Part shown: positions 1 through 64,000 of the stretch, in pieces | How positions within the stretch are numbered: the first letter of the stretch is position 1 | Layout: every line of letters begins with the position of its first letter | Origin: Squalus acanthias | Taxonomy: Eukaryota | Length of the DNA stretch: 64,000 nt | Direction of reading: 5' to 3' | NCBI GenBank assembly: GCA_030390025.1 | Contig: CM059437.1 | Coordinates: 15,748,001-15,812,000, forward strand | Made by a program: the position numbers and the translations under genes | The notes under the pieces: generated by a model | Databases searched by the model: none | What the model saw: only the letters and a program-made list of their open reading frames with translations | What the model was told of the DNA's origin: nothing

Positions 1-3000
1 CTAGCCCAAAGCTTTAATGCTCAATAACTGGAGCATCTACTTTAATAACAAAACCCTTACCAAAACCTGGGTCCTGTCATGAAACAAATTAATGCAAATC
101 TGCACAAAGAGCTGGATCTAAACGATAATTAGAGGACCTGAATAGGAATACAGATAGGCTACAATTCCAACCTTGTGGAGTTTTTAATATTCGATTTCCT
201 TAGGAAGTTTCATTTAGAGAAAGGAGCTGCTTTCCTATAGCATCGTACAATCGCTTTTTTTTTTATATGGAAATTTTTTTTTTCAAAAGTTCAGGAAAAT
301 AAAGTTTTTAAGGGTACGCGACTGTTGAATATTTCAGGTAGAACTTGCATTTTTTTTAATTAAAAACTGCTGACTGCAAATTTAAATGTTAAATCTGAAT
401 TACAGATTTTGCAAAGCTTTAGCTATAATGGTTTACAGTAATGATTGCTGTGTGAGTGTGGAATAGTTTAGAACGGGGTTTGAAATGCAGGGAAATTGCT
501 TTTGTGAGATTGTGATTAGTTAGGTGGCTGGGCAATAATGGTATCAAGAGTATCTGCACCAGGAGGGAATGTCTCTTATTCAGTGTACCGTGAATTACTA
601 GCACAAACAAAAATCATTAAACTGCAAATCTACACTTCACTGAGCCCGGGACCCGCATCATCTCTGATAGGACAATCAGCAAGTTTTTTCTCGTTGAGTA
701 TACCAATACTACGTTATACAGTCAAGCCAGGATACTAGCTGATCGAGCTTAAGCTATTCAGTCAGGTTAATCATCAGGCTCCTAATGCAACTCCTTACAT
801 TGAATAGGCATTTTTAGTCGAAACTCCACAAAATACAAATGTGCACAAGGCATTTTATTTGGAGGATGATTGATCCATTATCAGTTTGTGGTGCACTGTG
901 GGCCTATCAGGAAACATGTATTTCATGCACTATGATCTGATTTATTCTGTTTGCTTTTGTTAATAAAAAGTTATTGCAGGTAGTTGCATCAGAGAAGTAG
1001 GTCAGTACAATTCACTTTACTTACACTTAAGAACTCTAGCATAGTCATAACACATTACGTGAACATTTTTTATACAAGATAAATTCCTTCCCCTCCCCCC
1101 CAACCACCACCCCACTTATTGCTACACTCCGTGAGAGCAACCCATGGGTAAGTATCCTTAGCCAGTGGCAACTCAAGTGGCCATTCTTTGCATCAGCCAA
1201 GACAGTGAGATAGTAGCTAACCAACCCTGGAGTCCATCCCACCCAACTCCAATCCTTCCCTCGCCCAAAATCCACACATTCACTTCCAGCAAGTATAACT
1301 GGATAGAGATCAGATGGGAGATTGAACCCCATTTTAGCAACCCCATCCCAGCACAGAGCAGGAAGTAAATTTGGGACTTGAATAATTCTAAACATTAATT
1401 AGGTTAAAATTTACACATTAATTAGGTTAAAAGATTCAGGCTTCATTATCACCAAGTTTCCATTATAGTGAATGCAAATACAGAATTAGTCACAAACTGA
1501 AATCTGCTCACTCTTCCACTTAAGATGCCCACTGGATTCGATAAATCCAATACTCCTACCTTTGTGGTACTACCAGGCTCATGTGAGCTTGTATTGCACA
1601 AGACACAAAGCAGTAGGGTATCACCAAAGACAATTAGCTTTTTCTCTAGCGAGGATGCCAGTTGGTGAAGCCTCCCCAGTACTCCTACACACAATGTTTC
1701 AGGTATAAGTGTACTTTAAAACAAGGTCAGTTTAAATGTACTGGAATGGAGAATGTGGGAATAGATTCCAATTTGTAGAAACCCATTCAGCTTAGCAGAT
1801 GGCAAATCTTAACAGTGGGCACGGGCAGGACCATTATTGAAAATATTTAACATTTTCAATTCAAATAGACCCTTTTGCCCAAATTACCCTTGAGAATAAA
1901 TGAGGCCCCAAGTATTTACTACCAAGTGAACAACTTTAAGATTACAGGAGCAGGCTCTTTTACTTTGAGTAGGAAGCACACTGCAGTGCAGTCTCAATAG
2001 AGCACAAACTCCCCATCATGTCAGTTGACTTTTGAGTACATACTGGCTCAGGATTTAACTAAATTTAAATATTTGCAGAGCCTGAAATAAGCACTATTGT
2101 TCTATTTTACTAGTGCACGATAGACATACCAGCAGTACCTAGTCACTGAAATGCTGTGATGCAACAAGGCAGTCATTTCCATTAGTCTGACTGAATACAA
2201 AGAATAATTTGGAAACTGGACCTCAAGATAGAAGGGTGAGGTGTACCATAAGTAATAATTCAGACAGTATATGGCCCCATTCCTAGTAACAAGTTCAGAA
2301 TTAAAAGTGCAATTGCTTTATAGCACAAGATGGGGATGCTGGGATCTATGCTACATGCCCAGAACATTCAAAACTAACAGTATAGGAACATTTCCAATTG
2401 GAAAATGACACGACTGTAACGAGAGACATTCTTCCTGTTGGGTGTAGCATGCAGCCAATAGTGTAACGACTGTTAAGTGATGCTTTTACACGTTTATATT
2501 TACAGATTTTTAAATGTTTTTGATGCTTTTATATTCAATGCAGTGGTGTGCAGGACCAAGGTACACGTGGATATTTATACAGAGTACGCCTGTATTGGTT
2601 AGCTACTTGCCTCATAGCTTGTAAAAAGTGAAACCTTGTTGGAAGATTGCATTTTATGCTGCATAAATTTAGTTAATTTTGATACGGTTTGAAAATTGCA
2701 CAGCTTTGTAACTGAAGGAGGTTCAGCCATCGTCCATTCCAAAGGGCTTCTGGTTCTGGAAAGCAAATGTGACCAAGGCAGCCACGTTCTGATTTTACAA
2801 CCATTTTATTATGCAGCAGTTTCAGTAAAGCACCAGCATAATACTGCATTACTAGTTGATGGGCTGCACTCTATCAATGGCTGCCTGGGAACACTGAAGC
2901 ACTTAGTGGGAGGCGGGTTTAAAAAAAAGTACAAAATGTTACTGGCTTATAGGAACTCATCGGAATGAAGTTACAACACAAAAAGCGTCAGAGGTCCATT

Positions 3001-3170
3001 TTACAGGCACTGCTTGACCGGTACAAAAATGCTTATTGATATTTACATTGTAATTTGGTGCTTCTGTTCCATTTGGGACCACATTTGTACCAGAGCCAAT
3101 ACACATCATGTACAAGTCTCGCTGTAGATGTTTTGCATTGAAAAATAAATAAAACAAAACTGATCCCTAC
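1..3170 (+). other. Probable 3' UTR of a convergent plus-strand gene (SMARCD2 lies tail-to-tail with PSMC5 in human; identity not verifiable here)
   Basis: U-rich, repeat-poor sequence with no credible ORF; AATAAA at 962-967 and overlapping AATAAATAAA at 3144-3153. Gene identity is a synteny inference only. Confidence 0.45.
3144..3153 (+). terminator. Overlapping AATAAA polyadenylation signals of the plus-strand 3' UTR
   Basis: ttttgcattgaaaAATAAATAAAac at the end of the UTR-like region. Confidence 0.5.
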
Positions 3171-3859
3171 CGTATTTATTTCACAACTACTAATTTTGCA
3201 GGGGTGGGACAGAATTGGGTGAAACAGACGGCAGTAATTTCTGCAGGGGTTCTCCTACCATAACTTCCACGAAAAACCCTAGCGGGCTTCTCCTCAAAAC
3301 TCCCGCAGAAAGTCTGCTTCACCCAGATTATATTACTTGCATTTAAAAAAGTTAAGAGTAATATTGGGTGCAAAAAATCGAGAGCCTTACTGTTCCATCC
3401 CGGATTGGACAGTTTCACTGTCTTTAGACAGATAGAATGAACACTTCCTCCTCATTGCTGTTAACCCAAGTAAAACAATTTTGAGAGAAATCATTTATCA
3501 TGCAAAATGTAGGTTTACTGGACTAATACTGCGCAGACTTAATGGGAGGGAATAACCTATTTTCAATGTTTTATAAAAAGTCATCACAATAACCATCGGC
3601 TTTCCTGCGGGGGGGGGGGGCAAGATAGTAGAAATAGATTAAATTTGGTTCAAGCCTAAAGCTAGAAACCCGAAAAAAGGTCCTAAAGTGTCAAGCCCAG
3701 TCCCGGCGCACAAGTAACCTGACCCAGGTGGTCCAAATGAAACTCTCTTCAGAGAGATCGCTAAACACTATAACTCGTTATGTGTAGCAATAACCACCAA
3801 GTTACGATGAACACAATTAATAACTTTACAGTATTGAGTCTCAAGTGGTTTTATGAACA

Positions 3860-3865
3860 TTTATT
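3860..3865 (-). terminator. PSMC5: PSMC5 polyadenylation signal
   Basis: tttatt on plus = AATAAA on minus, about 90 nt past the TAA stop. Confidence 0.75.
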
Positions 3866-3951
3866 AAAGACAGGAAAGCTTACAATGATTTGATATTTTC
3901 GAACAGTAAAATCTCCCAACAGCCAGCTTACAGCAACCTCATGACATGCAT

Positions 3952-4005
3952 TTACTTCCAAAGCTTCTTGATGGACATGTTCTTTTCACTGTCCTTCTGC
4001 ATAAC
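3952..4005 (-). CDS. PSMC5: PSMC5 exon 12 (VMQKDSEKNMSIKKLWK*)
   Basis: Manual translation matches the PSMC5 C-terminus; AG acceptor at 4006-4007; TAA at 3952-3954. Confidence 0.97.
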   Translation of the reverse strand, partial: VMQKDSEKNMSIKKLWK

Positions 4006-4245
4006 CTACAATTAAGGAAAAGGATTTATTGATAATCACCATGAACAGCAAAGCATAACTAAGTGTCCGACAAAGCAACCTTTATTAAAATTAACCCTCA
4101 TAGATACACATGGGTTCTAAAAACAAACTAGAAGAACTGTTTTATTATTGGAAAAAATACATGTACCAAGTGAAAAATTCTAGATATGCCAATGGGGTGG
4201 CTTATGAGTCAATTTCCCTGCTCATGGAGTGGCCACCAAGACATG

Positions 4246-4428
4246 ATGCGGAGATGCCGGTGTTGGACTGGGGTGGACAAATGTGAGAAGTCGCACAACA
4301 CCAGGTTATAGTCCAACAGCTTTATTTGAAATCACAAGCTTTCGGAGCTGACTTCACCTGACGAAGGAGCAGCGCTCCGAAAGCTTGTGATTTCAAATAA
4401 AGCTGTTGGACTATAACCTGGTGTTGTG
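4246..4428. mobile_element. Fold-back Penelope-like fragment, family A copy 1
   Basis: Inverted arms; 12-bp TSD CACCAAGACATG at 4234-4245 and 4429-4440; hammerhead core followed by AATAAA. Confidence 0.8.
4354..4390 (+). ncRNA. Minimal type I hammerhead ribozyme motif
   Basis: tcac-CTGACGA-a-GGAGC(agc)GCTCC-GAAA-GCTT-gtga: core boxes, stem II, stem I tcac/gtga, palindromic AGCT stem III. Confidence 0.75.
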
Positions 4429-4467
4429 CACCAAGACATGGGAGAGTCTGTCACATGCCAATTACCA

Positions 4468-4690
4468 AAGTGTTGTGAATTTTTGGAATTCTCTACCCCC
4501 AAAGTGCTGTGGATGCTGAGTCGATGAGTATATTCAAGGCTGAATTTTTGGAATCAAGGGATATGGGAATCGGGGGCCGGGGGGAAATGGAGTTGAGGTC
4601 AAAGATCAGCCATGATCTTATTGAATGGCAGAGCAGACTCGAGGGGCCATATGGCCTAATCCTGCTCCTAATTCTTATATTCCTCTCATA
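4468..4690 (+). mobile_element. CR1 LINE 3' end fragment
   Basis: Similar to the 3' end of the CR1 copy ending at 26130 (gctgtggatgctgag...aagatcagccatgatctta...cctgctcctaattcttat). Confidence 0.75.
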
Positions 4691-4794
4691 CCTATAAAGT
4701 CATAGAGAGATAGTGCCTAATGTATTCCAGCAAAACACCAGGAATAGCTTCCTTCAGGACAGCTTTTATTTCTGGCACTTGTGCATAGAAATTA

Positions 4795-5250
4795 ATAATA
4801 AGTCATAGAGTCAGAACGGCACAGAAGGAGGCCATTCGGCCCATCAAGTCCGTGCTGGCTCTCTGTAGAGTAATCTAGTCAGTCCCATTCCCCCGCTCTA
4901 TTCCCTGCAAGTGCCTATCCAGTCTCCCCTTGAAAACATTGAGTGTCTCCGCTTCCACCACTCCAGTCGGCAGCGAGTTCCACGTCCTCACCACTCACTA
5001 CGTAAAAAAGATTTTCCTCACATCCCCCTGTATCTCTTGCCCAAAACCTTAAATCTGTGTCCCCTAGTCGGAACAGCCTTTCCCCGTCTAGCCTATCCAA
5101 ACCAGTCATAATCTTGTACAGGTCTATCAAGTCACCCCTCAACCTCCTTTGCTCTAATGAAAACAAATCCAGCTGCTCCAACCTGTCCTTGTAACTAAGA
5201 TTCCCCCATACCCGGAACCATTCTGGTAAATCTCCTCTGCACCCTCTCAA
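4795..5250 (-). mobile_element. CR1 LINE 3' fragment
   Basis: ORF 4915-5250 contains LSYKDRLEQLDLFSLEQRRLRGDLIDLYKIMTG, a CR1 ORF2 C-terminal motif. Confidence 0.85.
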
Positions 5251-5289
5251 GGGTGTGAAAAGTCATGGAGAGAAAGTTGGTTGAGAGAC

Positions 5290-6160
5290 AGGAAATGAAC
5301 AGTTTGTGTAAATTGGTGTTGCTCAGATTGAAGGGTTGAAAATGTGTATCCCGAGGGCAGTGCTGGAGCCACTTTTGTGCGTGTGGACTGTAAAAGACTT
5401 CAGCAAGACAGACAAGTTGACAGAATGGATAGACAAGTGGAAGGTGCAATTTAATGTAGAAAAAATGTGAGGAACACATTTTGGGCAGGGAAAAAAAAAA
5501 GGAAATGTATTGGAAAGACACTGCAGGGTGTGGATGAAGAGAGGGATCTAGGGGTTCAAATTCCCTGAAAGTGCAGGCAAATACAGCCAAATAAAAAGGC
5601 CAACAGCATTTTGGGTTTTATAAATAAGGTTGTAAGAGTACAAGAGCAAAGAAGTTAAAAAAGCAATTGTACAAAACATTGGTTAGACCTTGGTTAGAGT
5701 AGTTTTAGGTGCCCCATTATAGAAAATACATTAAACGTATAGAGTATACAGTATAGATTCACCAGGATGATGTTAGTAGTTATGAAAACAGACTAGATAT
5801 TAGGATTATTTCCACAGGAACAGGGAAGGTTAAAAAGATCTAATAGACATCTTTAAAATGATTAAGGGTTTTGGTAGAGTGAATAGCAAGACTATTTCTT
5901 CTGGTACGGGAGTCAATGGTGAGGAGATCATCAATTTAAAATAGTCACTTGAATGAGGAGAGAGATGAGGAGAAATTTCTTTACAAGGAGGGTTGCTGGT
6001 GCATGGAATGCTTTGCCATAAGGAGTTCTTGACGCAGAGATCACTGCATCTTTCAAGGCCAAATTGGACCAATACTAGAAACAGAGGGAGATACAGGGTA
6101 TCGGATTCGTTTTGGATTGCCGTCCAAATGGCCTGCTATGCTACAAATCTCTGATTATAA
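5290..6160 (+). mobile_element. Old degenerate CR1 LINE fragment
   Basis: Decayed RT and C-terminal motifs (cagggcagtgctggagccact, gaatggatagacaagtgg, gattcaccaggatgat, gagaaatttctttaca). Confidence 0.6.
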
Positions 6161-6414
6161 GAAACCAGATAGGAGGCCAGCCTATTGTTCCCTCTTTGCC
6201 ATCCCCAAGCTTCTGGCCACATATGATTCCAGTAACCTGTCTCACACATTCACAACTTGTATCTCAATATTTCTTTTGATGTCAACATTATACAAAGTCT
6301 GAATATTCTACCTAAAATAGAACAGTTTTGCGATGAAGCGTATGGATTTCGTACGAGAAAAATTTCCAACACCTTATTGCTTTTGGTCAAGAAAAATGAC
6401 AGAATTCTCAATCA

Positions 6415-6567
<153 letters not shown>

Positions 6568-7018
6568 CTAGTACTGCAGACAGCAGTTAATCACAGCAAT
6601 GCAGATATAATGCATGTACTCCGTTCTTAGTAGGTTGTATTGGAAACGTTTAATAAGCTACACAATTGAGAGGCTTTGCTGATCTACCATCCAGTCAGAT
6701 TTAGCCAGTTGGCAAACTAACAAATTAAACAAGGCAATTAATTTTTCACAATAAAACAAATCTAACTTAGTGCAGAACTTCACAATTAAAAGGAGACTGC
6801 AGGTTTGCTTTGAACAATTTGACTTAATATGCAAGTGCAAAGTATCTAAATTGCCAATATCTTTCGGCTTTACCACTTGGTTGGAGCAGATTCAAGTGTT
6901 AGGAAAGACTATTGCGGTGTATGATGTCCTATACTATTTACACATTTAGAGGAAAAAAACAGTCATGGACTTGGCAGTGGTGCAGTTTCCAATCAGCAGA
7001 GTTAAGATAATTGGGTTA

Positions 7019-7234
<216 letters not shown>

Positions 7235-7899
7235 TCAAGCAGATTGGCTTTTGTGAGAGGCCGTGTGTTGGATTGGATTTGCAGCACTCAAAGCGGAGTC
7301 TGGGAACACTTGGCTTTTAAGCAAAATAACGTTAGTCACCAACTACGTGGAATTTCAGAAGTTACTGTGAATCAAAGTGCTGTGGCCAACTAATAACTTT
7401 TGCTGGAGCTGCAAAAAATATCACTGCTGCTTTGGAAACTAATGTTTAAGAGTGGCAACTTTTAAATTAAATAGTTCTAAGTAATAAAGAAACTACATGA
7501 AGCTTCCTTAAACAGGTACAGAGCTCCTATTTACCAGTTATGGTTCATAAAGATGCCCAGGGAATTTACTGTCCCACCCTGATGGCTTACACTGTCCCAC
7601 CCACGCCACCCCTAACAACAAACTAAAAGCAGAGTACAGTCGCAGGATATCATCTGTGACTAATGAGTAGAACAGGACCAAAGTAAACAGATGCAGAGTT
7701 TCCATTTACAAACACAGATGTTGAACTACTGCCATCAAAAACAAAGGGCAAGTATCTTTCCAACGAACTTTATCATTTTATGATTGAACGCTGATGCTGC
7801 AAGATAAGTCTAAAACAGTTGGCTTCTTGAATTTCATCGTGAAATGATAACGTCAAAAAAAAAAATCATTGCGGTCGCCCGATACAATTCCAAACTCAC

Positions 7900-7998
7900 C
7901 GCTTCATTTGGAGGAGGGAATTCAATTTTCCTGTCAATTCGCCCTGGTCGCAGCAACGCAGGATCCAGGATGTCAATTCTGTTGGTTGCCATGATTAC
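7900..7998 (-). CDS. PSMC5: PSMC5 exon 9 ([33 protein letters not shown]; AAA second region of homology)
   Basis: 99 nt within ORF 7834-8154; AG/GT bounded. Confidence 0.97.
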
Positions 7999-8368
7999 CT
8001 GCGCCAAACATGGAAACAGATAAAAAGCTTGAATCATCGGTCTGCAGAGCCAATAATAATTTAGATTCTGTTCAGGACCCACACGGATTATTTTCATTTC
8101 TCTCTGGCCTGACACCAACCACATATTTATTCCTCTAGCTCCCTGTTCAATCAATCAATCAGGGAGACTCCTTCTCTCATCTACCAGACTAATGCCAGGA
8201 ACCATAGCTAGGCTAGGACTCCGATGTATGCACAAAGGGATGTACTTCTCCACATAACCAACCATGGCCTAATGCAAAGAAGACAGCCTCCAGTGAAGAA
8301 ATTACTTACTACTTTTTTTCACCAGTGTTGTGGCCTAGAGGAAGAGAAGCTCACCTCCATGTACCCTA

Positions 8369-8827
<459 letters not shown>

Positions 8828-8985
8828 CTACAGATTTTTGCTTGCTAAATCTGTCAGTGAGGATGTTTCCTGTTAACGGCACAGATTATTTTGGCCAATT
8901 TCCACCATTTGGGAAAGAGGAGGATAATTAAAGCCATCTCGCCTAATCCACATTTATTCTAAGCTAAAAGAAACTTCAAAGTCGA

Positions 8986-9088
8986 GAAATAACAACAGAA
9001 AACGCTGGAAAAACTCAGCAGGCCAGGCAGCATCCGTGGAGAGAGAAACAGAGTTAACGTTTCAGGTCGAAAACCTTTCATCAGACCT
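8986..9088 (-). mobile_element. Penelope-like fragment, family B, single arm with hammerhead motif at 9052-9088
   Basis: Minus strand reads aggt-CTGATGA-a-AGGT(tttcg)ACCT-GAAA-CGTT-aact; homologous to 43144-43368. Confidence 0.7.
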
Positions 9089-9149
9089 TATTTTTGAAGA
9101 GTCAGACGTCTGTCAACCGATCCTTTTGATCAGATTAAAGGCTGTAACT

Positions 9150-10190
9150 TTCCAATGGCTCAGTAGGTAACAGAAACAACCTAGTGGTGCTGGGTAATTC
9201 AGACCAGGATAGTACCAGGTTTGAGCTGAATTGGCTCAAAAGATTTTCAAACAGAGGTCCCCAGGGAGTCGGAGATCATATTCCTCTATTTTCAATATTT
9301 ATTCGTTTACCAGCATGTAATTTCTATTGCTGAATACCAAGACATTTTTCTGCAATGATAGAACTGATTCCTTTGGATAGCTGGCAAACTGGTCCCTGGA
9401 AGTGTGTCAATATTTGTAAGGGGTCCTCAGGAGTGTGTTGATATTTGCAAGGAGTCACCCACACAGAAATATTTCAAAACCATTGGATTAGGAGATCTCA
9501 GCCATAGCAGTGATACGCGACTACAATGGCCTCAGTGTTTCCCATGCTAGGGAAAGGAGCGGGATAAAAGGTCAAGATTCTTACTCCTCATTAGTATCCA
9601 GTAAAACCCACTGAAAGTATTAGTGTCTAGACATCAGGTAAAGAAAGCAGGCTTGGCTTTGACATCTCTTCTTTGCCTCACTGTTGAGTTTCCTAACACT
9701 CACAGACATATGAAGAATAATCACTTGGACATAGTGGAGGGCTGCTGACACCCATGGAATTGTACCTCAGCATGGATCATTGCTTTCAGAAGACAGGAAA
9801 TAGCAAGAACTGAAAAATAAAATATAGCCTGTACCTCACCCCCAGATGTCTTATTCATGTAATGGTCCAACTTTTGATCCACTCATATCTCAGATCTGCA
9901 GTGAGTTAGTTGATCTCAGCCGGACCCAGAGAGGCTACAACTAGCCTCGATGCTCTGCCCTGAACGGGGGGGGGGGGGGGGGGGGGGGTGGTTGGAGCAA
10001 ACCAGCCTGGATTCCTATCCGATGTCCCTTGCTAGAAAATGCTCAGCTGTGAATGTCAAATGAGGACAGGATCAGGCTTGGTTCAGATACCCCCAGATGG
10101 GCTAATGGACCGCACACACACGGTCAAGACTCACATGAATAACAGGCACTTGAATGAGAATCCAGAGGGCTGCCAATGCCCTTGGAACAA
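9150..10190 (+). mobile_element. Degenerate ancient SINE-like repeats (two pieces), possibly with a decayed hAT-like insert at 9237-9485
   Basis: Shared motifs with 30995-31390 (ttccaatggctcagt; cacccatggaat; ttcaggaaagg-like tail). Confidence 0.45.
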
Positions 10191-10324
10191 TACCCAGACA
10201 CAAATAATCAACTCTAGAAAAGGGAAGACAACCAGGGGGAGAAGAAACAAAAATAGTGGACAAACTCCGTTAGTTACATAATGCACACAACACAATGTAG
10301 TCTCTGCTTGGCTCAAGTCTGAAA

Positions 10325-10470
10325 CACACTCACTTGAGTCAGAAGGTTGTGGGTTCAATCCAACTCCACGACTTGGACGTTTAACCTAGGCTGGCATTGC
10401 AGTGCAGTCTGAGGGAGTGCTACATTGACAAAGATGCCAACCTTCAGAGGAAACATTAAACAGAGGCCTC
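10325..10470 (+). mobile_element. 5' part of a tRNA-derived SINE
   Basis: tcagaaggttgtgggttcaa...gcagtgcag matches the SINE at 36915-37360. Confidence 0.7.
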
Positions 10471-10480
10471 AAGCACATAC

Positions 10481-10607
10481 CTTCACCAATGAATTTCTGT
10501 ACAAGTTCAGAACCAGATACGCGGATGAAAGTGCAGTCAGTGTGGTGAGCCACAGCTCTTGCTAGCAGTGTCTTCCCGGTGCCTGGAGGTCCATATAGCA
10601 GCACACC
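10481..10607 (-). CDS. PSMC5: PSMC5 exon 7 (Walker A GPPGTGKT)
   Basis: 127 nt, [42 protein letters not shown]; AG/GT bounded. Confidence 0.97.
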
Positions 10608-13469
10608 CTACAATATATTAAATGTACAGATGAGATCTAATGGCGATCAGTAAAACTCTGTGGGAGCAAACTTTACAACAGATTTTCTGCCTTTAACAAT
10701 AGATGCAAAGACTATATCAGGTTTAACTCAGTCACAGAGGATTTAGCCCTGTCAAAAGAGTTTGTTAGGAACATTTTAGCTGCATCAGTTAGAATTTCTA
10801 GAACCTTTTGTATTTGAGAAAATAAATTGACAACTTTTTTTTTAAGTATATGGCCAACCATAAGTAACCCTAGACCAACATCATCTACTCAAAAGCAGCA
10901 CAAACTACAGGCCTATTGCTATTGCCACCAATACCATAGAACACATTCCCCTCTCGCACAATGTGGAAAATACAGGGGAGCTGCCCAGCACTTTGAAAGT
11001 ACCTGAAAGTACCAGAAGCACAAGCGTTAGCCAGCAACATTCATGCAGAGGAAGTGGAACATTAAAGGGTATTCATTTTAACTGATGTTCACCAATAAAT
11101 TTCCAGCTGGTAACCTTTCAGTTATTACTGATTTTTTAAAACCAGAAAACTGGCAAACTTGCCAAATCGTACAAGTTACCAAAAATCTCCAAACTGAGGA
11201 GTGAAATCTTTCCGACACAAGGAACAACGACGTGCATTCATATAGCGCCTTTAATGTAGCAAAATTGTCCCAAGGCGTTTGGGACGTTTTACTACTTGGG
11301 AATGGTTTGCAAATGCAGGTTATTGCTGATCTGGTGCAAGTATCAAGATAAAAAAAACCCAGTTCCAGCGATATACAACAGAGCATCAATATGTGGTGCC
11401 ATAGAGTGATGAGACAAGGATTGTCCACATCAAAAAAAAACAACTCCTCTGCGCTCCCAATCTCCTCCACAATGCCAAGGGGAGGTATTGAGCGGAGGCC
11501 AGGCACTTACCCATAGAAAGGAATTTTAAAAAGATCAATGAAAAAAACAGAACTGTTGCCCTTTGTTCCTTATGACTGATCATTGCTAAAGCAAATACAT
11601 TTGATGTTCCCAGCGTTTGATAGATCGGTCACAGAATTTTCTTGCCAGAGAAATTGGATCCTAACTCCTGCAAAATTCTAGGAGGCTCATTATAAATCTA
11701 TTACGACACTGAATTAAACAACTAATTTCACTTAACAACATCATATTGTTAAAGGGCTATAAATGAACCTTATTGGACTGGAAGTGATTGTGGGCCAGGA
11801 AAACACACAGCAACAGGCCGAGAAACCAAAAGTCACTGATATTTGAATGGAAGAAATGTGCAAAACTCAGACTCCCTTTACTATAGCATTCTAGCAAGAA
11901 GCTTGTAATTTAGCCTTGAAACCACATTTAATTTCTGGCTTGGCAATAGCCTATTTTGTCGCACATTTAGCAGAGTGCCGCTTACAAACGCAAGTAGCTT
12001 TTGGCTCCCTGTCCTCATCAAACGAGTTTATTCAGCTCTAATAAACATGACACATTGTAAAGTGTGTAAATAAAAGTAATTTGATGGTAAAACACTTTGC
12101 AGAGTTTTAATCTTCAAGGAACTCCTGTCTTGAGGTGCCCTAGCAGCCAAAGGGTAGCGAGTTAGAATAATCAGATTTTCAAAGTGCTCTGTTCTGGAGA
12201 TTTCTTCCAGTTAAGCTTGGTTACCAATCAACATTTGATATTTATTTTCAAACCTTTTGAATAAAATGGGTGAAAAACTAGACATGCCTGTGTGGCAAGA
12301 ACTGAACATTTCCATAAACATCAGGCACACAGTGGGACTGTACACCAAGTACTTGGATGTTATACAGATCAGTTGCCAGCCAGCACTTTCCGCACCAGCT
12401 AGATTTTCCCTGAAATGAATAAACTGCTTCCTATAGTGAGTAACCAATTACAGATTAGAAAAATCAGTAAAAGCAAGTAACACAGTTTAAAATTGAAATT
12501 CTATCATCTGGGTGGGGCAGGGAGCTGGAAGTGGAGAGAAGGGCGGAGGAATGAGCATTTTGAGTGAACCTTTTCTGAACACGGTTCCAAGGCACTCAAA
12601 CTCACTGTTCAAAACAATAAGTACCTCGGTGACTACTTGCACTTCTGAAAGATTTTAAGTATGAATCGAGGAGGATATTCATTTTCATATTCTTGTACCG
12701 CAATTTTTCTATATCACATTTTCCCCTTCGTAAAGGATTTAAAATGGGCCAGATAATAATGATCTTCACTTTAAGGCAGTGAACATAAACACATTGCCAC
12801 ACAGTGCCGGAAATCCAGAACTACAAGACACAACACAAGAGTTTTTAATTCAACTGGATACCAAGTTTTAAAAATCGCACCAGAAATTAAATCATGAAGT
12901 ATGGACAGAATACTACATTTTGAATAGAGTTTCAGCTGGCCTGGCTAGCGCAGTACTGGAGCAATGTAGTTCATTAGACATTAAATAAAATGCTTTCAAT
13001 GGATAGAAGAATGATGCTAAAAAAAAAATGATGTTACCCAAACCAAGCTCCCTCATAGGTGGGCACCCAGAGTCTACAGCTGGAAGTATCCTCCAACCTA
13101 TTTGGAGCATTTTACAATTTTTGGCAATGTTTTCGCAATTGCTTGTGGGAGTGAGACCTCATGCTGTAGCATTTAAATTCCCTGCTGCCGAACTCAAACA
13201 TAAACTTATGCTCAATACATTTTTTGGGGGCGCGTATGATACAAATGAACAGGGTTGCAGCTGGCAGCCGGTGAAGTTCGCACACTGCCTCTCTACAAAA
13301 GCAGAATCCATGAGCAAACCCCATCTGCACCAGGGACTTCAGCCTCAAGTTTCACTTGGAGAAGCAAATCCAAACACCAATACAGCAATTTTGGCAAGGG
13401 AGAAAGGAAAACAAAAAATAAGGAAACATTTAACCACTAACTCATCAATTATAAATCTATTAAATTAAT

Positions 13470-14013
13470 GGGCCGGATTTTGCGACCCCTACGGGTGCGT
13501 ACGAGGTGCGAAGCACATGCGCTGAAAACCGGCACTTGCGATGTCAAGAATTCTCTTGACAGATCATCCGCCTGCCCAAGAAAGGTGCCTCTGTGGGTAA
13601 AAGGCCTGCTTTTACCAGCTAGAGTTTTTAAAAATAGAAAAATGAAATGTGATAACTCATTTATAAATCAAAAATACTCTTCAAAAAGGTAAGTTTATTT
13701 TAAATATGCAATGTTTTTTTAAAAAATGTAATGTGTTGGTGCATTTTTTAGGTGATCCCCATTCATATGTACAGAACTGTCAAAAGGTTGAATGGGGATT
13801 TCCTTCTTCCATTAGTTGGGTCAGCCCACGTGATCCCAGGAGCGCCTACGAACTGCTTGCGCCCCTGGGATGCGTGGGGCTCTGCCCGCGCGGACCCGGA
13901 GAGGCCCAGGAGCGCAAGCCGCCATTCTTCCCGGGCCACCAGGTAAATTCGTAGACATTTTGCAGGTCGGAGGCATCGGCCCGCGGGAAGCCTCCGATCG
14001 CAAATGTTGGCCC
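13470..14013. mobile_element. Non-autonomous DNA transposon (MITE), PIF/Harbinger-like
   Basis: Imperfect TIRs GGGCCGGATTTTGCGA ... TCGCAAATGTTGGCCC; AAT on both flanks; CpG-rich interior. Confidence 0.65.
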
Positions 14014-14344
14014 AATTTTAATGGAAGGTTTTGGAACAGCAACATGGAACACAGAGGTTCAATACAACAGGGTACCAAACGTTCAATAAAAGTAGGATAT
14101 ATGTTATGCTCTTCTCACATGCCACCACCCAAATTAAGTAATTGACAGAATGCACTTTCCATTTGTTATACAATTAAAAATATATGCAACGTTAAAAGGG
14201 CCCCATTTTAACACAACCATGTGTGGTAATAGGAATAGGTTTGACCAAGCAGGTTATTTAAAAATGTTGTGTGTTCATTAAACTTGCATGAAACCGGCTT
14301 GGGTTTTTTTGGGAGGGGGTGGACAGTTAAGTACACAAGAGAGC

Positions 14345-14700
14345 AAAAACTAAGGAATGCAAGTAAAGTCAAGGATGAGAAAAGGCCTTTCAGTCCACCG
14401 AGGCCCACCCCTCTACTACCTTAACTCACATTAAAACATCTAGCTTCATTTTGAATTTCCTCAAAACTTTTGCCTCTGCTACCCAACTTAGCAGATTGTT
14501 TCAAACATTTACCACTTGGAGTAAAGTAGTTCTTCAAATCAACTGTAAAACTATTTCTCACCAATTTAAACCCTTTGGCCCTACTTTCATGGCTTAATTT
14601 GAAGTTATATTCTGGGTTTATCCCATCAATGCCATTCATTATTCTGTATACGACAATGAGACCCCATTTAACCATCTTCTTTCTCCAATCCCACCATGAT
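14345..14700 (-). mobile_element. Degenerate CR1 3' fragment
   Basis: ORF 14421-14711 has remnants such as GLIVVYRIMNGID resembling the CR1 ORF2 tail. Confidence 0.55.
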
Positions 14701-15031
14701 GTTTTAAACAAATCAAGTGCTCGAGAAGCAACTCAACAATTGGTTCAACTTAAGTGAAGTCTAAATCGAATAACTCACGTTTGCACTTATGGAAATTAGG
14801 GCACAATTATAAGTACTGCTTTGACACCTATAACAATAAAGTGCTGAGGGGTTGGCAAGCTCTTGTGCTGTTGACGGCACGTTATTCGCCAGCCACCTGG
14901 CAGCTATAATGAAGAGGCCTGCTGAAACATGGCATTAGAAAAAAAATCTAATTTTGACCTAAAAAGTTTAAGATTCATCTACCATAAATACTTGCAGACA
15001 ACAAAGACCAGCACTTTCTTGGTTCTTGTCA

Positions 15032-15415
<384 letters not shown>

Positions 15416-15571
15416 TTAAATACTTAAGTTATAACCAACAGCTCAAGTAAAACACAGCTGATCCCTGGGTGACAGCAAACATGAAGTGGTAAATATGCCA
15501 AGCAACACAAGAAACCATCAAGTTTCCAAAATCAAGAGATTAAAATCTCAGGGGAAATATCAGTTAGCAAT

Positions 15572-16489
15572 TGTAGGATCCATTCCTCCCCCCCAACGGT
15601 AAAAATTCGACTATGAAATATAAAAACCCAGAACTGCAGAGCCCGCAAAAAGGGCTCGGCAATAAAGGGTTAATTCAAACATTGCAGCCGAAACTACGAC
15701 TGGATCACAGACAATCTAAAATCTGAACAAGAACATTCGCATATTCGTGTACCTTAAGGTTACATTGTTCACCTTGGACCATGGTATCAGTGCAGGCCTA
15801 AGACAATGGGCCGGGCCTTGAACTATTTGAATACGAATGCTAACAGAAACCAACAACTTCGCATATGCAGTCACTTTGAGAAAGCTGCATTGTCAGAAAG
15901 GTATCTCTAATCAATGGACAATTCACACATTTTGAAACGGTCATCGTATGCTCAGGAGGGGGCCAGAAAATGTGTTTCAAGATTGCAAGTTGGTTTTTGT
16001 TTAAGTAAAAAAATCACTTCGAGGACAGTGGTGTGGGAACTAACGGTAGAACAGCAAGCAGAAAGATTCGGGCCTACAAACAACTCCAAGGGACAGCCGA
16101 TCGGGAGTGGTGATTGTATGTTTCAGTCAAATCATAGAGGGGGCTTTTGTGATCGAGTCTGAGTAAGTTTGTGAGTTTCACAGATCACAATAGGGCCTTT
16201 GTGATTGAGTCTGGGTAACTTTATATGTAACAGTCAAATCGCGGACGGGTTTAACTGTGTAATATTGTGTCGATGCAAATGACCCTTGCGTAGGGGTTTG
16301 TATTTTGGGGTCGTTAGCCTGATATAGATCGTAAGGATTTATACTGGGGAAGTAAGTGTGTGTGTGTGTGTGTTCAATAAACAAACGAATCAAAGGTTGA
16401 GCCAAAACCCTGTGTATTTTGTTCTTATAAATCCTGACGTCCAAGAACGGTGTGTAACGGGGGACCGGTATCAGAGAAAACCCCTTACA
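15572..16489 (+). mobile_element. Solo LTR (TG...CA), Gypsy/ERV-like
   Basis: Begins TGTAGG, ends CCTTACA; CAAT direct repeat at 15568-15571 and 16490-16493; AATAAA near 16376. Confidence 0.65.
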
Positions 16490-17886
16490 CAATCAATCTG
16501 CTTACATTAAATGGGGACAGAAAAATAATTACAGACAGCTGGCCTCAAACTTGAATCTCCCTCATGCCATCACTACAGATAAATAACTCAGCCATTTCAC
16601 AAGAACGGCTGAGTGGAAATGGAAAGTCACGTTGATGCAGTAGGGGGATCATTCAGGTTGAGTTGCATAGAGATTGGGTACACCGCAGATTGGATGACCT
16701 TCACTTTGATGACCAGAAACATTTTGATATCAGAGATAAAATTTCAATAAAGTTGCACAACACTATAAAACAGTATGATGTTAGCAGCAAGCCAAGTTTT
16801 GGCAAATAAATTGAGTTCACATCTCCCAAGAAATGCCAGACTTTCAAAACAGGTTTAAATCCAGGGCATTTTGTTTTCACAGAGCAATACACACACCCAT
16901 AAGCACATCATCTTGATAGCCAAGAACTTACATAAAACTAAGAACTTAAAAAAAAACACAGCCCAATGTGCACTCCCCTCCACAAATCATCTGGATTTTC
17001 CCTCATCTTGGATTTGACTCGAACCCAAAACATTCAATTTCCAACCACATTTATACCCAAAATAATAAAGCTCTATAGAAGTATCTCCCAACTCCTGAAA
17101 GTAATCAAGCAAAACTCACAACTCGCACGATTCAACTCTGACAACTGCATTCAATAGAAAACTCATCCACATATCAACCACATATAGATGTTTGGAAATT
17201 TATATCTATTCCCTAAAAAAAAGTCACACTGGTTTACATATCGGTATTTTTGCACATTTTGTATATAAAGAATTTGCAGGAGCACAAACAGATATAATAA
17301 TATAGCAGTGGTATGGCAGCATTTCAAACTCATCTTCAATCCAGTTCTTAGAACAGGTATTTATCCAGTTGAATAACATGTTATTAACCATTTTTGTTGG
17401 GATTCTACTCTGTGGTAGTGGAATTCTTAGCCTCAATTGAAGCATACTAATTTAAAACTCATGCTCTGGCCGACGTTAGCTTAAATCTGCTTTCACCTAC
17501 ATATCCATTCCTTTCAGCATTATTTAAAACCCAGATTGTGTCCCTCATTCTTTTCTCCAATGAAAATAAATTAAGTTTTGTAAGTCTTCATAACCTAGAG
17601 CCTCTAGTCTTTGAACCCCCGACAATGCACCAATCTCCCTTTGAAGGCAGGGTGCCTAAAATATTCTAAATACGGCTTCCAATGAGTTATACAGAATTAA
17701 AAATAACCTGCTTTTAACATGTAGTACATGCCTCTTGAGGTGTATCCTGGTACTTGATTACCTCCATTGTCAATACAGAACAAAAATTTTACATCAATGA
17801 TCATCACGTTCAAATGCACTTGACACTTAATTGGTGAGTACTGAATGTACACTCATAAAATCAATAGTTGCAAATAACATACTTAC

Positions 17887-17943
17887 ATCATTAATGTCAA
17901 TGTTCTTGTCAACATCCACAACAAATTTTCCCTCTGGATGAAC
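17887..17943 (-). CDS. PSMC5: PSMC5 exon 5 ([19 protein letters not shown])
   Basis: 57 nt, AG/GT bounded. Confidence 0.97.
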
Positions 17944-18629
17944 CTACAAAAAAAAACCAAAGATGATTAAGGTCAGTATATTTTTTTATAAAAAGAGAAA
18001 AAGGTTAACAATCCTTACATGTTAATACAAATAAAGATGTGAAAAAATTAACTTATGAAATAAAAACAAACTCTTGAATTTTCTCAGGAGCTTCTCTGAG
18101 CTCTCAAGGATTTATCAATCCTGCTATGAACTATCAGAAGGTACACAGTGGCCCAGAGGCAGCTTTCCTTCATCCTGTAGTGAAGCTTCTACCTTATACC
18201 TCCACATAGTGGCTCATCTAAAATTTAGAAACTCACCATGCAGGAGGAGAGAGGAAATCTAAATCTAAATCCACACCATGGCAGTGCACTGTGCCTCACC
18301 ACTGGTATTCTTAACAATGCCTACTCATTTGTACATCAAACCAAGTATGGCATAACTGGCTTTTCTCTTGTCCGTTCCATTTTGTGGTAACTGGGTTTCT
18401 TCGCACTTCCCAACCAATAGATTCCAAAATCCAGAGCCCCTCCTTCCAAAGTCTCCACCAATGTGGCCCTGTAACCAGATGCTAGGAGGTACAGACCTCA
18501 AGCGGAGGACAAACAAAAACTTTCTCCAATGTAACCTCTGCAAGATGAAAGCCAATTTGTTCAGCTCCTACCAAAACGTCTGCCCCCAGCCCACCCCGCC
18601 CCAGATTCCATCCCCTCATTCAGACTGAA

Positions 18630-19312
18630 CCCAGTGGTTTTCAACTTCAGTGTTCTGAGCGGAGCTTAAATCCCCACATCCAAGACTGCTTCTTTTCATC
18701 TCCACAACAGTACGTCCTCTCCCTCAGCTTATTCCAATGCTGCTGAAATCCTCATCCACGTCTTCATCACCTCCAGGCTCAAATTCTCCAGTGCTCTGCT
18801 CGCCAGTCTCCTAAGTTCCACCTCAAGTAAACTACAATTTGTCCAAAATAGACACCTATATCCTATCCTTCATGGAGTACTGCTTCCTTTCACCCCCATC
18901 GTGGTCAACCTCTACTTGCTCTCCATTCTCCAACACAGCAAATTCAATAACCTGGTCTACAAGTCCCTCCATACTTTTGCCCCTCCTACTTCTACAACCT
19001 CTTCCATCCCTTTATGCCAGTCCACTCTTCTAAATCTTACAGCCTTTGCACCCCCTCCCCTCCATTTTATCTTTGGCCACACAACCTTTACCTGTCTCGT
19101 CTGCCCCCATTCTGGAACATTCTTCCTATACCTCTCTGCTTGGCTGCCACTCTCCTCTCCTTCAAAAGCCTCCACAAAACATACCTTTTTAGCCATGATT
19201 TGGATCACCACCACCCTTCAACTCTTCTTCCATCAGAGTTCAGTGGCCTGTTTCACCTCTGAAGTGTTTCTGGGCAGATTATGTTAAAAGTACTGTAGAA
19301 ATGCAAGTTGTT
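18630..19312 (+). mobile_element. L2 LINE 3' fragment
   Basis: gctgctgaaatcctcatccacgtcttcatcacctccaggctc encodes AAEILIHVFITSRL (L2 AETLIHAFVTSRL-like); ends in aaatgcaagttgtt tail. Confidence 0.7.
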
Positions 19313-20718
19313 TTCAGACAGTGGGATGGGGTAAATAACCCTCCAATTTTAACTTGCTGTTAGTGGTTATAGCACCTGGAAGTGGAGGTCAATAAATGAC
19401 CATGTGGGGAAACGTCTCAAGTGCAGGCCGGTATCCTTACACTCCATGAAACACATTCCAGTTCCAACAAGCTGTGCCACTTAGAGATGGCATACTATTT
19501 AAAACACACATCAATTATTAATAGGGAAATCATCAATCTTTAATAATTCCCACTCAATTACATACCCTACATACTGTAAGCAGCAACAAAAAACTGAAAG
19601 ATTGTACATGTTGCATTACCGGAGGTGGGGTGAGCAAGCAGGCTACACATCAGCACAGAAAAAAATTCTCTCAATGAGTTCCTACCCTATTCCAGAAGCT
19701 TAAATATTTGATTAAACAGCCAGCCCTGTAATCCACTACAATAAACGATCCTTCAAGCAGTTAGGATTAAGTGTGGAGTCTCATCTTCCACATCGGTGCC
19801 AAGGACATGATGTCCCACTCTCCAGTACACTCATGCCTCACCACAATGAGTGTTGAAAAAGAAAATACAGTGTACAGGAAGCCGATTTGTATCAACCGTT
19901 ATGTGAAGACCGGCTGCCATCAGACATTGCTGCAGAAACAGTGGGCAGTGTGGTCAGCAAGGATAGGGCACAGACGTGAATCTACCGCAATGGGTATGAG
20001 CTTTTTGTAATCTTGATAGAAAAGCTGTTCTACAACAAAAGCCATTCACGTGATTCAAAGCCTTTGTTATAGAAACTACAGGTAATCTTGGGCAGTCACC
20101 ATACTGGCCATTATTACACCATATGAATTTCATGCCAGATATTCCTGGAATTATACAGGTTTCAATTCCAGGGTCCGAGGGCAAGCAACACTGAATAGGG
20201 AATTGCTAATGAATTAACCCATACAGACTCAGACACAAATTGCACATCTCTAGGAAAGTCATGGTTAGGTATCAAAATAGGGGGAAAAAAAACATCCATA
20301 CAACAGATGCAAGTTCACATGAGCAGACACATTGGGGTTACAAATTAGAATCTCTATCTCGCAGGTGAATGCAATCAGCAGTGACATTTTCTGTCAGCAA
20401 AACAGTGGTTTCAAAATGTAACTATGGTTTTTTTTGGAAAATTGAAGTAATATTAAATAAGGAACCACTTTCTCTCAGACTCTCATCTCTCTCCCTATCC
20501 CTGCTCTCTCTCCCCCCTCAGTTTAATAAATTTTTTGCAGTTTAAAAAAAAACACAAAAGCTGCAACAGGTGTGTCGTCAACATACTGTTATACACAGCC
20601 TGTTGTTTTAAAAAAATATATAGAAATTTTACCCAAGTAAAGCTTTGAAAATTTGTCTCTTGTTTTTTTCCCCAAAGCTACGAAGTAGAAAGTGATAGGA
20701 GCTAACGAAAAATATCCC

Positions 20719-21055
20719 TGATGTGGAGATGCGGGTTGGACTGGGGTGGACAAATGTGAGAAGTCGCACAACACCAGGTTATAGTCCAACAGTTTTATTT
20801 GAAATCACAAGCTTTCGGAGCTTTTCCATACAGACCCCAGCATCTGCCACATTTGACCCCTTGTGACCCCACCTCATTGTCTTTGATGTAATGTTTTCCT
20901 GACTGACCTGTTTGGACACCATCCACACCTTTGATTGCCGTGATTATCTCTCTGCCGAGGTGCGATAAAGGGCAGTTAGAAAGATTAACTGTAGTCATCT
21001 GGCAGTGTTCTCTGACTATATATGCTGTGCCTATATGCATCTCTTCACTTCACCT
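20719..21055. mobile_element. Penelope-like fragment, family A copy 2
   Basis: Inverted 3' end homologous to 4246-4348, then about 230 bp of extra sequence ending cttcacct(ga); 12-bp TSD GAAAAATATCCC at 20707-20718 and 21056-21067. Confidence 0.75.
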
Positions 21056-21402
21056 GAAAAATATCCCAGCAGTGGAGCTGACTGAATAGTTTTGCTTTCT
21101 AGGTACACTGCACATGCTCAAACTGCACAATCTAAATTCAGCTGAGAGTCACAGCTCAGGGCAAATATATCAAGTCCCAGCCCGTGCTTTTAGAGAGGCC
21201 GAGGCCTCGAAGTAATGACTTCAATGAAAACATTAAAAAAGAGACAAAAGACAATCCAATGCATACATTTAATAATGCTGTGAAACATGTATTTTTGAAT
21301 TTTTAGTTTAAACCTTTATTTTGGGCATTAGAAACTTCACATGCTAGACTAACAGGTACTTAGGAGTTTTCAATCAATCGCAAGCCCCGTGTATCGAATT
21401 TA

Positions 21403-21690
<288 letters not shown>

Positions 21691-21922
21691 TTACAATTAC
21701 ATTCATACAAGTTTAATTTTCAGTAAGGTTTAAGTCTTGGGTCGATACCATCTCATAGATCCACCAAAAAAATACCCCGTTTTCACAGATGATGAAATAA
21801 ATCTCATTACAGATTCAAACAATAAAACAGATCATAGTTAGCTCGCATAATTTCACATAATCTGAGCCAAAAGTTTGAGCCAAATTTCCAAAAGGCATTC
21901 AATAAGGTGTCAGATAACAGGT

Positions 21923-24900
21923 TTTTTTTTAATTCGTTCCTGGGATGTGGGTGTTGCTGGCATGGCCAGCATTTATTGCCCACATCTAATTGCCCTTGAG
22001 AAGGTGGCACTGAGTCGCCTTCTTGAACTGCTGCAGTCCGTGTGGTGAAGGTACTCCCACAGTGCTGTTCGGGAGGGAGTTCCAGGATTTTGACCCAGCG
22101 ACGATGAAGGAACGGAGATATATTTCCAAGTCAGGATGGTGTGCAACTTGGAGGGGAACTTCAGGTGATGGCGTTCCTATGCGCCTACTGACCTTGTCCT
22201 TCTAGGTGGTAGAGGTCGCGGGTTTGGGAGGCGCTGCCGAAGAAGCCTTGGCGAGTTGCTGCAGTGCATTTTGTAGATGGTACACACTGCAGCCACGGTG
22301 CGCCAGTGGTGCAGAGAGTGAATGTTTAAGGTGGTGGATGGGGTGCGAATCAAGCGGGCTGCTTTGTCCTGGATGCTGTGGAGCTTCTTGAGTGTTGTTG
22401 GAGCTGCACTCATCCAGGCAAGTGGAGAGTATTCCATCACACTCCTGACTTGTGCCTTGTAGATGATGGAAAGGTTTTGGGGAGTAAGGAGGTGAGACAC
22501 TCGCCGCAGAATACCCAGCCTCTGACCTGCTCTTGTTGCCACAGTATTTATGTGGCTGGTCCAGTTAAGTTTCTGGTCAATGGTGACCCCCAGGATGTTG
22601 ATGGTGGGGGATTCGGCGATGGTAATGCCGTTGAATGTCAAGGGGCGGTGATTAGACTCTCGCTTGTTGGAGATAGTCATTGCCTGGCACTTGTGTGGCA
22701 TGAATATTACTTGCCATTTATCAGCCCAAGCCTGAATGTCATCCAGGTCTTGCTGCAGTCGGGCATGGACTGCTTCATTATCTGAGGAGTTGCGAATGGA
22801 ACTGAACACTGTGCAATCATCTGCGAACATCCCCATTTCTGACCTTATGATGGAGGGAAGGTCATTGATGAAGCAGCTCAAGATGGTTGGGCCTAGGACA
22901 CTGCCCTGAGGAACTCCTGAAGCGATGTCCTGGGGCTAAGATGATTGACCTCCAATAACCACAACCATCTTCCTTTGTACGAGGTATGACTCCAGCCAGT
23001 GGAAAGTTTTCCCGATTCCCATCAATTTTACTAGAGCTTCTTGATGCCACAGTCGGTCAAATGCTGCCTTGATGTCAAGGGCAGTCACCCTCACCTCGGG
23101 AATGCAGCTCTTTTATCCATGTTTGGACCAAAGTAATGAGGTCTGGAGCCGAGTGGTCTTGGCAGAACCCAAACTGAGCATCGGTGAGCAGGTTATTGGT
23201 AAGTGCCGCTTGATAGCACTGCCGACAACACCTTCCATCACTTTGCTGATGATTGAGAGTAGACGGATGGGGCAGTAATTGGCCAGATTGGATTTGTCCT
23301 GCTTTTTGTGGACAGGACATACCTGGGCAGTTTTCCATATCGTCAGGTAGATGCCAGTGTTGTAGCTGTACTGGAACAGTTTGGCTAGAGGCGTGGCTAG
23401 TTCTGGAGCAGAAGTCTTCGGCATGACAGCCGGGATGTTGTAAGGGCACATAGCCTTTGCTGTATCCAGTGCGTTCAGCCATTTCTTGATATCACGTGGA
23501 ATGAATTGAATTGCCTGAAGACTGGCTTCTGTGATGGTGGGTACCTCAGGAGGAGGCCGATATGGATCATCCACTTGGCACTTCTGGCTGAAGATGGTTG
23601 CAAACGCTTCAGCCTTGTCTTTTGCACTCGCATGATGGGTTCCAGCAGCATTGAGGATGGGGATATTCCTGGAGCCTCCTCCTCCCCCCGTTCGTTGTTT
23701 AATTGTCCACCACCATTCACGACTGGATGTGGCAGGACCGTAGAGCTTTGATCTGATCCGTTGATTGTGGGATCGCTTAGCTCTGTCTATAACATGCTGC
23801 TTCCACTGTTTAGCATGCATGTAGTTCTGTGTTGCAGCTTCCCCAGGTTGGCACCTCATTTTTAGGTACGCTTGGTGCTGCTCCTGGCATGCTGTTCTGC
23901 ACACCTCATTGAACCAGGGTTGGTCCCCTGGCTTGATGGTAATGGTAGAATGAGGGATATGCCGGGACATAAGTTTACAGATTATGGTGGAATACAATTC
24001 TGCTGCTGCTGATGGCCCACAGCGCCTCATGGATGCCCAGTTTTGAGCTGCTAGATCTGTTCTGAATCTATCCCATTTAGCACGGTGGTAGTGCCACACA
24101 ACACGATGGAGGGTGTCCTCAGTGTGAAGACGAGATTTTGTCTCCACAAGGATGGTACGGTGGTCAGTGCTACCAATGCTGTCATGGACAGATGCATCTG
24201 CGACAGATAGATTGGGGAGGACGAGGTCAAGTAGGTTTTTCCCTCGTGTTGGTTCTCTCATCACCTGCCGTAGTTAGTCTGGCAATTATGTCCTTCAGGA
24301 CTCGGCCAGCTCGGTCAGTAGTGGTGCTACTGAACCACTCTTGGTGCTGGACATTGAAGTCCCCCACTCAGATTACATTCTGTGCCCTTGCTACCCTAAG
24401 TGCTTCTTCCAAGTGGTGTTCAACATGGAGGAGTACTGATTCATCAGCTGAGGGAGAGCGTAAGGTGGTAATCAGCAGGAGATTCCTTGCCCATGCTTGA
24501 CCTTAAGCCATGAGACTTCATGGGGTCCGGAGTCAATGTTGAGGACTCCCAGGGCCACTCCCTCCCGAATACCACTGTGCTGCCACCTCTGGTGGGTCTG
24601 GACATACCCAGCGATGGTGATGGAGGAATCTGGGGCATTGGCTGAAAGGTATGCTTCTGTGAGTATGACTATGTCAGGCTGTTGCTTGACTAGTCTGTGG
24701 GACAGCTCTCCCATTTCGGCACAAGTCCCCAGATGTTAATGAGGAGGACTTTGCAGGGTCAACTGGGCTGGTGTGCCGTTGTTGTGTTTGAAGCCGGTGC
24801 CGAGGTCGATCTGGTTTTATTCTTATTATTGTTTTTCGTAGCGGTTTGTTACAAGTGAGTGGCTTGCTGGGCCATTTCAGAGGGCAGTTAAGAGTCAACC

Positions 24901-25170
24901 ACATTGCTGTGGGTCTGGAGTCACATATAGGCCAGACCAGGTAAGGACAGCAGATTTCCTTCCCTAAAGAACATTAGTGAACCAGATGGGGTTTTTACGA
25001 CAATCCGATAGTTTCATGGTCACTGATATTAGCCTTTTGTTCCAGGTTTATTTAATTAACTTAATTTAAATTTCCCAGCTGCCATGATGGGATTTTAACT
25101 CACGTCTCTGGATCATTAGTCCAGGCCTCTGGATTACTAGTCCAGTAAGCTAACCATTATGCTACCATTC
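21923..25170 (-). mobile_element. Apparently full-length, frameshifted APE-RT LINE (CR1/L2 group) with a tRNA-SINE-like 5' head
   Basis: Endonuclease KQQPDIVILTEAYL and EPTRGKNLLDLVL; RT NYCPIRLLSIISKVME and GMFADDCTV across ORFs 24472-24714, 23113-24264 and 22177-22881; A-rich tail at about 21923-21931. Confidence 0.9.
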
Positions 25171-25179
25171 ATGTAAGTT

Positions 25180-26130
25180 AGTTTTACGCAAGATAAGGGC
25201 TCATGGGGTCGGGGGTAATATATTAGCATGGACAGAGTATTGGTTAACGGACAGAAAACAGAGAGTAGGGATAAACGGATCATTTTTAGGTTGGCAGGCT
25301 GTAACTAGTGAGGTGCCACGAGGATCAGTGCTTGGGCTTCAGCTATTTACAGTCTATTTTAATGGCTTAGATGAAGGGACCAAGTGTAATGTATCCAAGT
25401 TTGCTGACGATACAAAGTTAGGTGGGAAAGTAAGCTGTGATGAGGTATATAGACAGGTAAAGCGAGTGGGCAATGAGGTGGCAGATGGGGTATAATGTGA
25501 GGAAATGTGAGGTTATTCAGTTTGGTAGGAAGAATAGAAAAACAGAAATGTTTTTAAATGGTGAGAAACTATTAAAGGATGGTGTTCCTCGTACAGGAAA
25601 CACAAGAGTTAGCATGCAGGTACAGCAAGCAATGTACAGGGCTTTGGTGAGTCCACACCTGGAGTACTGTGCAGAGTTTTGGTCTCCTTATTTGAGGACC
25701 TTGGAGGCTGTGCAACGAAGGTTCACTAGATTGATCCCTGGGATGAGAGGGTTGTCCTATGAGGAGAGATTGAGTAGATTGATTGGGCCTATACTCTCTG
25801 GAGTTTAGAAGAATGAGAGGTGATCTCATCGAAACATACAAGATTCTGAGGAGGATTGACAGGGTAGATGCTGAGAGATTGTTTCCCCTGGCTGGAGAGT
25901 CTAGAGCTGGGGGCATAGTCTCAGGATAAGGGGTTGGCCATTTAGGACGGAAACAAGGAGGAATGTCTCCAGTCAGAGGGTTGTGAATATCTACCTCAAA
26001 GGGCTGTGGATGCTGAATCATTGAGTATCTTCACGGCTGAGACAGATAGATCTTTGGACTCTAGGGGAATCAAAGGATATGGGGATCCGGCGGGAAAGTG
26101 GAGTTGAGGTCGAAGATCAGCCATGATCTT
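25180..26130 (+). mobile_element. CR1 LINE RT and 3' fragment; its 5' continuation is at about 21883-21922
   Basis: VSKFADDTKLGG and PHLEYCAEFWSPYL motifs in ORFs 25313-25495 and 25473-25808. Confidence 0.9.
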
Positions 26131-26269
26131 ACTGAATGGTGGAGCAGGCTCGAGCAGCCGTATGGCCTGCTCCTGCTCCTAATTCTTATGTGCCTCTCAG
26201 AAAATAATTTTCAGGACAGTGCCCAAATAAATTGAATTTAATCTTTGTTAATTTTCTCCCTTGAAATGC

Positions 26270-27170
<901 letters not shown>

Positions 27171-27522
27171 TCATATTCATTTGGAATGGTATCAATTCAC
27201 ATACAAAGACTAGATGCTAGTAAACAAATTCAAATGAGAACACTGGAGGACTACCTGGCCGTCAGTAAATTTTAGAATTCAAATATGCTGCTACGGACAG
27301 TGTCTAAAAAACATTATTAAACCCATCAGGAGAGAAATGATTCCTAAGGCACTCTGCCTTTTTAACCAACAAAAGATTTTATCAATTTTAACACAAATAA
27401 AATAAATAGACTGCAGTGTTGAAAGGCAGATGACAGCATAAACAATAGTGAGTTATTTGATAAATTTTAGAAACTGATTTCATAATTTGGCTGGCAACTA
27501 TATACTGGACTTCCATGATACG

Positions 27523-28076
27523 CCTTTCCACCATCTACAAGGCACAAGTAAGGAGTGTGATGGAATACTCTCCACTTGCCTGGATGAGTGCAGCTCCAAC
27601 AACACTCAAGAAGCTCGACACCATCCAGGACAAAGCAGCCCGCTTGATTGGCACCCCATCCACCACCTTAAACATTCACTCCCTCCACCACCGGCGTACC
27701 GTGGCTGCAGTGTGTACCATCTACAAGATGCACTGCAGCAACTCGCCAAGGCTTCTTCGGCAGCACCTCCCGAACCCGCGACCTCTTCCACCTAGAAGGA
27801 CAAGGGCAGCAGGTGCATGGGAACACCACCACCTCCAAGTTCCCCTCCAAGTCACACACCATTCTGACTTGGAAATATATCGCCGATCCTTCATCGTCGC
27901 TGGGTCAAAATCCTGGAACTCCCTCCCTAACAGCACTGCGGGAGTACCTTCACCACACGGACTGCAGCGGTTCAAGAAGGCGGCTCACCACCACCTTCTC
28001 AAGGGCAACTAGGGATGGGCAATAAATGCTGGCATCGCCAGCGACGCCCAGATCCCATAAAAACTAATTTTTAAAA
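27523..28076 (+). mobile_element. 5'-truncated copy of the LINE family at 21923-25170
   Basis: ORF 27515-28012 YKAQVRSVMEYSPLAWMSAAPTTLKKL is nearly identical to ORF 22177-22881. Confidence 0.9.
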
Positions 28077-28450
28077 ATGCCTGATTTGCCGAGCAATTAT
28101 GTATTTATTTTACTGACTGATGCAGGAAATAAAGTTCTGTTTATTTTACATGAGGCTCAGCGCACGCACCCCCCCCCCACCCCCTCCCCCTCCCCCCCGC
28201 AACCCCTGGAGTTAGGAATATCCCTCTTGCAAGTTACAAAGGGCATTATCAAGGAGCAAAATAAATTGTAATGGGTCAGACTATTGGAAAATTAACATTT
28301 CGGACCTCAATTATTTCAAGTAAAAAGTTAGTTACTACAAATGCAGATTAGCTATTTTCTTCCTTATTTCTGGATTTTGTAAGTGATGCATTTTAGAGTT
28401 GCTTTTTCCTTAAAACTTCTCAGAGGTTTGGTTCTGCCATGGTAAATCAC

Positions 28451-28522
28451 CTGTAGTTCTTCTATTTTTGACAGATAATACTGGCGGAGGCCTGTACCGC
28501 CCTTTCCCTCTTCCAGGTCCAT
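28451..28522 (-). CDS. PSMC5: PSMC5 exon 2 ([24 protein letters not shown])
   Basis: 72 nt, AG/GT bounded; matches human [24 protein letters not shown]. Confidence 0.96.
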
Positions 28523-30727
28523 CTGAAATCAAAGCACACATACAATTAGCAAAAGTTGCTGAGACGACAAGGATACAACACAAAGGAAGGTTCCGCAAGT
28601 TACCGATTGCGGTGCCGATGCTCTGAACAGCTTTCCAACAGTGTGGCGAGAGATCAATGCACCTATCTGTATGGTAAAAATTAGAGAAACTACATGCTTG
28701 GCATTTGCAAACAAAACTGAAACAAAAGGAAGCTTACAGGGCAATACGTGCATTTACTTAGCACTTTGTCAAAACATCTCAAAAATTATTTTGCACAACA
28801 AGTTACTTTTGAAGAGTAGGGACTTAGATGGACAAAAACAGCAGTCTGATACCAGGATCAGTAACGAGTGGTACAGACCATCAAAAAGGCAAGAAACTTT
28901 TAGTGACTGTACTTCAAAAGCTAATCCACTGATTGTAAAGCATTTGGGACTTTTTACAGATGTAGAAAGGTGCTGTATACGTGCAAGTTTGTTCTTTTTA
29001 TGAATTTTACAAACTTTTATCACAGTATTCACAAAGAGAGCTAAAATTCAGGAAAAAATTCAGTTCTGCATGCAAACTACAGGCAGCAAATTCAGACCAC
29101 TAGCGATTCCTTGAAGGGAAAACCGAAAGGCAAACAGGCTTCTTTGACTTCTCTCTTGTATTTTTGTTTCTATTTGTCTCCCTAATTGTTAAGCGTCCAA
29201 GTCCAGATTTGAAATTTGGAGTAAATCAGATTCTGAGCTGTTCTGGATGGGAAAGGTCAGGGTTCAACACTTGGTATTACTAGTAATATTTTATACAGAG
29301 GCAAATATGCACACACAGTGCCTCCAACCAGAAACAGAACCTTAAAATTACTGTCTACTGTCAATTGCAATATACATATAGTTAAGAGATCCCAGAGGAC
29401 TGAACATTTAAATCACTACAGCACTGGCTTCCTGCCTTACAATTACAACACAAAATTGAATTTGAAGGGCCACGAATTGCAAGTGACGCCAAATTTCTAC
29501 CGCCCTCAATTTTCCGAGCTCATATCAACACAGCGTAACTAAAGGGGATTCGAGCTAAAGTTGAAAAATTATTCAGTCAGTCACCCCAATCCAGCATTTT
29601 GAAATGCACCTTCTGGGAATGAGGAGCGAGGCAAAAATCTTAAAAATATAAACTAATTCAGGTTAACAGTGTAAGTAACCCAATTTAAAAAAGAAAGAAG
29701 CCTCCCTGTTCAACTGCAGCAAGAGTCTGCATTTACAAATGCTGTGGAATCAAAGAAACAAGATATTTTAGCACTCAAACTTACCCGCATGGTGCTGGAG
29801 ATTGATGTTTTATATTTAGGAAAACAATTTTCTGGGCAATTGCAGATTCTTCAAGTCACTGAGACAATGCCTGCAGATTATAAGGAAAAGGTTACTGAAT
29901 TTCACAGTTACAATCACATTACTAGAGAAAGACGACCAGAATGTGAATAAGACAGCTTTATAATTGAATAGACTGGACATAACTGTGTGATGGGAAGAAT
30001 CCAGCTCAGTCAGCACTGTATGCCTCTGTGGAGCACTTTGAGACATTTTTCTGCATTAAAGATGCTGTATAAAGCTGTTGTGATGACTACTAGACACACA
30101 AAAAAGACACTCCTGCCTTTGAGCTTAAGTGCGCATATCCCGAAATCCATGGTCAGTTTTAAATTGCATAAAAGAATCTCACATAGATTCTATACAAATT
30201 TTGGTTATCTGCAAAATGGAGAATGCAGGAGGAAAACAAGACTAAGTGGTTTTGTAAGTCGTGGGAGGAAAGGGGATTTTTCCTCCTCCACCCACCACAC
30301 AGTACATCATGACAGATACTGTATCATCGAATTAAATATCAGTGTCAAGATGCCTTAAATCAACATCGACTCTGATGCGGATGCTTTTTCCATCAACAGT
30401 TATCAATTGATCGAAGTCTAAAGTAAAACTTAAAATTTTCAAATTCAACGACTTTCTGAAACCCTGTTCAGGTCACTGAGGAATGCCTTTAAAAACCGTA
30501 GTTTGCCTGCCAGCTTAGAACTTGGAACGTAGAAGATATGGGCAACAAAATATCCAATGGCAGAGTTATCAATACTGATAATCCCGCTCCCTGCCGATAA
30601 ATGTATTACTTTATACTCGATAAATGTATTCGATAAATGTACAGTATCAGATCTCTTAAGTCAGCCAACGTGCAATTAAGAGGAAGGCCAGTAGCTATCC
30701 AGAATCACCCAGGTATTGATTTAAGTA

Positions 30728-30930
30728 AGAAGTCGCACAACACCAGGTTATAGTCCCAACAGTTTTATTTGAAATCACAAGCTTTCGGAGCGGCTGCTCC
30801 TTCGTCAGGTGACGAAGGAGCAGCCGCTCCGAAAGCTTGTGATTTCAAATAAAACTGTTGGGACTATAACCTGGTGTTGTGCGACTTCTCACTTTTGTCC
30901 ACCCCAGTCCAACACCGGCATCTCCGCATC
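30728..30930. mobile_element. Fold-back Penelope-like fragment, family A copy 3
   Basis: 80-bp arms 30728-30807 and 30810-30889; 12-bp TSD TTGATTTAAGTA at 30716-30727 and 30931-30942. Confidence 0.85.
30775..30812 (-). ncRNA. Minimal type I hammerhead ribozyme motif, sense to PSMC5 pre-mRNA
   Basis: Minus strand reads tcac-CTGACGA-a-GGAGC(agcc)GCTCC-GAAA-GCTT-gtga. Confidence 0.75.
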
Positions 30931-30994
30931 TTGATTTAAGTAGTTCAATATTATATCAACCAGAATTTAATTTTGTTCCCAAGTGAAACAGCTC

Positions 30995-31390
30995 TTCCAA
31001 TGGCTCAGTGAACAATCACACCACGTGGTATATAACTAAGTTCAAGAGACCAGAAGGTCCCAGATTCAATTTCTGGGCTGCTGAGTTGGGCAATCTCAGT
31101 TACAGTGCAATTCGCCTCGACACATTTGAGCTAGGGAGGGGGCAAACAGAGAGAGGCCGGCTTACCACGCCCGATTATCAAATGTCTCTCGCTGCAAAGT
31201 GCATGTGTGCCAACATTGGACGACAAGATCGGGCTTGGTTGTGATGGTCCATGGTTAAACTGCCAACACTCACTGTTCATGCTCACTTATGAAAACTGGC
31301 CACTTGTGCAAGGTACAGGAGGGCTGCTAGCACCCATGGAATGATATTCTCCAGTAAGAGTGAGCATCTTCAGGAAAGGAGAGAAAATTG
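30995..31390 (+). mobile_element. Degenerate ancient SINE-like repeat
   Basis: Shared motifs with 9150-10190. Confidence 0.45.
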
Positions 31391-33276
31391 GCAAAAACTA
31401 AAACCACACACACTATTGTGTGCCGTTCATTAACATTTATCAACCACATATTATTACATTGCTGCAAGAAACACTGCAGTTGATTATCAGCCCAATAGAT
31501 TGGGATAGGGGTCATCAGGCAAATTTCCAGCTGACTTATTGGTTGACTGGGTTACCTGTCCCAATAAACAAAGCTGTTTCAGATGTTCCGGCTTGGACAT
31601 TGCAAAATTGAGGGCGCCCACAAGGAACAGACTGTGCCACAGTTCCGGAGACTGCCATCACTGGATAAGCGGAGGGTGAAACCTTTGTATGTTGCTATTG
31701 TAAAATGCTGAATGTTTTGGACAAATGCCCGGGCAATATGACATGGATACAATTCAGAGCAGGAGTCGTCGAACAGCAGAGATATAGTCATGAACACTGG
31801 GTGTCATTTGAACTACCTCTCTGTGTTAGTGCCGCTCCCCCACACTCAAAACTCCTACAAACCTGCAAAAAAAAATCAGGATGTATTAACAAAATGATTC
31901 AGAAAAAGTCAATTTAATTTATATAAGAATCAGCTTAAAATTTCAGTAGAAATGTTAAGTTTCCTTTCAACATTTCTATCACTTTGCAAAAAAAAAAGAG
32001 CTTCAAACAAACGCTCTTTGATCTCAAGAATTCACTGAATATTGACCAATTGCAGGAAAGCAGCCTAGTACAGCATTGGGTGGGTTTACTGACCAGTGAC
32101 TCCCTCAACGGTGAGTTATTATCGTATGATTTTACATACAACTCCTGCATTTTCCGCTCAAGACAAGTAAAACAGGTCAGCTGCTAGCAATCAAAAGTAG
32201 TTCACAATGAACTCAGTTGAATTCACTCTGGAAATGTGAAGGTTTTTTTGGCATTGGAGTGAACCAAGCTGTACTCATTGTGGAACAAGGGAAGCCACAG
32301 CTGTTATCTCCACAAGGTTTTGCAGAGTACTGACCTCTACTGGAAGCTAATATTACTGACCAAATTCCCCTCCGTGTTTTCCAGATGAAGCAGAACATGG
32401 AGGGAAGTTACCCAATTCTCTCTCTCCACCCCCCCCCCCCCCCCCCCCCCCAACCCGGACGAGTTTTTAAGCTGACAAACTCTGGAGAGTAACAATTTCC
32501 ACCGCTTACACCTCCTTTATTTTACAGCAACAATACTAGGATGTACACTGGGCAACACTGTTCTCACCAGAGGAACGGAGAACTTGACTGCAAAGGCAGC
32601 AGTTCCACCAACAGCACGTGTGAATTGTCACCACTGGTTCGTGCAGGCCTGCCTCAGTTATCGGGTGGGGGTGGGGGGGGGGGGGGGGGGAAGGGGAAAG
32701 TCTGGCAGCCTGAAAGGATAGATTGCCGACTTGATAGTGTCTTCATTCTTTGAATGAGATGGATCACCTACACACCATAGGCGCACACCATAGGAGTGTA
32801 GCCTAGCTTGATGGGTTCTGAGGAAACCACAAGCTGAACATGTACATGTAAAGACTGCTGTGATATCACAAGTAGGCAGCACTGCACAGAATTAACTACT
32901 CGTGTTGTATAAAGCTCCAGGATCTATGCCATTGCACCACCTTGCTTTGGCCAGAAGCTAAACGGAAAGTAACCAGCTACTTAATACTAATTCCACCACC
33001 CCCTTTATATCTTTCGCCCTCCAGATGGGTATGTATCGAAGAGCGATGAACCTGCCAGGCAGGTGCTCTTTCTTCTTCTTTCCACATCCTCCAAATGTCA
33101 TCGGAGCACATCAACACAGAACAACTTTAGGAGGATGACAGGGAGGCCCTCAGTTGTAACCATAACAACTGGCGTGAAAACTGACCTGCCAAAACACATT
33201 GTATGCTGCAGTTAAATCCAGATAGTAATAGTTTGTAGAACTGATCTACTTGGCAGCCTATCGTACCTTCTATAAA

Positions 33277-33525
33277 GAACCAAAAGCGACATGAGGAAAA
33301 ACTTTTTTATGCAACAAGTGGTTAGGATTTGGAATGCGCTGCCTGATACAGGTTCAATAGTAGCCTTCAAAAGGGAATTGGATAAATACTTGAAGGAGAA
33401 AAAACTGCAGGGATATGGGGAAAGAGCGGGGCAGTGGAACTAACTTGTTGCTCCTTGAAAGAGCTGGCGCAGACTCGATGGGCCAAATGGCCTCCTTCTG
33501 TGCTGTACTATTCTATGATTCTATA
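33277..33525 (+). mobile_element. CR1 3' end fragment
   Basis: gcagactcgatgggccaaatggcctccttctgtgctgtactattctatgattctat CR1-type tail. Confidence 0.8.
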
Positions 33526-33606
33526 ATCATATGCTGTCAATTGGAACCTGATTAATCGATGTCCAGGATGCAGCAATGGGACATGTGAAAGGACCTTTAC
33601 CCTGCA

Positions 33607-35516
33607 TATAGAAGATATGAGCAGGAGTAGGCCATTCGGCCCCTCGAGCCTGTTCCGCCATTTAATGAGATCATGGCTGATCATCCAAATTCAGTACCCT
33701 GTCCCTGCTTTCTCCCCATATCCCTTTAGCCTTAAGAAATATATCTAACTCCTTCTTGAATATATTTAATGAATTGGCCTCAACTCCTTGTGTGGTACAG
33801 AATTCCACAGGTTCACCACTCTCTGGGTGAAGAAATTCCTTCTCATCTCAGTCCTAAATGGCTTACCCCTTATCCTTAGACTGTGACCCCTGGTTCTGGA
33901 CTCCCCCGCCATCGGGAACATCCTTGCTGCATCTAGTCTGTCTAGTCCTGTTAGAATTTTATAAGTTTCAATGAGATCCCCTCTCATTCTTCTAAACTCT
34001 AGCGAATATAAGCCTAATCGACCCAATCTCTCCTCATACGTCATTCCTGCCATCCCAGGTATCAGTCTGGTGAATCTTCGCTGCACTCTCTCCATGGCAA
34101 GAACATCCTTCCTCAGATAAGGTGACCAAAACTGCACACAATACTCAAGGTGTGGTCTCACCAAGGCCCTGTACAACTGCAAGACATCCTTGCACCTGTA
34201 CTCGAATCCTCTCGCTATGAAGGCCAACATACCATTTGCCTTCTTAACCGCCTGCTGCACCTGCATGCTTACCTTCAGCGATTGGTGCACAAGGACACCC
34301 AGGTCTTGTTGCACTTCCCCTTTTCCCAATCTATTGCCGTTCAGATAATAATCTGTCTTCCTGTTTTTGCCACCAAAGTGGATAACCTCGCATTTATCCA
34401 CATTATACTGCATTTGCCATGCATCTGCCCAATCACCCAACCTGTCCAAATCATACTGGAGTTTCTCTGCATCCTCCTCACAGCACACACGCCCACCCAG
34501 CTTTGTGTTGTCTGCAAACTTGGAGATATTACATCTAGTTCCCTCATCTAGATCATTTATATATATTGTGAACAGCTGGGGTCCTAGCACCGATCCCTGC
34601 GGTACCCCACTAGTCACTGCCTGCCACTCGGAAAAAGACCCGTTTATTCCAACTCTTTGCTTCCTGTCTGCCAACCAGTTCTCTATCCAAGACAGTACCT
34701 TACCCCCAATCCCGTGTGCTTTAACTTTGCGTGCTAATCTCTTATGCGGGACCTTATCGAAAGCCTTCTGAAAGTCCAAATACACCACATCCACTGGTTC
34801 TCCCTTATCTATTCTACCAGTTACATCCTCAAAAAATTCCAGTAGATTCGTCAAGCATGATTTACCTTTTGTAAATCCATGTTGACTTTGTCCGATTCTG
34901 TCACTGTTTTCCAAGTGCTCTGCTATTACATCTTTTATAATGGACTCTAGCATTTTCCCCACTACCGATGTCAGACTTAATATAGTCTATAATTCCCCGT
35001 TTTCTCTCTCCCACCTTTTTTAAATAGTGGGGTTACATTAGCTATCCTCCAATCCATGGGAACTGTTCCAGAGTCTATAGAATTTTGGAAGATGACTAGC
35101 AATGCATCTACTATTTCTAGGGCCACTTCCTTAAGTACCCTAGGATGCAGATTATCAGGCCCTGGGGATTTATCGGCCTTCAATCCCATCAATTTCCCCA
35201 ACACCATTTCCCTACAAATACTGATTTCATTCAATTCCTCCTTCTCATTAGACCCTATGTTCCCCGACATCTCTGGGAGGTTATTTGTGTCCTCCTTTGT
35301 GAAGACAGAACCAAAGTATGTATTTAATTGGTCTGCCATTTCTTTGTTCCCCATTATAAATTCCCCTGATTCTGACGCTTGACTTCACCAATCTTTTTCT
35401 CTTCACATATCTATAGAAGCTTTTACAGTCAGTCAGTTTTTATGTTCCCTGCAAGCTTACTCTCATAATCTATTTTCCCCCTCTTAATTAATCCCTTTGT
35501 CCTCCTTTGCTGAATC
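33607..35516 (-). mobile_element. 5'-truncated CR1 LINE with interrupted RT ORF
   Basis: ORFs 33766-34962 and 34977-35354 (QHGFTKGKSCLTNL, YLDFQKAFDKVPH, GVPQGSVLGP); catalytic motif reads FADN instead of FADD. Confidence 0.95.
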
Positions 35517-36003
35517 CTTACAGCTTGGTAGCAAGTTAAATGCACTGAACCACCACTTTACTATCTAGAGCTTAGTCACTGGTTCGTCTTGGGTCTTTGC
35601 ACCACAGGAAACTAATAAGCCTTCTTAAACTACTCTATGAAAGAAACACGATATAACTTAGGGCTCTGCAAACATCTACGTAGTGCAAAAAATATTTCAT
35701 TTCTAATAAAAATAATGTGACTATTTCCTAACCCAAATGAAAAAGCAAATTGATATTAGTTCTATTAGTGAATAGCCTGTAAGAATTAATCAATGAATCT
35801 ACCACCTGGAATGGGAGATTCTGATCGAACAGCCATCATGTTTCAATAACTTGGGAATCAACTGGAATACATTTAGATTTGGATGCAATAATTGATCCCG
35901 CAACTCCGAGAGGATGTCTCTCTTATCAAGCAATGGAAACCCGCCTCTGCTCACTGCCAAATGTCTGAAATGGTTATTGTTCTGGAAAACTAAGGGTTAC
36001 CAG

Positions 36004-36169
36004 CAATGTTTCCTTTAAAAAAATTTGGGGGGCCACATGGCCCCTTTAATGGGCAGCATGGCCCATTCAAAATTCCGCGCTTGCGCAGTTTTTCTATTTA
36101 AAAGCCGGTGCACCAGCTGCGCGGGAGCTCGAGAGTGCCGCGCGACCACGCAGCTCGAAGGGAACATTG
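36004..36169. mobile_element. hAT-like MITE
   Basis: TIRs CAATGTTTCCTT ... AAGGGAACATTG; 8-bp TSD GTTACCAG at 35996-36003 and 36170-36177; related copy at 63008-63149. Confidence 0.8.
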
Positions 36170-36914
36170 GTTACCAGTATAACTTTCAACTTGGAAAATG
36201 TCCTTAACTGCTTCAAGGTAGACTTTCCACTTGGACCATGAGATGACCAAGAACACCTACTGCTATATTGTGCCCAGTTAAATGCTGAGCCAAGAGTAAG
36301 CTCATGGCCTGGACACCAGCATTCTAGTACGGTTGCATATGGACAAAAGGAACAGGCACTAGTTGATATAGTAGACCACCAGAATATTGCCTGACACTAC
36401 ACATACAAGATTACCTTGTACTGTGGACTGAAAATGATCCAGAACTAGTCTCACTGCCTTTAACTCAACTCGTGCTAAGAGGACCACTTATCGTTCACCA
36501 TCTCTGAACCTTGCTCTTTTCCAGATGAGTGACCCACCGGGTCTGATACCACTGCCAACTGTGGAGAAGGTGATGACGGGGAGGGACTGCCCAGAGCACA
36601 CAATCATCCGGTAACCACCATGTGAAGTCCAGTCACTGGTTGGTAAACAGACAGGAATGGGATTCTGAGAAGCTAATTGCCCAAGTCTGGATATACCTTA
36701 CATTCTGAATTATAAATTGACTATGGGCAAACACTTTGTAAAAAGCCCACATGTTTCTGAAGAGCAGTATCTTTGCCCCTAGTAAATTAACCTGAAAACA
36801 AGCAGTGGCATTTAATATACAAAAGTGTGGCCATTTTAGGTTTACGGCAGATAATCAGTCCTCTTGGCACAGTGACTGGATAATCTACAGTGTGACTATT
36901 TTGAATGTCAGCCA

Positions 36915-37360
36915 GTGGCTAGCACTCTCACCTCAATCAGAAGGTTGTGGGTTCAAGTCCCACTCCATAGACTGGAGCACAAAAATCTAGGCTGACACTC
37001 CAGTGCAGTGCTGAGCGGGTGCTACACTGTCGGAGGTGCCATCTTTCGGATGAGACGTTAAACTGGGGGCCCCGTCTGCCCTCTCAGGTGGACGTGAAAG
37101 ATCCCAAGGCACTATTTCGAAGAGGAGCAGGGGAGTTATCCCCGGTGTCCAGGGCCAATATTTATCCCTCAATCAACATCACTAAAAACAGATTATTTGG
37201 TCGTTAACACATTGCTGTTTGTGGGAGCTTGCTGTGAGCAAATTGGCTGCTGCGTTTCCCACATTACAACAGTGACTGCACTTCAAAAAAGTACTTCATT
37301 GGCTGTAAAGCACTTTGGGGACGTCCTGAGATCGCGAAAGGCGCTATATAAATGCAAGTT
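36915..37360 (+). mobile_element. tRNA-derived SINE (DeuSINE/SacSINE1-like) with L2-type tail
   Basis: B box GGTTCAAGTCC, central domain gatgagacgttaaac...aaagatccc, tail gcgctatataaatgcaag; several further copies in the window. Confidence 0.8.
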
Positions 37361-37764
37361 TTTTTTTGTTGCATTGTCAGTTTATGAACCTGAGGTCAGT
37401 ATTTTGATGATTACAAAAATACCTGGGATAGAAACCTGTTCTGTGCTGAGCAGGAGCCCCACCGCCGCTGATGTTAGCCTGGCTGGGCAGGCCGGCAATG
37501 CCAAGGCCCCACAGGTGGCTCAGACCACAGGAAAGGCCGGTGTGTGTATGAGGTGAGCAGAGCGGCCCCGGGGTGGGCCCAGGGATCTCCCCCCACAAAC
37601 CTCCGCCCGCCCCCGCGGCCTGAGCTCCAGACCCCCAGCCCAAGGCCTTACCTCACTAGCCAGAAAACCCTCCTGGGCGGGCCTCAGGTCTCGGACTGGG
37701 AGTGCAAGTCATGGCCGGGGCAAAGCGCGGCCGACTCCCATCACCCCGATCCCAGGCCCCTCAC

Positions 37765-37779
37765 CTCGACCACCTTCAT
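37765..37779 (-). CDS. PSMC5: PSMC5 exon 1 coding part (MKVVE)
   Basis: agaATGAAGGTGGTCGAG|GTGAGG within the CpG island; phase 0 join to exon 2 gives a 1212-nt CDS (403 aa). Sequence diverges from human MALDGPEQ, so less certain. Confidence 0.7.
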
Positions 37780-37891
37780 TCTCCCACCTCCCCGGCCCGG
37801 CCTCTCCTCCTCCCCGGTACATCCTCAGACCGCCAACCCGGCCCGGCCCAACTCACCCAAACCCGGCTTCGCCACCAGCTCCGGCCCAGCT

Positions 37892-38229
37892 CTGCGTCTT
37901 AAAGCGAGACTGTCCCGACCGTGCGTCTTAAAGCGAGACTGTCCCGACCGTGCGTCTTAAAGCGAGACTGTCCCGACCGTGCGTCTTAAAGCGAGACTGT
38001 CCCGACCGTGCGTCTTAAAGCGAGACTGTCCCCACCGTGCGTCTTAAAGCGAGACTGTCCCCACCGTGCGTCTTAAAGCGAGACTGTCCCCACCGTGCGT
38101 CTTAAAGCGAGACTGTCCCCACCGTGCGTCTTAAAGCGAGACTGTCCCCACCGTGCGTCTTCAAGCGACACTGTCCCCACCGTTCGTCTTCAAGCGACAC
38201 TGTCCCCACCGTGCGTCTTCAAGCGAGAC
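37892..38229. repeat. 29-bp minisatellite, about 11.7 copies
   Basis: Unit GTGCGTCTTAAAGCGAGACTGTCCC(G/C)ACC head-to-tail with no spacers. Confidence 0.97.
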
Positions 38230-38801
38230 CTACTACTGCACTTTTTCAAGTTCCTATTTCATTTTTATTAAAATTGGTTCATCAGCTTTTAGAACACTCT
38301 CCTCCAAAAAGCTGTTGAGACTGGGGGGTCAATTGAAATTTTCTAAATTGAGATTGATTTTTGTTAGGCAAGGGTATTAAGGGTTACAGAACCACCGTGG
38401 GTAGATGCAGCTATGAATGGCAGAACAGGCTGGAGGGGCTGAATGACCTGTTCTTGTTCCTATCATTACTTAGAAATGTATACATAAAAGTCATTGCCTT
38501 TGTATCGGCTTCATAGTAACAAATTACCACCTAATAGTAATGAAGGATTCTGCTTAAAACGCTAAACTATCTCTCTCTCTTCTAAATGCTGATCGGTCTG
38601 TTACATAATTCTAGCATTCTGACTTTAATTGACAATCTGTATCATCTGCCATACAGTTTAATCTTGAGCTTGTGCATAAATATGAAACAGACCCTCCATT
38701 TAGCTGTAAAAATGCTCAAACTATAATTATTCACCAATTGTAGAAAATGTCTACTTGCAAATGTGATATGTTTGAACAATGGCCAGCCAATGTGATATGG
38801 T

Positions 38802-39017
38802 CAGACTATTGCAAGATGCTGGAAATCTGATACAAAAGCAGAAAATGATGGACACACTCAGCAGGTCAGAGAGCATTCATCCAGAAAACACAAATCAGTT
38901 AGTGTTTGAGGTATAAACCCTTTTTCAGAATGGAGGGTTTATACCTGAAACATCAACTGATTCATGTTTTCCTGACAGATGTTGCCTGACCTGCTGAGCA
39001 TCGCCAGCATTTCCTGT
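38802..39017. mobile_element. Degenerate fold-back Penelope-like fragment, family B
   Basis: Inverted arms (gaggtataaaccct / agggtttatacctg); 14-bp direct repeat CAATGTGATATGGT at 38788-38801 and 39018-39031. Confidence 0.65.
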
Positions 39018-39144
39018 CAATGTGATATGGTGTCGGGTACCTCCAAGCAGTACTATGGATTTACCTAGCTTGGGAGCATTTAAAAAGTATTTCTTGGAAG
39101 ATACAAGGGGCAACCGCCCCAGCTGTTGATGCAGGGCAATATAA

Positions 39145-39455
39145 TGGAAGTGTTTAAATTTATGAAAAGGAAGATAGAAGCAGACCATTTCCAGTGGTTG
39201 AAGGTTCTAGAATGAGGGGCCATAGATACAAAATTTGTATCAAGATTTGTAAGAAGAGAGAGCAAGAGAAACATATTTACACAGAGTTGCGAGGTTGTGG
39301 AATTCACTTCCAGGATTAGTGGTCGAGACAGAAACTATGCCAACATTCAAGATTAGATTGGATAAGTGGATGTAAGAAAAGTGGATGAAAGGGGTAAATG
39401 TTATTAGGACTATTTTCTCAGACTGGTTGGGCAAATGGGGCCTGTTTGTGTTGAA
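39145..39455 (+). mobile_element. Degenerate CR1 3' fragment
   Basis: ctagaatgaggggccatagatac...tttacacagagttgcgaggttgtggaattcacttcc. Confidence 0.6.
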
Positions 39456-41605
39456 ACTAACTATATATTATATATACACCAGTGGAATGTAACTTTAGGT
39501 TGGACATCATCCACAGGACTTGTGCTGTGGCATAAGGGCAATTTGATTTGTTTTTATACGAACAGCAGAATCCCAATGCAGGTTAAGCTCAAACAGTCCA
39601 ACCGTCTCCATCATGTTTCATACAAAATGCAGGGCCAAGCTGTGGGACAGAATTGTGGCAAAAAAAATGGAACTGTTGCAGGGCAGGAAGATTTGTCTAA
39701 ACCAACCTGTCACTCAGTACCCTGGAAGGAGTCGTCAGCCCAATGGAAAGCATATTGCTTTGGCAAAGCCCCTGATGAGAATTTACATTTAGTGGCAGAT
39801 AAGCCTGGTATGCAGATTTGGAGTTGGATGTCTCGCAAGAAGGTCATAAGCTGCCTGCTAAAGGGTATAAGCAGATGTTCATAGTGTAGCTGATTGGGAA
39901 ACTCTGACTTGGGATGGCAAGATCAGTACTTTCAATTGGGTTGAAGAGATTCAAGCAGATGCTGGTGAAACTCAGCATCACCAACATTGGAACCTCCATT
40001 TGATAAGTATAGCATGTAAACCTGTAGTGGTCAGTTGTCTAATGACCAATTAGTCAGAAGATTATAGGTTCAAGCCTACCATGGATTTGAGCACATAAAT
40101 CGAGGTTGAGACTACAGTGCAGTCCTGGGGACGGCGGTGTTCTCAAAAGTTGCTGTGCTTCTGAGGAGATGTTAAATGAAGATAGGAGGATAAGCACAAT
40201 TTCTTAAGGGTCTAGGTGGCAGCAAGATGAAATGACTAATGATGGAAATTCAGAGACAAGTCAATTCTCCAGCGCAGACTGGATATTTCGATATCTATAC
40301 CAAACAGGGTTACAGGACCTCAGGGCAATGTTGATGATCGAGTAGCCAACTTGGCTCATTATTGAAACCTGAGAGTAAACCAAGAACTGGGAGCTGGGAA
40401 TCTTCCCATTTGGCTCCAAAGAAGCTTACAAGCCACTGCCCCAACAGGTACGGTGATGTTGGCCAGATATGCAACGAGAAGCTTACCAGTGCACTGTGCT
40501 GGTAAAATGGGATTTTGGCTGGTTAAACTCCAGCAGTACACCTGTGCACAAGTGGCTTCTAAGCATTTGGCTCTTGAAAATCTGCATCTAAGCTCTCTGT
40601 ATTTAGGAAGTGGGATTTATTCTTAGCTAGAGTGGGTGGGGAAAAAGCATCCACTCACATTGGGCAAGTAGAAACTCTACTAGTGTGGATGGCACAGTAG
40701 CTTGGTTTCAAGACTCCAGCATGATGAGTTCCTGTGCATGTCAGACATCTGGCTGACCAGAAAAGTATTTTTATCCATAAATTACTGGAAAATAAAATTG
40801 CTGCCGAAAACACACATTTGCAGTGATTTCATTTGTTCCCCTTCTGCTTGCTACTTGCTTATTTGTAGGTTTTTTATCTGTTCAGTTATGATTTGCTTTA
40901 AGACTATTTTAGACAATTGGATGCAACAATGTGTGAAAATTTAAAGTGACAGAGGTGCACAAGATTCTTAAATTGATAGTATGCTCAAAGTAACTGATGT
41001 CAGTGCTGGTATGTAACATTTTGTCTCCACTAACGTGAAGCACCTTTTCTTCTGCCCCAATATATTTTTCTAACTTCTTGACCAATGTGATTTTTTTTTA
41101 ATTACTCACAGCAGCTGCCCATCCAGTATCTAAAGGAAAACATCCAAATTAATTGGAGCTGGATGTGCGGAGTTTTGTGCTGTGAGCGCAATCCCATTTG
41201 GATCTGGGCTGAATCTGCCCAAACTCATTTCCTGCAAAGTGAAGGAATTTTCATCCATCAATCTGGGCTGGATTTGAACCTAGAAATAAAATAACATTCT
41301 AACCTATTTTAGCAACAGTCACTTAACCCCTGGAATTTTACTGAATTGGTTCTTCAATACAACAAATAGTTTTCTTTTAAGCAGGTAGCCAGTATATCAT
41401 TCAAGGGACCAAACAAACAGTCATCAAAACCATCTCTTCCTGCTCCATCAATATTGATGACAACACGCTCCACTCTCAAGGATCTACCACTCTTCACTTG
41501 GCGAGGCCATGACCAAAAAGGTGGCATACACACTCTTCTGCTACTGCCGCCTCCTCTGCAAAAGCATGGTATTAACTTTTGACGTTTCCTGCAGGCTCTA
41601 CTATA

Positions 41606-42027
41606 GGGAATGGTAGCATAGTGGTTATGTTGCTGGACTAGTAATCCAGAGGTCTGGACGAATGATCCAGAGACGTGAGTTCAAATCCCACCACGGCAGC
41701 TGGGGAAATTTAAATTCAGTTAATTAAATAAATCAGTAATGTAATGACGACCATGAAACTACCGGATTGTCGTAAAAACCCATCTGGTTTACTAATGTCC
41801 TTTAGGAAAGGAAATCTGCCGTCCTTACCCGGTCTGGCCTATGTGACGCCAGACCCACAGCAATACGGTGGACTCTTAACTGCCCTCTGAAATGGCCTAG
41901 CAAGCCACTTAGTCGGTTCTCACCACAGACTGCTGCAGAAGGCACCTCACCACCACCTTCTCAAGGGCAGTTAGGGATGACCAATAAATGCTGGCCTCGT
42001 CAGCGATGCCCACATCCCATGTATAAA
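41606..42027 (+). mobile_element. tRNA-derived SINE sharing both head and tail with the LINE at 21923-25170
   Basis: A box TAGCATAGTGG (41614-41624), B box GTTCAAATC (41679-41687); tail caccaccaccttctcaagggca...caataaatgctggc matches the LINE 3' end. Confidence 0.85.
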
Positions 42028-43143
42028 TTCAGTACAACACTTTTGTATACTAGTATGGGAGCGACAAGGCCATCTCCTCCCCAGTATTTCAACAGTGGTG
42101 GTACAGTACATGCTGACTGCTGGCAATTTTTTTTTAAGTGTACTAAGAGTAGCCACATTTTTGTAACTTTGCCAACATGCAACAAAAACCTCAACACAAA
42201 GTCGAATGCAGAGTTGTTACTATGGTAGTGTTAGATTACGTTAGCTGTGAATAGAAAACATCACCTCACCACAATACAGACTAAGGTAACTACTGTCCTT
42301 AAAACTTGCTGAAAGATCTGATTTCAACCTGCATTTCACAGCTATAGTTGTAAATTTTATAGCTGATCCAAGCAGCTTCCTGAGCCAAGAAATATGACCC
42401 ACAAAGATACGAATGTCAAGAAATACAATGTTCAGTCACTGTCAGATTGAATAGTATTACGATCAGGTGGCACACTCTCATTGCAGCAGACAAGTTGCCT
42501 GGATTTATCATCTGGAAGACATTTTTGTAGAAAATAAAATCATGGAATATATTCTGTTTGGGAAAGAAAGGAATAAACGGGGGTGGGGGGGGGAAAGAGA
42601 GGAAGGAGAGAAAATATAAATGCAATCCTCCCCCAAAAAATATGAAAAAAAATAGGGTCAAACTGCAAGAGCTAAAATCTGATACAAACCCTTGTAGCGC
42701 TAAAATATTATGTATGAAACAGTCAGGTGCATTTTCACCCCCTCCACATACCATTGTGCTCAAGATAACTGGTTTTCAGGGCTTAGTCAATGTCATTCTG
42801 AAACCAATCTGCAGGGGGTGCTGGGCCAAGACCGGATCAACTGATTTTCACTTCCACCTTGTGGGGGAAGCACCTGAATTTTAATTGGCCCTTTCTATAA
42901 TTAGGATTATGATGCTCAGGATTATGGAGATCATGAAGTCAGTGCACAGTTCCAGGGGGCGGGCGGGGGATGACCAATTTTAAAATCCATCAACACTCAA
43001 ATTTAATCAACATAATCCAACAAGTCAAGACAATTTGTTTTTAATGTGAAGACCTAACGTAATCAGTGTTAGGCGAGTCTCTGAAAATGCATGCAAACAA
43101 AACAATTACTGTTTAAATTTGCCTGAAGACAGTAATAGGAGAT

Positions 43144-43368
43144 AAAAACAGAAAATGCTGGAAATACTCAGGTCAGGCAGCATCTGTGGAGAGAGAAACA
43201 GAGTTAACATTTCAGGTCGATGACCCTTCTCCAGTTCTGACGAAGGGTCATTGACCTGAAACGTTAACTCGGTTTCTCTCTCCACAGATGCTGCCTGACC
43301 TGAGTATTTCCAGCATTTTCTGTTTTTATTTCAGATTTCCAGCATCCGCAGTATTTTGCTTTTGTATT
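43144..43368. mobile_element. Fold-back Penelope-like fragment, family B
   Basis: Inverted arms of about 85 bp; degenerate 13-bp TSD AGTAATAGGAGAT (43131-43143) and AGTACTACGAGAT (43369-43381). Confidence 0.8.
43233..43269 (+). ncRNA. Minimal type I hammerhead ribozyme motif
   Basis: agtt-CTGACGA-a-GGGTC(att)GACCT-GAAA-CGTT-aact: stem I agtt/aact, palindromic ACGT stem III. Confidence 0.75.
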
Positions 43369-43567
43369 AGTACTACGAGATGTTCAATTATGGATTATAA
43401 AATAATCTAATAGTGTTCAAATGTGCGTATCGATAAGGGTTTGGATACCAAAAGTATAACAATGTTCCAATTAAAAATAAAACAAAGCAGCAGTTCTGGA
43501 GGATGTCACATACAAAACTTGGTTTACAGGAATGGGAGGGTGTGTTAATGTAAATATTTTAATATTG

Positions 43568-44481
43568 CTAGTAGCAGAACCTATGCCAACAACTCATCAA
43601 ACTACCATGGGATTTTAAGACTTAGTTGATCTGTTCACAGATGGAGACCAAAGATCACAGATCATAAAATAAATTCCCCCTGGTAAGTTAACATTTTTCA
43701 TGTCCAATTGGACAGTTTAATTCTGACAACTGATAACGAACACTAACCAAATACCACACATCCACTGTGTTGTGCAATTTCTGGACCACACGTTTTACAT
43801 GCTGCATATTCTCATCCATCATTTACCACAGATTTTTTTCAGAGCAAGGAGACACATCTTGCATATTGCAAGACATAACCAAGAAGTTCTCATGGATTTA
43901 ACCCTGGTGGATGCTGGAAGCAACAAGATTGAGAAATTGTAGAAGGGTAGCAGCAGATCATAGAGTTCCATAGCTTAATGCATGTTCCAACAATCCAGTA
44001 AGTGATTAGGTGAGCATTTGGATTCCTGCAGGCAAGGGACCTAGCCCCAGACAATGACTGTCTAGCAGCTAGTACTGGCTCAGCCCCAGCAGCTCTGCTC
44101 CAATCTTCTATGAGCTAACAAGCCAGCTTAATCTCCCCTCATCTCCCCTTACCTTTTTTCGCCAATCTCCAATTTTTTTTTTAAAATTTTTTTTTAATAT
44201 AACCACTGAATCAAGAAAAAAAACTATTATTCTACTACTTCTAAAAGAAGCTGTGGTAAATGATGGATGTGAATATGTAATGTGTGAAACATTTGTGTGA
44301 CCCAGAAATTGTGCAGCACAGTGGATGAGACACTTCTGGTTAGCATTTGCTAGCGGTTATCGGAGTTAAACTATCCAATTAGATTGGAGAAAATGGTCTT
44401 TGGTCTACCATCTGTGAACAGATCAACTAAAATTTAAAATCCCACGGTAGTAAGAGTTGTGGAATGGATCTTGCTATCAGC
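43568..44481. mobile_element. Old element with long imperfect terminal inverted repeats
   Basis: ttagttgatctgttcacagatgg vs ccatctgtgaacagatcaactaa; catccatcatttaccacag vs ctgtggtaaatgatggatg. Confidence 0.65.
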
Positions 44482-45329
44482 CACATCAGCAAAGGAGAGG
44501 TCAAATACACCTTAAGGTACAGTTTTGTCATGAATAAAATGCTGCAGACCAGACCATCCTCATTCAATCCATTAAGCTGAATAGTCTGGCTTTGGACTAG
44601 AGAGTTTAAAACCAAACAGCTGGATTGTTTCTAGTGTTGTAGTATTTTAACTTGGGCAGATGTACAAACTCTGAAGTTGTTTGACAAAACAGAAAAATCA
44701 GAAATGGGATATCAAAAAAACCTCATGTCAAGTTGCTCCACAGCTGACCATAGGTATATGCAACCCTACAATTCAGTTCAGTAGCTGTGTAGTAGAATAT
44801 AGGAAATGCCAATCTGTGCAGCAGAGCTAGGTATTGAACATATGGTGCAGCACGGCATCTGCTCAATTAAGAATTGTAAAATTCTTACAGGACAAAAAAA
44901 TCCAAAGTCAAGTGCAACCTCCATAAAAAGGGGTCCGATTCTTGCAGATAAGCTGGTTAAAAATTGTAGCCTTCTCTCTTCCCAATCCCTAGAATGTTTG
45001 AATAGAGATGCAGATGCTTGGTCTCCATCATGCTGCTTTATCAAGTTGAAGTCAGACAACTTCCCTTCAGGAAATGGTTTGCAAGGATTGGAGGGAGGGG
45101 GGTGGCGGTTGCAGGGGAAACAGTCAGTCCTGGAGCATTAACAAACCTGCCAGCTGGCCACAGCACAACATGGATGAAAACATCATTGGCCATCTCCAGT
45201 CCATGCAGTCACACTGCATAGCACAAAACATGAAATATGGAGGGTCTCTCTCCCTCTCCACACCTATACAATGAGTCCTTTCACTTCAACAGGTGATAGA
45301 CCTGCCACTGGCAAAAAGGAAACCTACTT

Positions 45330-45468
45330 CTTTGACCAAGCTTTTGGTCATACGCCCCAAAATCTCCTTATGTAGCTCTGTCAAATTTTGTTCGCCAACA
45401 CTACTGTGAAGCACCTTAGGATGTTTTACTATGTTAAAGATGCAATATAAATACAAGTTGTTGTTGAA
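45330..45468 (+). mobile_element. L2 LINE 3' tail
   Basis: tttgaccaagcttttggtca...gtgaagcaccttaggatgttttactatgttaaagatgcaatataaatacaagttgttgttg. Confidence 0.7.
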
Positions 45469-45727
45469 AGTAGTGCAAAGGATATACAAACAGGACTGTT
45501 GGGTCAGATACACATTGGTATCAGAAAGTCCACTGTATGTCACAGACGAGGAGCAAAACCTGGGTTGTTCCACTCCTGTATATATGTCTGCAGGCATCAG
45601 TGCACCAAGTACAAGTGCTTGAATGTTGATTTTGCTTAAAGAAAATTTAAACTAATTGAAGAGTTATACCAGAGACCTTAATCCCTTGGGAACAAAGCAC
45701 AAAATATCTGCAGTGGAAATTGGCACT

Positions 45728-48700
45728 TTTATTTTTATATTTTCTGAAACTGAACCTACTTCTTAAAAAAAAACACACAAAATCCACACGCTAAACACAG
45801 CTCATGTGGTCAATACATTTGTCCAAGCTTAATGTTCTGAAACATATGTACAATGTCAACCAAACCCCCAAAATAGTGTCTATAAGACAAAATAATTCTA
45901 CATCAAAGATACACTTCCAGGCCAATTCAAATCTTTAAATACAAAACTGGTGTTACATTAACCAATTTGGTCAGCAATTTACTCATAACATTCATGTGGT
46001 ATTAGTTATCTGCAGTCATCATAACAGAGCTCATTCTGATCAACAAATACACTACAATAGAAAACACAATAGTTAGAATTCTTCAGAGATTCTAATTTTG
46101 TTTCTCAATGTGGATACATATTTCAAGTGTGTAACAAAAGGAAATGTGTCATGGTAGTGTTTTGGTGGCAGAGGAATGCTGTGCCTACAATGTCTTGCTT
46201 TATAAAGTCAGTTACCTCATCTTGTTTCACTTAAGTTCACTATTTATTTACAAGGGTCATAGATTATTTTTGCTTTGAATTTTTAATTGCTTGATTCTCA
46301 AGTTCTAGTAACCACTGGGATTTCTTTTTGGAAAGTACAATTTAAGCTATAATTGTATAAGCCACCGATGACTGCAAGGTTCTCCTTTTTCTAGGAAGCA
46401 ACACGAAGTGTGAAATTTGATCTAGATTTTAAAACGTGGCTATTGCAAAAATTCAACAGTAAATGTAATCAAAGATTAAAGCAAGAGGAAGAAAAATATT
46501 GCTACCTTGTTCTACAACAGGTGCGGTTGTCCAAGACTTGGCAACTTCAAAAAGTTGAGGTCCATTTAATACTGTTACAGTACTTTGTTTCTACCACCAG
46601 AAGGTGTTGGTTCACTTTCTAAATGCAACAGTGTTTATTTATTTCTACCATGTTTCTCAAAAGATGCATTTGTCCAAGTCCTGGTAGTTTCTCCAGCAGT
46701 AGATACCACAACACTACAATTTAGAACTTGACTTGAATGTGCACGTACTGGTGTTTTTCTGTAATATAATGTACACTACATCTCCTTTATGTAAGAGTTT
46801 TGAGATAGTACAGTCAATTAAATGGCAATTTTTCCACAAACCTTGTACTGATGGATTTGGATTATAATTTGAATTGTATTGATACTTTTGGGGGGGAAAA
46901 AAACATTTGTTGCCCATATGATTTATGAGGATCAATAGAGTCATGACTGTCAAGTCAAATTTTCACTGGTCCAGATGCAACGTCTCATTTTACTACAAAT
47001 CTCCACCATTGTAAAAGTGGTTTAGGATATGGTAGTATAATATGGGAGTCAGGTTGGCAGTATGACTCCTTATTTCACAAGTTAAGAGGTAAAACCACCT
47101 TGATGGAGATACTGTCACACTACTTCGACTGCAGTATAACCGGTGCAAAATATGAAGCAGAGTCTTCTGGAACTACAGAACCGTGTAAAAATTAAGTTAA
47201 AACGTTTTTAATGCTGTAGTTGGTTTTGTGGAGCCTACAAGTATGCATTTGCAGAGTTGGCTGTTGCTAGGCAGAATGTGACCTACTCCAGTGGTAATAC
47301 AAACACCAAGATATTTTCTGCAGCTTTAAAAGGCAAAAAATCCTACCTCCCAACTATTTCAGAGAATAAACTTTGAAATCAGTTGAAACCTTCAATTAAA
47401 AAAAAAGATTTGTTACTTGCAGTATAATTCTGCATCAGTGCACAGAAGACTATAAAAAGAAAGTTAAATGAGACATGACCAAGTGCAGACAGAACTATTA
47501 TATCTCAAGTTGCACAATATTTTACGTTGGACTGTACTGAATTCAGAACCAAGCAAATAAAGAGGCCAAGTTTCAACTGAAACCAAAACTAAAATGGCAT
47601 GCCAGACATTTGATTCACCGCAAGGATTAAGTTAATGGCAACAATTGCCACAATTACATTTTATACACTTGTCACTAGTGCAGCCCATGTCAATATTGTA
47701 AATTGGCAGCCATTTTAATTCTACAAATAGGTACTCTCTGTAACCAATACCTGGACCGGGGAGGGAGTGGGGCAGCGGTAGAGGGAAGGGGCAAATAACA
47801 AACATCTACTCCGATTAGCATTGTGTTTTACCGAACCTCCAAAGTACAATTGCACTGCGCTGTTCAATCAAGTATCGAGCCTCTTTCAAAGCAGTTTCAA
47901 AGGTCATCATGACGCACAAGACCAATATGTTTGGACGCTCACTGTCTACAGCTTCACTGTGTAGGTGATGGAAAACAAACAAGATTGCAGCAGATTGCAT
48001 TGAAACTCAAAATGCACAAGCAAAGAACACGCCATGACACAATTCTTTTGGGCACTCCATTCTAAATTTGTTTCAGAAACCATAATTAACCACACAATCT
48101 TCAACTTGAGACAATAAGATATTAAGAGTCTAAATGCTGGTGCTTTTACTTTCACAGGCTCTGTATCAGAATATACCTGCAAATTAAACTGGAATGCAGA
48201 GGAACTAAGCAGTTTTTTTTATCTGTACACTTTGCTTTTAAGCTAGAGGTTTCAGATACATAGTTACATTTTTTTAATACCCAAGTTTGACCTTAAATGA
48301 AGCTAGCCCTTTAAATGGGTACATCAATTGTTTAAATAAATACCAAACAAAAAAAAACTACATTTCTGTATATTTAAGCCCAGACTTATATTAGAAGTAA
48401 AATTAAAAATACAGTTCAGTAGAAAAAGCATTTGAAACAGTGACAATGAGAATAGTAAAGTCAAACAGATTGTTGTTAGACATAACAGGTGCAAATAAAC
48501 CTTGTGCTCTTCACTTGTTCCCTCTTTTCCCCTTCGAAAAAAGCCCAAACTATTTTCTTGGTAGTGCAACCAAATATACTGTTGAATTAAGCCATTATTT
48601 TTAATCCTTGGCGCTAAATAGTGGCTTAGATTTTTTTAAATTTTTATTAAAGATTTTTCTGCCCAATGTTACTGCAATTTTACTTCATATTACTCAAAAA

Positions 48701-50296
48701 TGAATTAACAATTGAGTGAATATTTCAGGACAGACGAGCTTAAATCTTCTGAATGGCTAGCAGTTCTAAATTCAGCAATAAAAAATTCCTACCCAAGATG
48801 TAGACAAAGTTCACAATGTGTTACTGAAATTGGTTGGAGCAGTCAAACTACAGAAATCTTGAATATTTAACACTTGGTTAGGAAATGTATTCTGTTGTGT
48901 AATATACAATAGCAGAATGCAATATACACCATAGCACTTGTGTGCTGTGTCAAGGAACTGAAGTGTATGCCAGTTAATTGCACAGGTTAGATCAGTATAA
49001 CCTCAACACCAATTCATAGTGTATTTTAGATTGGCTCCTAACTTGATTTTAAATTAGTCCAGTCACCTTCCACACAAATGTTTTATTTGACCTGGACAAA
49101 TTAATGTAATCAATTCCCAATATTTGAGTTGTTAACCTGATCGATCTTTTTTTTAAAAAAAATGAAGTTTTGATTTTAAAATACCCTCCTGCTCCTTTGT
49201 GGCACAATCAGAATGTTTCAGGGGCAATTCATTCCCATCCAGTCTCAATTTAAAAAAAAAAACATGAAATGAGTAGTGATAATTTTGCTCAATATTGTAC
49301 AAACAGGAATTTAATTTCCCCTGTGGCATCCCCATTAATAGGCTTAACTTGTGTCATTATACTCCTTTTACCCATGGAAAGGTATGAGTAATAAGGCTTT
49401 GAAACAGATCAAACACCATTCACAGTTCTGTTTCTTGGCTGAGCTTATACAAGTGTCTGATTGGCAGGAAATGTACTTGCTGCTACGGGATACTTGCTAA
49501 ATTCCAGTATTTCACTGTGCTCAATTGTTCGGCAGCGCCCAATGGTCGATACTTGCACCAATCAGTAACCTGGGATTTCTAATTACTCGATATTCTACAA
49601 CCTTTAAATCAACAGCAGTTGCACAAGTCACTTGTCAGTGCCGTACACTGCTTTAAAATGCTAAACCTAATGCTTTTCATAAAGTAAAGAGCAAGAAAAG
49701 TTATTTAAGGAAAAAGCTTCCAATGTGCATTTTTTAATATATAAACAATTTTATTTTCTAAATACTGTAGCAGTCTTACACACAAGGTACTATACGAGGT
49801 TAAAAGCTGACTGAAAAAGTACCCCAGCAAAAATATCAGACAGTGGCCAACATTTAGAGCAGTCCTATGTCGTTACACTTTTTCTCAAGATAAGCTTGTG
49901 CTTATTGTAGCTGCACTCGCAACATTTGGGCTCAAGCCATGGAAGAAAAGGTGAAGGACTAGCAGACATTTCTGAATTTTTATTACCATAAACTCCAGCA
50001 TATATATATGCCAAGAATTTGTATTCACATAAGACGATGTTTGGTGCTATGATAATGAACCATTTGCCTTCAGCACAAATATTTACAGGTAAGTCCCAAT
50101 AATACTTGGCCAATTTTTCCCCTAAAGACAGATGCTTCATTTGTTGGTTTAATATCAGTCTGTTTACATATGAAACTGTTAAACCTGCAGTCAAGATACA
50201 AATACATTTATGGCTAAGACAGCCAGTATCTGTAGTATTTAACACCATAAACTTGTTAGGGGTAAAGTTCCAGTCAGCTTTTGCAGATTTGCCAGT
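45728..50296 (-). other. FAM117A: Putative long FAM117A 3' UTR with proximal (49750-49755) and distal (45728-45733) AATAAA
   Basis: About 4.6 kb of AT-rich, transposon-poor sequence after the stop codon; extent is inferred. Confidence 0.55.
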
Positions 50297-50657
50297 CTAA
50301 ATTACTAACGAGCTCTGGAAAAAGGCACCTTCTTCAGCCGGAGCAAGTTTCCAAGGATCAAACTGTAGAGGTTGCTCCTTAGAAAGCTCAGCAAAGTCTG
50401 TGGTCCCTGAATCCTCCAATGGTTGCTGGAATGAGACCTGAGTTGTAGACTGGCAAGAGGTCAAAGTGCTCGATGATACCCCTGTGCTTGGAGAGGTCGA
50501 TGAAGCAGATGCTGGTAAGTGCCTTAATATTAAGTCAACAGTTGGTAAAAGAGGCTTAAGAATATGGACTGGGCAGAAAGCGGAGCCAGTGGGGTTGAAA
50601 TTAACCTTGTTTTTATCTGGACACGAGTAGAGCAGAGCCTGCCCAAAGGAAATGGCC
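50297..50657 (-). CDS. FAM117A: FAM117A last coding exon
   Basis: SCPDKNKVNFNPTGSAFCPV (GLCCI1/FAM117 motif); C-terminus FDPWK...FFQSSLVI* resembles human FAM117A FEPWQ...LFQSSLMV. Confidence 0.9.
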
Positions 50658-52458
50658 CTGAAAAAAAGAGCACACAGGAATGAGTAATTCACAATCATAT
50701 TTAATTGAACAGATTTGAAAGCATTTCAGCTAAAATAGAATTACTGTACATTTAGGGTGAAATCTGATAGTTTGCAAACTGAATTTATAAATCTAAATAT
50801 TAAATTAAGTGAAATTGTACCTAGGGTATTTTTGTTACCAGTTTGCCTTAACGTTTTTAACCATTGCAATTGGATTCCTGCAGCAAACCCAAAAATAAAC
50901 TTGAAAAATCATTTTTTCCCCCCTCCTTGTAATGATTTTATATAGCAACTGTTAGGAAACATTTTAGAAGGAGCCATTCATAACTCCATGCTTATTACAA
51001 CAGAGCAAGACACATCACATCCCTACATAGGGTACAGAAAACACCCAAACATGGCAAGTTTAATCAATTCATAGGAACAATTTGGGTTTACAGTCCCATT
51101 AACACAAGCAGGGTGCCTGCCTGAATTTGTGCCTCGGGACATGTATGTGGGAAGGAGATCCAAAGTAATATCCTCTCCTAAAAACAAGTAACTAGTGTGA
51201 GCATGTGCTTTCACAAGGTCACTAACCTATCTTGTCCTGCCCTCCCTACTTCAGTCTCTTGAAAATAAGGCATACTGTTTTATTTGATCTGATGACTTCA
51301 AAGCATTGCTTTTCAGCCACAGAATAGGGGCTTTCAAAAGTTTTGATCAAAAATTATTTTTTTTTTTTTTAAAGTAATTCTCAACTGTGCATATCACTTC
51401 CCAGATTTTGAACACTATGCAGCATGTTCAAAGGGCAAGGTATAATATTGAATGGTCTGCATAACACTTGTAGATCTAACCCTTACTAATCCAACATCCT
51501 TTCAATTCTAGCACCATTAAATGATGCATTGGTCACAGTGACCGTTCTGCTACAATGTGCACCTTGTTACTGTAAGCTAGTTAGTTTGGAATTCAATCAG
51601 CCTACTGTTCCATGATTTGCACATTTCTAAAAAATTCTGCACATTGAATTTTATTTAGTTGTTCATATTCTAGTGAAATATTAATTGCTGATTATAATCT
51701 GCAGACTGAGACGTTAGGTTATATAATATTTGACACTCAATATGGTTGAATTGTTTCTTTATGCAGCAGCAGAATTTTAAAAGAGAGGATCATATGAGGC
51801 AGAACCTGACACTAGTAAGGACCAAATAGCATTTGAGGTCCAGGGCATTGAACAGAAAGCCTTCAAGCTCTTTACCTAAATTTCATTCTCTTGCCAACTT
51901 CACTTAATTCTAACACAATGAAGCTCCTTCCTAATTTTACACTGAAAATTAGGCAAATACTATTGAGAGGTAGGAGAACACAAGACATTTTTATGCCCTG
52001 AAATAGGTCAGGTTAGCTTCCAGAACTTGAATGGCTGGAATAGCCCCACTTGTCAATATCGCCTGAACTAGGACAGGACTGCATTTAGAGGCTATACTTA
52101 GAAATTAACAAGGGGAAATAGTTCATGCATCTACACCAGCCCCTACATAACACCAATAAAACCAAGGGCTCAGACAATTTGAATGGGAAAAATTAAGTGA
52201 ATATGCTATCCACACATTAATTTGGAAATGAAAAATTAATTAGATACATAATGGGCACATGCTTAAAACCAAAAAAGTAGTCAACCTTGAGCCCCAAAAA
52301 CAATGTTGTGGAAAGTTTGTGTAAAATTGCGCTCAATTTAGCTGCACAGGTACTTAGCCAATTTGAACCACCATCAAATTAATATTACAACATACATAAA
52401 CTTCTTCCCGAGTAAACACTCAACATTGTCAATTGTTTAGATGCAAATCTTTTACTTA

Positions 52459-52662
<204 letters not shown>

Positions 52663-53719
52663 TCAGAAGTGAGAATATCCAAGTTTTTGTTGGATGGTTA
52701 GGTGAAGTCCAAAGGGAGGGGGAAACAGTTATAGGAATTGTATAAAAGCACATTTTATAAGGTAACTTAAGCAAGTCAGACCCATATTTTTCCCCCAAAT
52801 AAGCAGGTTTTCCATATTTCTGTATGAAACACCCTTCTTCAGAAGGGAATATCCAGCACAGCCTCAGCGCAGAACAGGTCACTGAAAACTTTAAAACATT
52901 TTGGGGTCAATGCATGACAAGCTGTAAATTAACAGTCTATAATTTAATGTAATAAATACTATTTAATCTAATGTAACTTTACATCTTTGTTGGTTGAGGA
53001 TATCAATACATTACTGCTGACCACTCAACTGGATTTTTTAGGTTTACGAATATAGACAGTCAAAGCGTAGTTAATGGGCCATCAGAAGAAAAATAAAAGG
53101 ATTAAATAAGGCTGAACTGTAGCTTGGAATGAGGATAAGAGACCCTGCAAAAACCTGGAAAAAACACATTGCAAAAAGAGTTCAAGAGTATTAGGAGAGA
53201 TTAATTTACACAACAGAAGGCTTACTGCTAGAGAAAAGCTGCAACAGGAATTGATTCCTCAAAAGGACTGCCATGTAAATATTGCCTTGCACTCGTTAGC
53301 CTAATTTGTATTCTTCTGTAGGTTATTCAAGTTATGCAAGTATTGTAGCCCATACATTGCTGAATCCTGTATTGGATATCCTGCTATTTCAAGGAGAACA
53401 AAATAGCAATCTGAGCTCAGCCAGGGCTGCTATTGGGCTTTTACAATACATCTTTGTCTCCTGCACATCAGGCAAACGTAGGATCAAGCTTAGCTCCAAT
53501 ACCCATCACAGTCAAAGAGCTTGCTAACACTCGCTGTGTAGCATATCACAATGGAGAACAAATGTATGACCACAGTAGAAGAAAGCTGTTCGCACCTGTG
53601 CAGCCATACCCTGCATGAGTCAGCACCTCCAGGAGGGGTGTGAAGAGGTAATTAGGTTACATTTTATTGCAAGTGATTTAAACAGAAAAATTTCCCACAT
53701 CTGTGAACCATGATCTCAC

Positions 53720-53939
53720 CTTTGTCCCGAACAAAAAATGATACATCTTCTATTATACAAGGCCCCTCTTCCTGGATTCCATTTGGATACGACGGAGAAG
53801 GGGACGGGGACGGATATGGAGAGGGACTACTATAGCCACTGGTCTGTTCAAGAGGTATAGGCGAGGGGTCACTCTGAGAATTGCTACTGTATCGTTGAGA
53901 AGGGAAGGGTGCCCTGTGCCCATCAGGTGCATCCATAAT
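53720..53939 (-). CDS. FAM117A: FAM117A exon (IMDAPDGHRAP...VRDK)
   Basis: 220 nt overlapping ORF 53664-53936; PDGHRAP motif; phases consistent. Confidence 0.92.
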
Positions 53940-54269
53940 CTACAAAGCAGATACAGGAAAGAGGAAAATCAGTGATATCAGAGGTAGAAGACTGCAAATC
54001 ATAGTTCAGTGACTATTGAAGAATACAACAATCCAGTCCATCTGGCAGGTAAACGCTTGTCTGCAATAATTTCAACAAGCTTTCTAAAATATGAAACTGC
54101 TTGCATTTGTTTTCAGCAATGTATCACGGCAACCACATTCTGGGCAATTTTCTCTTGGCAGTCACAGCCACTGAACCAGATTATCCTGCAATAATCACAT
54201 CACTGTGGCTGCAAGATTCAAACAATACAAATGCTGTTGCCCAACATCAGCGATCAGCTTGGTTTGGTT

Positions 54270-55315
54270 GGTGGCACTATTGTTCGCAAGTCTGAAGGTT
54301 CAGAGCGAGTCCCATCATCAATTATTGGAGCACACAATCCAAGATGACTTTGCAACACCGTAATGAGGCAGTGCTGCATTCTTGGAAGTGCTGTCCTTTT
54401 AAGACTTGATACCAAGGCCCCACCTGCTGTTCTGGCACTACAGTGCATTACTTGAAGGACTCCTGGTGCCATAACCAATATACTTCCCTTAACCAATACC
54501 AGAAATTAATTAACTGATCATTTATCTCATTACTGTTCATCAGATCCTGTGGTGTGAAAAATAGCTGCTGCATTTGCCTTACAGTCACTGCAAAATAAAT
54601 TGTTGTTGGAGAAAGTTAAGATGTGAAAAGGTGGTATATAAAAGGGCAGTTCTGTGCCCCACTGTTTAAAGATTAACTGGTCAACCATTTAAATTTAAAA
54701 TCTCAAATTGACTGGTGATTAAATTTAGCTGAATTTGAAATTTCACTGAAAGTATTTACCAGCTTAATCTTTGAAAAGAGATGACCAAAAGAACCCAAAG
54801 TGCTTCACGGCCAATGAAGTATTTTTGAAGCGTAGTCACCGTTGTAATATAAGCAAATGCAGCAGCCAATTTGTGCACAGCAAATTCCCACAAACAGCAA
54901 TGGAAATAAATGACTAGATAATCTGTTTTAATGGCCTGGTTGATGTATAAATGCTGGAGAACTTCCCTGTTCAGCTTTAAAGTTTCATCCAAAAAATGGC
55001 ACCGAGACAGTGTTGCACTCCACTGAAGTGCGGACCTAGATTATCTGCTCAAGTTTCCAGAGAAGGACTTGAACTCATGACCTGCCTCAAGACACAAAAG
55101 TACTAACACCGTGGCTCAGTGATAGCACCCTCACCTCATCAATGCCATGGGATCTTTCACATCCAATGCACAAGCCGACAGGGCCTCAGTTTAATATCTG
55201 ATCTGAAAGACATCACCTCCAAGAAGGTAGCACTCCCTCAGTACACCAAAGTGTCAACCTAGATTATGGGCTCAAGTCCTGGATTGGAGCTGGAATCCAC
55301 AACTTTGACTCCTAG
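54270..55315. mobile_element. Cluster of degenerate tRNA-SINE copies (plus 54270-54645; minus 54797-55110 and 55140-55315)
   Basis: Similarity to 36915-37360. Confidence 0.65.
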
Positions 55316-56137
55316 CTGAGTTTTTTTTTTTAAAAACTGAATGAAGTTGATGTTTGCTTCTATGCCCATTAATCAGGTGAGCCTTGATACTGGGTGCTGG
55401 CAGGCCATTAAACACGAGCATCACAGTTGAGGATGAATTCCATCCTCACCAGACATCCATGTGTGCGCACCTCCAGCAGGACTAGGATACGATTTTGCAA
55501 GACATTAAGCACAGGATCCACAACACAAATTTGGGGGTGTGGGGGGGGGGGGGGGTGCTGAGGGTGAGAAAAGCTACTTTCCCTCCCATCAAATGTTCAA
55601 CTCCATCACCCAAGACCATCAACCCCACGCACATCAAGCAACGTTTTCTGAATTACAATTCCACAGCTACCAGTCACCTCCAGCTATCTTGCACAAATTT
55701 AGAGTGAATGTCAGCATGTTGATCAACCACAGGAACATTACAGCTGAATAGAAAACTTGTCTGCACACACTTCCTAGTAGGCAGTCACTGGACAGAGAAC
55801 AGAGGAATAGCTGTGGCTAAACTTTCTCTTGCCTAACTCAGGGACACTTAATCCAATTGCAGTATACCTTGGCCTACTCCATTTTCGTCGCCACCAGCAA
55901 TCAAACCGGGGTCACCATCCTAGTTTGAATAGCTCAGAAATGCCCCACAATACATTTGATCTTCAGTTCAAAAGGGAACAAATCCTCATCTACGTTATTT
56001 GAAATTCAAGTACACATTCAATGTGAAGATTTTCCAGTTAGGACTGGATGCACGCATCACGTCTAAAAACAATACTCGAGGTGGGGGGAGGGAACCATAT
56101 TCAAGTGACTTAAGAGTTTATTAACAAGATTACCTAC

Positions 56138-56281
56138 CCTCAGTAATTCTTTATCTCCAGGTTCTCTAATAAACATCCCTTCAATTTCCTGATTTATTGC
56201 CTCCAAGCTGTTCCTAAGTCGTGGAATTAACTTTGTGATGGCAAGGTTCGCTGGTAGAATCGGTACAAACTTGGAAGGTCC
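56138..56281 (-). CDS. FAM117A: FAM117A exon (GPSKFVP...RLRNSLEAINQEIEGMFIREPGDKELLR)
   Basis: 144 nt, AG/GT bounded; resembles the family SLEGLNQELE motif. Confidence 0.9.
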
Positions 56282-57220
56282 CTTTCAAAAGATGAAAAAA
56301 AGCAATATAAAAGTTTAATGAAAATGAAAAGTTTACAGTTTTATGTGTGCACACCAACAGAATGGATTGTTTTTCCTCAATGGATTAATACCAACACCCA
56401 TCTCTCTTTGGTCAAATCTTCAAAAGAAACATTCCCGTGGGAATCTTTCAATGGTTTATTTTTATTAACTATATATTGCTTTTTATACTCGTGCAAATTT
56501 GATCTTAAAATATTGTCACACATTTCAGGCCTCAGAGAGTCACCTTAGATTTAATGTCAAAAACAAACTACAATGTGATTCCTCAGATTTTGAACTTTTA
56601 ATCAGCCATGTTGAGACACATGGCAAATTTACCAAAGCAAGTCTTACTACGTCATCGGAATGAAATAGTTTCAGTACAAGTTAATTTAGGCATCATTTAT
56701 TCACTGAGGTAGTAATCAGCAAAAAAACGATGAAAGGCAGCGTGACGATAAAAATACTGTCTTCTGACTAATACTTTAAAAACTGGAATGTGTGTGGACT
56801 GACCATGGAAGTGGACAGAGTTCCACAAGTCACAGCAGAAAAAGTGTAAAAATGCGACGTTGTTGATATCTACATCTCCCCAAGGGTTGTGCTTATTTTA
56901 ATTTAAGAAGCAGCAAGCTATGTTGCATTTCAGTATTAAATTCATGAACAGCAACTGCATCTTACCTGCTGTACCATGAGGTTTACAGCAGACATGCATG
57001 ACTGACAACCAGCTTGTTTGTTCTCAAACAATGCAGGTGCTTCAATTATTCAAGCACTTCCTTTCAGATGCCAGCAGATCAATATGAACCCTACTGGAGA
57101 ACCACATTCAAGACATACAACCACCCTATGGCCCCTGTTCATTGCGACTCAGGCAATAATGACCAGAACACAGTACAACACAAGTTTTAGTTATAGGCAA
57201 ATTCAATTATTGTGGTTTTA

Positions 57221-57451
<231 letters not shown>

Positions 57452-58454
57452 TTACCCTGCATTACAGAAATAGTATTTTAAGATATCGATTTAACAATTT
57501 CCTATGCAAGAACCAATTCAATTATTTCCAAAGTTTACAGCAGCAAAAAGTTTTAAGAGCTTACAAGAATCCAACATTTAAAAAGAAACAGGAAGGAGTA
57601 ATTAGGCAGCCGTAGGCTTGGATTATAAAAGCCCAACAATGGAGGTGAAGCAAGGAGTTCCATAGCTGTGTTATCCTGAAGAGAGTATGCAATATAATGA
57701 TATTGATATGCTGGGAATAAATGTTGAATAAAATGCAAACTTACAGCTAGGAGAGAAGTCAAGGCAAGATTAGCAAGTCACAACCAAAATATGGTGTTAT
57801 GCTTTGTTAACGCCCTTTATTTACTGTATCTGCCAGTTTAAAGATCCAACTGCTTTTCATTTTGCACTCAAAACAAATGAATGCTTATGTTCAAGTTTTG
57901 ATAGATTATGTATGACAAAACACTTCAAAGATTATGGTGAACAGGAACTTTATTTTAAAATGGTGAATCAAACGCAAATTAAAGACTACATAAAAAACAG
58001 CATTTAATTGAAACCTTTGTATTTATTAAGTCAAAAGACAAGCTGTGAGGAGTGGCCAAATTAAAAACCAGTTTTGAAAGTTCTTTGGTGGGGGTGAAAA
58101 TGCAAGAGAATTGGGTATGTGCTGGCACGTAGTTGCAGTGAGCTAGCTTGTTAAAAAAACCTGCAATTATCCCTCTTCACTCTCCTTAAGGAATCACGCT
58201 TGATTTACACAGCAACAGTGTTTCCAAAAACAAATTTTCCACTTTGAAATCACAATACCAAGCAGTGAACACCAGGATGACAGCACAGGGTAGGCTGGGG
58301 TTTTAACAAGGCCCTATGCATTTCTTTTAGCAACAATGGTATGCATGTTTTCCAAGTACCCATGACAATCAATAACAAAATGACCACAGAAATGTTTTCA
58401 GTTGTTAAAGCAAGAAATTAATCAGTGGAATTTATTTGGCTGCATCTACGAACC

Positions 58455-58892
58455 AACTTGCATTTATATAGCACCTTGCACAATCTCAGGACATCCCAAA
58501 GTGCTTTAAAGTCAATCAAGTACTTTTGAAGGGTAGTTACTGTTGTAACGAAGGGAAATGAGGCAAACAATAGTCCCACAAACAGCAATGAGATACGTGA
58601 CCAGATAATATTTTAGTGATGTTGGTTAAGGGTAAAATTTTGACCACGACACCATGAGAACTCCCCCTGCTTGTCTTCAAATAGTGCAATGGTATCTTTT
58701 ACATCCACCAGAGCGGGTAGACAGGGCCTGGTTTAATGTCTCAGCTGAAAGGTGGCACCTCAGACAGTGAAGCACTCCCTCAGTTCTGCACTGAAGTGTC
58801 AGCCTAGATTATGTGCTCAAGTCTCTGGAGTGGGGCCTGAACCCATGACCTGCTGACTCAGAGGCGAGGGTGCTACTAAGCTAAGGCTGACA
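58455..58892 (-). mobile_element. tRNA-derived SINE copy
   Basis: Reverse-complement similarity to 36915-37360. Confidence 0.8.
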
Positions 58893-61299
58893 CCTATGGC
58901 ACAGGTCTTGATTGGTGTACAAGCCAAGCATTTGTCCCACTCGGAGGTCTTCCCGGCTGTCTTTGCAATACATTGCTCAAGATCTGACTGTTCGCCCTCT
59001 TGTTGAGCAAACAAATAGAACTGTGCTTGAATCCTGCTAAGTATGAAATAAGTTCTTTGTGGACAATAATCCTCAGCACAATGAAGGGGGACAAATTAAA
59101 AATTGCCAAACACTAGAGAAGCCATATGGAGATGATTGGTGTAAAAAGTTTACATGTACAGGAGATGAGGAGATGCTCAAGATTAGCAATTACCCCATAA
59201 CTGTCAAGAGGAATTACTGTTCAAACAAATTCCATCACATATGACAATAGTTCAATAAACAGGTTCCTTCTTTTGCAGAGAAATCCTCGATTCCTCAACC
59301 CAACGGAGACATTTTTATTGAGTGACATGCACATGCTCTGTTGGCATATGTGAGGGAGGGCACAGAATTAGAGGTCAAATGTTTTAGAACCAACATTTGA
59401 ACCCCAAGCACTGCTCACCAACTCCAACTTACTCCCTGCAATTTCTTCTCTTGAATGAATGTATACAACTTTGAATTTTATACAAAAGTTTTGGTCCATT
59501 TTGAGTCCCTTCTTTATGTCAGCAGTGTGGACTCCATGCTTTGGATGTGTGACGACACAGTTAAGAGAACTTAACAACGAACTGTCAGTTTATTACAAAA
59601 TAGTCTCCAGTTGATTACCACAAAATTTGATTTTTAGTGTGCAAATCACAACTGAATAAAATCTTTGCATATAAATTGTTTACCAATCTAAATTACTTCA
59701 CTACACTTCCTCAATAGCGTATTTCCTTCCAGAATAGTAGGCCTACCATCTTTCTATTACATCACTGCACCACATACAATTCCCCAACAGATGTATCTTG
59801 ACCCAAGCTTCCTCCATATTCAGGCACGAGTGTACGTAACTGCAGTCACATCTCTCTCATCCACTGGAGAAGTGTCTAGCGACCATTTGCCATAAGCGCA
59901 CTAGGCAGCATAAATAAACTTACATTTGTATAGCACCTTATCACATCTCTCAAACACTACAATGAGTTGCTTAAAAGTGCAGTCACGGTTATGTAGAGCT
60001 CGCTTTCAAAGCAGATAATTATGGTTCAAATCCCTGGGTTTCTAGTCACTGCTAGGAAGCAGTTTCTAAAATCAATTCACAGTCCCACAAATATGTGAAG
60101 CACCACATTTATTAACCTCAAGGGAAAGGGGTACAAAAAAAACTGGCATCGTTAGCGCACCATGCTGTATGTATGCAATCAGTCACAATATGGATATGTC
60201 AGAGCAACCCACAGTCCTAATTGCTGCAGTAACAGACTCCCACAGGAAATATTTTTCGGATGTAGGTGATAAAACAGTCATTACAGGAACAGACTTCATG
60301 GCCTTAGAAGATTTTAGTCACTTGAACCAAGACAGATGGTAATAACCAATTAGAAGTAAAGCCAAAGTTGCCCATAAAGCAATTGATTCGTGTTGCTCCT
60401 GCTGTTTTGAGCAACATTATTCCACATAGGTTTGTGAAACAGAAATGCTACTGAATTGTACTAGCTAGAGTGTTTAATGGATTTCTGGTGTAAAGAGATT
60501 TGCCAAAAAAAAGTCTTTAAAAGCATCATGATCAGCTCCATGTAGTAGTGTAAAACCACACTACTGCACTGAGCACAAGATGGATTTGTGTCCAAGGTCT
60601 GTCATTCAGAGCTCCCAAGTCAAGCTGCTCTACAGTGAAGCAGCAAGCAGGAAAATTGGTTGCAGTCATTCCAGACGAGACTCGGACATGGTCAATTGCG
60701 CGACTAAAACAGGCAAGTTGCCCTTTTGGCTTGGAGTAGCATGGGGCCACGAGAAATACAAAGCCCCAACTTCTCACCCACAAAACAAATTATATTGTGG
60801 CCAGTGTACTAATAGAGCAACACCACATTGCAGTAGAACTATTTTAGCCCTCATGCAATGGGCTCACATAAAGCTAGCAGGGATCACTTGATGGTGATCC
60901 AGCAAGAACCCCGAAGGATTTATTCCCTCCCAACCCGAAGATCCCAAGTGCAACCATGAACCCGAGTATCCAAAGATTAACTAGGGTTCAAACACTGGAG
61001 CCCCTCATCAGTAAGGCTCAGTTGACTTACAAACTGAGCCAAGTTTTAGGCTCTGCTAGAGTTCCTGATTTCCACCACCCTGGGATGAAAAGGAGTGCCC
61101 TGTGCCCCTCTAATACACTGGATAGCCAGTTCAGTCATCAGACGTTAGCCAGAAGACCATACAAGACCCAAAAGAGCAAAGTGAACATTACACCACAACA
61201 CAAATATAATAGCCTTTTTGCAGGATTAGATTCAGTACAACCTAGGAGAACCTAGTCTCAGCTACTTCATAGTACATACATGCTCAGCTACATGCACAT

Positions 61300-61670
61300 T
61301 TGACCCATTGTGCCTGTGCCAGCTCTTTGAAAGAGCTAACCAATTAGTCCCACTCTCCTGCTATTTCTCCATAGCCCTGCAAATATTTCTTTTTCAAATA
61401 TTTATCCAATTCCCTTTTGAAAGTTACTATTTAACCTGCTTCCACCACCCTTTCAAGCAATGCATAACTCACTGTATACAAAGACATTCTCATCTCCCCT
61501 CTGGTTCTATTGCCTAGTACCTTAAATCTGTGTCCTGATTACTGACCCTCTGGCCAGTGGAAACCATTTCTCCTTATTTACTCCATCAAAGCCCCTCAAT
61601 TTTGAACACCTCTATTAAACCTCCCCTTAACCTTCTCTGCTTGAAGGAGAACAATCCCAGCTTCTATAGC
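61300..61670 (-). mobile_element. CR1 3' fragment
   Basis: Reverse-complement similarity to 33277-33525. Confidence 0.7.
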
Positions 61671-61737
61671 CTTGGAGAGGCTATATTTTCCCACCCATTT
61701 CTAATTATTTGAGCTGGTATATTAATTATTTAGGTCA

Positions 61738-61956
<219 letters not shown>

Positions 61957-62834
61957 TTATTCTGCATGCTGGTTAAAATGGAAAGAAAAATTAGCATTTA
62001 ACAAATAAATACAAGGGCTAGTTTGTTTAAATAAAAGTCTGCCAGACCACACTAAAAATATACTAAGCGTACCTTTACTACTAGACATTTAAGAGCAAAG
62101 TTGTATAAAATTCCATAAGGAATTTTTATTTCAAGGTAAAATAGTCCACATTGTATAAGAACCCTCGGTAGTACAAAAGCTACAACATAAATACAATACT
62201 GCGAACTCAAACTCCATTGCTATGTTGGCCATTTGCAATCTCAACACATCAGGAACAAAAAGGGGTTTGCCAGGTTATATTTTAGATATGCTCATTCTGC
62301 CCCACCCGACTACCACAAAGCTCTGCACTCAAGTGAAACAGAAAGAGTTTATTTTTAAAAAGTACACCCATAGACTTCCTACAATGGTGAACAGGGGACT
62401 GGAGGAACTCCTATATACACGAGAACAGAGTAGCCACGCAGCTCTTCCAATCCTGCGCCACCCAGGACCGGCTTTTGCAATGTTAAAGAACTGTAAAGGG
62501 GCCACGCACCCAAAATAAAATTACAGGGAACAAGGATTGGAACTCTGAATGGGGGCAAGTGATTTGGTGCAATGCAACATCCCATAATTAATTCTGTAAA
62601 TTTCTATACTTCGCATTTGTAGTACAATTTGTAATTTTGCCCATAATGTCCTGGAAACAGCGACCATGCTGATTTGAGATCAAATTTTCCAGCTAGGAGA
62701 AGGAAAAAAAACTTCAAAGTCATTTATCCAGCTGATAGGCACGCAAGTCAGAAATCTGAATTCATCATATTTTTGCAAGCACTGGCCATGTCTTAGATGA
62801 ATTTTGAATTTCAAAGTGACTGGAGCAATCTATT

Positions 62835-63705
62835 GGCCTAGATTTTGCGGTAGAACAGTGAGGCCGTCAGCACTCACCATTATTAAAGTGTAAATCAGAC
62901 AGCAACTTCCAGCGATTGTACCTGTGCAGTTAAACACAGAAATCAGGAAGCTGCTGTCAGAGTTGCCCTGCTCCTCCAGAAGCTGTGCTGTAACAGTATC
63001 TCCCCTTCAATGTTCCCTCTAATTTTTTTTCGTGCGCAGTCCCTTTAACTGGCTGCAGTGCCCATTCAAATCGTCATGCACGGTTTCTTACACATAAAAG
63101 CCAGTGAGCGGCCTGCGCAGGACCGCCAGACAGGTTAGCGGGAATGTTGCTCCCCGTGAGATTTGGCATTGAAATACATGTTAGGGCATGTAGTTGCTGT
63201 ACTTACCCACTAGTCTCACCACAAAAGGTGGGGCTTGCCCATTCAAGTGTAAGTGACTTTTGAACAGTGTGATAAGTCTTAATTACTGCTAAACAACCTC
63301 TCTGGCACTGAAAAGTAACTTTTACAAGTGTGGAGTCTCACTCAGATTTTAATTACTGTTCGAGATTGTAAAAAATTTAAATAATTTTATTTTTTAACAT
63401 TTTCTTTGTCTCATCTTTCTCAATCCCATCTTTCTTTCCTTCTCTTTAATTCACTTTCTGTACATGATTTTAAATTGAATTAACTATTCTAACTTACACT
63501 TACTGGTTTAGACGCCGTGTGTCTCAGTAAGGATTCTTCAATCTGATTGGTTAAGGAGACACACCATTGCTTGCCCTATTCACATAGGTCTCAGATCTAA
63601 TTACCGCAACTTCCAGTGCAAAAGCCCATAAAGAGTCTGTGGGCAAAGGCAAGTGTAATGAACAGCGAGCATCGTTTGTTCGTCACTGACCACAAATACT
63701 GGGCT
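62835..63705. mobile_element. Harbinger-like MITE with nested hAT MITE
   Basis: Ends GGCCTAGATTTTGCGGT ... ACCACAAATACTGGGCT resemble the ends of 13470-14013. Confidence 0.5.
63008..63149. mobile_element. hAT-like MITE
   Basis: CAATGTTCCCTCTAA ... TTAGCGGGAATGTTG; 7/8 TSD CTCCCCTT/CTCCCCGT; homologous to 36004-36169. Confidence 0.7.
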
Positions 63706-64000
63706 GTTATGTGCAGCCTTTATGCATTCAACTGGTTGAACAAAATGGCAACACCTTTAACCACAAATAAACATAAAACTTTATTACATTTCAATTCATG
63801 TTGCAACCAAAAGGCTTCAAGTACCTTGTATGAAATGCACCAATACTAAATTTCGTGTCAAAACTGCATATGCAAGCATCAATCACGTGAAAAGCACAGT
63901 TTATAAACACTCATAAAAAGGTAGGTGAGCAGGAACGCACCCTGCTTTCTTATTCAAATAACGTGCCTAGTCAAAAGGTTGGGCGGGCAAAGAATATTTT

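Follow-up and report, generated by a model that had tools for sequence, protein, structure and literature searches.

Penelope-like elements (PLEs) carry minimal hammerhead ribozymes (min-HHRs), which the consulted portions of PMC4209133 describe as type I motifs with a 4-bp helix I, an extra base between positions 9 and 10.1, a G10.1-C11.1 pair and a palindrome at positions 15.2-16.2. According to the same portions, these motifs are mostly solitary, are tied to truncated PLEs and show low activity even as dimers, and pairs on opposite strands 100-700 bp apart have been reported. PLE insertions are highly 5'-truncated, often bear at their 5' end a truncated copy in inverted orientation, and have a one-sided tail of 30-40 bp (passages of PMC8557442 and PMC3846280), with target duplications of 8-10 bp in rotifers (PMC3846280, same passages). 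How the inverted ends and tails form was called still undefined in 2021 in a passage of PMC8557442. For PAc, a Poseidon-type PLE of Anolis carolinensis, the passages seen of PMC11167929 report that both target strands are nicked and extended in vitro, that reverse transcription starts at two internal sites bounding the tail with uncut RNA as the main template, and that the hammerhead cuts only when the protein is present. Non-LTR retrozymes consist of tandem head-to-tail repeats (150-450 nt) that are processed to circles (excerpt of PMC7229834), and retrozymes have been reported in one chondrichthyan genome (excerpts of PMC7229834 and bioRxiv 10.64898/2026.07.22.740005).

Here we analysed a 183-nt insertion, 4246-4428, in a 64-kb window (the whole stretch of DNA studied, 64,000 nucleotides). 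A first-pass annotation had claimed a fold-back insertion at this place, and this is what we observed: a perfect inverted repeat of two 56-nt arms (4293-4348 and 4374-4429, 100% complementary) between exact 12-nt direct repeats, the insert being built of a 47-nt one-sided tail, a 56-nt arm, a 25-nt loop and a 56-nt arm. Its parts are as follows.

4234-4245, no strand: left target-site duplication, 12 nt
4246-4292, minus strand: tail, 47 nt, the element 3' end, on the main arm only
4293-4348, minus strand: main arm, 5'-truncated, starting within hammerhead stem II
4349-4350, no strand: two junction bases, matched by neither arm nor the upstream sequence of copy 2 (see below)
4351-4428, plus strand: inverted arm in element sense, its first base being the A of the copy 2 initiator
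4429-4440, no strand: right target-site duplication, 12 nt

The end of the tail is identical to the end in the related copies at 20719 and 30930. The last 3 nt of the left duplication (4243-4245) also match the element 3' end, leaving this boundary ambiguous by 3 nt, and contigs from other copies extend to 4243. The main arm lacks a CUGANGA core because its start falls inside stem II, and it holds an AATAAA in PSMC5 sense at 4326-4321. The inverted arm stops 47 nt before the element 3' end and contains stop codons in all frames. The two junction bases may be a cap-derived G, or may reflect arms copied from templates differing in loop II length. Altogether, the insert is most probably a dead stub of a PLE terminal repeat (pseudo-LTR), with a hammerhead predicted to be inactive and an origin from two primers.

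This anatomy resembles that of endonuclease-positive PLEs, which in the passages of PMC8557442 and PMC3846280 likewise have head-to-head arms, a one-sided tail, a target duplication, a palindromic junction and a TATA-spacer-TCACT motif. In contrast to these elements, the insert consists of the last 100-125 nt of the repeat only, with no ORF between the arms; the tail, 41-47 nt here, exceeds the 30-40 bp given in those passages, and the 12-nt duplication exceeds the rotifer range of 8-10 bp (passages of PMC3846280).

The loop and the second arm contain the hammerhead, for which a descriptor scan and a stem comparison gave the following features.

4354-4390, plus strand: minimal type I hammerhead motif
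4354-4357 and 4387-4390, plus strand: stem I, 4 bp, UCAC and GUGA
4358-4364, plus strand: core CUGACGA
4365, plus strand: extra A between positions 9 and 10.1
4366-4370 and 4374-4378, plus strand: stem II, 5 bp with a 3-nt loop, GGAGC and GCUCC
4379-4382, plus strand: GAAA
4382-4385, plus strand: palindromic AGCU, positions 15.2-16.2
4384-4386, plus strand: CUU, H17 being U4386, with predicted cleavage after 4386
4396-4401, plus strand: AATAAA

Every hammerhead part named by the first-pass annotation was found where it had been placed. The G10.1-C11.1 pair is present as G4366-C4378, so that 4354-4390 has all four published features of Penelope-element hammerheads, in common with the min-HHRs of metazoan PLE pseudo-LTRs (portions of PMC4209133). 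Helix II differs, with 5 bp here against 7-8 bp in the Schistosoma min-HHRs of those portions, and no shark min-HHR was found in the portions searched of the PMC4209133 text and supplements, figures apart. The class of minimal hammerheads in PLEs was thus already described in 2014, and 4354-4390 belongs to it by motif and by insertion anatomy. We found no description of the 4246-4428 family in sharks in the literature searched, and the family may well be named in Dfam or Repbase.

We then asked how the motif compares with chance expectation. A strict minimal-hammerhead descriptor, a check that had been proposed with the first reading, matched 4 sites of the window, where 200 shuffles had a mean of 0.03 and a maximum of 1; a looser pattern gave 5 against 1.30 (0 of 100 shuffles reached 5). 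The fifth loose CUGANGA...GAAA match, 52814-52842 on the minus strand, has no strict stems and is either chance or a very old relic. The Rfam search proposed at the same time turned out differently, with no hammerhead family among 14 matches (E up to 10, positions 1-12000); Rfam models built on a real stem III would probably overlook minimal motifs. Rfam miRNA matches to the insert hairpin were below threshold and were put aside as shape matches, such perfect hairpins being a trap for both miRNA and MITE annotation. The four intact motifs of the window come from two families, and the core is kept while the stems differ between them (four sequences and two families only): all but one of the 36 stem cells pair, and both sides have changed in 7 of the 9 pairs, the slid controls pairing at 17-49%. 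The best 40 of 106 substitution rows include 7 within the element; one, in the hammerhead, is the single such row within 4349-4395, namely U17 to C at 28% of the depth in run X5. This change retains a cleavable triplet. Among the best 12 of 50 indel rows, loop II accounts for 2 and the junction for 3. In run X5, five contigs also show a loose end at 4373, after loop II, running into an AGC-repeat and then into unrelated sequence, which could represent a loop II variant family or a microsatellite insertion.

Could the motif be a chance or degenerate match in a palindromic MITE-like DNA element, or could the insert be an assembly artefact? Besides the silence of Rfam, the isolated motif folds just modestly better than shuffles (z -1.3), and assembly errors can produce long inverted repeats. 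Against this stand the excess of strict sites, a second family with the same core and different stems, an asymmetric tail, 12-nt duplication and variable arms that are not MITE features, and similar junctions in contigs from other runs. Such explanations are largely refuted, and we give them almost no weight.

BLAST inside the window revealed two further copies of the 4246-4428 family, and a second hammerhead family was also present.

20719-21057: copy 2, with main arm 20822-20719 (minus strand) and inverted upstream piece 20823-21057 (plus strand)
20707-20718 and 21056-21067: copy 2 duplication, 12 nt
30728-30930: copy 3, a near-perfect fold-back with a 2-nt loop and a 41-nt tail
30808, minus strand: C3 of the copy 3 core, which is intact
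30716-30727 and 30931-30942: copy 3 duplication, 12 nt
8986-9088, 38802-39016 and 43134-43367: second hammerhead family

In copy 2, the main arm starts within stem II and the inverted piece of 235 nt ends in the 11 nt found at 4351-4361. Copy 2 is an L1-like twin-priming structure that exposes upstream element sequence. Past its duplication, 21068-21080 resembles the element 3' end 20719-20731 (25 nt at 84%, duplication included), a likeness that may hint at homology-aided target choice. The three family copies share a common 3' end and a 12-nt duplication (3 of 3), have no poly(A) and are variably truncated at the 5' end, where they show three different structures. The second family has the same core with an ACGU palindrome, its stems and downstream sequence being unrelated to those of the first (best between-family BLAST E 0.08); two of its three copies are fold-backs with a one-sided tail, and a duplication (about 14 nt) was found for one of the three, the degenerate 38802-39016. 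Tails measure 47 and 41 nt in the first family and about 30 and 37 nt in the second. Thus, of the six window inserts, four combine a fold-back with a tail of about 30-47 nt, and a fifth has an inverted upstream piece. All of the 10 aligned arms run through the predicted cut site, indicating that their templates were uncut RNA.

To extend these observations beyond the window, contigs from four runs were aligned to 3850-4750. In all three large runs (DNA or unlabelled), summed contig depth, which is no copy number, was 15-28 over the unique flank and about 1-6 million over the element. Finding three family copies within 64 kb agrees with this, and the element is a very high-copy repeat. Among the joints listed, at least 14 different ones fall inside the element. 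Eight of these 14 resume at 4350-4357, and three more rows at 4351 have 1-4 letters between, a pile-up that is partly forced, the reference having no sense sequence upstream of 4351. The other six resume at 4382-4399, three of them at 4388, 4389 and 4391, at most 5 nt past the predicted cut; such joints around the cut site or beyond it may mean that cut RNA gave rise to some of the copies at other loci. Contigs of two relatives (organisms B and C) cease to match at 4233 and continue with 78 letters of other sequence, the pattern of an empty site, the joint itself being absent from the rows listed; an insert-free site thus indirectly appears to exist in both, and the insert would hence be recent and not conserved. 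Run X5 gave no cover at 4098-4221.

The first-pass annotation had read the insertion as a small non-autonomous self-cleaving retroelement family. A dedicated family of this kind, in which a Penelope-like reverse transcriptase acting in trans would mobilise transcripts of a short non-coding source (promoter, hammerhead and tail) or of the fold-back itself, could account for the very high abundance in contigs, for the nearly identical 5' limit of five of the six window inserts (4-7 nt before C3), for some junction variants whose summed depth is 370-1336 against 15-28 for single-copy DNA, and for the stops in all three frames of the 235 upstream nt of copy 2; moreover, non-autonomous PLE derivatives are described in passages of PMC8557442 and bioRxiv 10.64898/2026.07.22.740005. 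However, three of three family copies have three different structures, the joints are many and distinct, no tandem arrangement exists within the window, and recurrent formation could itself yield shared junctions in so large a family. The three 5' structures, the 235 nt of extra upstream sequence and the many joints therefore point to independent truncated products rather than to a self-copying unit. Of the first reading, the Penelope-type minimal hammerhead in a retro-insertion stands and the small non-autonomous self-cleaving family lacks support, although the source locus itself may be non-autonomous; we regard a dedicated family as improbable. Non-LTR retrozymes, as described in excerpts of PMC7229834 and bioRxiv 10.64898/2026.07.22.740005, are non-coding, hammerhead-bearing, PLE-related and of high copy number, as is the element here. 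Unlike them, in so far as those excerpts go, the copies here are scattered, stand head-to-head or singly and carry a minimal motif, and none of the three family copies in the window (0 of 3) forms head-to-tail tandem units.

We return to the dead PLE stub as the preferred reading. On the strand that corresponds to the tailed cDNA, the loop bases of copies 1 (4246-4428) and 3 read in sense. We rejected a simple snap-back of the first cDNA on this ground, and the same observation indicates that two cDNAs were joined at their 3' ends; the copy 3 junction shows a 3-nt microhomology. In the mechanism that we propose, a reverse transcriptase/endonuclease protein would nick both target strands 12 nt apart, the distance seen as the duplication. 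One 3' end would prime reverse transcription at a distal start site and give the arm with the tail, and the other would prime at a proximal site 47 nt upstream and give the arm without it. Both cDNAs would run a short distance towards the RNA 5' end, across the uncut hammerhead, and would then be joined head to head. The palindrome may also arise by self-priming on an antisense template, as proposed in a passage of PMC3846280. Two further candidates were set aside: a conserved 3' stem-loop near the priming points, of 9 bp in copy 1, failed to outdo shuffled sequence in all four tries (z -0.15 to -1.0), and AATAAA was rejected as the signal for the template 3' end, no copy having poly(A) and the tail extending beyond AATAAA.

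This mechanism is close to what the passages seen of PMC11167929 report for PAc, namely a hammerhead near the transcript 5' end, two downstream priming points, an uncut template and use of both target strands. Two differences are apparent from the same passages: the PAc start codon lies in the hammerhead core whereas the core here has ACG and is followed by stops in all three frames, and short head-to-head run-off stubs are absent from the account of PAc in those passages. No PLE reverse transcriptase or GIY-YIG ORF was evident among the window ORFs of at least 100 aa, read by eye. Searches for copies outside gave 0 loci with the downstream 22-mer in viral, genome and metagenome contigs and 0 loci for the core pattern in metagenome and genome contigs, as expected since the repeat is of animal origin.

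Copy 2, which extends upstream of the fold-back, allowed us to look for a promoter, and the following motifs were found in its upstream piece.

21017-21023, plus strand: TATA, TATATAT
21045-21051, plus strand: initiator TCACTTC, with its A at 21047

The initiator A lies exactly 30 nt downstream of the TATA, a pairing that occurs at 6 of 127,900 window positions; this promoter motif is known from one copy and was defined after looking. A second TATAT lies at about 21033. Position 21047 is equivalent to 4351, with which the inverted arm of 4246-4428 begins. Since this arm stops at an initiator A with a TATA at -30, it is likely a run-off product primed on the repeat copy at the 5' end and halted at the likely transcription start. 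Copy 2 is the one exception among the six window inserts to the shared 5' limit, and for the three inserts of the second family this limit is read with no upstream reference sequence. That the element transcript begins just before stem I, the stubs being run-off products, has in our view close to an even chance. We consider somewhat more tentatively that the bulk of the Penelope stubs of 100-130 nt in this lineage are strong-stop-like run-off cDNAs with a capped start, not random 5' truncations. Under such a scheme, the TATA/initiator promoter would start the element mRNA 7 nt ahead of the hammerhead core and the ribozyme would form the first 40 nt of the message, so that cutting would decap the mRNA. 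Reverse transcription primed internally, about 80 and 125 nt further downstream, would end by run-off at the cap; with both target strands serving as primers, perhaps on two RNAs held by a protein dimer, head-to-head fold-backs would result. The structure of copy 2 does not fit this pattern. If the scheme is true, every stub would record the transcript start and two priming sites, in some 100,000 copies, and short, young, abundant fold-backs with clean duplications would allow the two-primer and run-off steps to be tested by junction counts. No description of the run-off model was found in the literature searched. As to related promoters, the consulted part of PMC2377424 gives the Drosophila Penelope element a TATA-less internal promoter, in contrast to the TATA motif of the copy 2 repeat, and a passage of PMC3846280 gives a TATA-20 bp-TCACT motif for the rotifer pLTR.

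Whether the copy at 4246-4428 could cleave itself was addressed by folding. In isolation (4350-4395), the hammerhead fold is the minimum free energy structure, with stem pair probabilities above 0.98, and the AGCU duplex that would form the dimer contact contributes only -2.5 kcal/mol. In the whole insert, the hammerhead stems have probability 0 and the compatible ensemble is 27.9 kcal/mol worse, as judged by an equilibrium calculation. The 3' half of the ribozyme is part of one arm of a 56-bp hairpin, into which either strand of the insert folds (z about -17 and -18). Co-transcriptional folding would presumably favour the hairpin too, since arm 1 is transcribed before the ribozyme. In the parent element, the motif would likely cut slowly, as a dimer or aided by the element protein, and would process the transcript; the hammerhead at 4246-4428 would be a passenger.

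The host gene was determined from its last two coding exons.

6448-6534, minus strand: PSMC5 penultimate exon
3948-4006, minus strand: PSMC5 last coding exon, stop position approximate

The exon 6448-6534 encodes 29 residues that are all identical to 26S protease regulatory subunit 8 (29/29), and the insert lies within the last PSMC5 intron (about 4007-6447), 240 nt from the splice acceptor, which upholds the placement given by the first reading. PSMC5 is on the minus strand and the hammerhead on the plus strand, so that the ribozyme is antisense to the gene and the PSMC5 pre-mRNA carries its reverse complement; the minus strand of the insert contains no CUGANGA. Self-cleavage by this copy is predicted to be unlikely because it is antisense to PSMC5 and buried in the hairpin. 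Hence the ribozyme find itself matters little: its class has been known since 2014, this copy is predicted to be inert and it lies outside the PSMC5 message.

An effect on the host could take other forms, with the hairpin in the PSMC5 transcript serving as an editing or small-RNA substrate, AATAAA causing premature termination, or the hammerhead cutting an antisense transcript. In favour are the perfect 56-bp duplex on either strand, the AATAAA at 4326 in gene sense and the position of the insert, 240 nt from the last acceptor. However, the duplex encloses this AATAAA, intron RNA is as a rule broken down, organism A has an RNA-like contig that departs from the genome at 4007, as a message spliced at the last acceptor would, and the insert is apparently absent in the two relatives. 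We therefore see no sign of a role of the insert for PSMC5, and consider a host effect very unlikely.

Other repeats occur in the window. ORF fragments that we take to be of LINE-type reverse transcriptases, CR1/L2-like, are found at 22177-24273 (minus strand), 27464-28057 (plus strand), 33766-35384 (minus strand), 25154-26199 and 4492-5620; the stretch 33766-34986 stays open for 406 aa. A tandem repeat of about 58 nt in roughly 6 units (91-97% identity) lies at 37893-38229, after a GC-rich stretch, and a 246-nt direct repeat, 26262-26507 and 26835-27077, has 94% identity between units 573 nt apart.

Follow-up and report, generated by a model that had tools for sequence, protein, structure and literature searches.

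The PSMC5 locus

The window, i.e. the whole stretch of 64,000 nucleotides (64 kb) of Squalus acanthias DNA that was analysed, carries on its minus strand the gene of the 26S proteasome subunit 8 (PSMC5/Rpt6). The exon at 8501-8689 matches this protein in 63 of 63 residues, and its 11 coding exons, which begin with MDLEEG and end with the stop codon, lie within 3952-28522 (minus). Upstream of them, an 86-nt segment at 29785-29870 (minus) with AG/GT ends, which terminates in ATG CGG, is the likely exon 2; it resembles a 29-residue segment of the zebra-shark RefSeq model XP_048416515.1 with a protein score that is not significant on its own. The likely exon 1 and the promoter are located at 37601-38287 (minus), in a CpG-rich region with a 29-bp tandem repeat and a donor near 37857. 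The N-terminal extension of the zebra-shark model matches the translated tandem repeat (tblastn, E 0.002-0.01), and the only CpG-island-like run upstream of the PSMC5 coding exons spans 37601-38260. A short coding exon 1 like that of human PSMC5 was not found in the window. The palindrome described below had been assigned to intron 1 of PSMC5 in an initial annotation of this DNA. The minus-strand position of the gene is confirmed, and the location of the insert within intron 1 is likely, the support being homology to the predicted zebra-shark gene model rather than RNA. The insert lies 858 nt from the acceptor of exon 2 and carries an intact hammerhead motif in PSMC5 sense.

Some further features of the locus were recorded. 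The 29-bp tandem repeat extends over 37806-38287, and the N-terminus of the zebra-shark model contains two copies of a similar motif. The ATG CGG at the end of exon 2 is in frame with MDLEEG, and the protein may start with MR or at the next ATG. The PSMC5 exon ending at 15170 is followed by the donor GCAAGT (15169-15164, minus), i.e. by a GC-AG intron. A FAM117/GLCCI1-like gene (61929-50300, minus) is situated directly upstream of PSMC5 on the same strand, and the zebra-shark RefSeq isoform XP_059494702.1 (824 aa) joins FAM117/GLCCI1-like exons to PSMC5 via the 86-nt exon, which suggests read-through splicing.

A perfect palindrome within a 203-bp insert

The arms at 30728-30807 and 30810-30889 are exact reverse complements (80/80 pairs) separated by a loop of 2 nt (GG), precisely as the initial annotation had described them. 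The extent given there holds for the arms, but the element runs on to 30930, and a 12-bp duplication on either side of it had been overlooked. Thus, the palindrome is part of a 203-bp insert (30728-30930) between 12-bp direct repeats. Sequence comparison identifies these repeats as the left (30716-30727, plus) and right (30931-30942, plus) copies of a target-site duplication, TTGATTTAAGTA, which is AT-rich and contains ATT; the chance of such a 12-mer near both ends of the insert is about 8e-5. The short, tail-less arm (30728-30807, minus) represents a sense copy of the element end on the PSMC5 sense strand. In the long arm, the part paired with the short arm (30810-30889, plus) contains a hammerhead truncated by the junction, and a further 41 nt (30890-30930, plus), by which the long arm exceeds the partner of the left arm, form a one-sided tail that copy 1 likewise carries on its long arm and that recurs in copy 2 (see below). 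The arms meet head-to-head at the junction TCA-GG-TGA (30805-30812) with a 3-nt overlap (microhomology). At this centre, the plus strand retains the natural letters TCAGGTGA, which overlap the other arm by TCA/TGA; the natural upstream letters were taken from copy 1, and loose contig ends lie at 30812.

The minus-strand RNA of the palindrome region folds with a computed energy of -181.3 kcal/mol (z = -22.6), a stability that none of 200 shuffles reached, and the value for the hairpin as DNA is -104.8 kcal/mol. Only one other perfect hairpin with a stem of at least 18 bp and a loop of at most 40 nt is found in the 64 kb, namely copy 1. Each arm also contains an AATAAA (30769, minus; 30848, plus) followed by a GT-rich stretch, resembling a poly(A) signal, the former being in sense to PSMC5. 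Apart from one GTGAG at 30892, no strong splice sites were found on the minus strand of the insert.

Related copies in the window

The window contains four head-to-head palindromes that belong to two families, A and B, and are paired at 80/80, 56/56, 93/101 and 64/83 positions (100% to 77%). Family A, which includes the 203-bp insert, occupies three loci. Its copy 1 (4234-4440), located in the last PSMC5 intron, shows the same layout with a 12-bp duplication of its own, a 25-nt loop, 56/56 pairs and the intact motif antisense to PSMC5; its short arm stops about 10 nt earlier than that of the 203-bp insert, and its target is devoid of ATT, in contrast to the AT-rich, ATT-containing target of the insert. 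Since copy 1 combines the same layout with its own duplication and with a different centre and ends, the palindrome is not one fixed unit. Copy 2 (20720-20821, minus) is a single 5'-truncated arm with tail and without catalytic core. In family B, a palindrome at 43134-43370 (right boundary approximate) carries a different minimal hammerhead, a one-armed tail and a 3-nt deletion common to both arms (93/101 paired), and an older family-B-like palindrome lies at 38815-39017 (64/83 paired). The palindromic parts of these two loci span 43134-43337 and 38839-39016, respectively. A lone family B arm (8986-9088, minus) is found on the sense strand of a PSMC5 intron, with an intact core, 3 of 4 pairs in helix I and no adjoining opposing arm. 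One-sided tails are thus seen in copy 1 and in both family B palindromes, too. No target-site duplication was found for copy 2 or the 43-kb palindrome. With regard to polarity, the 5'-extended, intact motif resides on the tail-less arm in family A (2/2) and on the tailed arm in family B (2/2).

Aligned over 105 columns, the long arm of the 203-bp insert shows 2-3 substitutions relative to copies 1 and 2. Three variants had initially been listed as shared by both arms and absent from copy 1. Two of them, an extra base in GTCCCAAC and the AGCC loop, are indeed mirrored in both arms and missing from copy 1, but the third, CAGTTTT, occurs in copy 2 as well and is therefore not private to the insert. 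Copy 2 is without the extra base in GTCCCAAC, and the site of the AGCC loop falls outside its coverage. Given the two mirrored one-base insertions, both arms are likely to stem from one template lineage, in line with one of the two origins proposed initially (a single template or homogenisation). The 5' truncations of the copy 1 long arm (4348) and of the copy 2 arm (20821, minus) coincide at a single base, with which the 3' strand of helix II begins; this is possibly a preferred stop of the reverse transcriptase (RT).

A minimal hammerhead motif

The initial annotation had reported a full hammerhead on the minus strand and a broken one on the plus strand. The former exists at the reported position (30775-30812, minus), but in a minimal form that has no helix III and no Rfam match. 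It is a type-I motif with a 4-bp helix I (UCAC/GUGA), CUGACGA, an extra A, a 5-bp helix II (GGAGC/GCUCC), GAAA, the palindrome AGCU in the place of helix III, and U17, in the standard position numbering. The conserved core (CUGANGA / GAAA / UH) is present, and the predicted cut site is between 30779 and 30778 (minus). The plus-strand motif is incomplete, as had been noticed; it is cut by the inversion junction, with loss of C3 and the 5' strand of helix I, and not decayed. A relaxed minimal-hammerhead descriptor of our own design returned four motifs in the window (4354-4390, plus; 43233-43269, plus; 30812-30775, minus; 9088-9052, minus) and none in each of 100 block-shuffled windows.

Rfam yielded 0 matches in the 64-kb window at the gathering score, and the 13 sub-threshold matches obtained for 30600-31100 with E up to 10 did not include a hammerhead family. 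A weak Rfam match to MIR8643 (61 bits vs a gathering score of 135) is owed to the hairpin shape. Between families A and B, the helices covary, with 8 of 11 pairs changed on both sides and 43 of 44 cells paired, a result that is descriptive only since it comes from four sequences of two lineages and since the structure was read from these same sequences. A canonical, monomer-active hammerhead was rejected as a candidate for the motif, as a stable helix III (AGCU only) and an Rfam hammerhead match are both missing. The motif resembles the minimal hammerheads described for repeats of metazoan Penelope-like elements (PLEs); these, too, belong to type I, with a short helix I, an extra base after position 9 (between 9 and 10.1), G10.1-C11.1, a palindromic AGCU (15.2-16.2) instead of helix III, and described opposite-strand pairs (PMC4209133). 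Differences are the shorter helix II (5 bp compared to 7-8 bp in the Schistosoma families; PMC4209133), the truncation of the partner motif by the junction, and the absence of a tandem dimer partner.

Probable Penelope-like origin

In our judgement, the 203-bp insert very probably represents a recent and passive insertion, with two arms, of a Penelope-like retroelement's hammerhead-bearing end, the mirror arms likely having been written during insertion. It combines four features of PLE insertions, namely the minimal hammerhead, a head-to-head, 5'-truncated inverted copy, the one-sided 41-nt tail and the 12-bp duplication. PLE insertions with a head-to-head inverted pLTR, a tail on one arm and duplications of 8-10 bp are described in PMC3846280 and PMC8557442. 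For the anole element, the PLE protein was reported to cut and extend both target strands and is a predicted dimer; two RT start sites bound the tail, and AT-rich ATT targets are preferred (PMC11167929). The insert shares with EN+ PLE insertions (PMC3846280; PMC8557442; Poseidon PAc, PMC11167929) the head-to-head 5'-truncated arms, the palindromic junction, the tail on one arm, the short duplication, a hammerhead that lies about 120 nt upstream of the element's 3' end and, at this locus, the AT-rich site. It differs from these in having no open reading frame between the arms and a total length of only 203 bp, a tail of 41 nt (about 51 nt in copy 1) compared to 30-40 nt, and a duplication of 12 bp compared to 8-10 bp in the rotifer examples. 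The layout is thus already in print for PLEs, and the insert has very many sister copies. A description of this shark family was not found in our search of the open literature.

Against this reading, the target of copy 1 contains no ATT, and a search for a PLE reading frame beside family A gave 0 matches in metagenome contigs, viral contigs, prokaryote genomes and phages. Pfam was applied to 28 of the 77 listed stop-to-stop frames of at least 90 aa and returned AAA (2), RVT_1 (2) and FAM117 (1), with 23 frames free of matches and no match to the GIY-YIG family among the 28. The two RVT_1 retroelement fragments are located in PSMC5 introns (33766-34986 and 22177-24273 minus, with the matches at 33.8-35.0 and 22.2-22.9 kb) and do not adjoin the 203-bp insert. 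Non-LTR retrozymes are similar to the insert in being short, non-coding, hammerhead-bearing and related to PLE repeats, and they are described for one surveyed chondrichthyan; however, they form head-to-tail tandems with a motif per unit, whereas the insert is head-to-head with one intact motif (10.64898/2026.07.22.740005). A retrozyme was rejected as a classification, the insert being devoid of head-to-tail units each with a complete motif.

Abundance, age and assembly

Contigs of four public runs out of 20 (DNA or unlabelled; X1, X5, X6 and X8) were compared with the 1.8-kb stretch at 29900-31700. Matching contigs numbered 13,702 (X1), 8,544 (X5), 2,379 (X6) and 2,287 (X8), some of which belong to a weaker repeat at 31.0-31.4 kb. 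The summed depth in X1, which is not a copy number, reached 1.6-4.0 million over the insert vs 5.2 in the left flank. Family A is clearly very abundant in three organisms, and its three loci within 64 kb agree with this. Many other copies do not have the two extra bases of the insert (31-70 contigs per position, X1).

With regard to the locus itself, one X1 contig leads from the left flank into the short arm (to 30751) and another from the tail (from 30909) into the right flank; the right junction is also present in contigs of X5, which derives from another sample and study. Contigs specific to this locus that bridge the centre of the palindrome were absent among those listed. These junction contigs make the inverted layout independent of the assembly, the centre and the two mirrored indels lying outside their coverage. 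Position 30951 reads T in the window and C in all four runs, which reflects an allele or an assembly error.

At the orthologous position in organisms B and C (X6 and X8; flanks 3.5% diverged), neither an empty site nor the insert was seen. Flank contigs of B and C end at the insertion site (30728 and 30933) with 20 and 28 unplaced letters, which possibly represent another repeat, an insertion in opposite orientation at the AT-rich site, or clipping. If the insertion were older than the split from B and C, 2.8 mismatches between the arms would be expected, with a probability of 0.06 for none. A recent insertion is favoured.

Formation of the second arm

Given a PLE origin, we favour, with about even confidence, twin priming on the RNA of one donor copy and a join by 3-nt microhomology over fold-back and later conversion. 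A PLE RT/GIY-YIG protein encoded elsewhere would have nicked both strands of the AT-rich site, 12 bp apart, and each nick would have primed reverse transcription on RNA of one donor copy, the distal start site giving rise to the arm with the 41-nt tail and the proximal start site to the tail-less arm. Both cDNAs would then have stopped near the hammerhead, annealed by TCA/TGA and been filled in, resulting in the head-to-head palindrome. In L1 twin priming, both target nicks prime cDNA and the junction is made by microhomology. The proposed route has the two primed nicks and the microhomology join in common with L1; the L1 parts are different RNA stretches, whereas the arms here represent the same stretch. 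The tail on one arm fits the two RT start sites of the anole PLE. Of the two strands, the one with the natural 5' letters begins at the tail-less end; a plain fold-back would therefore be extended into flanking DNA and miss the tail, which favours twin priming. Against twin priming, fold-back or later conversion accounts no less simply for the mirrored one-base insertions, and the intact motif of family B is on the tailed arm (2/2), as plain fold-back explains.

Less probable, for an insert of PLE origin, is that the second arm arose by fold-back self-priming at TCA-GG-TGA, followed by a switch to a short second cDNA that supplied the tail, with RT slips being mirrored in the copy. The two mirrored one-base run extensions do resemble RT slips, the 3-nt deletion is common to both family B arms, and self-priming has been proposed for palindromes at PLE junctions (PMC3846280). 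Moreover, base 30893 is unlike copies 1 and 2 and matches the complement of the left flank, by which the pairing is extended into the flank; however, base 30890 agrees with the element and not with the flank. In addition, an extra template switch would be required in both family A palindromes, and a stem of 3 bp closed by a 2-nt loop primes weakly.

Alternatively, the arms may have been born different and homogenised later by hairpin-mediated conversion or template switching during replication. We regard this as unlikely, slightly less so once a PLE origin is granted. The arms are perfect although this copy has variants relative to its siblings, and the change at 30893 lengthens the pairing into the flank, both of which agree with homogenisation; yet the older palindromes in the window (93/101 and 64/83) were left unhomogenised, and a young age suffices to explain the perfect arms, considering the 2.8 mismatches, and the probability of 0.06 for none, predicted from the 3.5% flank divergence.

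That the palindrome moves as a whole, in the manner of a MITE and as do the palindromic Harbinger repeats of Xenopus, is improbable. Such a unit would account for the high abundance and for contigs of other copies in X1 and X5 that cross a near-identical centre (4-5 other letters and 4 gap letters each). However, the ends are asymmetric, copy 1 and the 203-bp insert differ in the centre and in the end of the short arm, copy 2 is single-armed, and the contigs contain 88 different joints, some of which are caused by indels of the insert itself. A MITE or palindromic DNA transposon was rejected as a class, as symmetric, fixed termini common to the copies are not found.

Proposed masking of the ribozyme and fate of the duplex

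The initial annotation had proposed that the hairpin masks the ribozyme in the host pre-mRNA. In computed folds, the arms would form an 80-bp duplex in the PSMC5 pre-mRNA that excludes the hammerhead fold: with the opposing arm present, both helix I and helix II have a pairing probability of 0, compared to 0.06-0.25 and 0.49-1.0, respectively, after its removal. The structural part of the proposal thus stands in silico, but masking as a function is not supported. In copy 1, the same layout is combined with an intact motif in antisense to PSMC5, and it also recurs at 43.1-43.3 and 38.8-39.0 kb, upstream of the likely exon 1.

According to the literature, a single minimal PLE motif did not cleave in vitro and dimers did so little (PMC4209133), the anole PLE hammerhead cleaved only with the PLE protein (PMC11167929), and cleavage was missing in 8 of 9 Xenopus dimers. 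Whether or not the hairpin forms, the cut-down ribozyme at this locus is predicted to have almost no activity; as a single minimal hammerhead would scarcely cleave in any case, the masking is probably incidental. The lone sense motif of family B at 9088-9052 lies unmasked in a PSMC5 intron, with a helix I pairing probability of about 0; because helix I is damaged, this motif is weak evidence for a tolerance of unmasked motifs.

Functional masking would mean that the motif cuts the PSMC5 pre-mRNA if exposed and that the opposing arm, which also covers the sense AATAAA at 30769, has been retained to prevent this. The motif is sense to PSMC5, the duplex abolishes the hammerhead fold in silico, and retrozymes are reported as under-represented in Xenopus introns (10.64898/2026.07.22.740005), which would agree with a certain burden on the host. 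We nevertheless hold this reading to be very improbable, considering the missing helix III, the inactivity or protein dependence of single minimal motifs and the non-cleaving Xenopus dimers cited above. Furthermore, the palindromes also occur antisense to and outside PSMC5 and decay with age, and copy 2 has the same AATAAA unmasked in the sense strand.

Weakest of all, and hardly credible, is that assembly or polishing has created the perfect symmetry or the mirrored variants: the contigs listed include no locus-specific one across the centre, and extensions of a run by one base, as in the mirrored variants, are frequent among read errors, but X1 contigs cover both outer junctions and X5 contigs the right one, the 12-bp duplication is present, and the same layout recurs at other loci.

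Returning to the preferred reading of a passive PLE-derived insertion, the 80-bp intronic duplex is a plausible substrate of ADAR, and would likely remain so until eroded by mutations. Published cases of ADAR editing include self-folding repeats and the Penelope of lizards (PMC5625713). In Xenopus, the palindromic Harbinger repeats, which are substrates of ADAR hyper-editing, are similar to the insert in being about 200 bp long and self-folding, so that a distant partner is not needed; they belong to a DNA-transposon family with a palindromic consensus, whereas the symmetry here varies from copy to copy (PMC5625713). A more far-reaching idea, which we consider unlikely, is that the unit of about 125 nt from hammerhead to tail is a SINE-like PLE passenger that copies its own cDNA and produces a perfect hairpin and mirrored RT errors at each event. 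Sharks would then contain of the order of 1e5 self-folding intronic dsRNAs as a main ADAR substrate, and hosts would preferentially retain sense copies in which the ribozyme and the poly(A) signal are buried.

As one locus, the 203-bp insert matters little; as a class, such insertions are useful. How PLEs make the inverted arm and the second strand is described as still open (PMC8557442, PMC11167929). A clue to the formation of the second arm of PLEs lies in the pair of one-base insertions that recur in mirror image in both arms, and counting young copies with variants mirrored in both arms can separate twin priming, fold-back and later conversion. In addition, the hairpins may add to the A-to-I editing of sharks, and microRNA searches may confuse them with precursors.

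Other repeats were observed within PSMC5. Inverted repeats of about 530 bp (21941-22474 and 27523-28057), 90-94% complementary and 5 kb apart in neighbouring introns, flank one coding exon and are a candidate dsRNA. A direct duplication of about 245 bp (26262-26507 and 26835-27077; 570 bp apart, 94-96% alike) weakly matches the PSMC5 exon at 27122-27054 in the end part of this exon.
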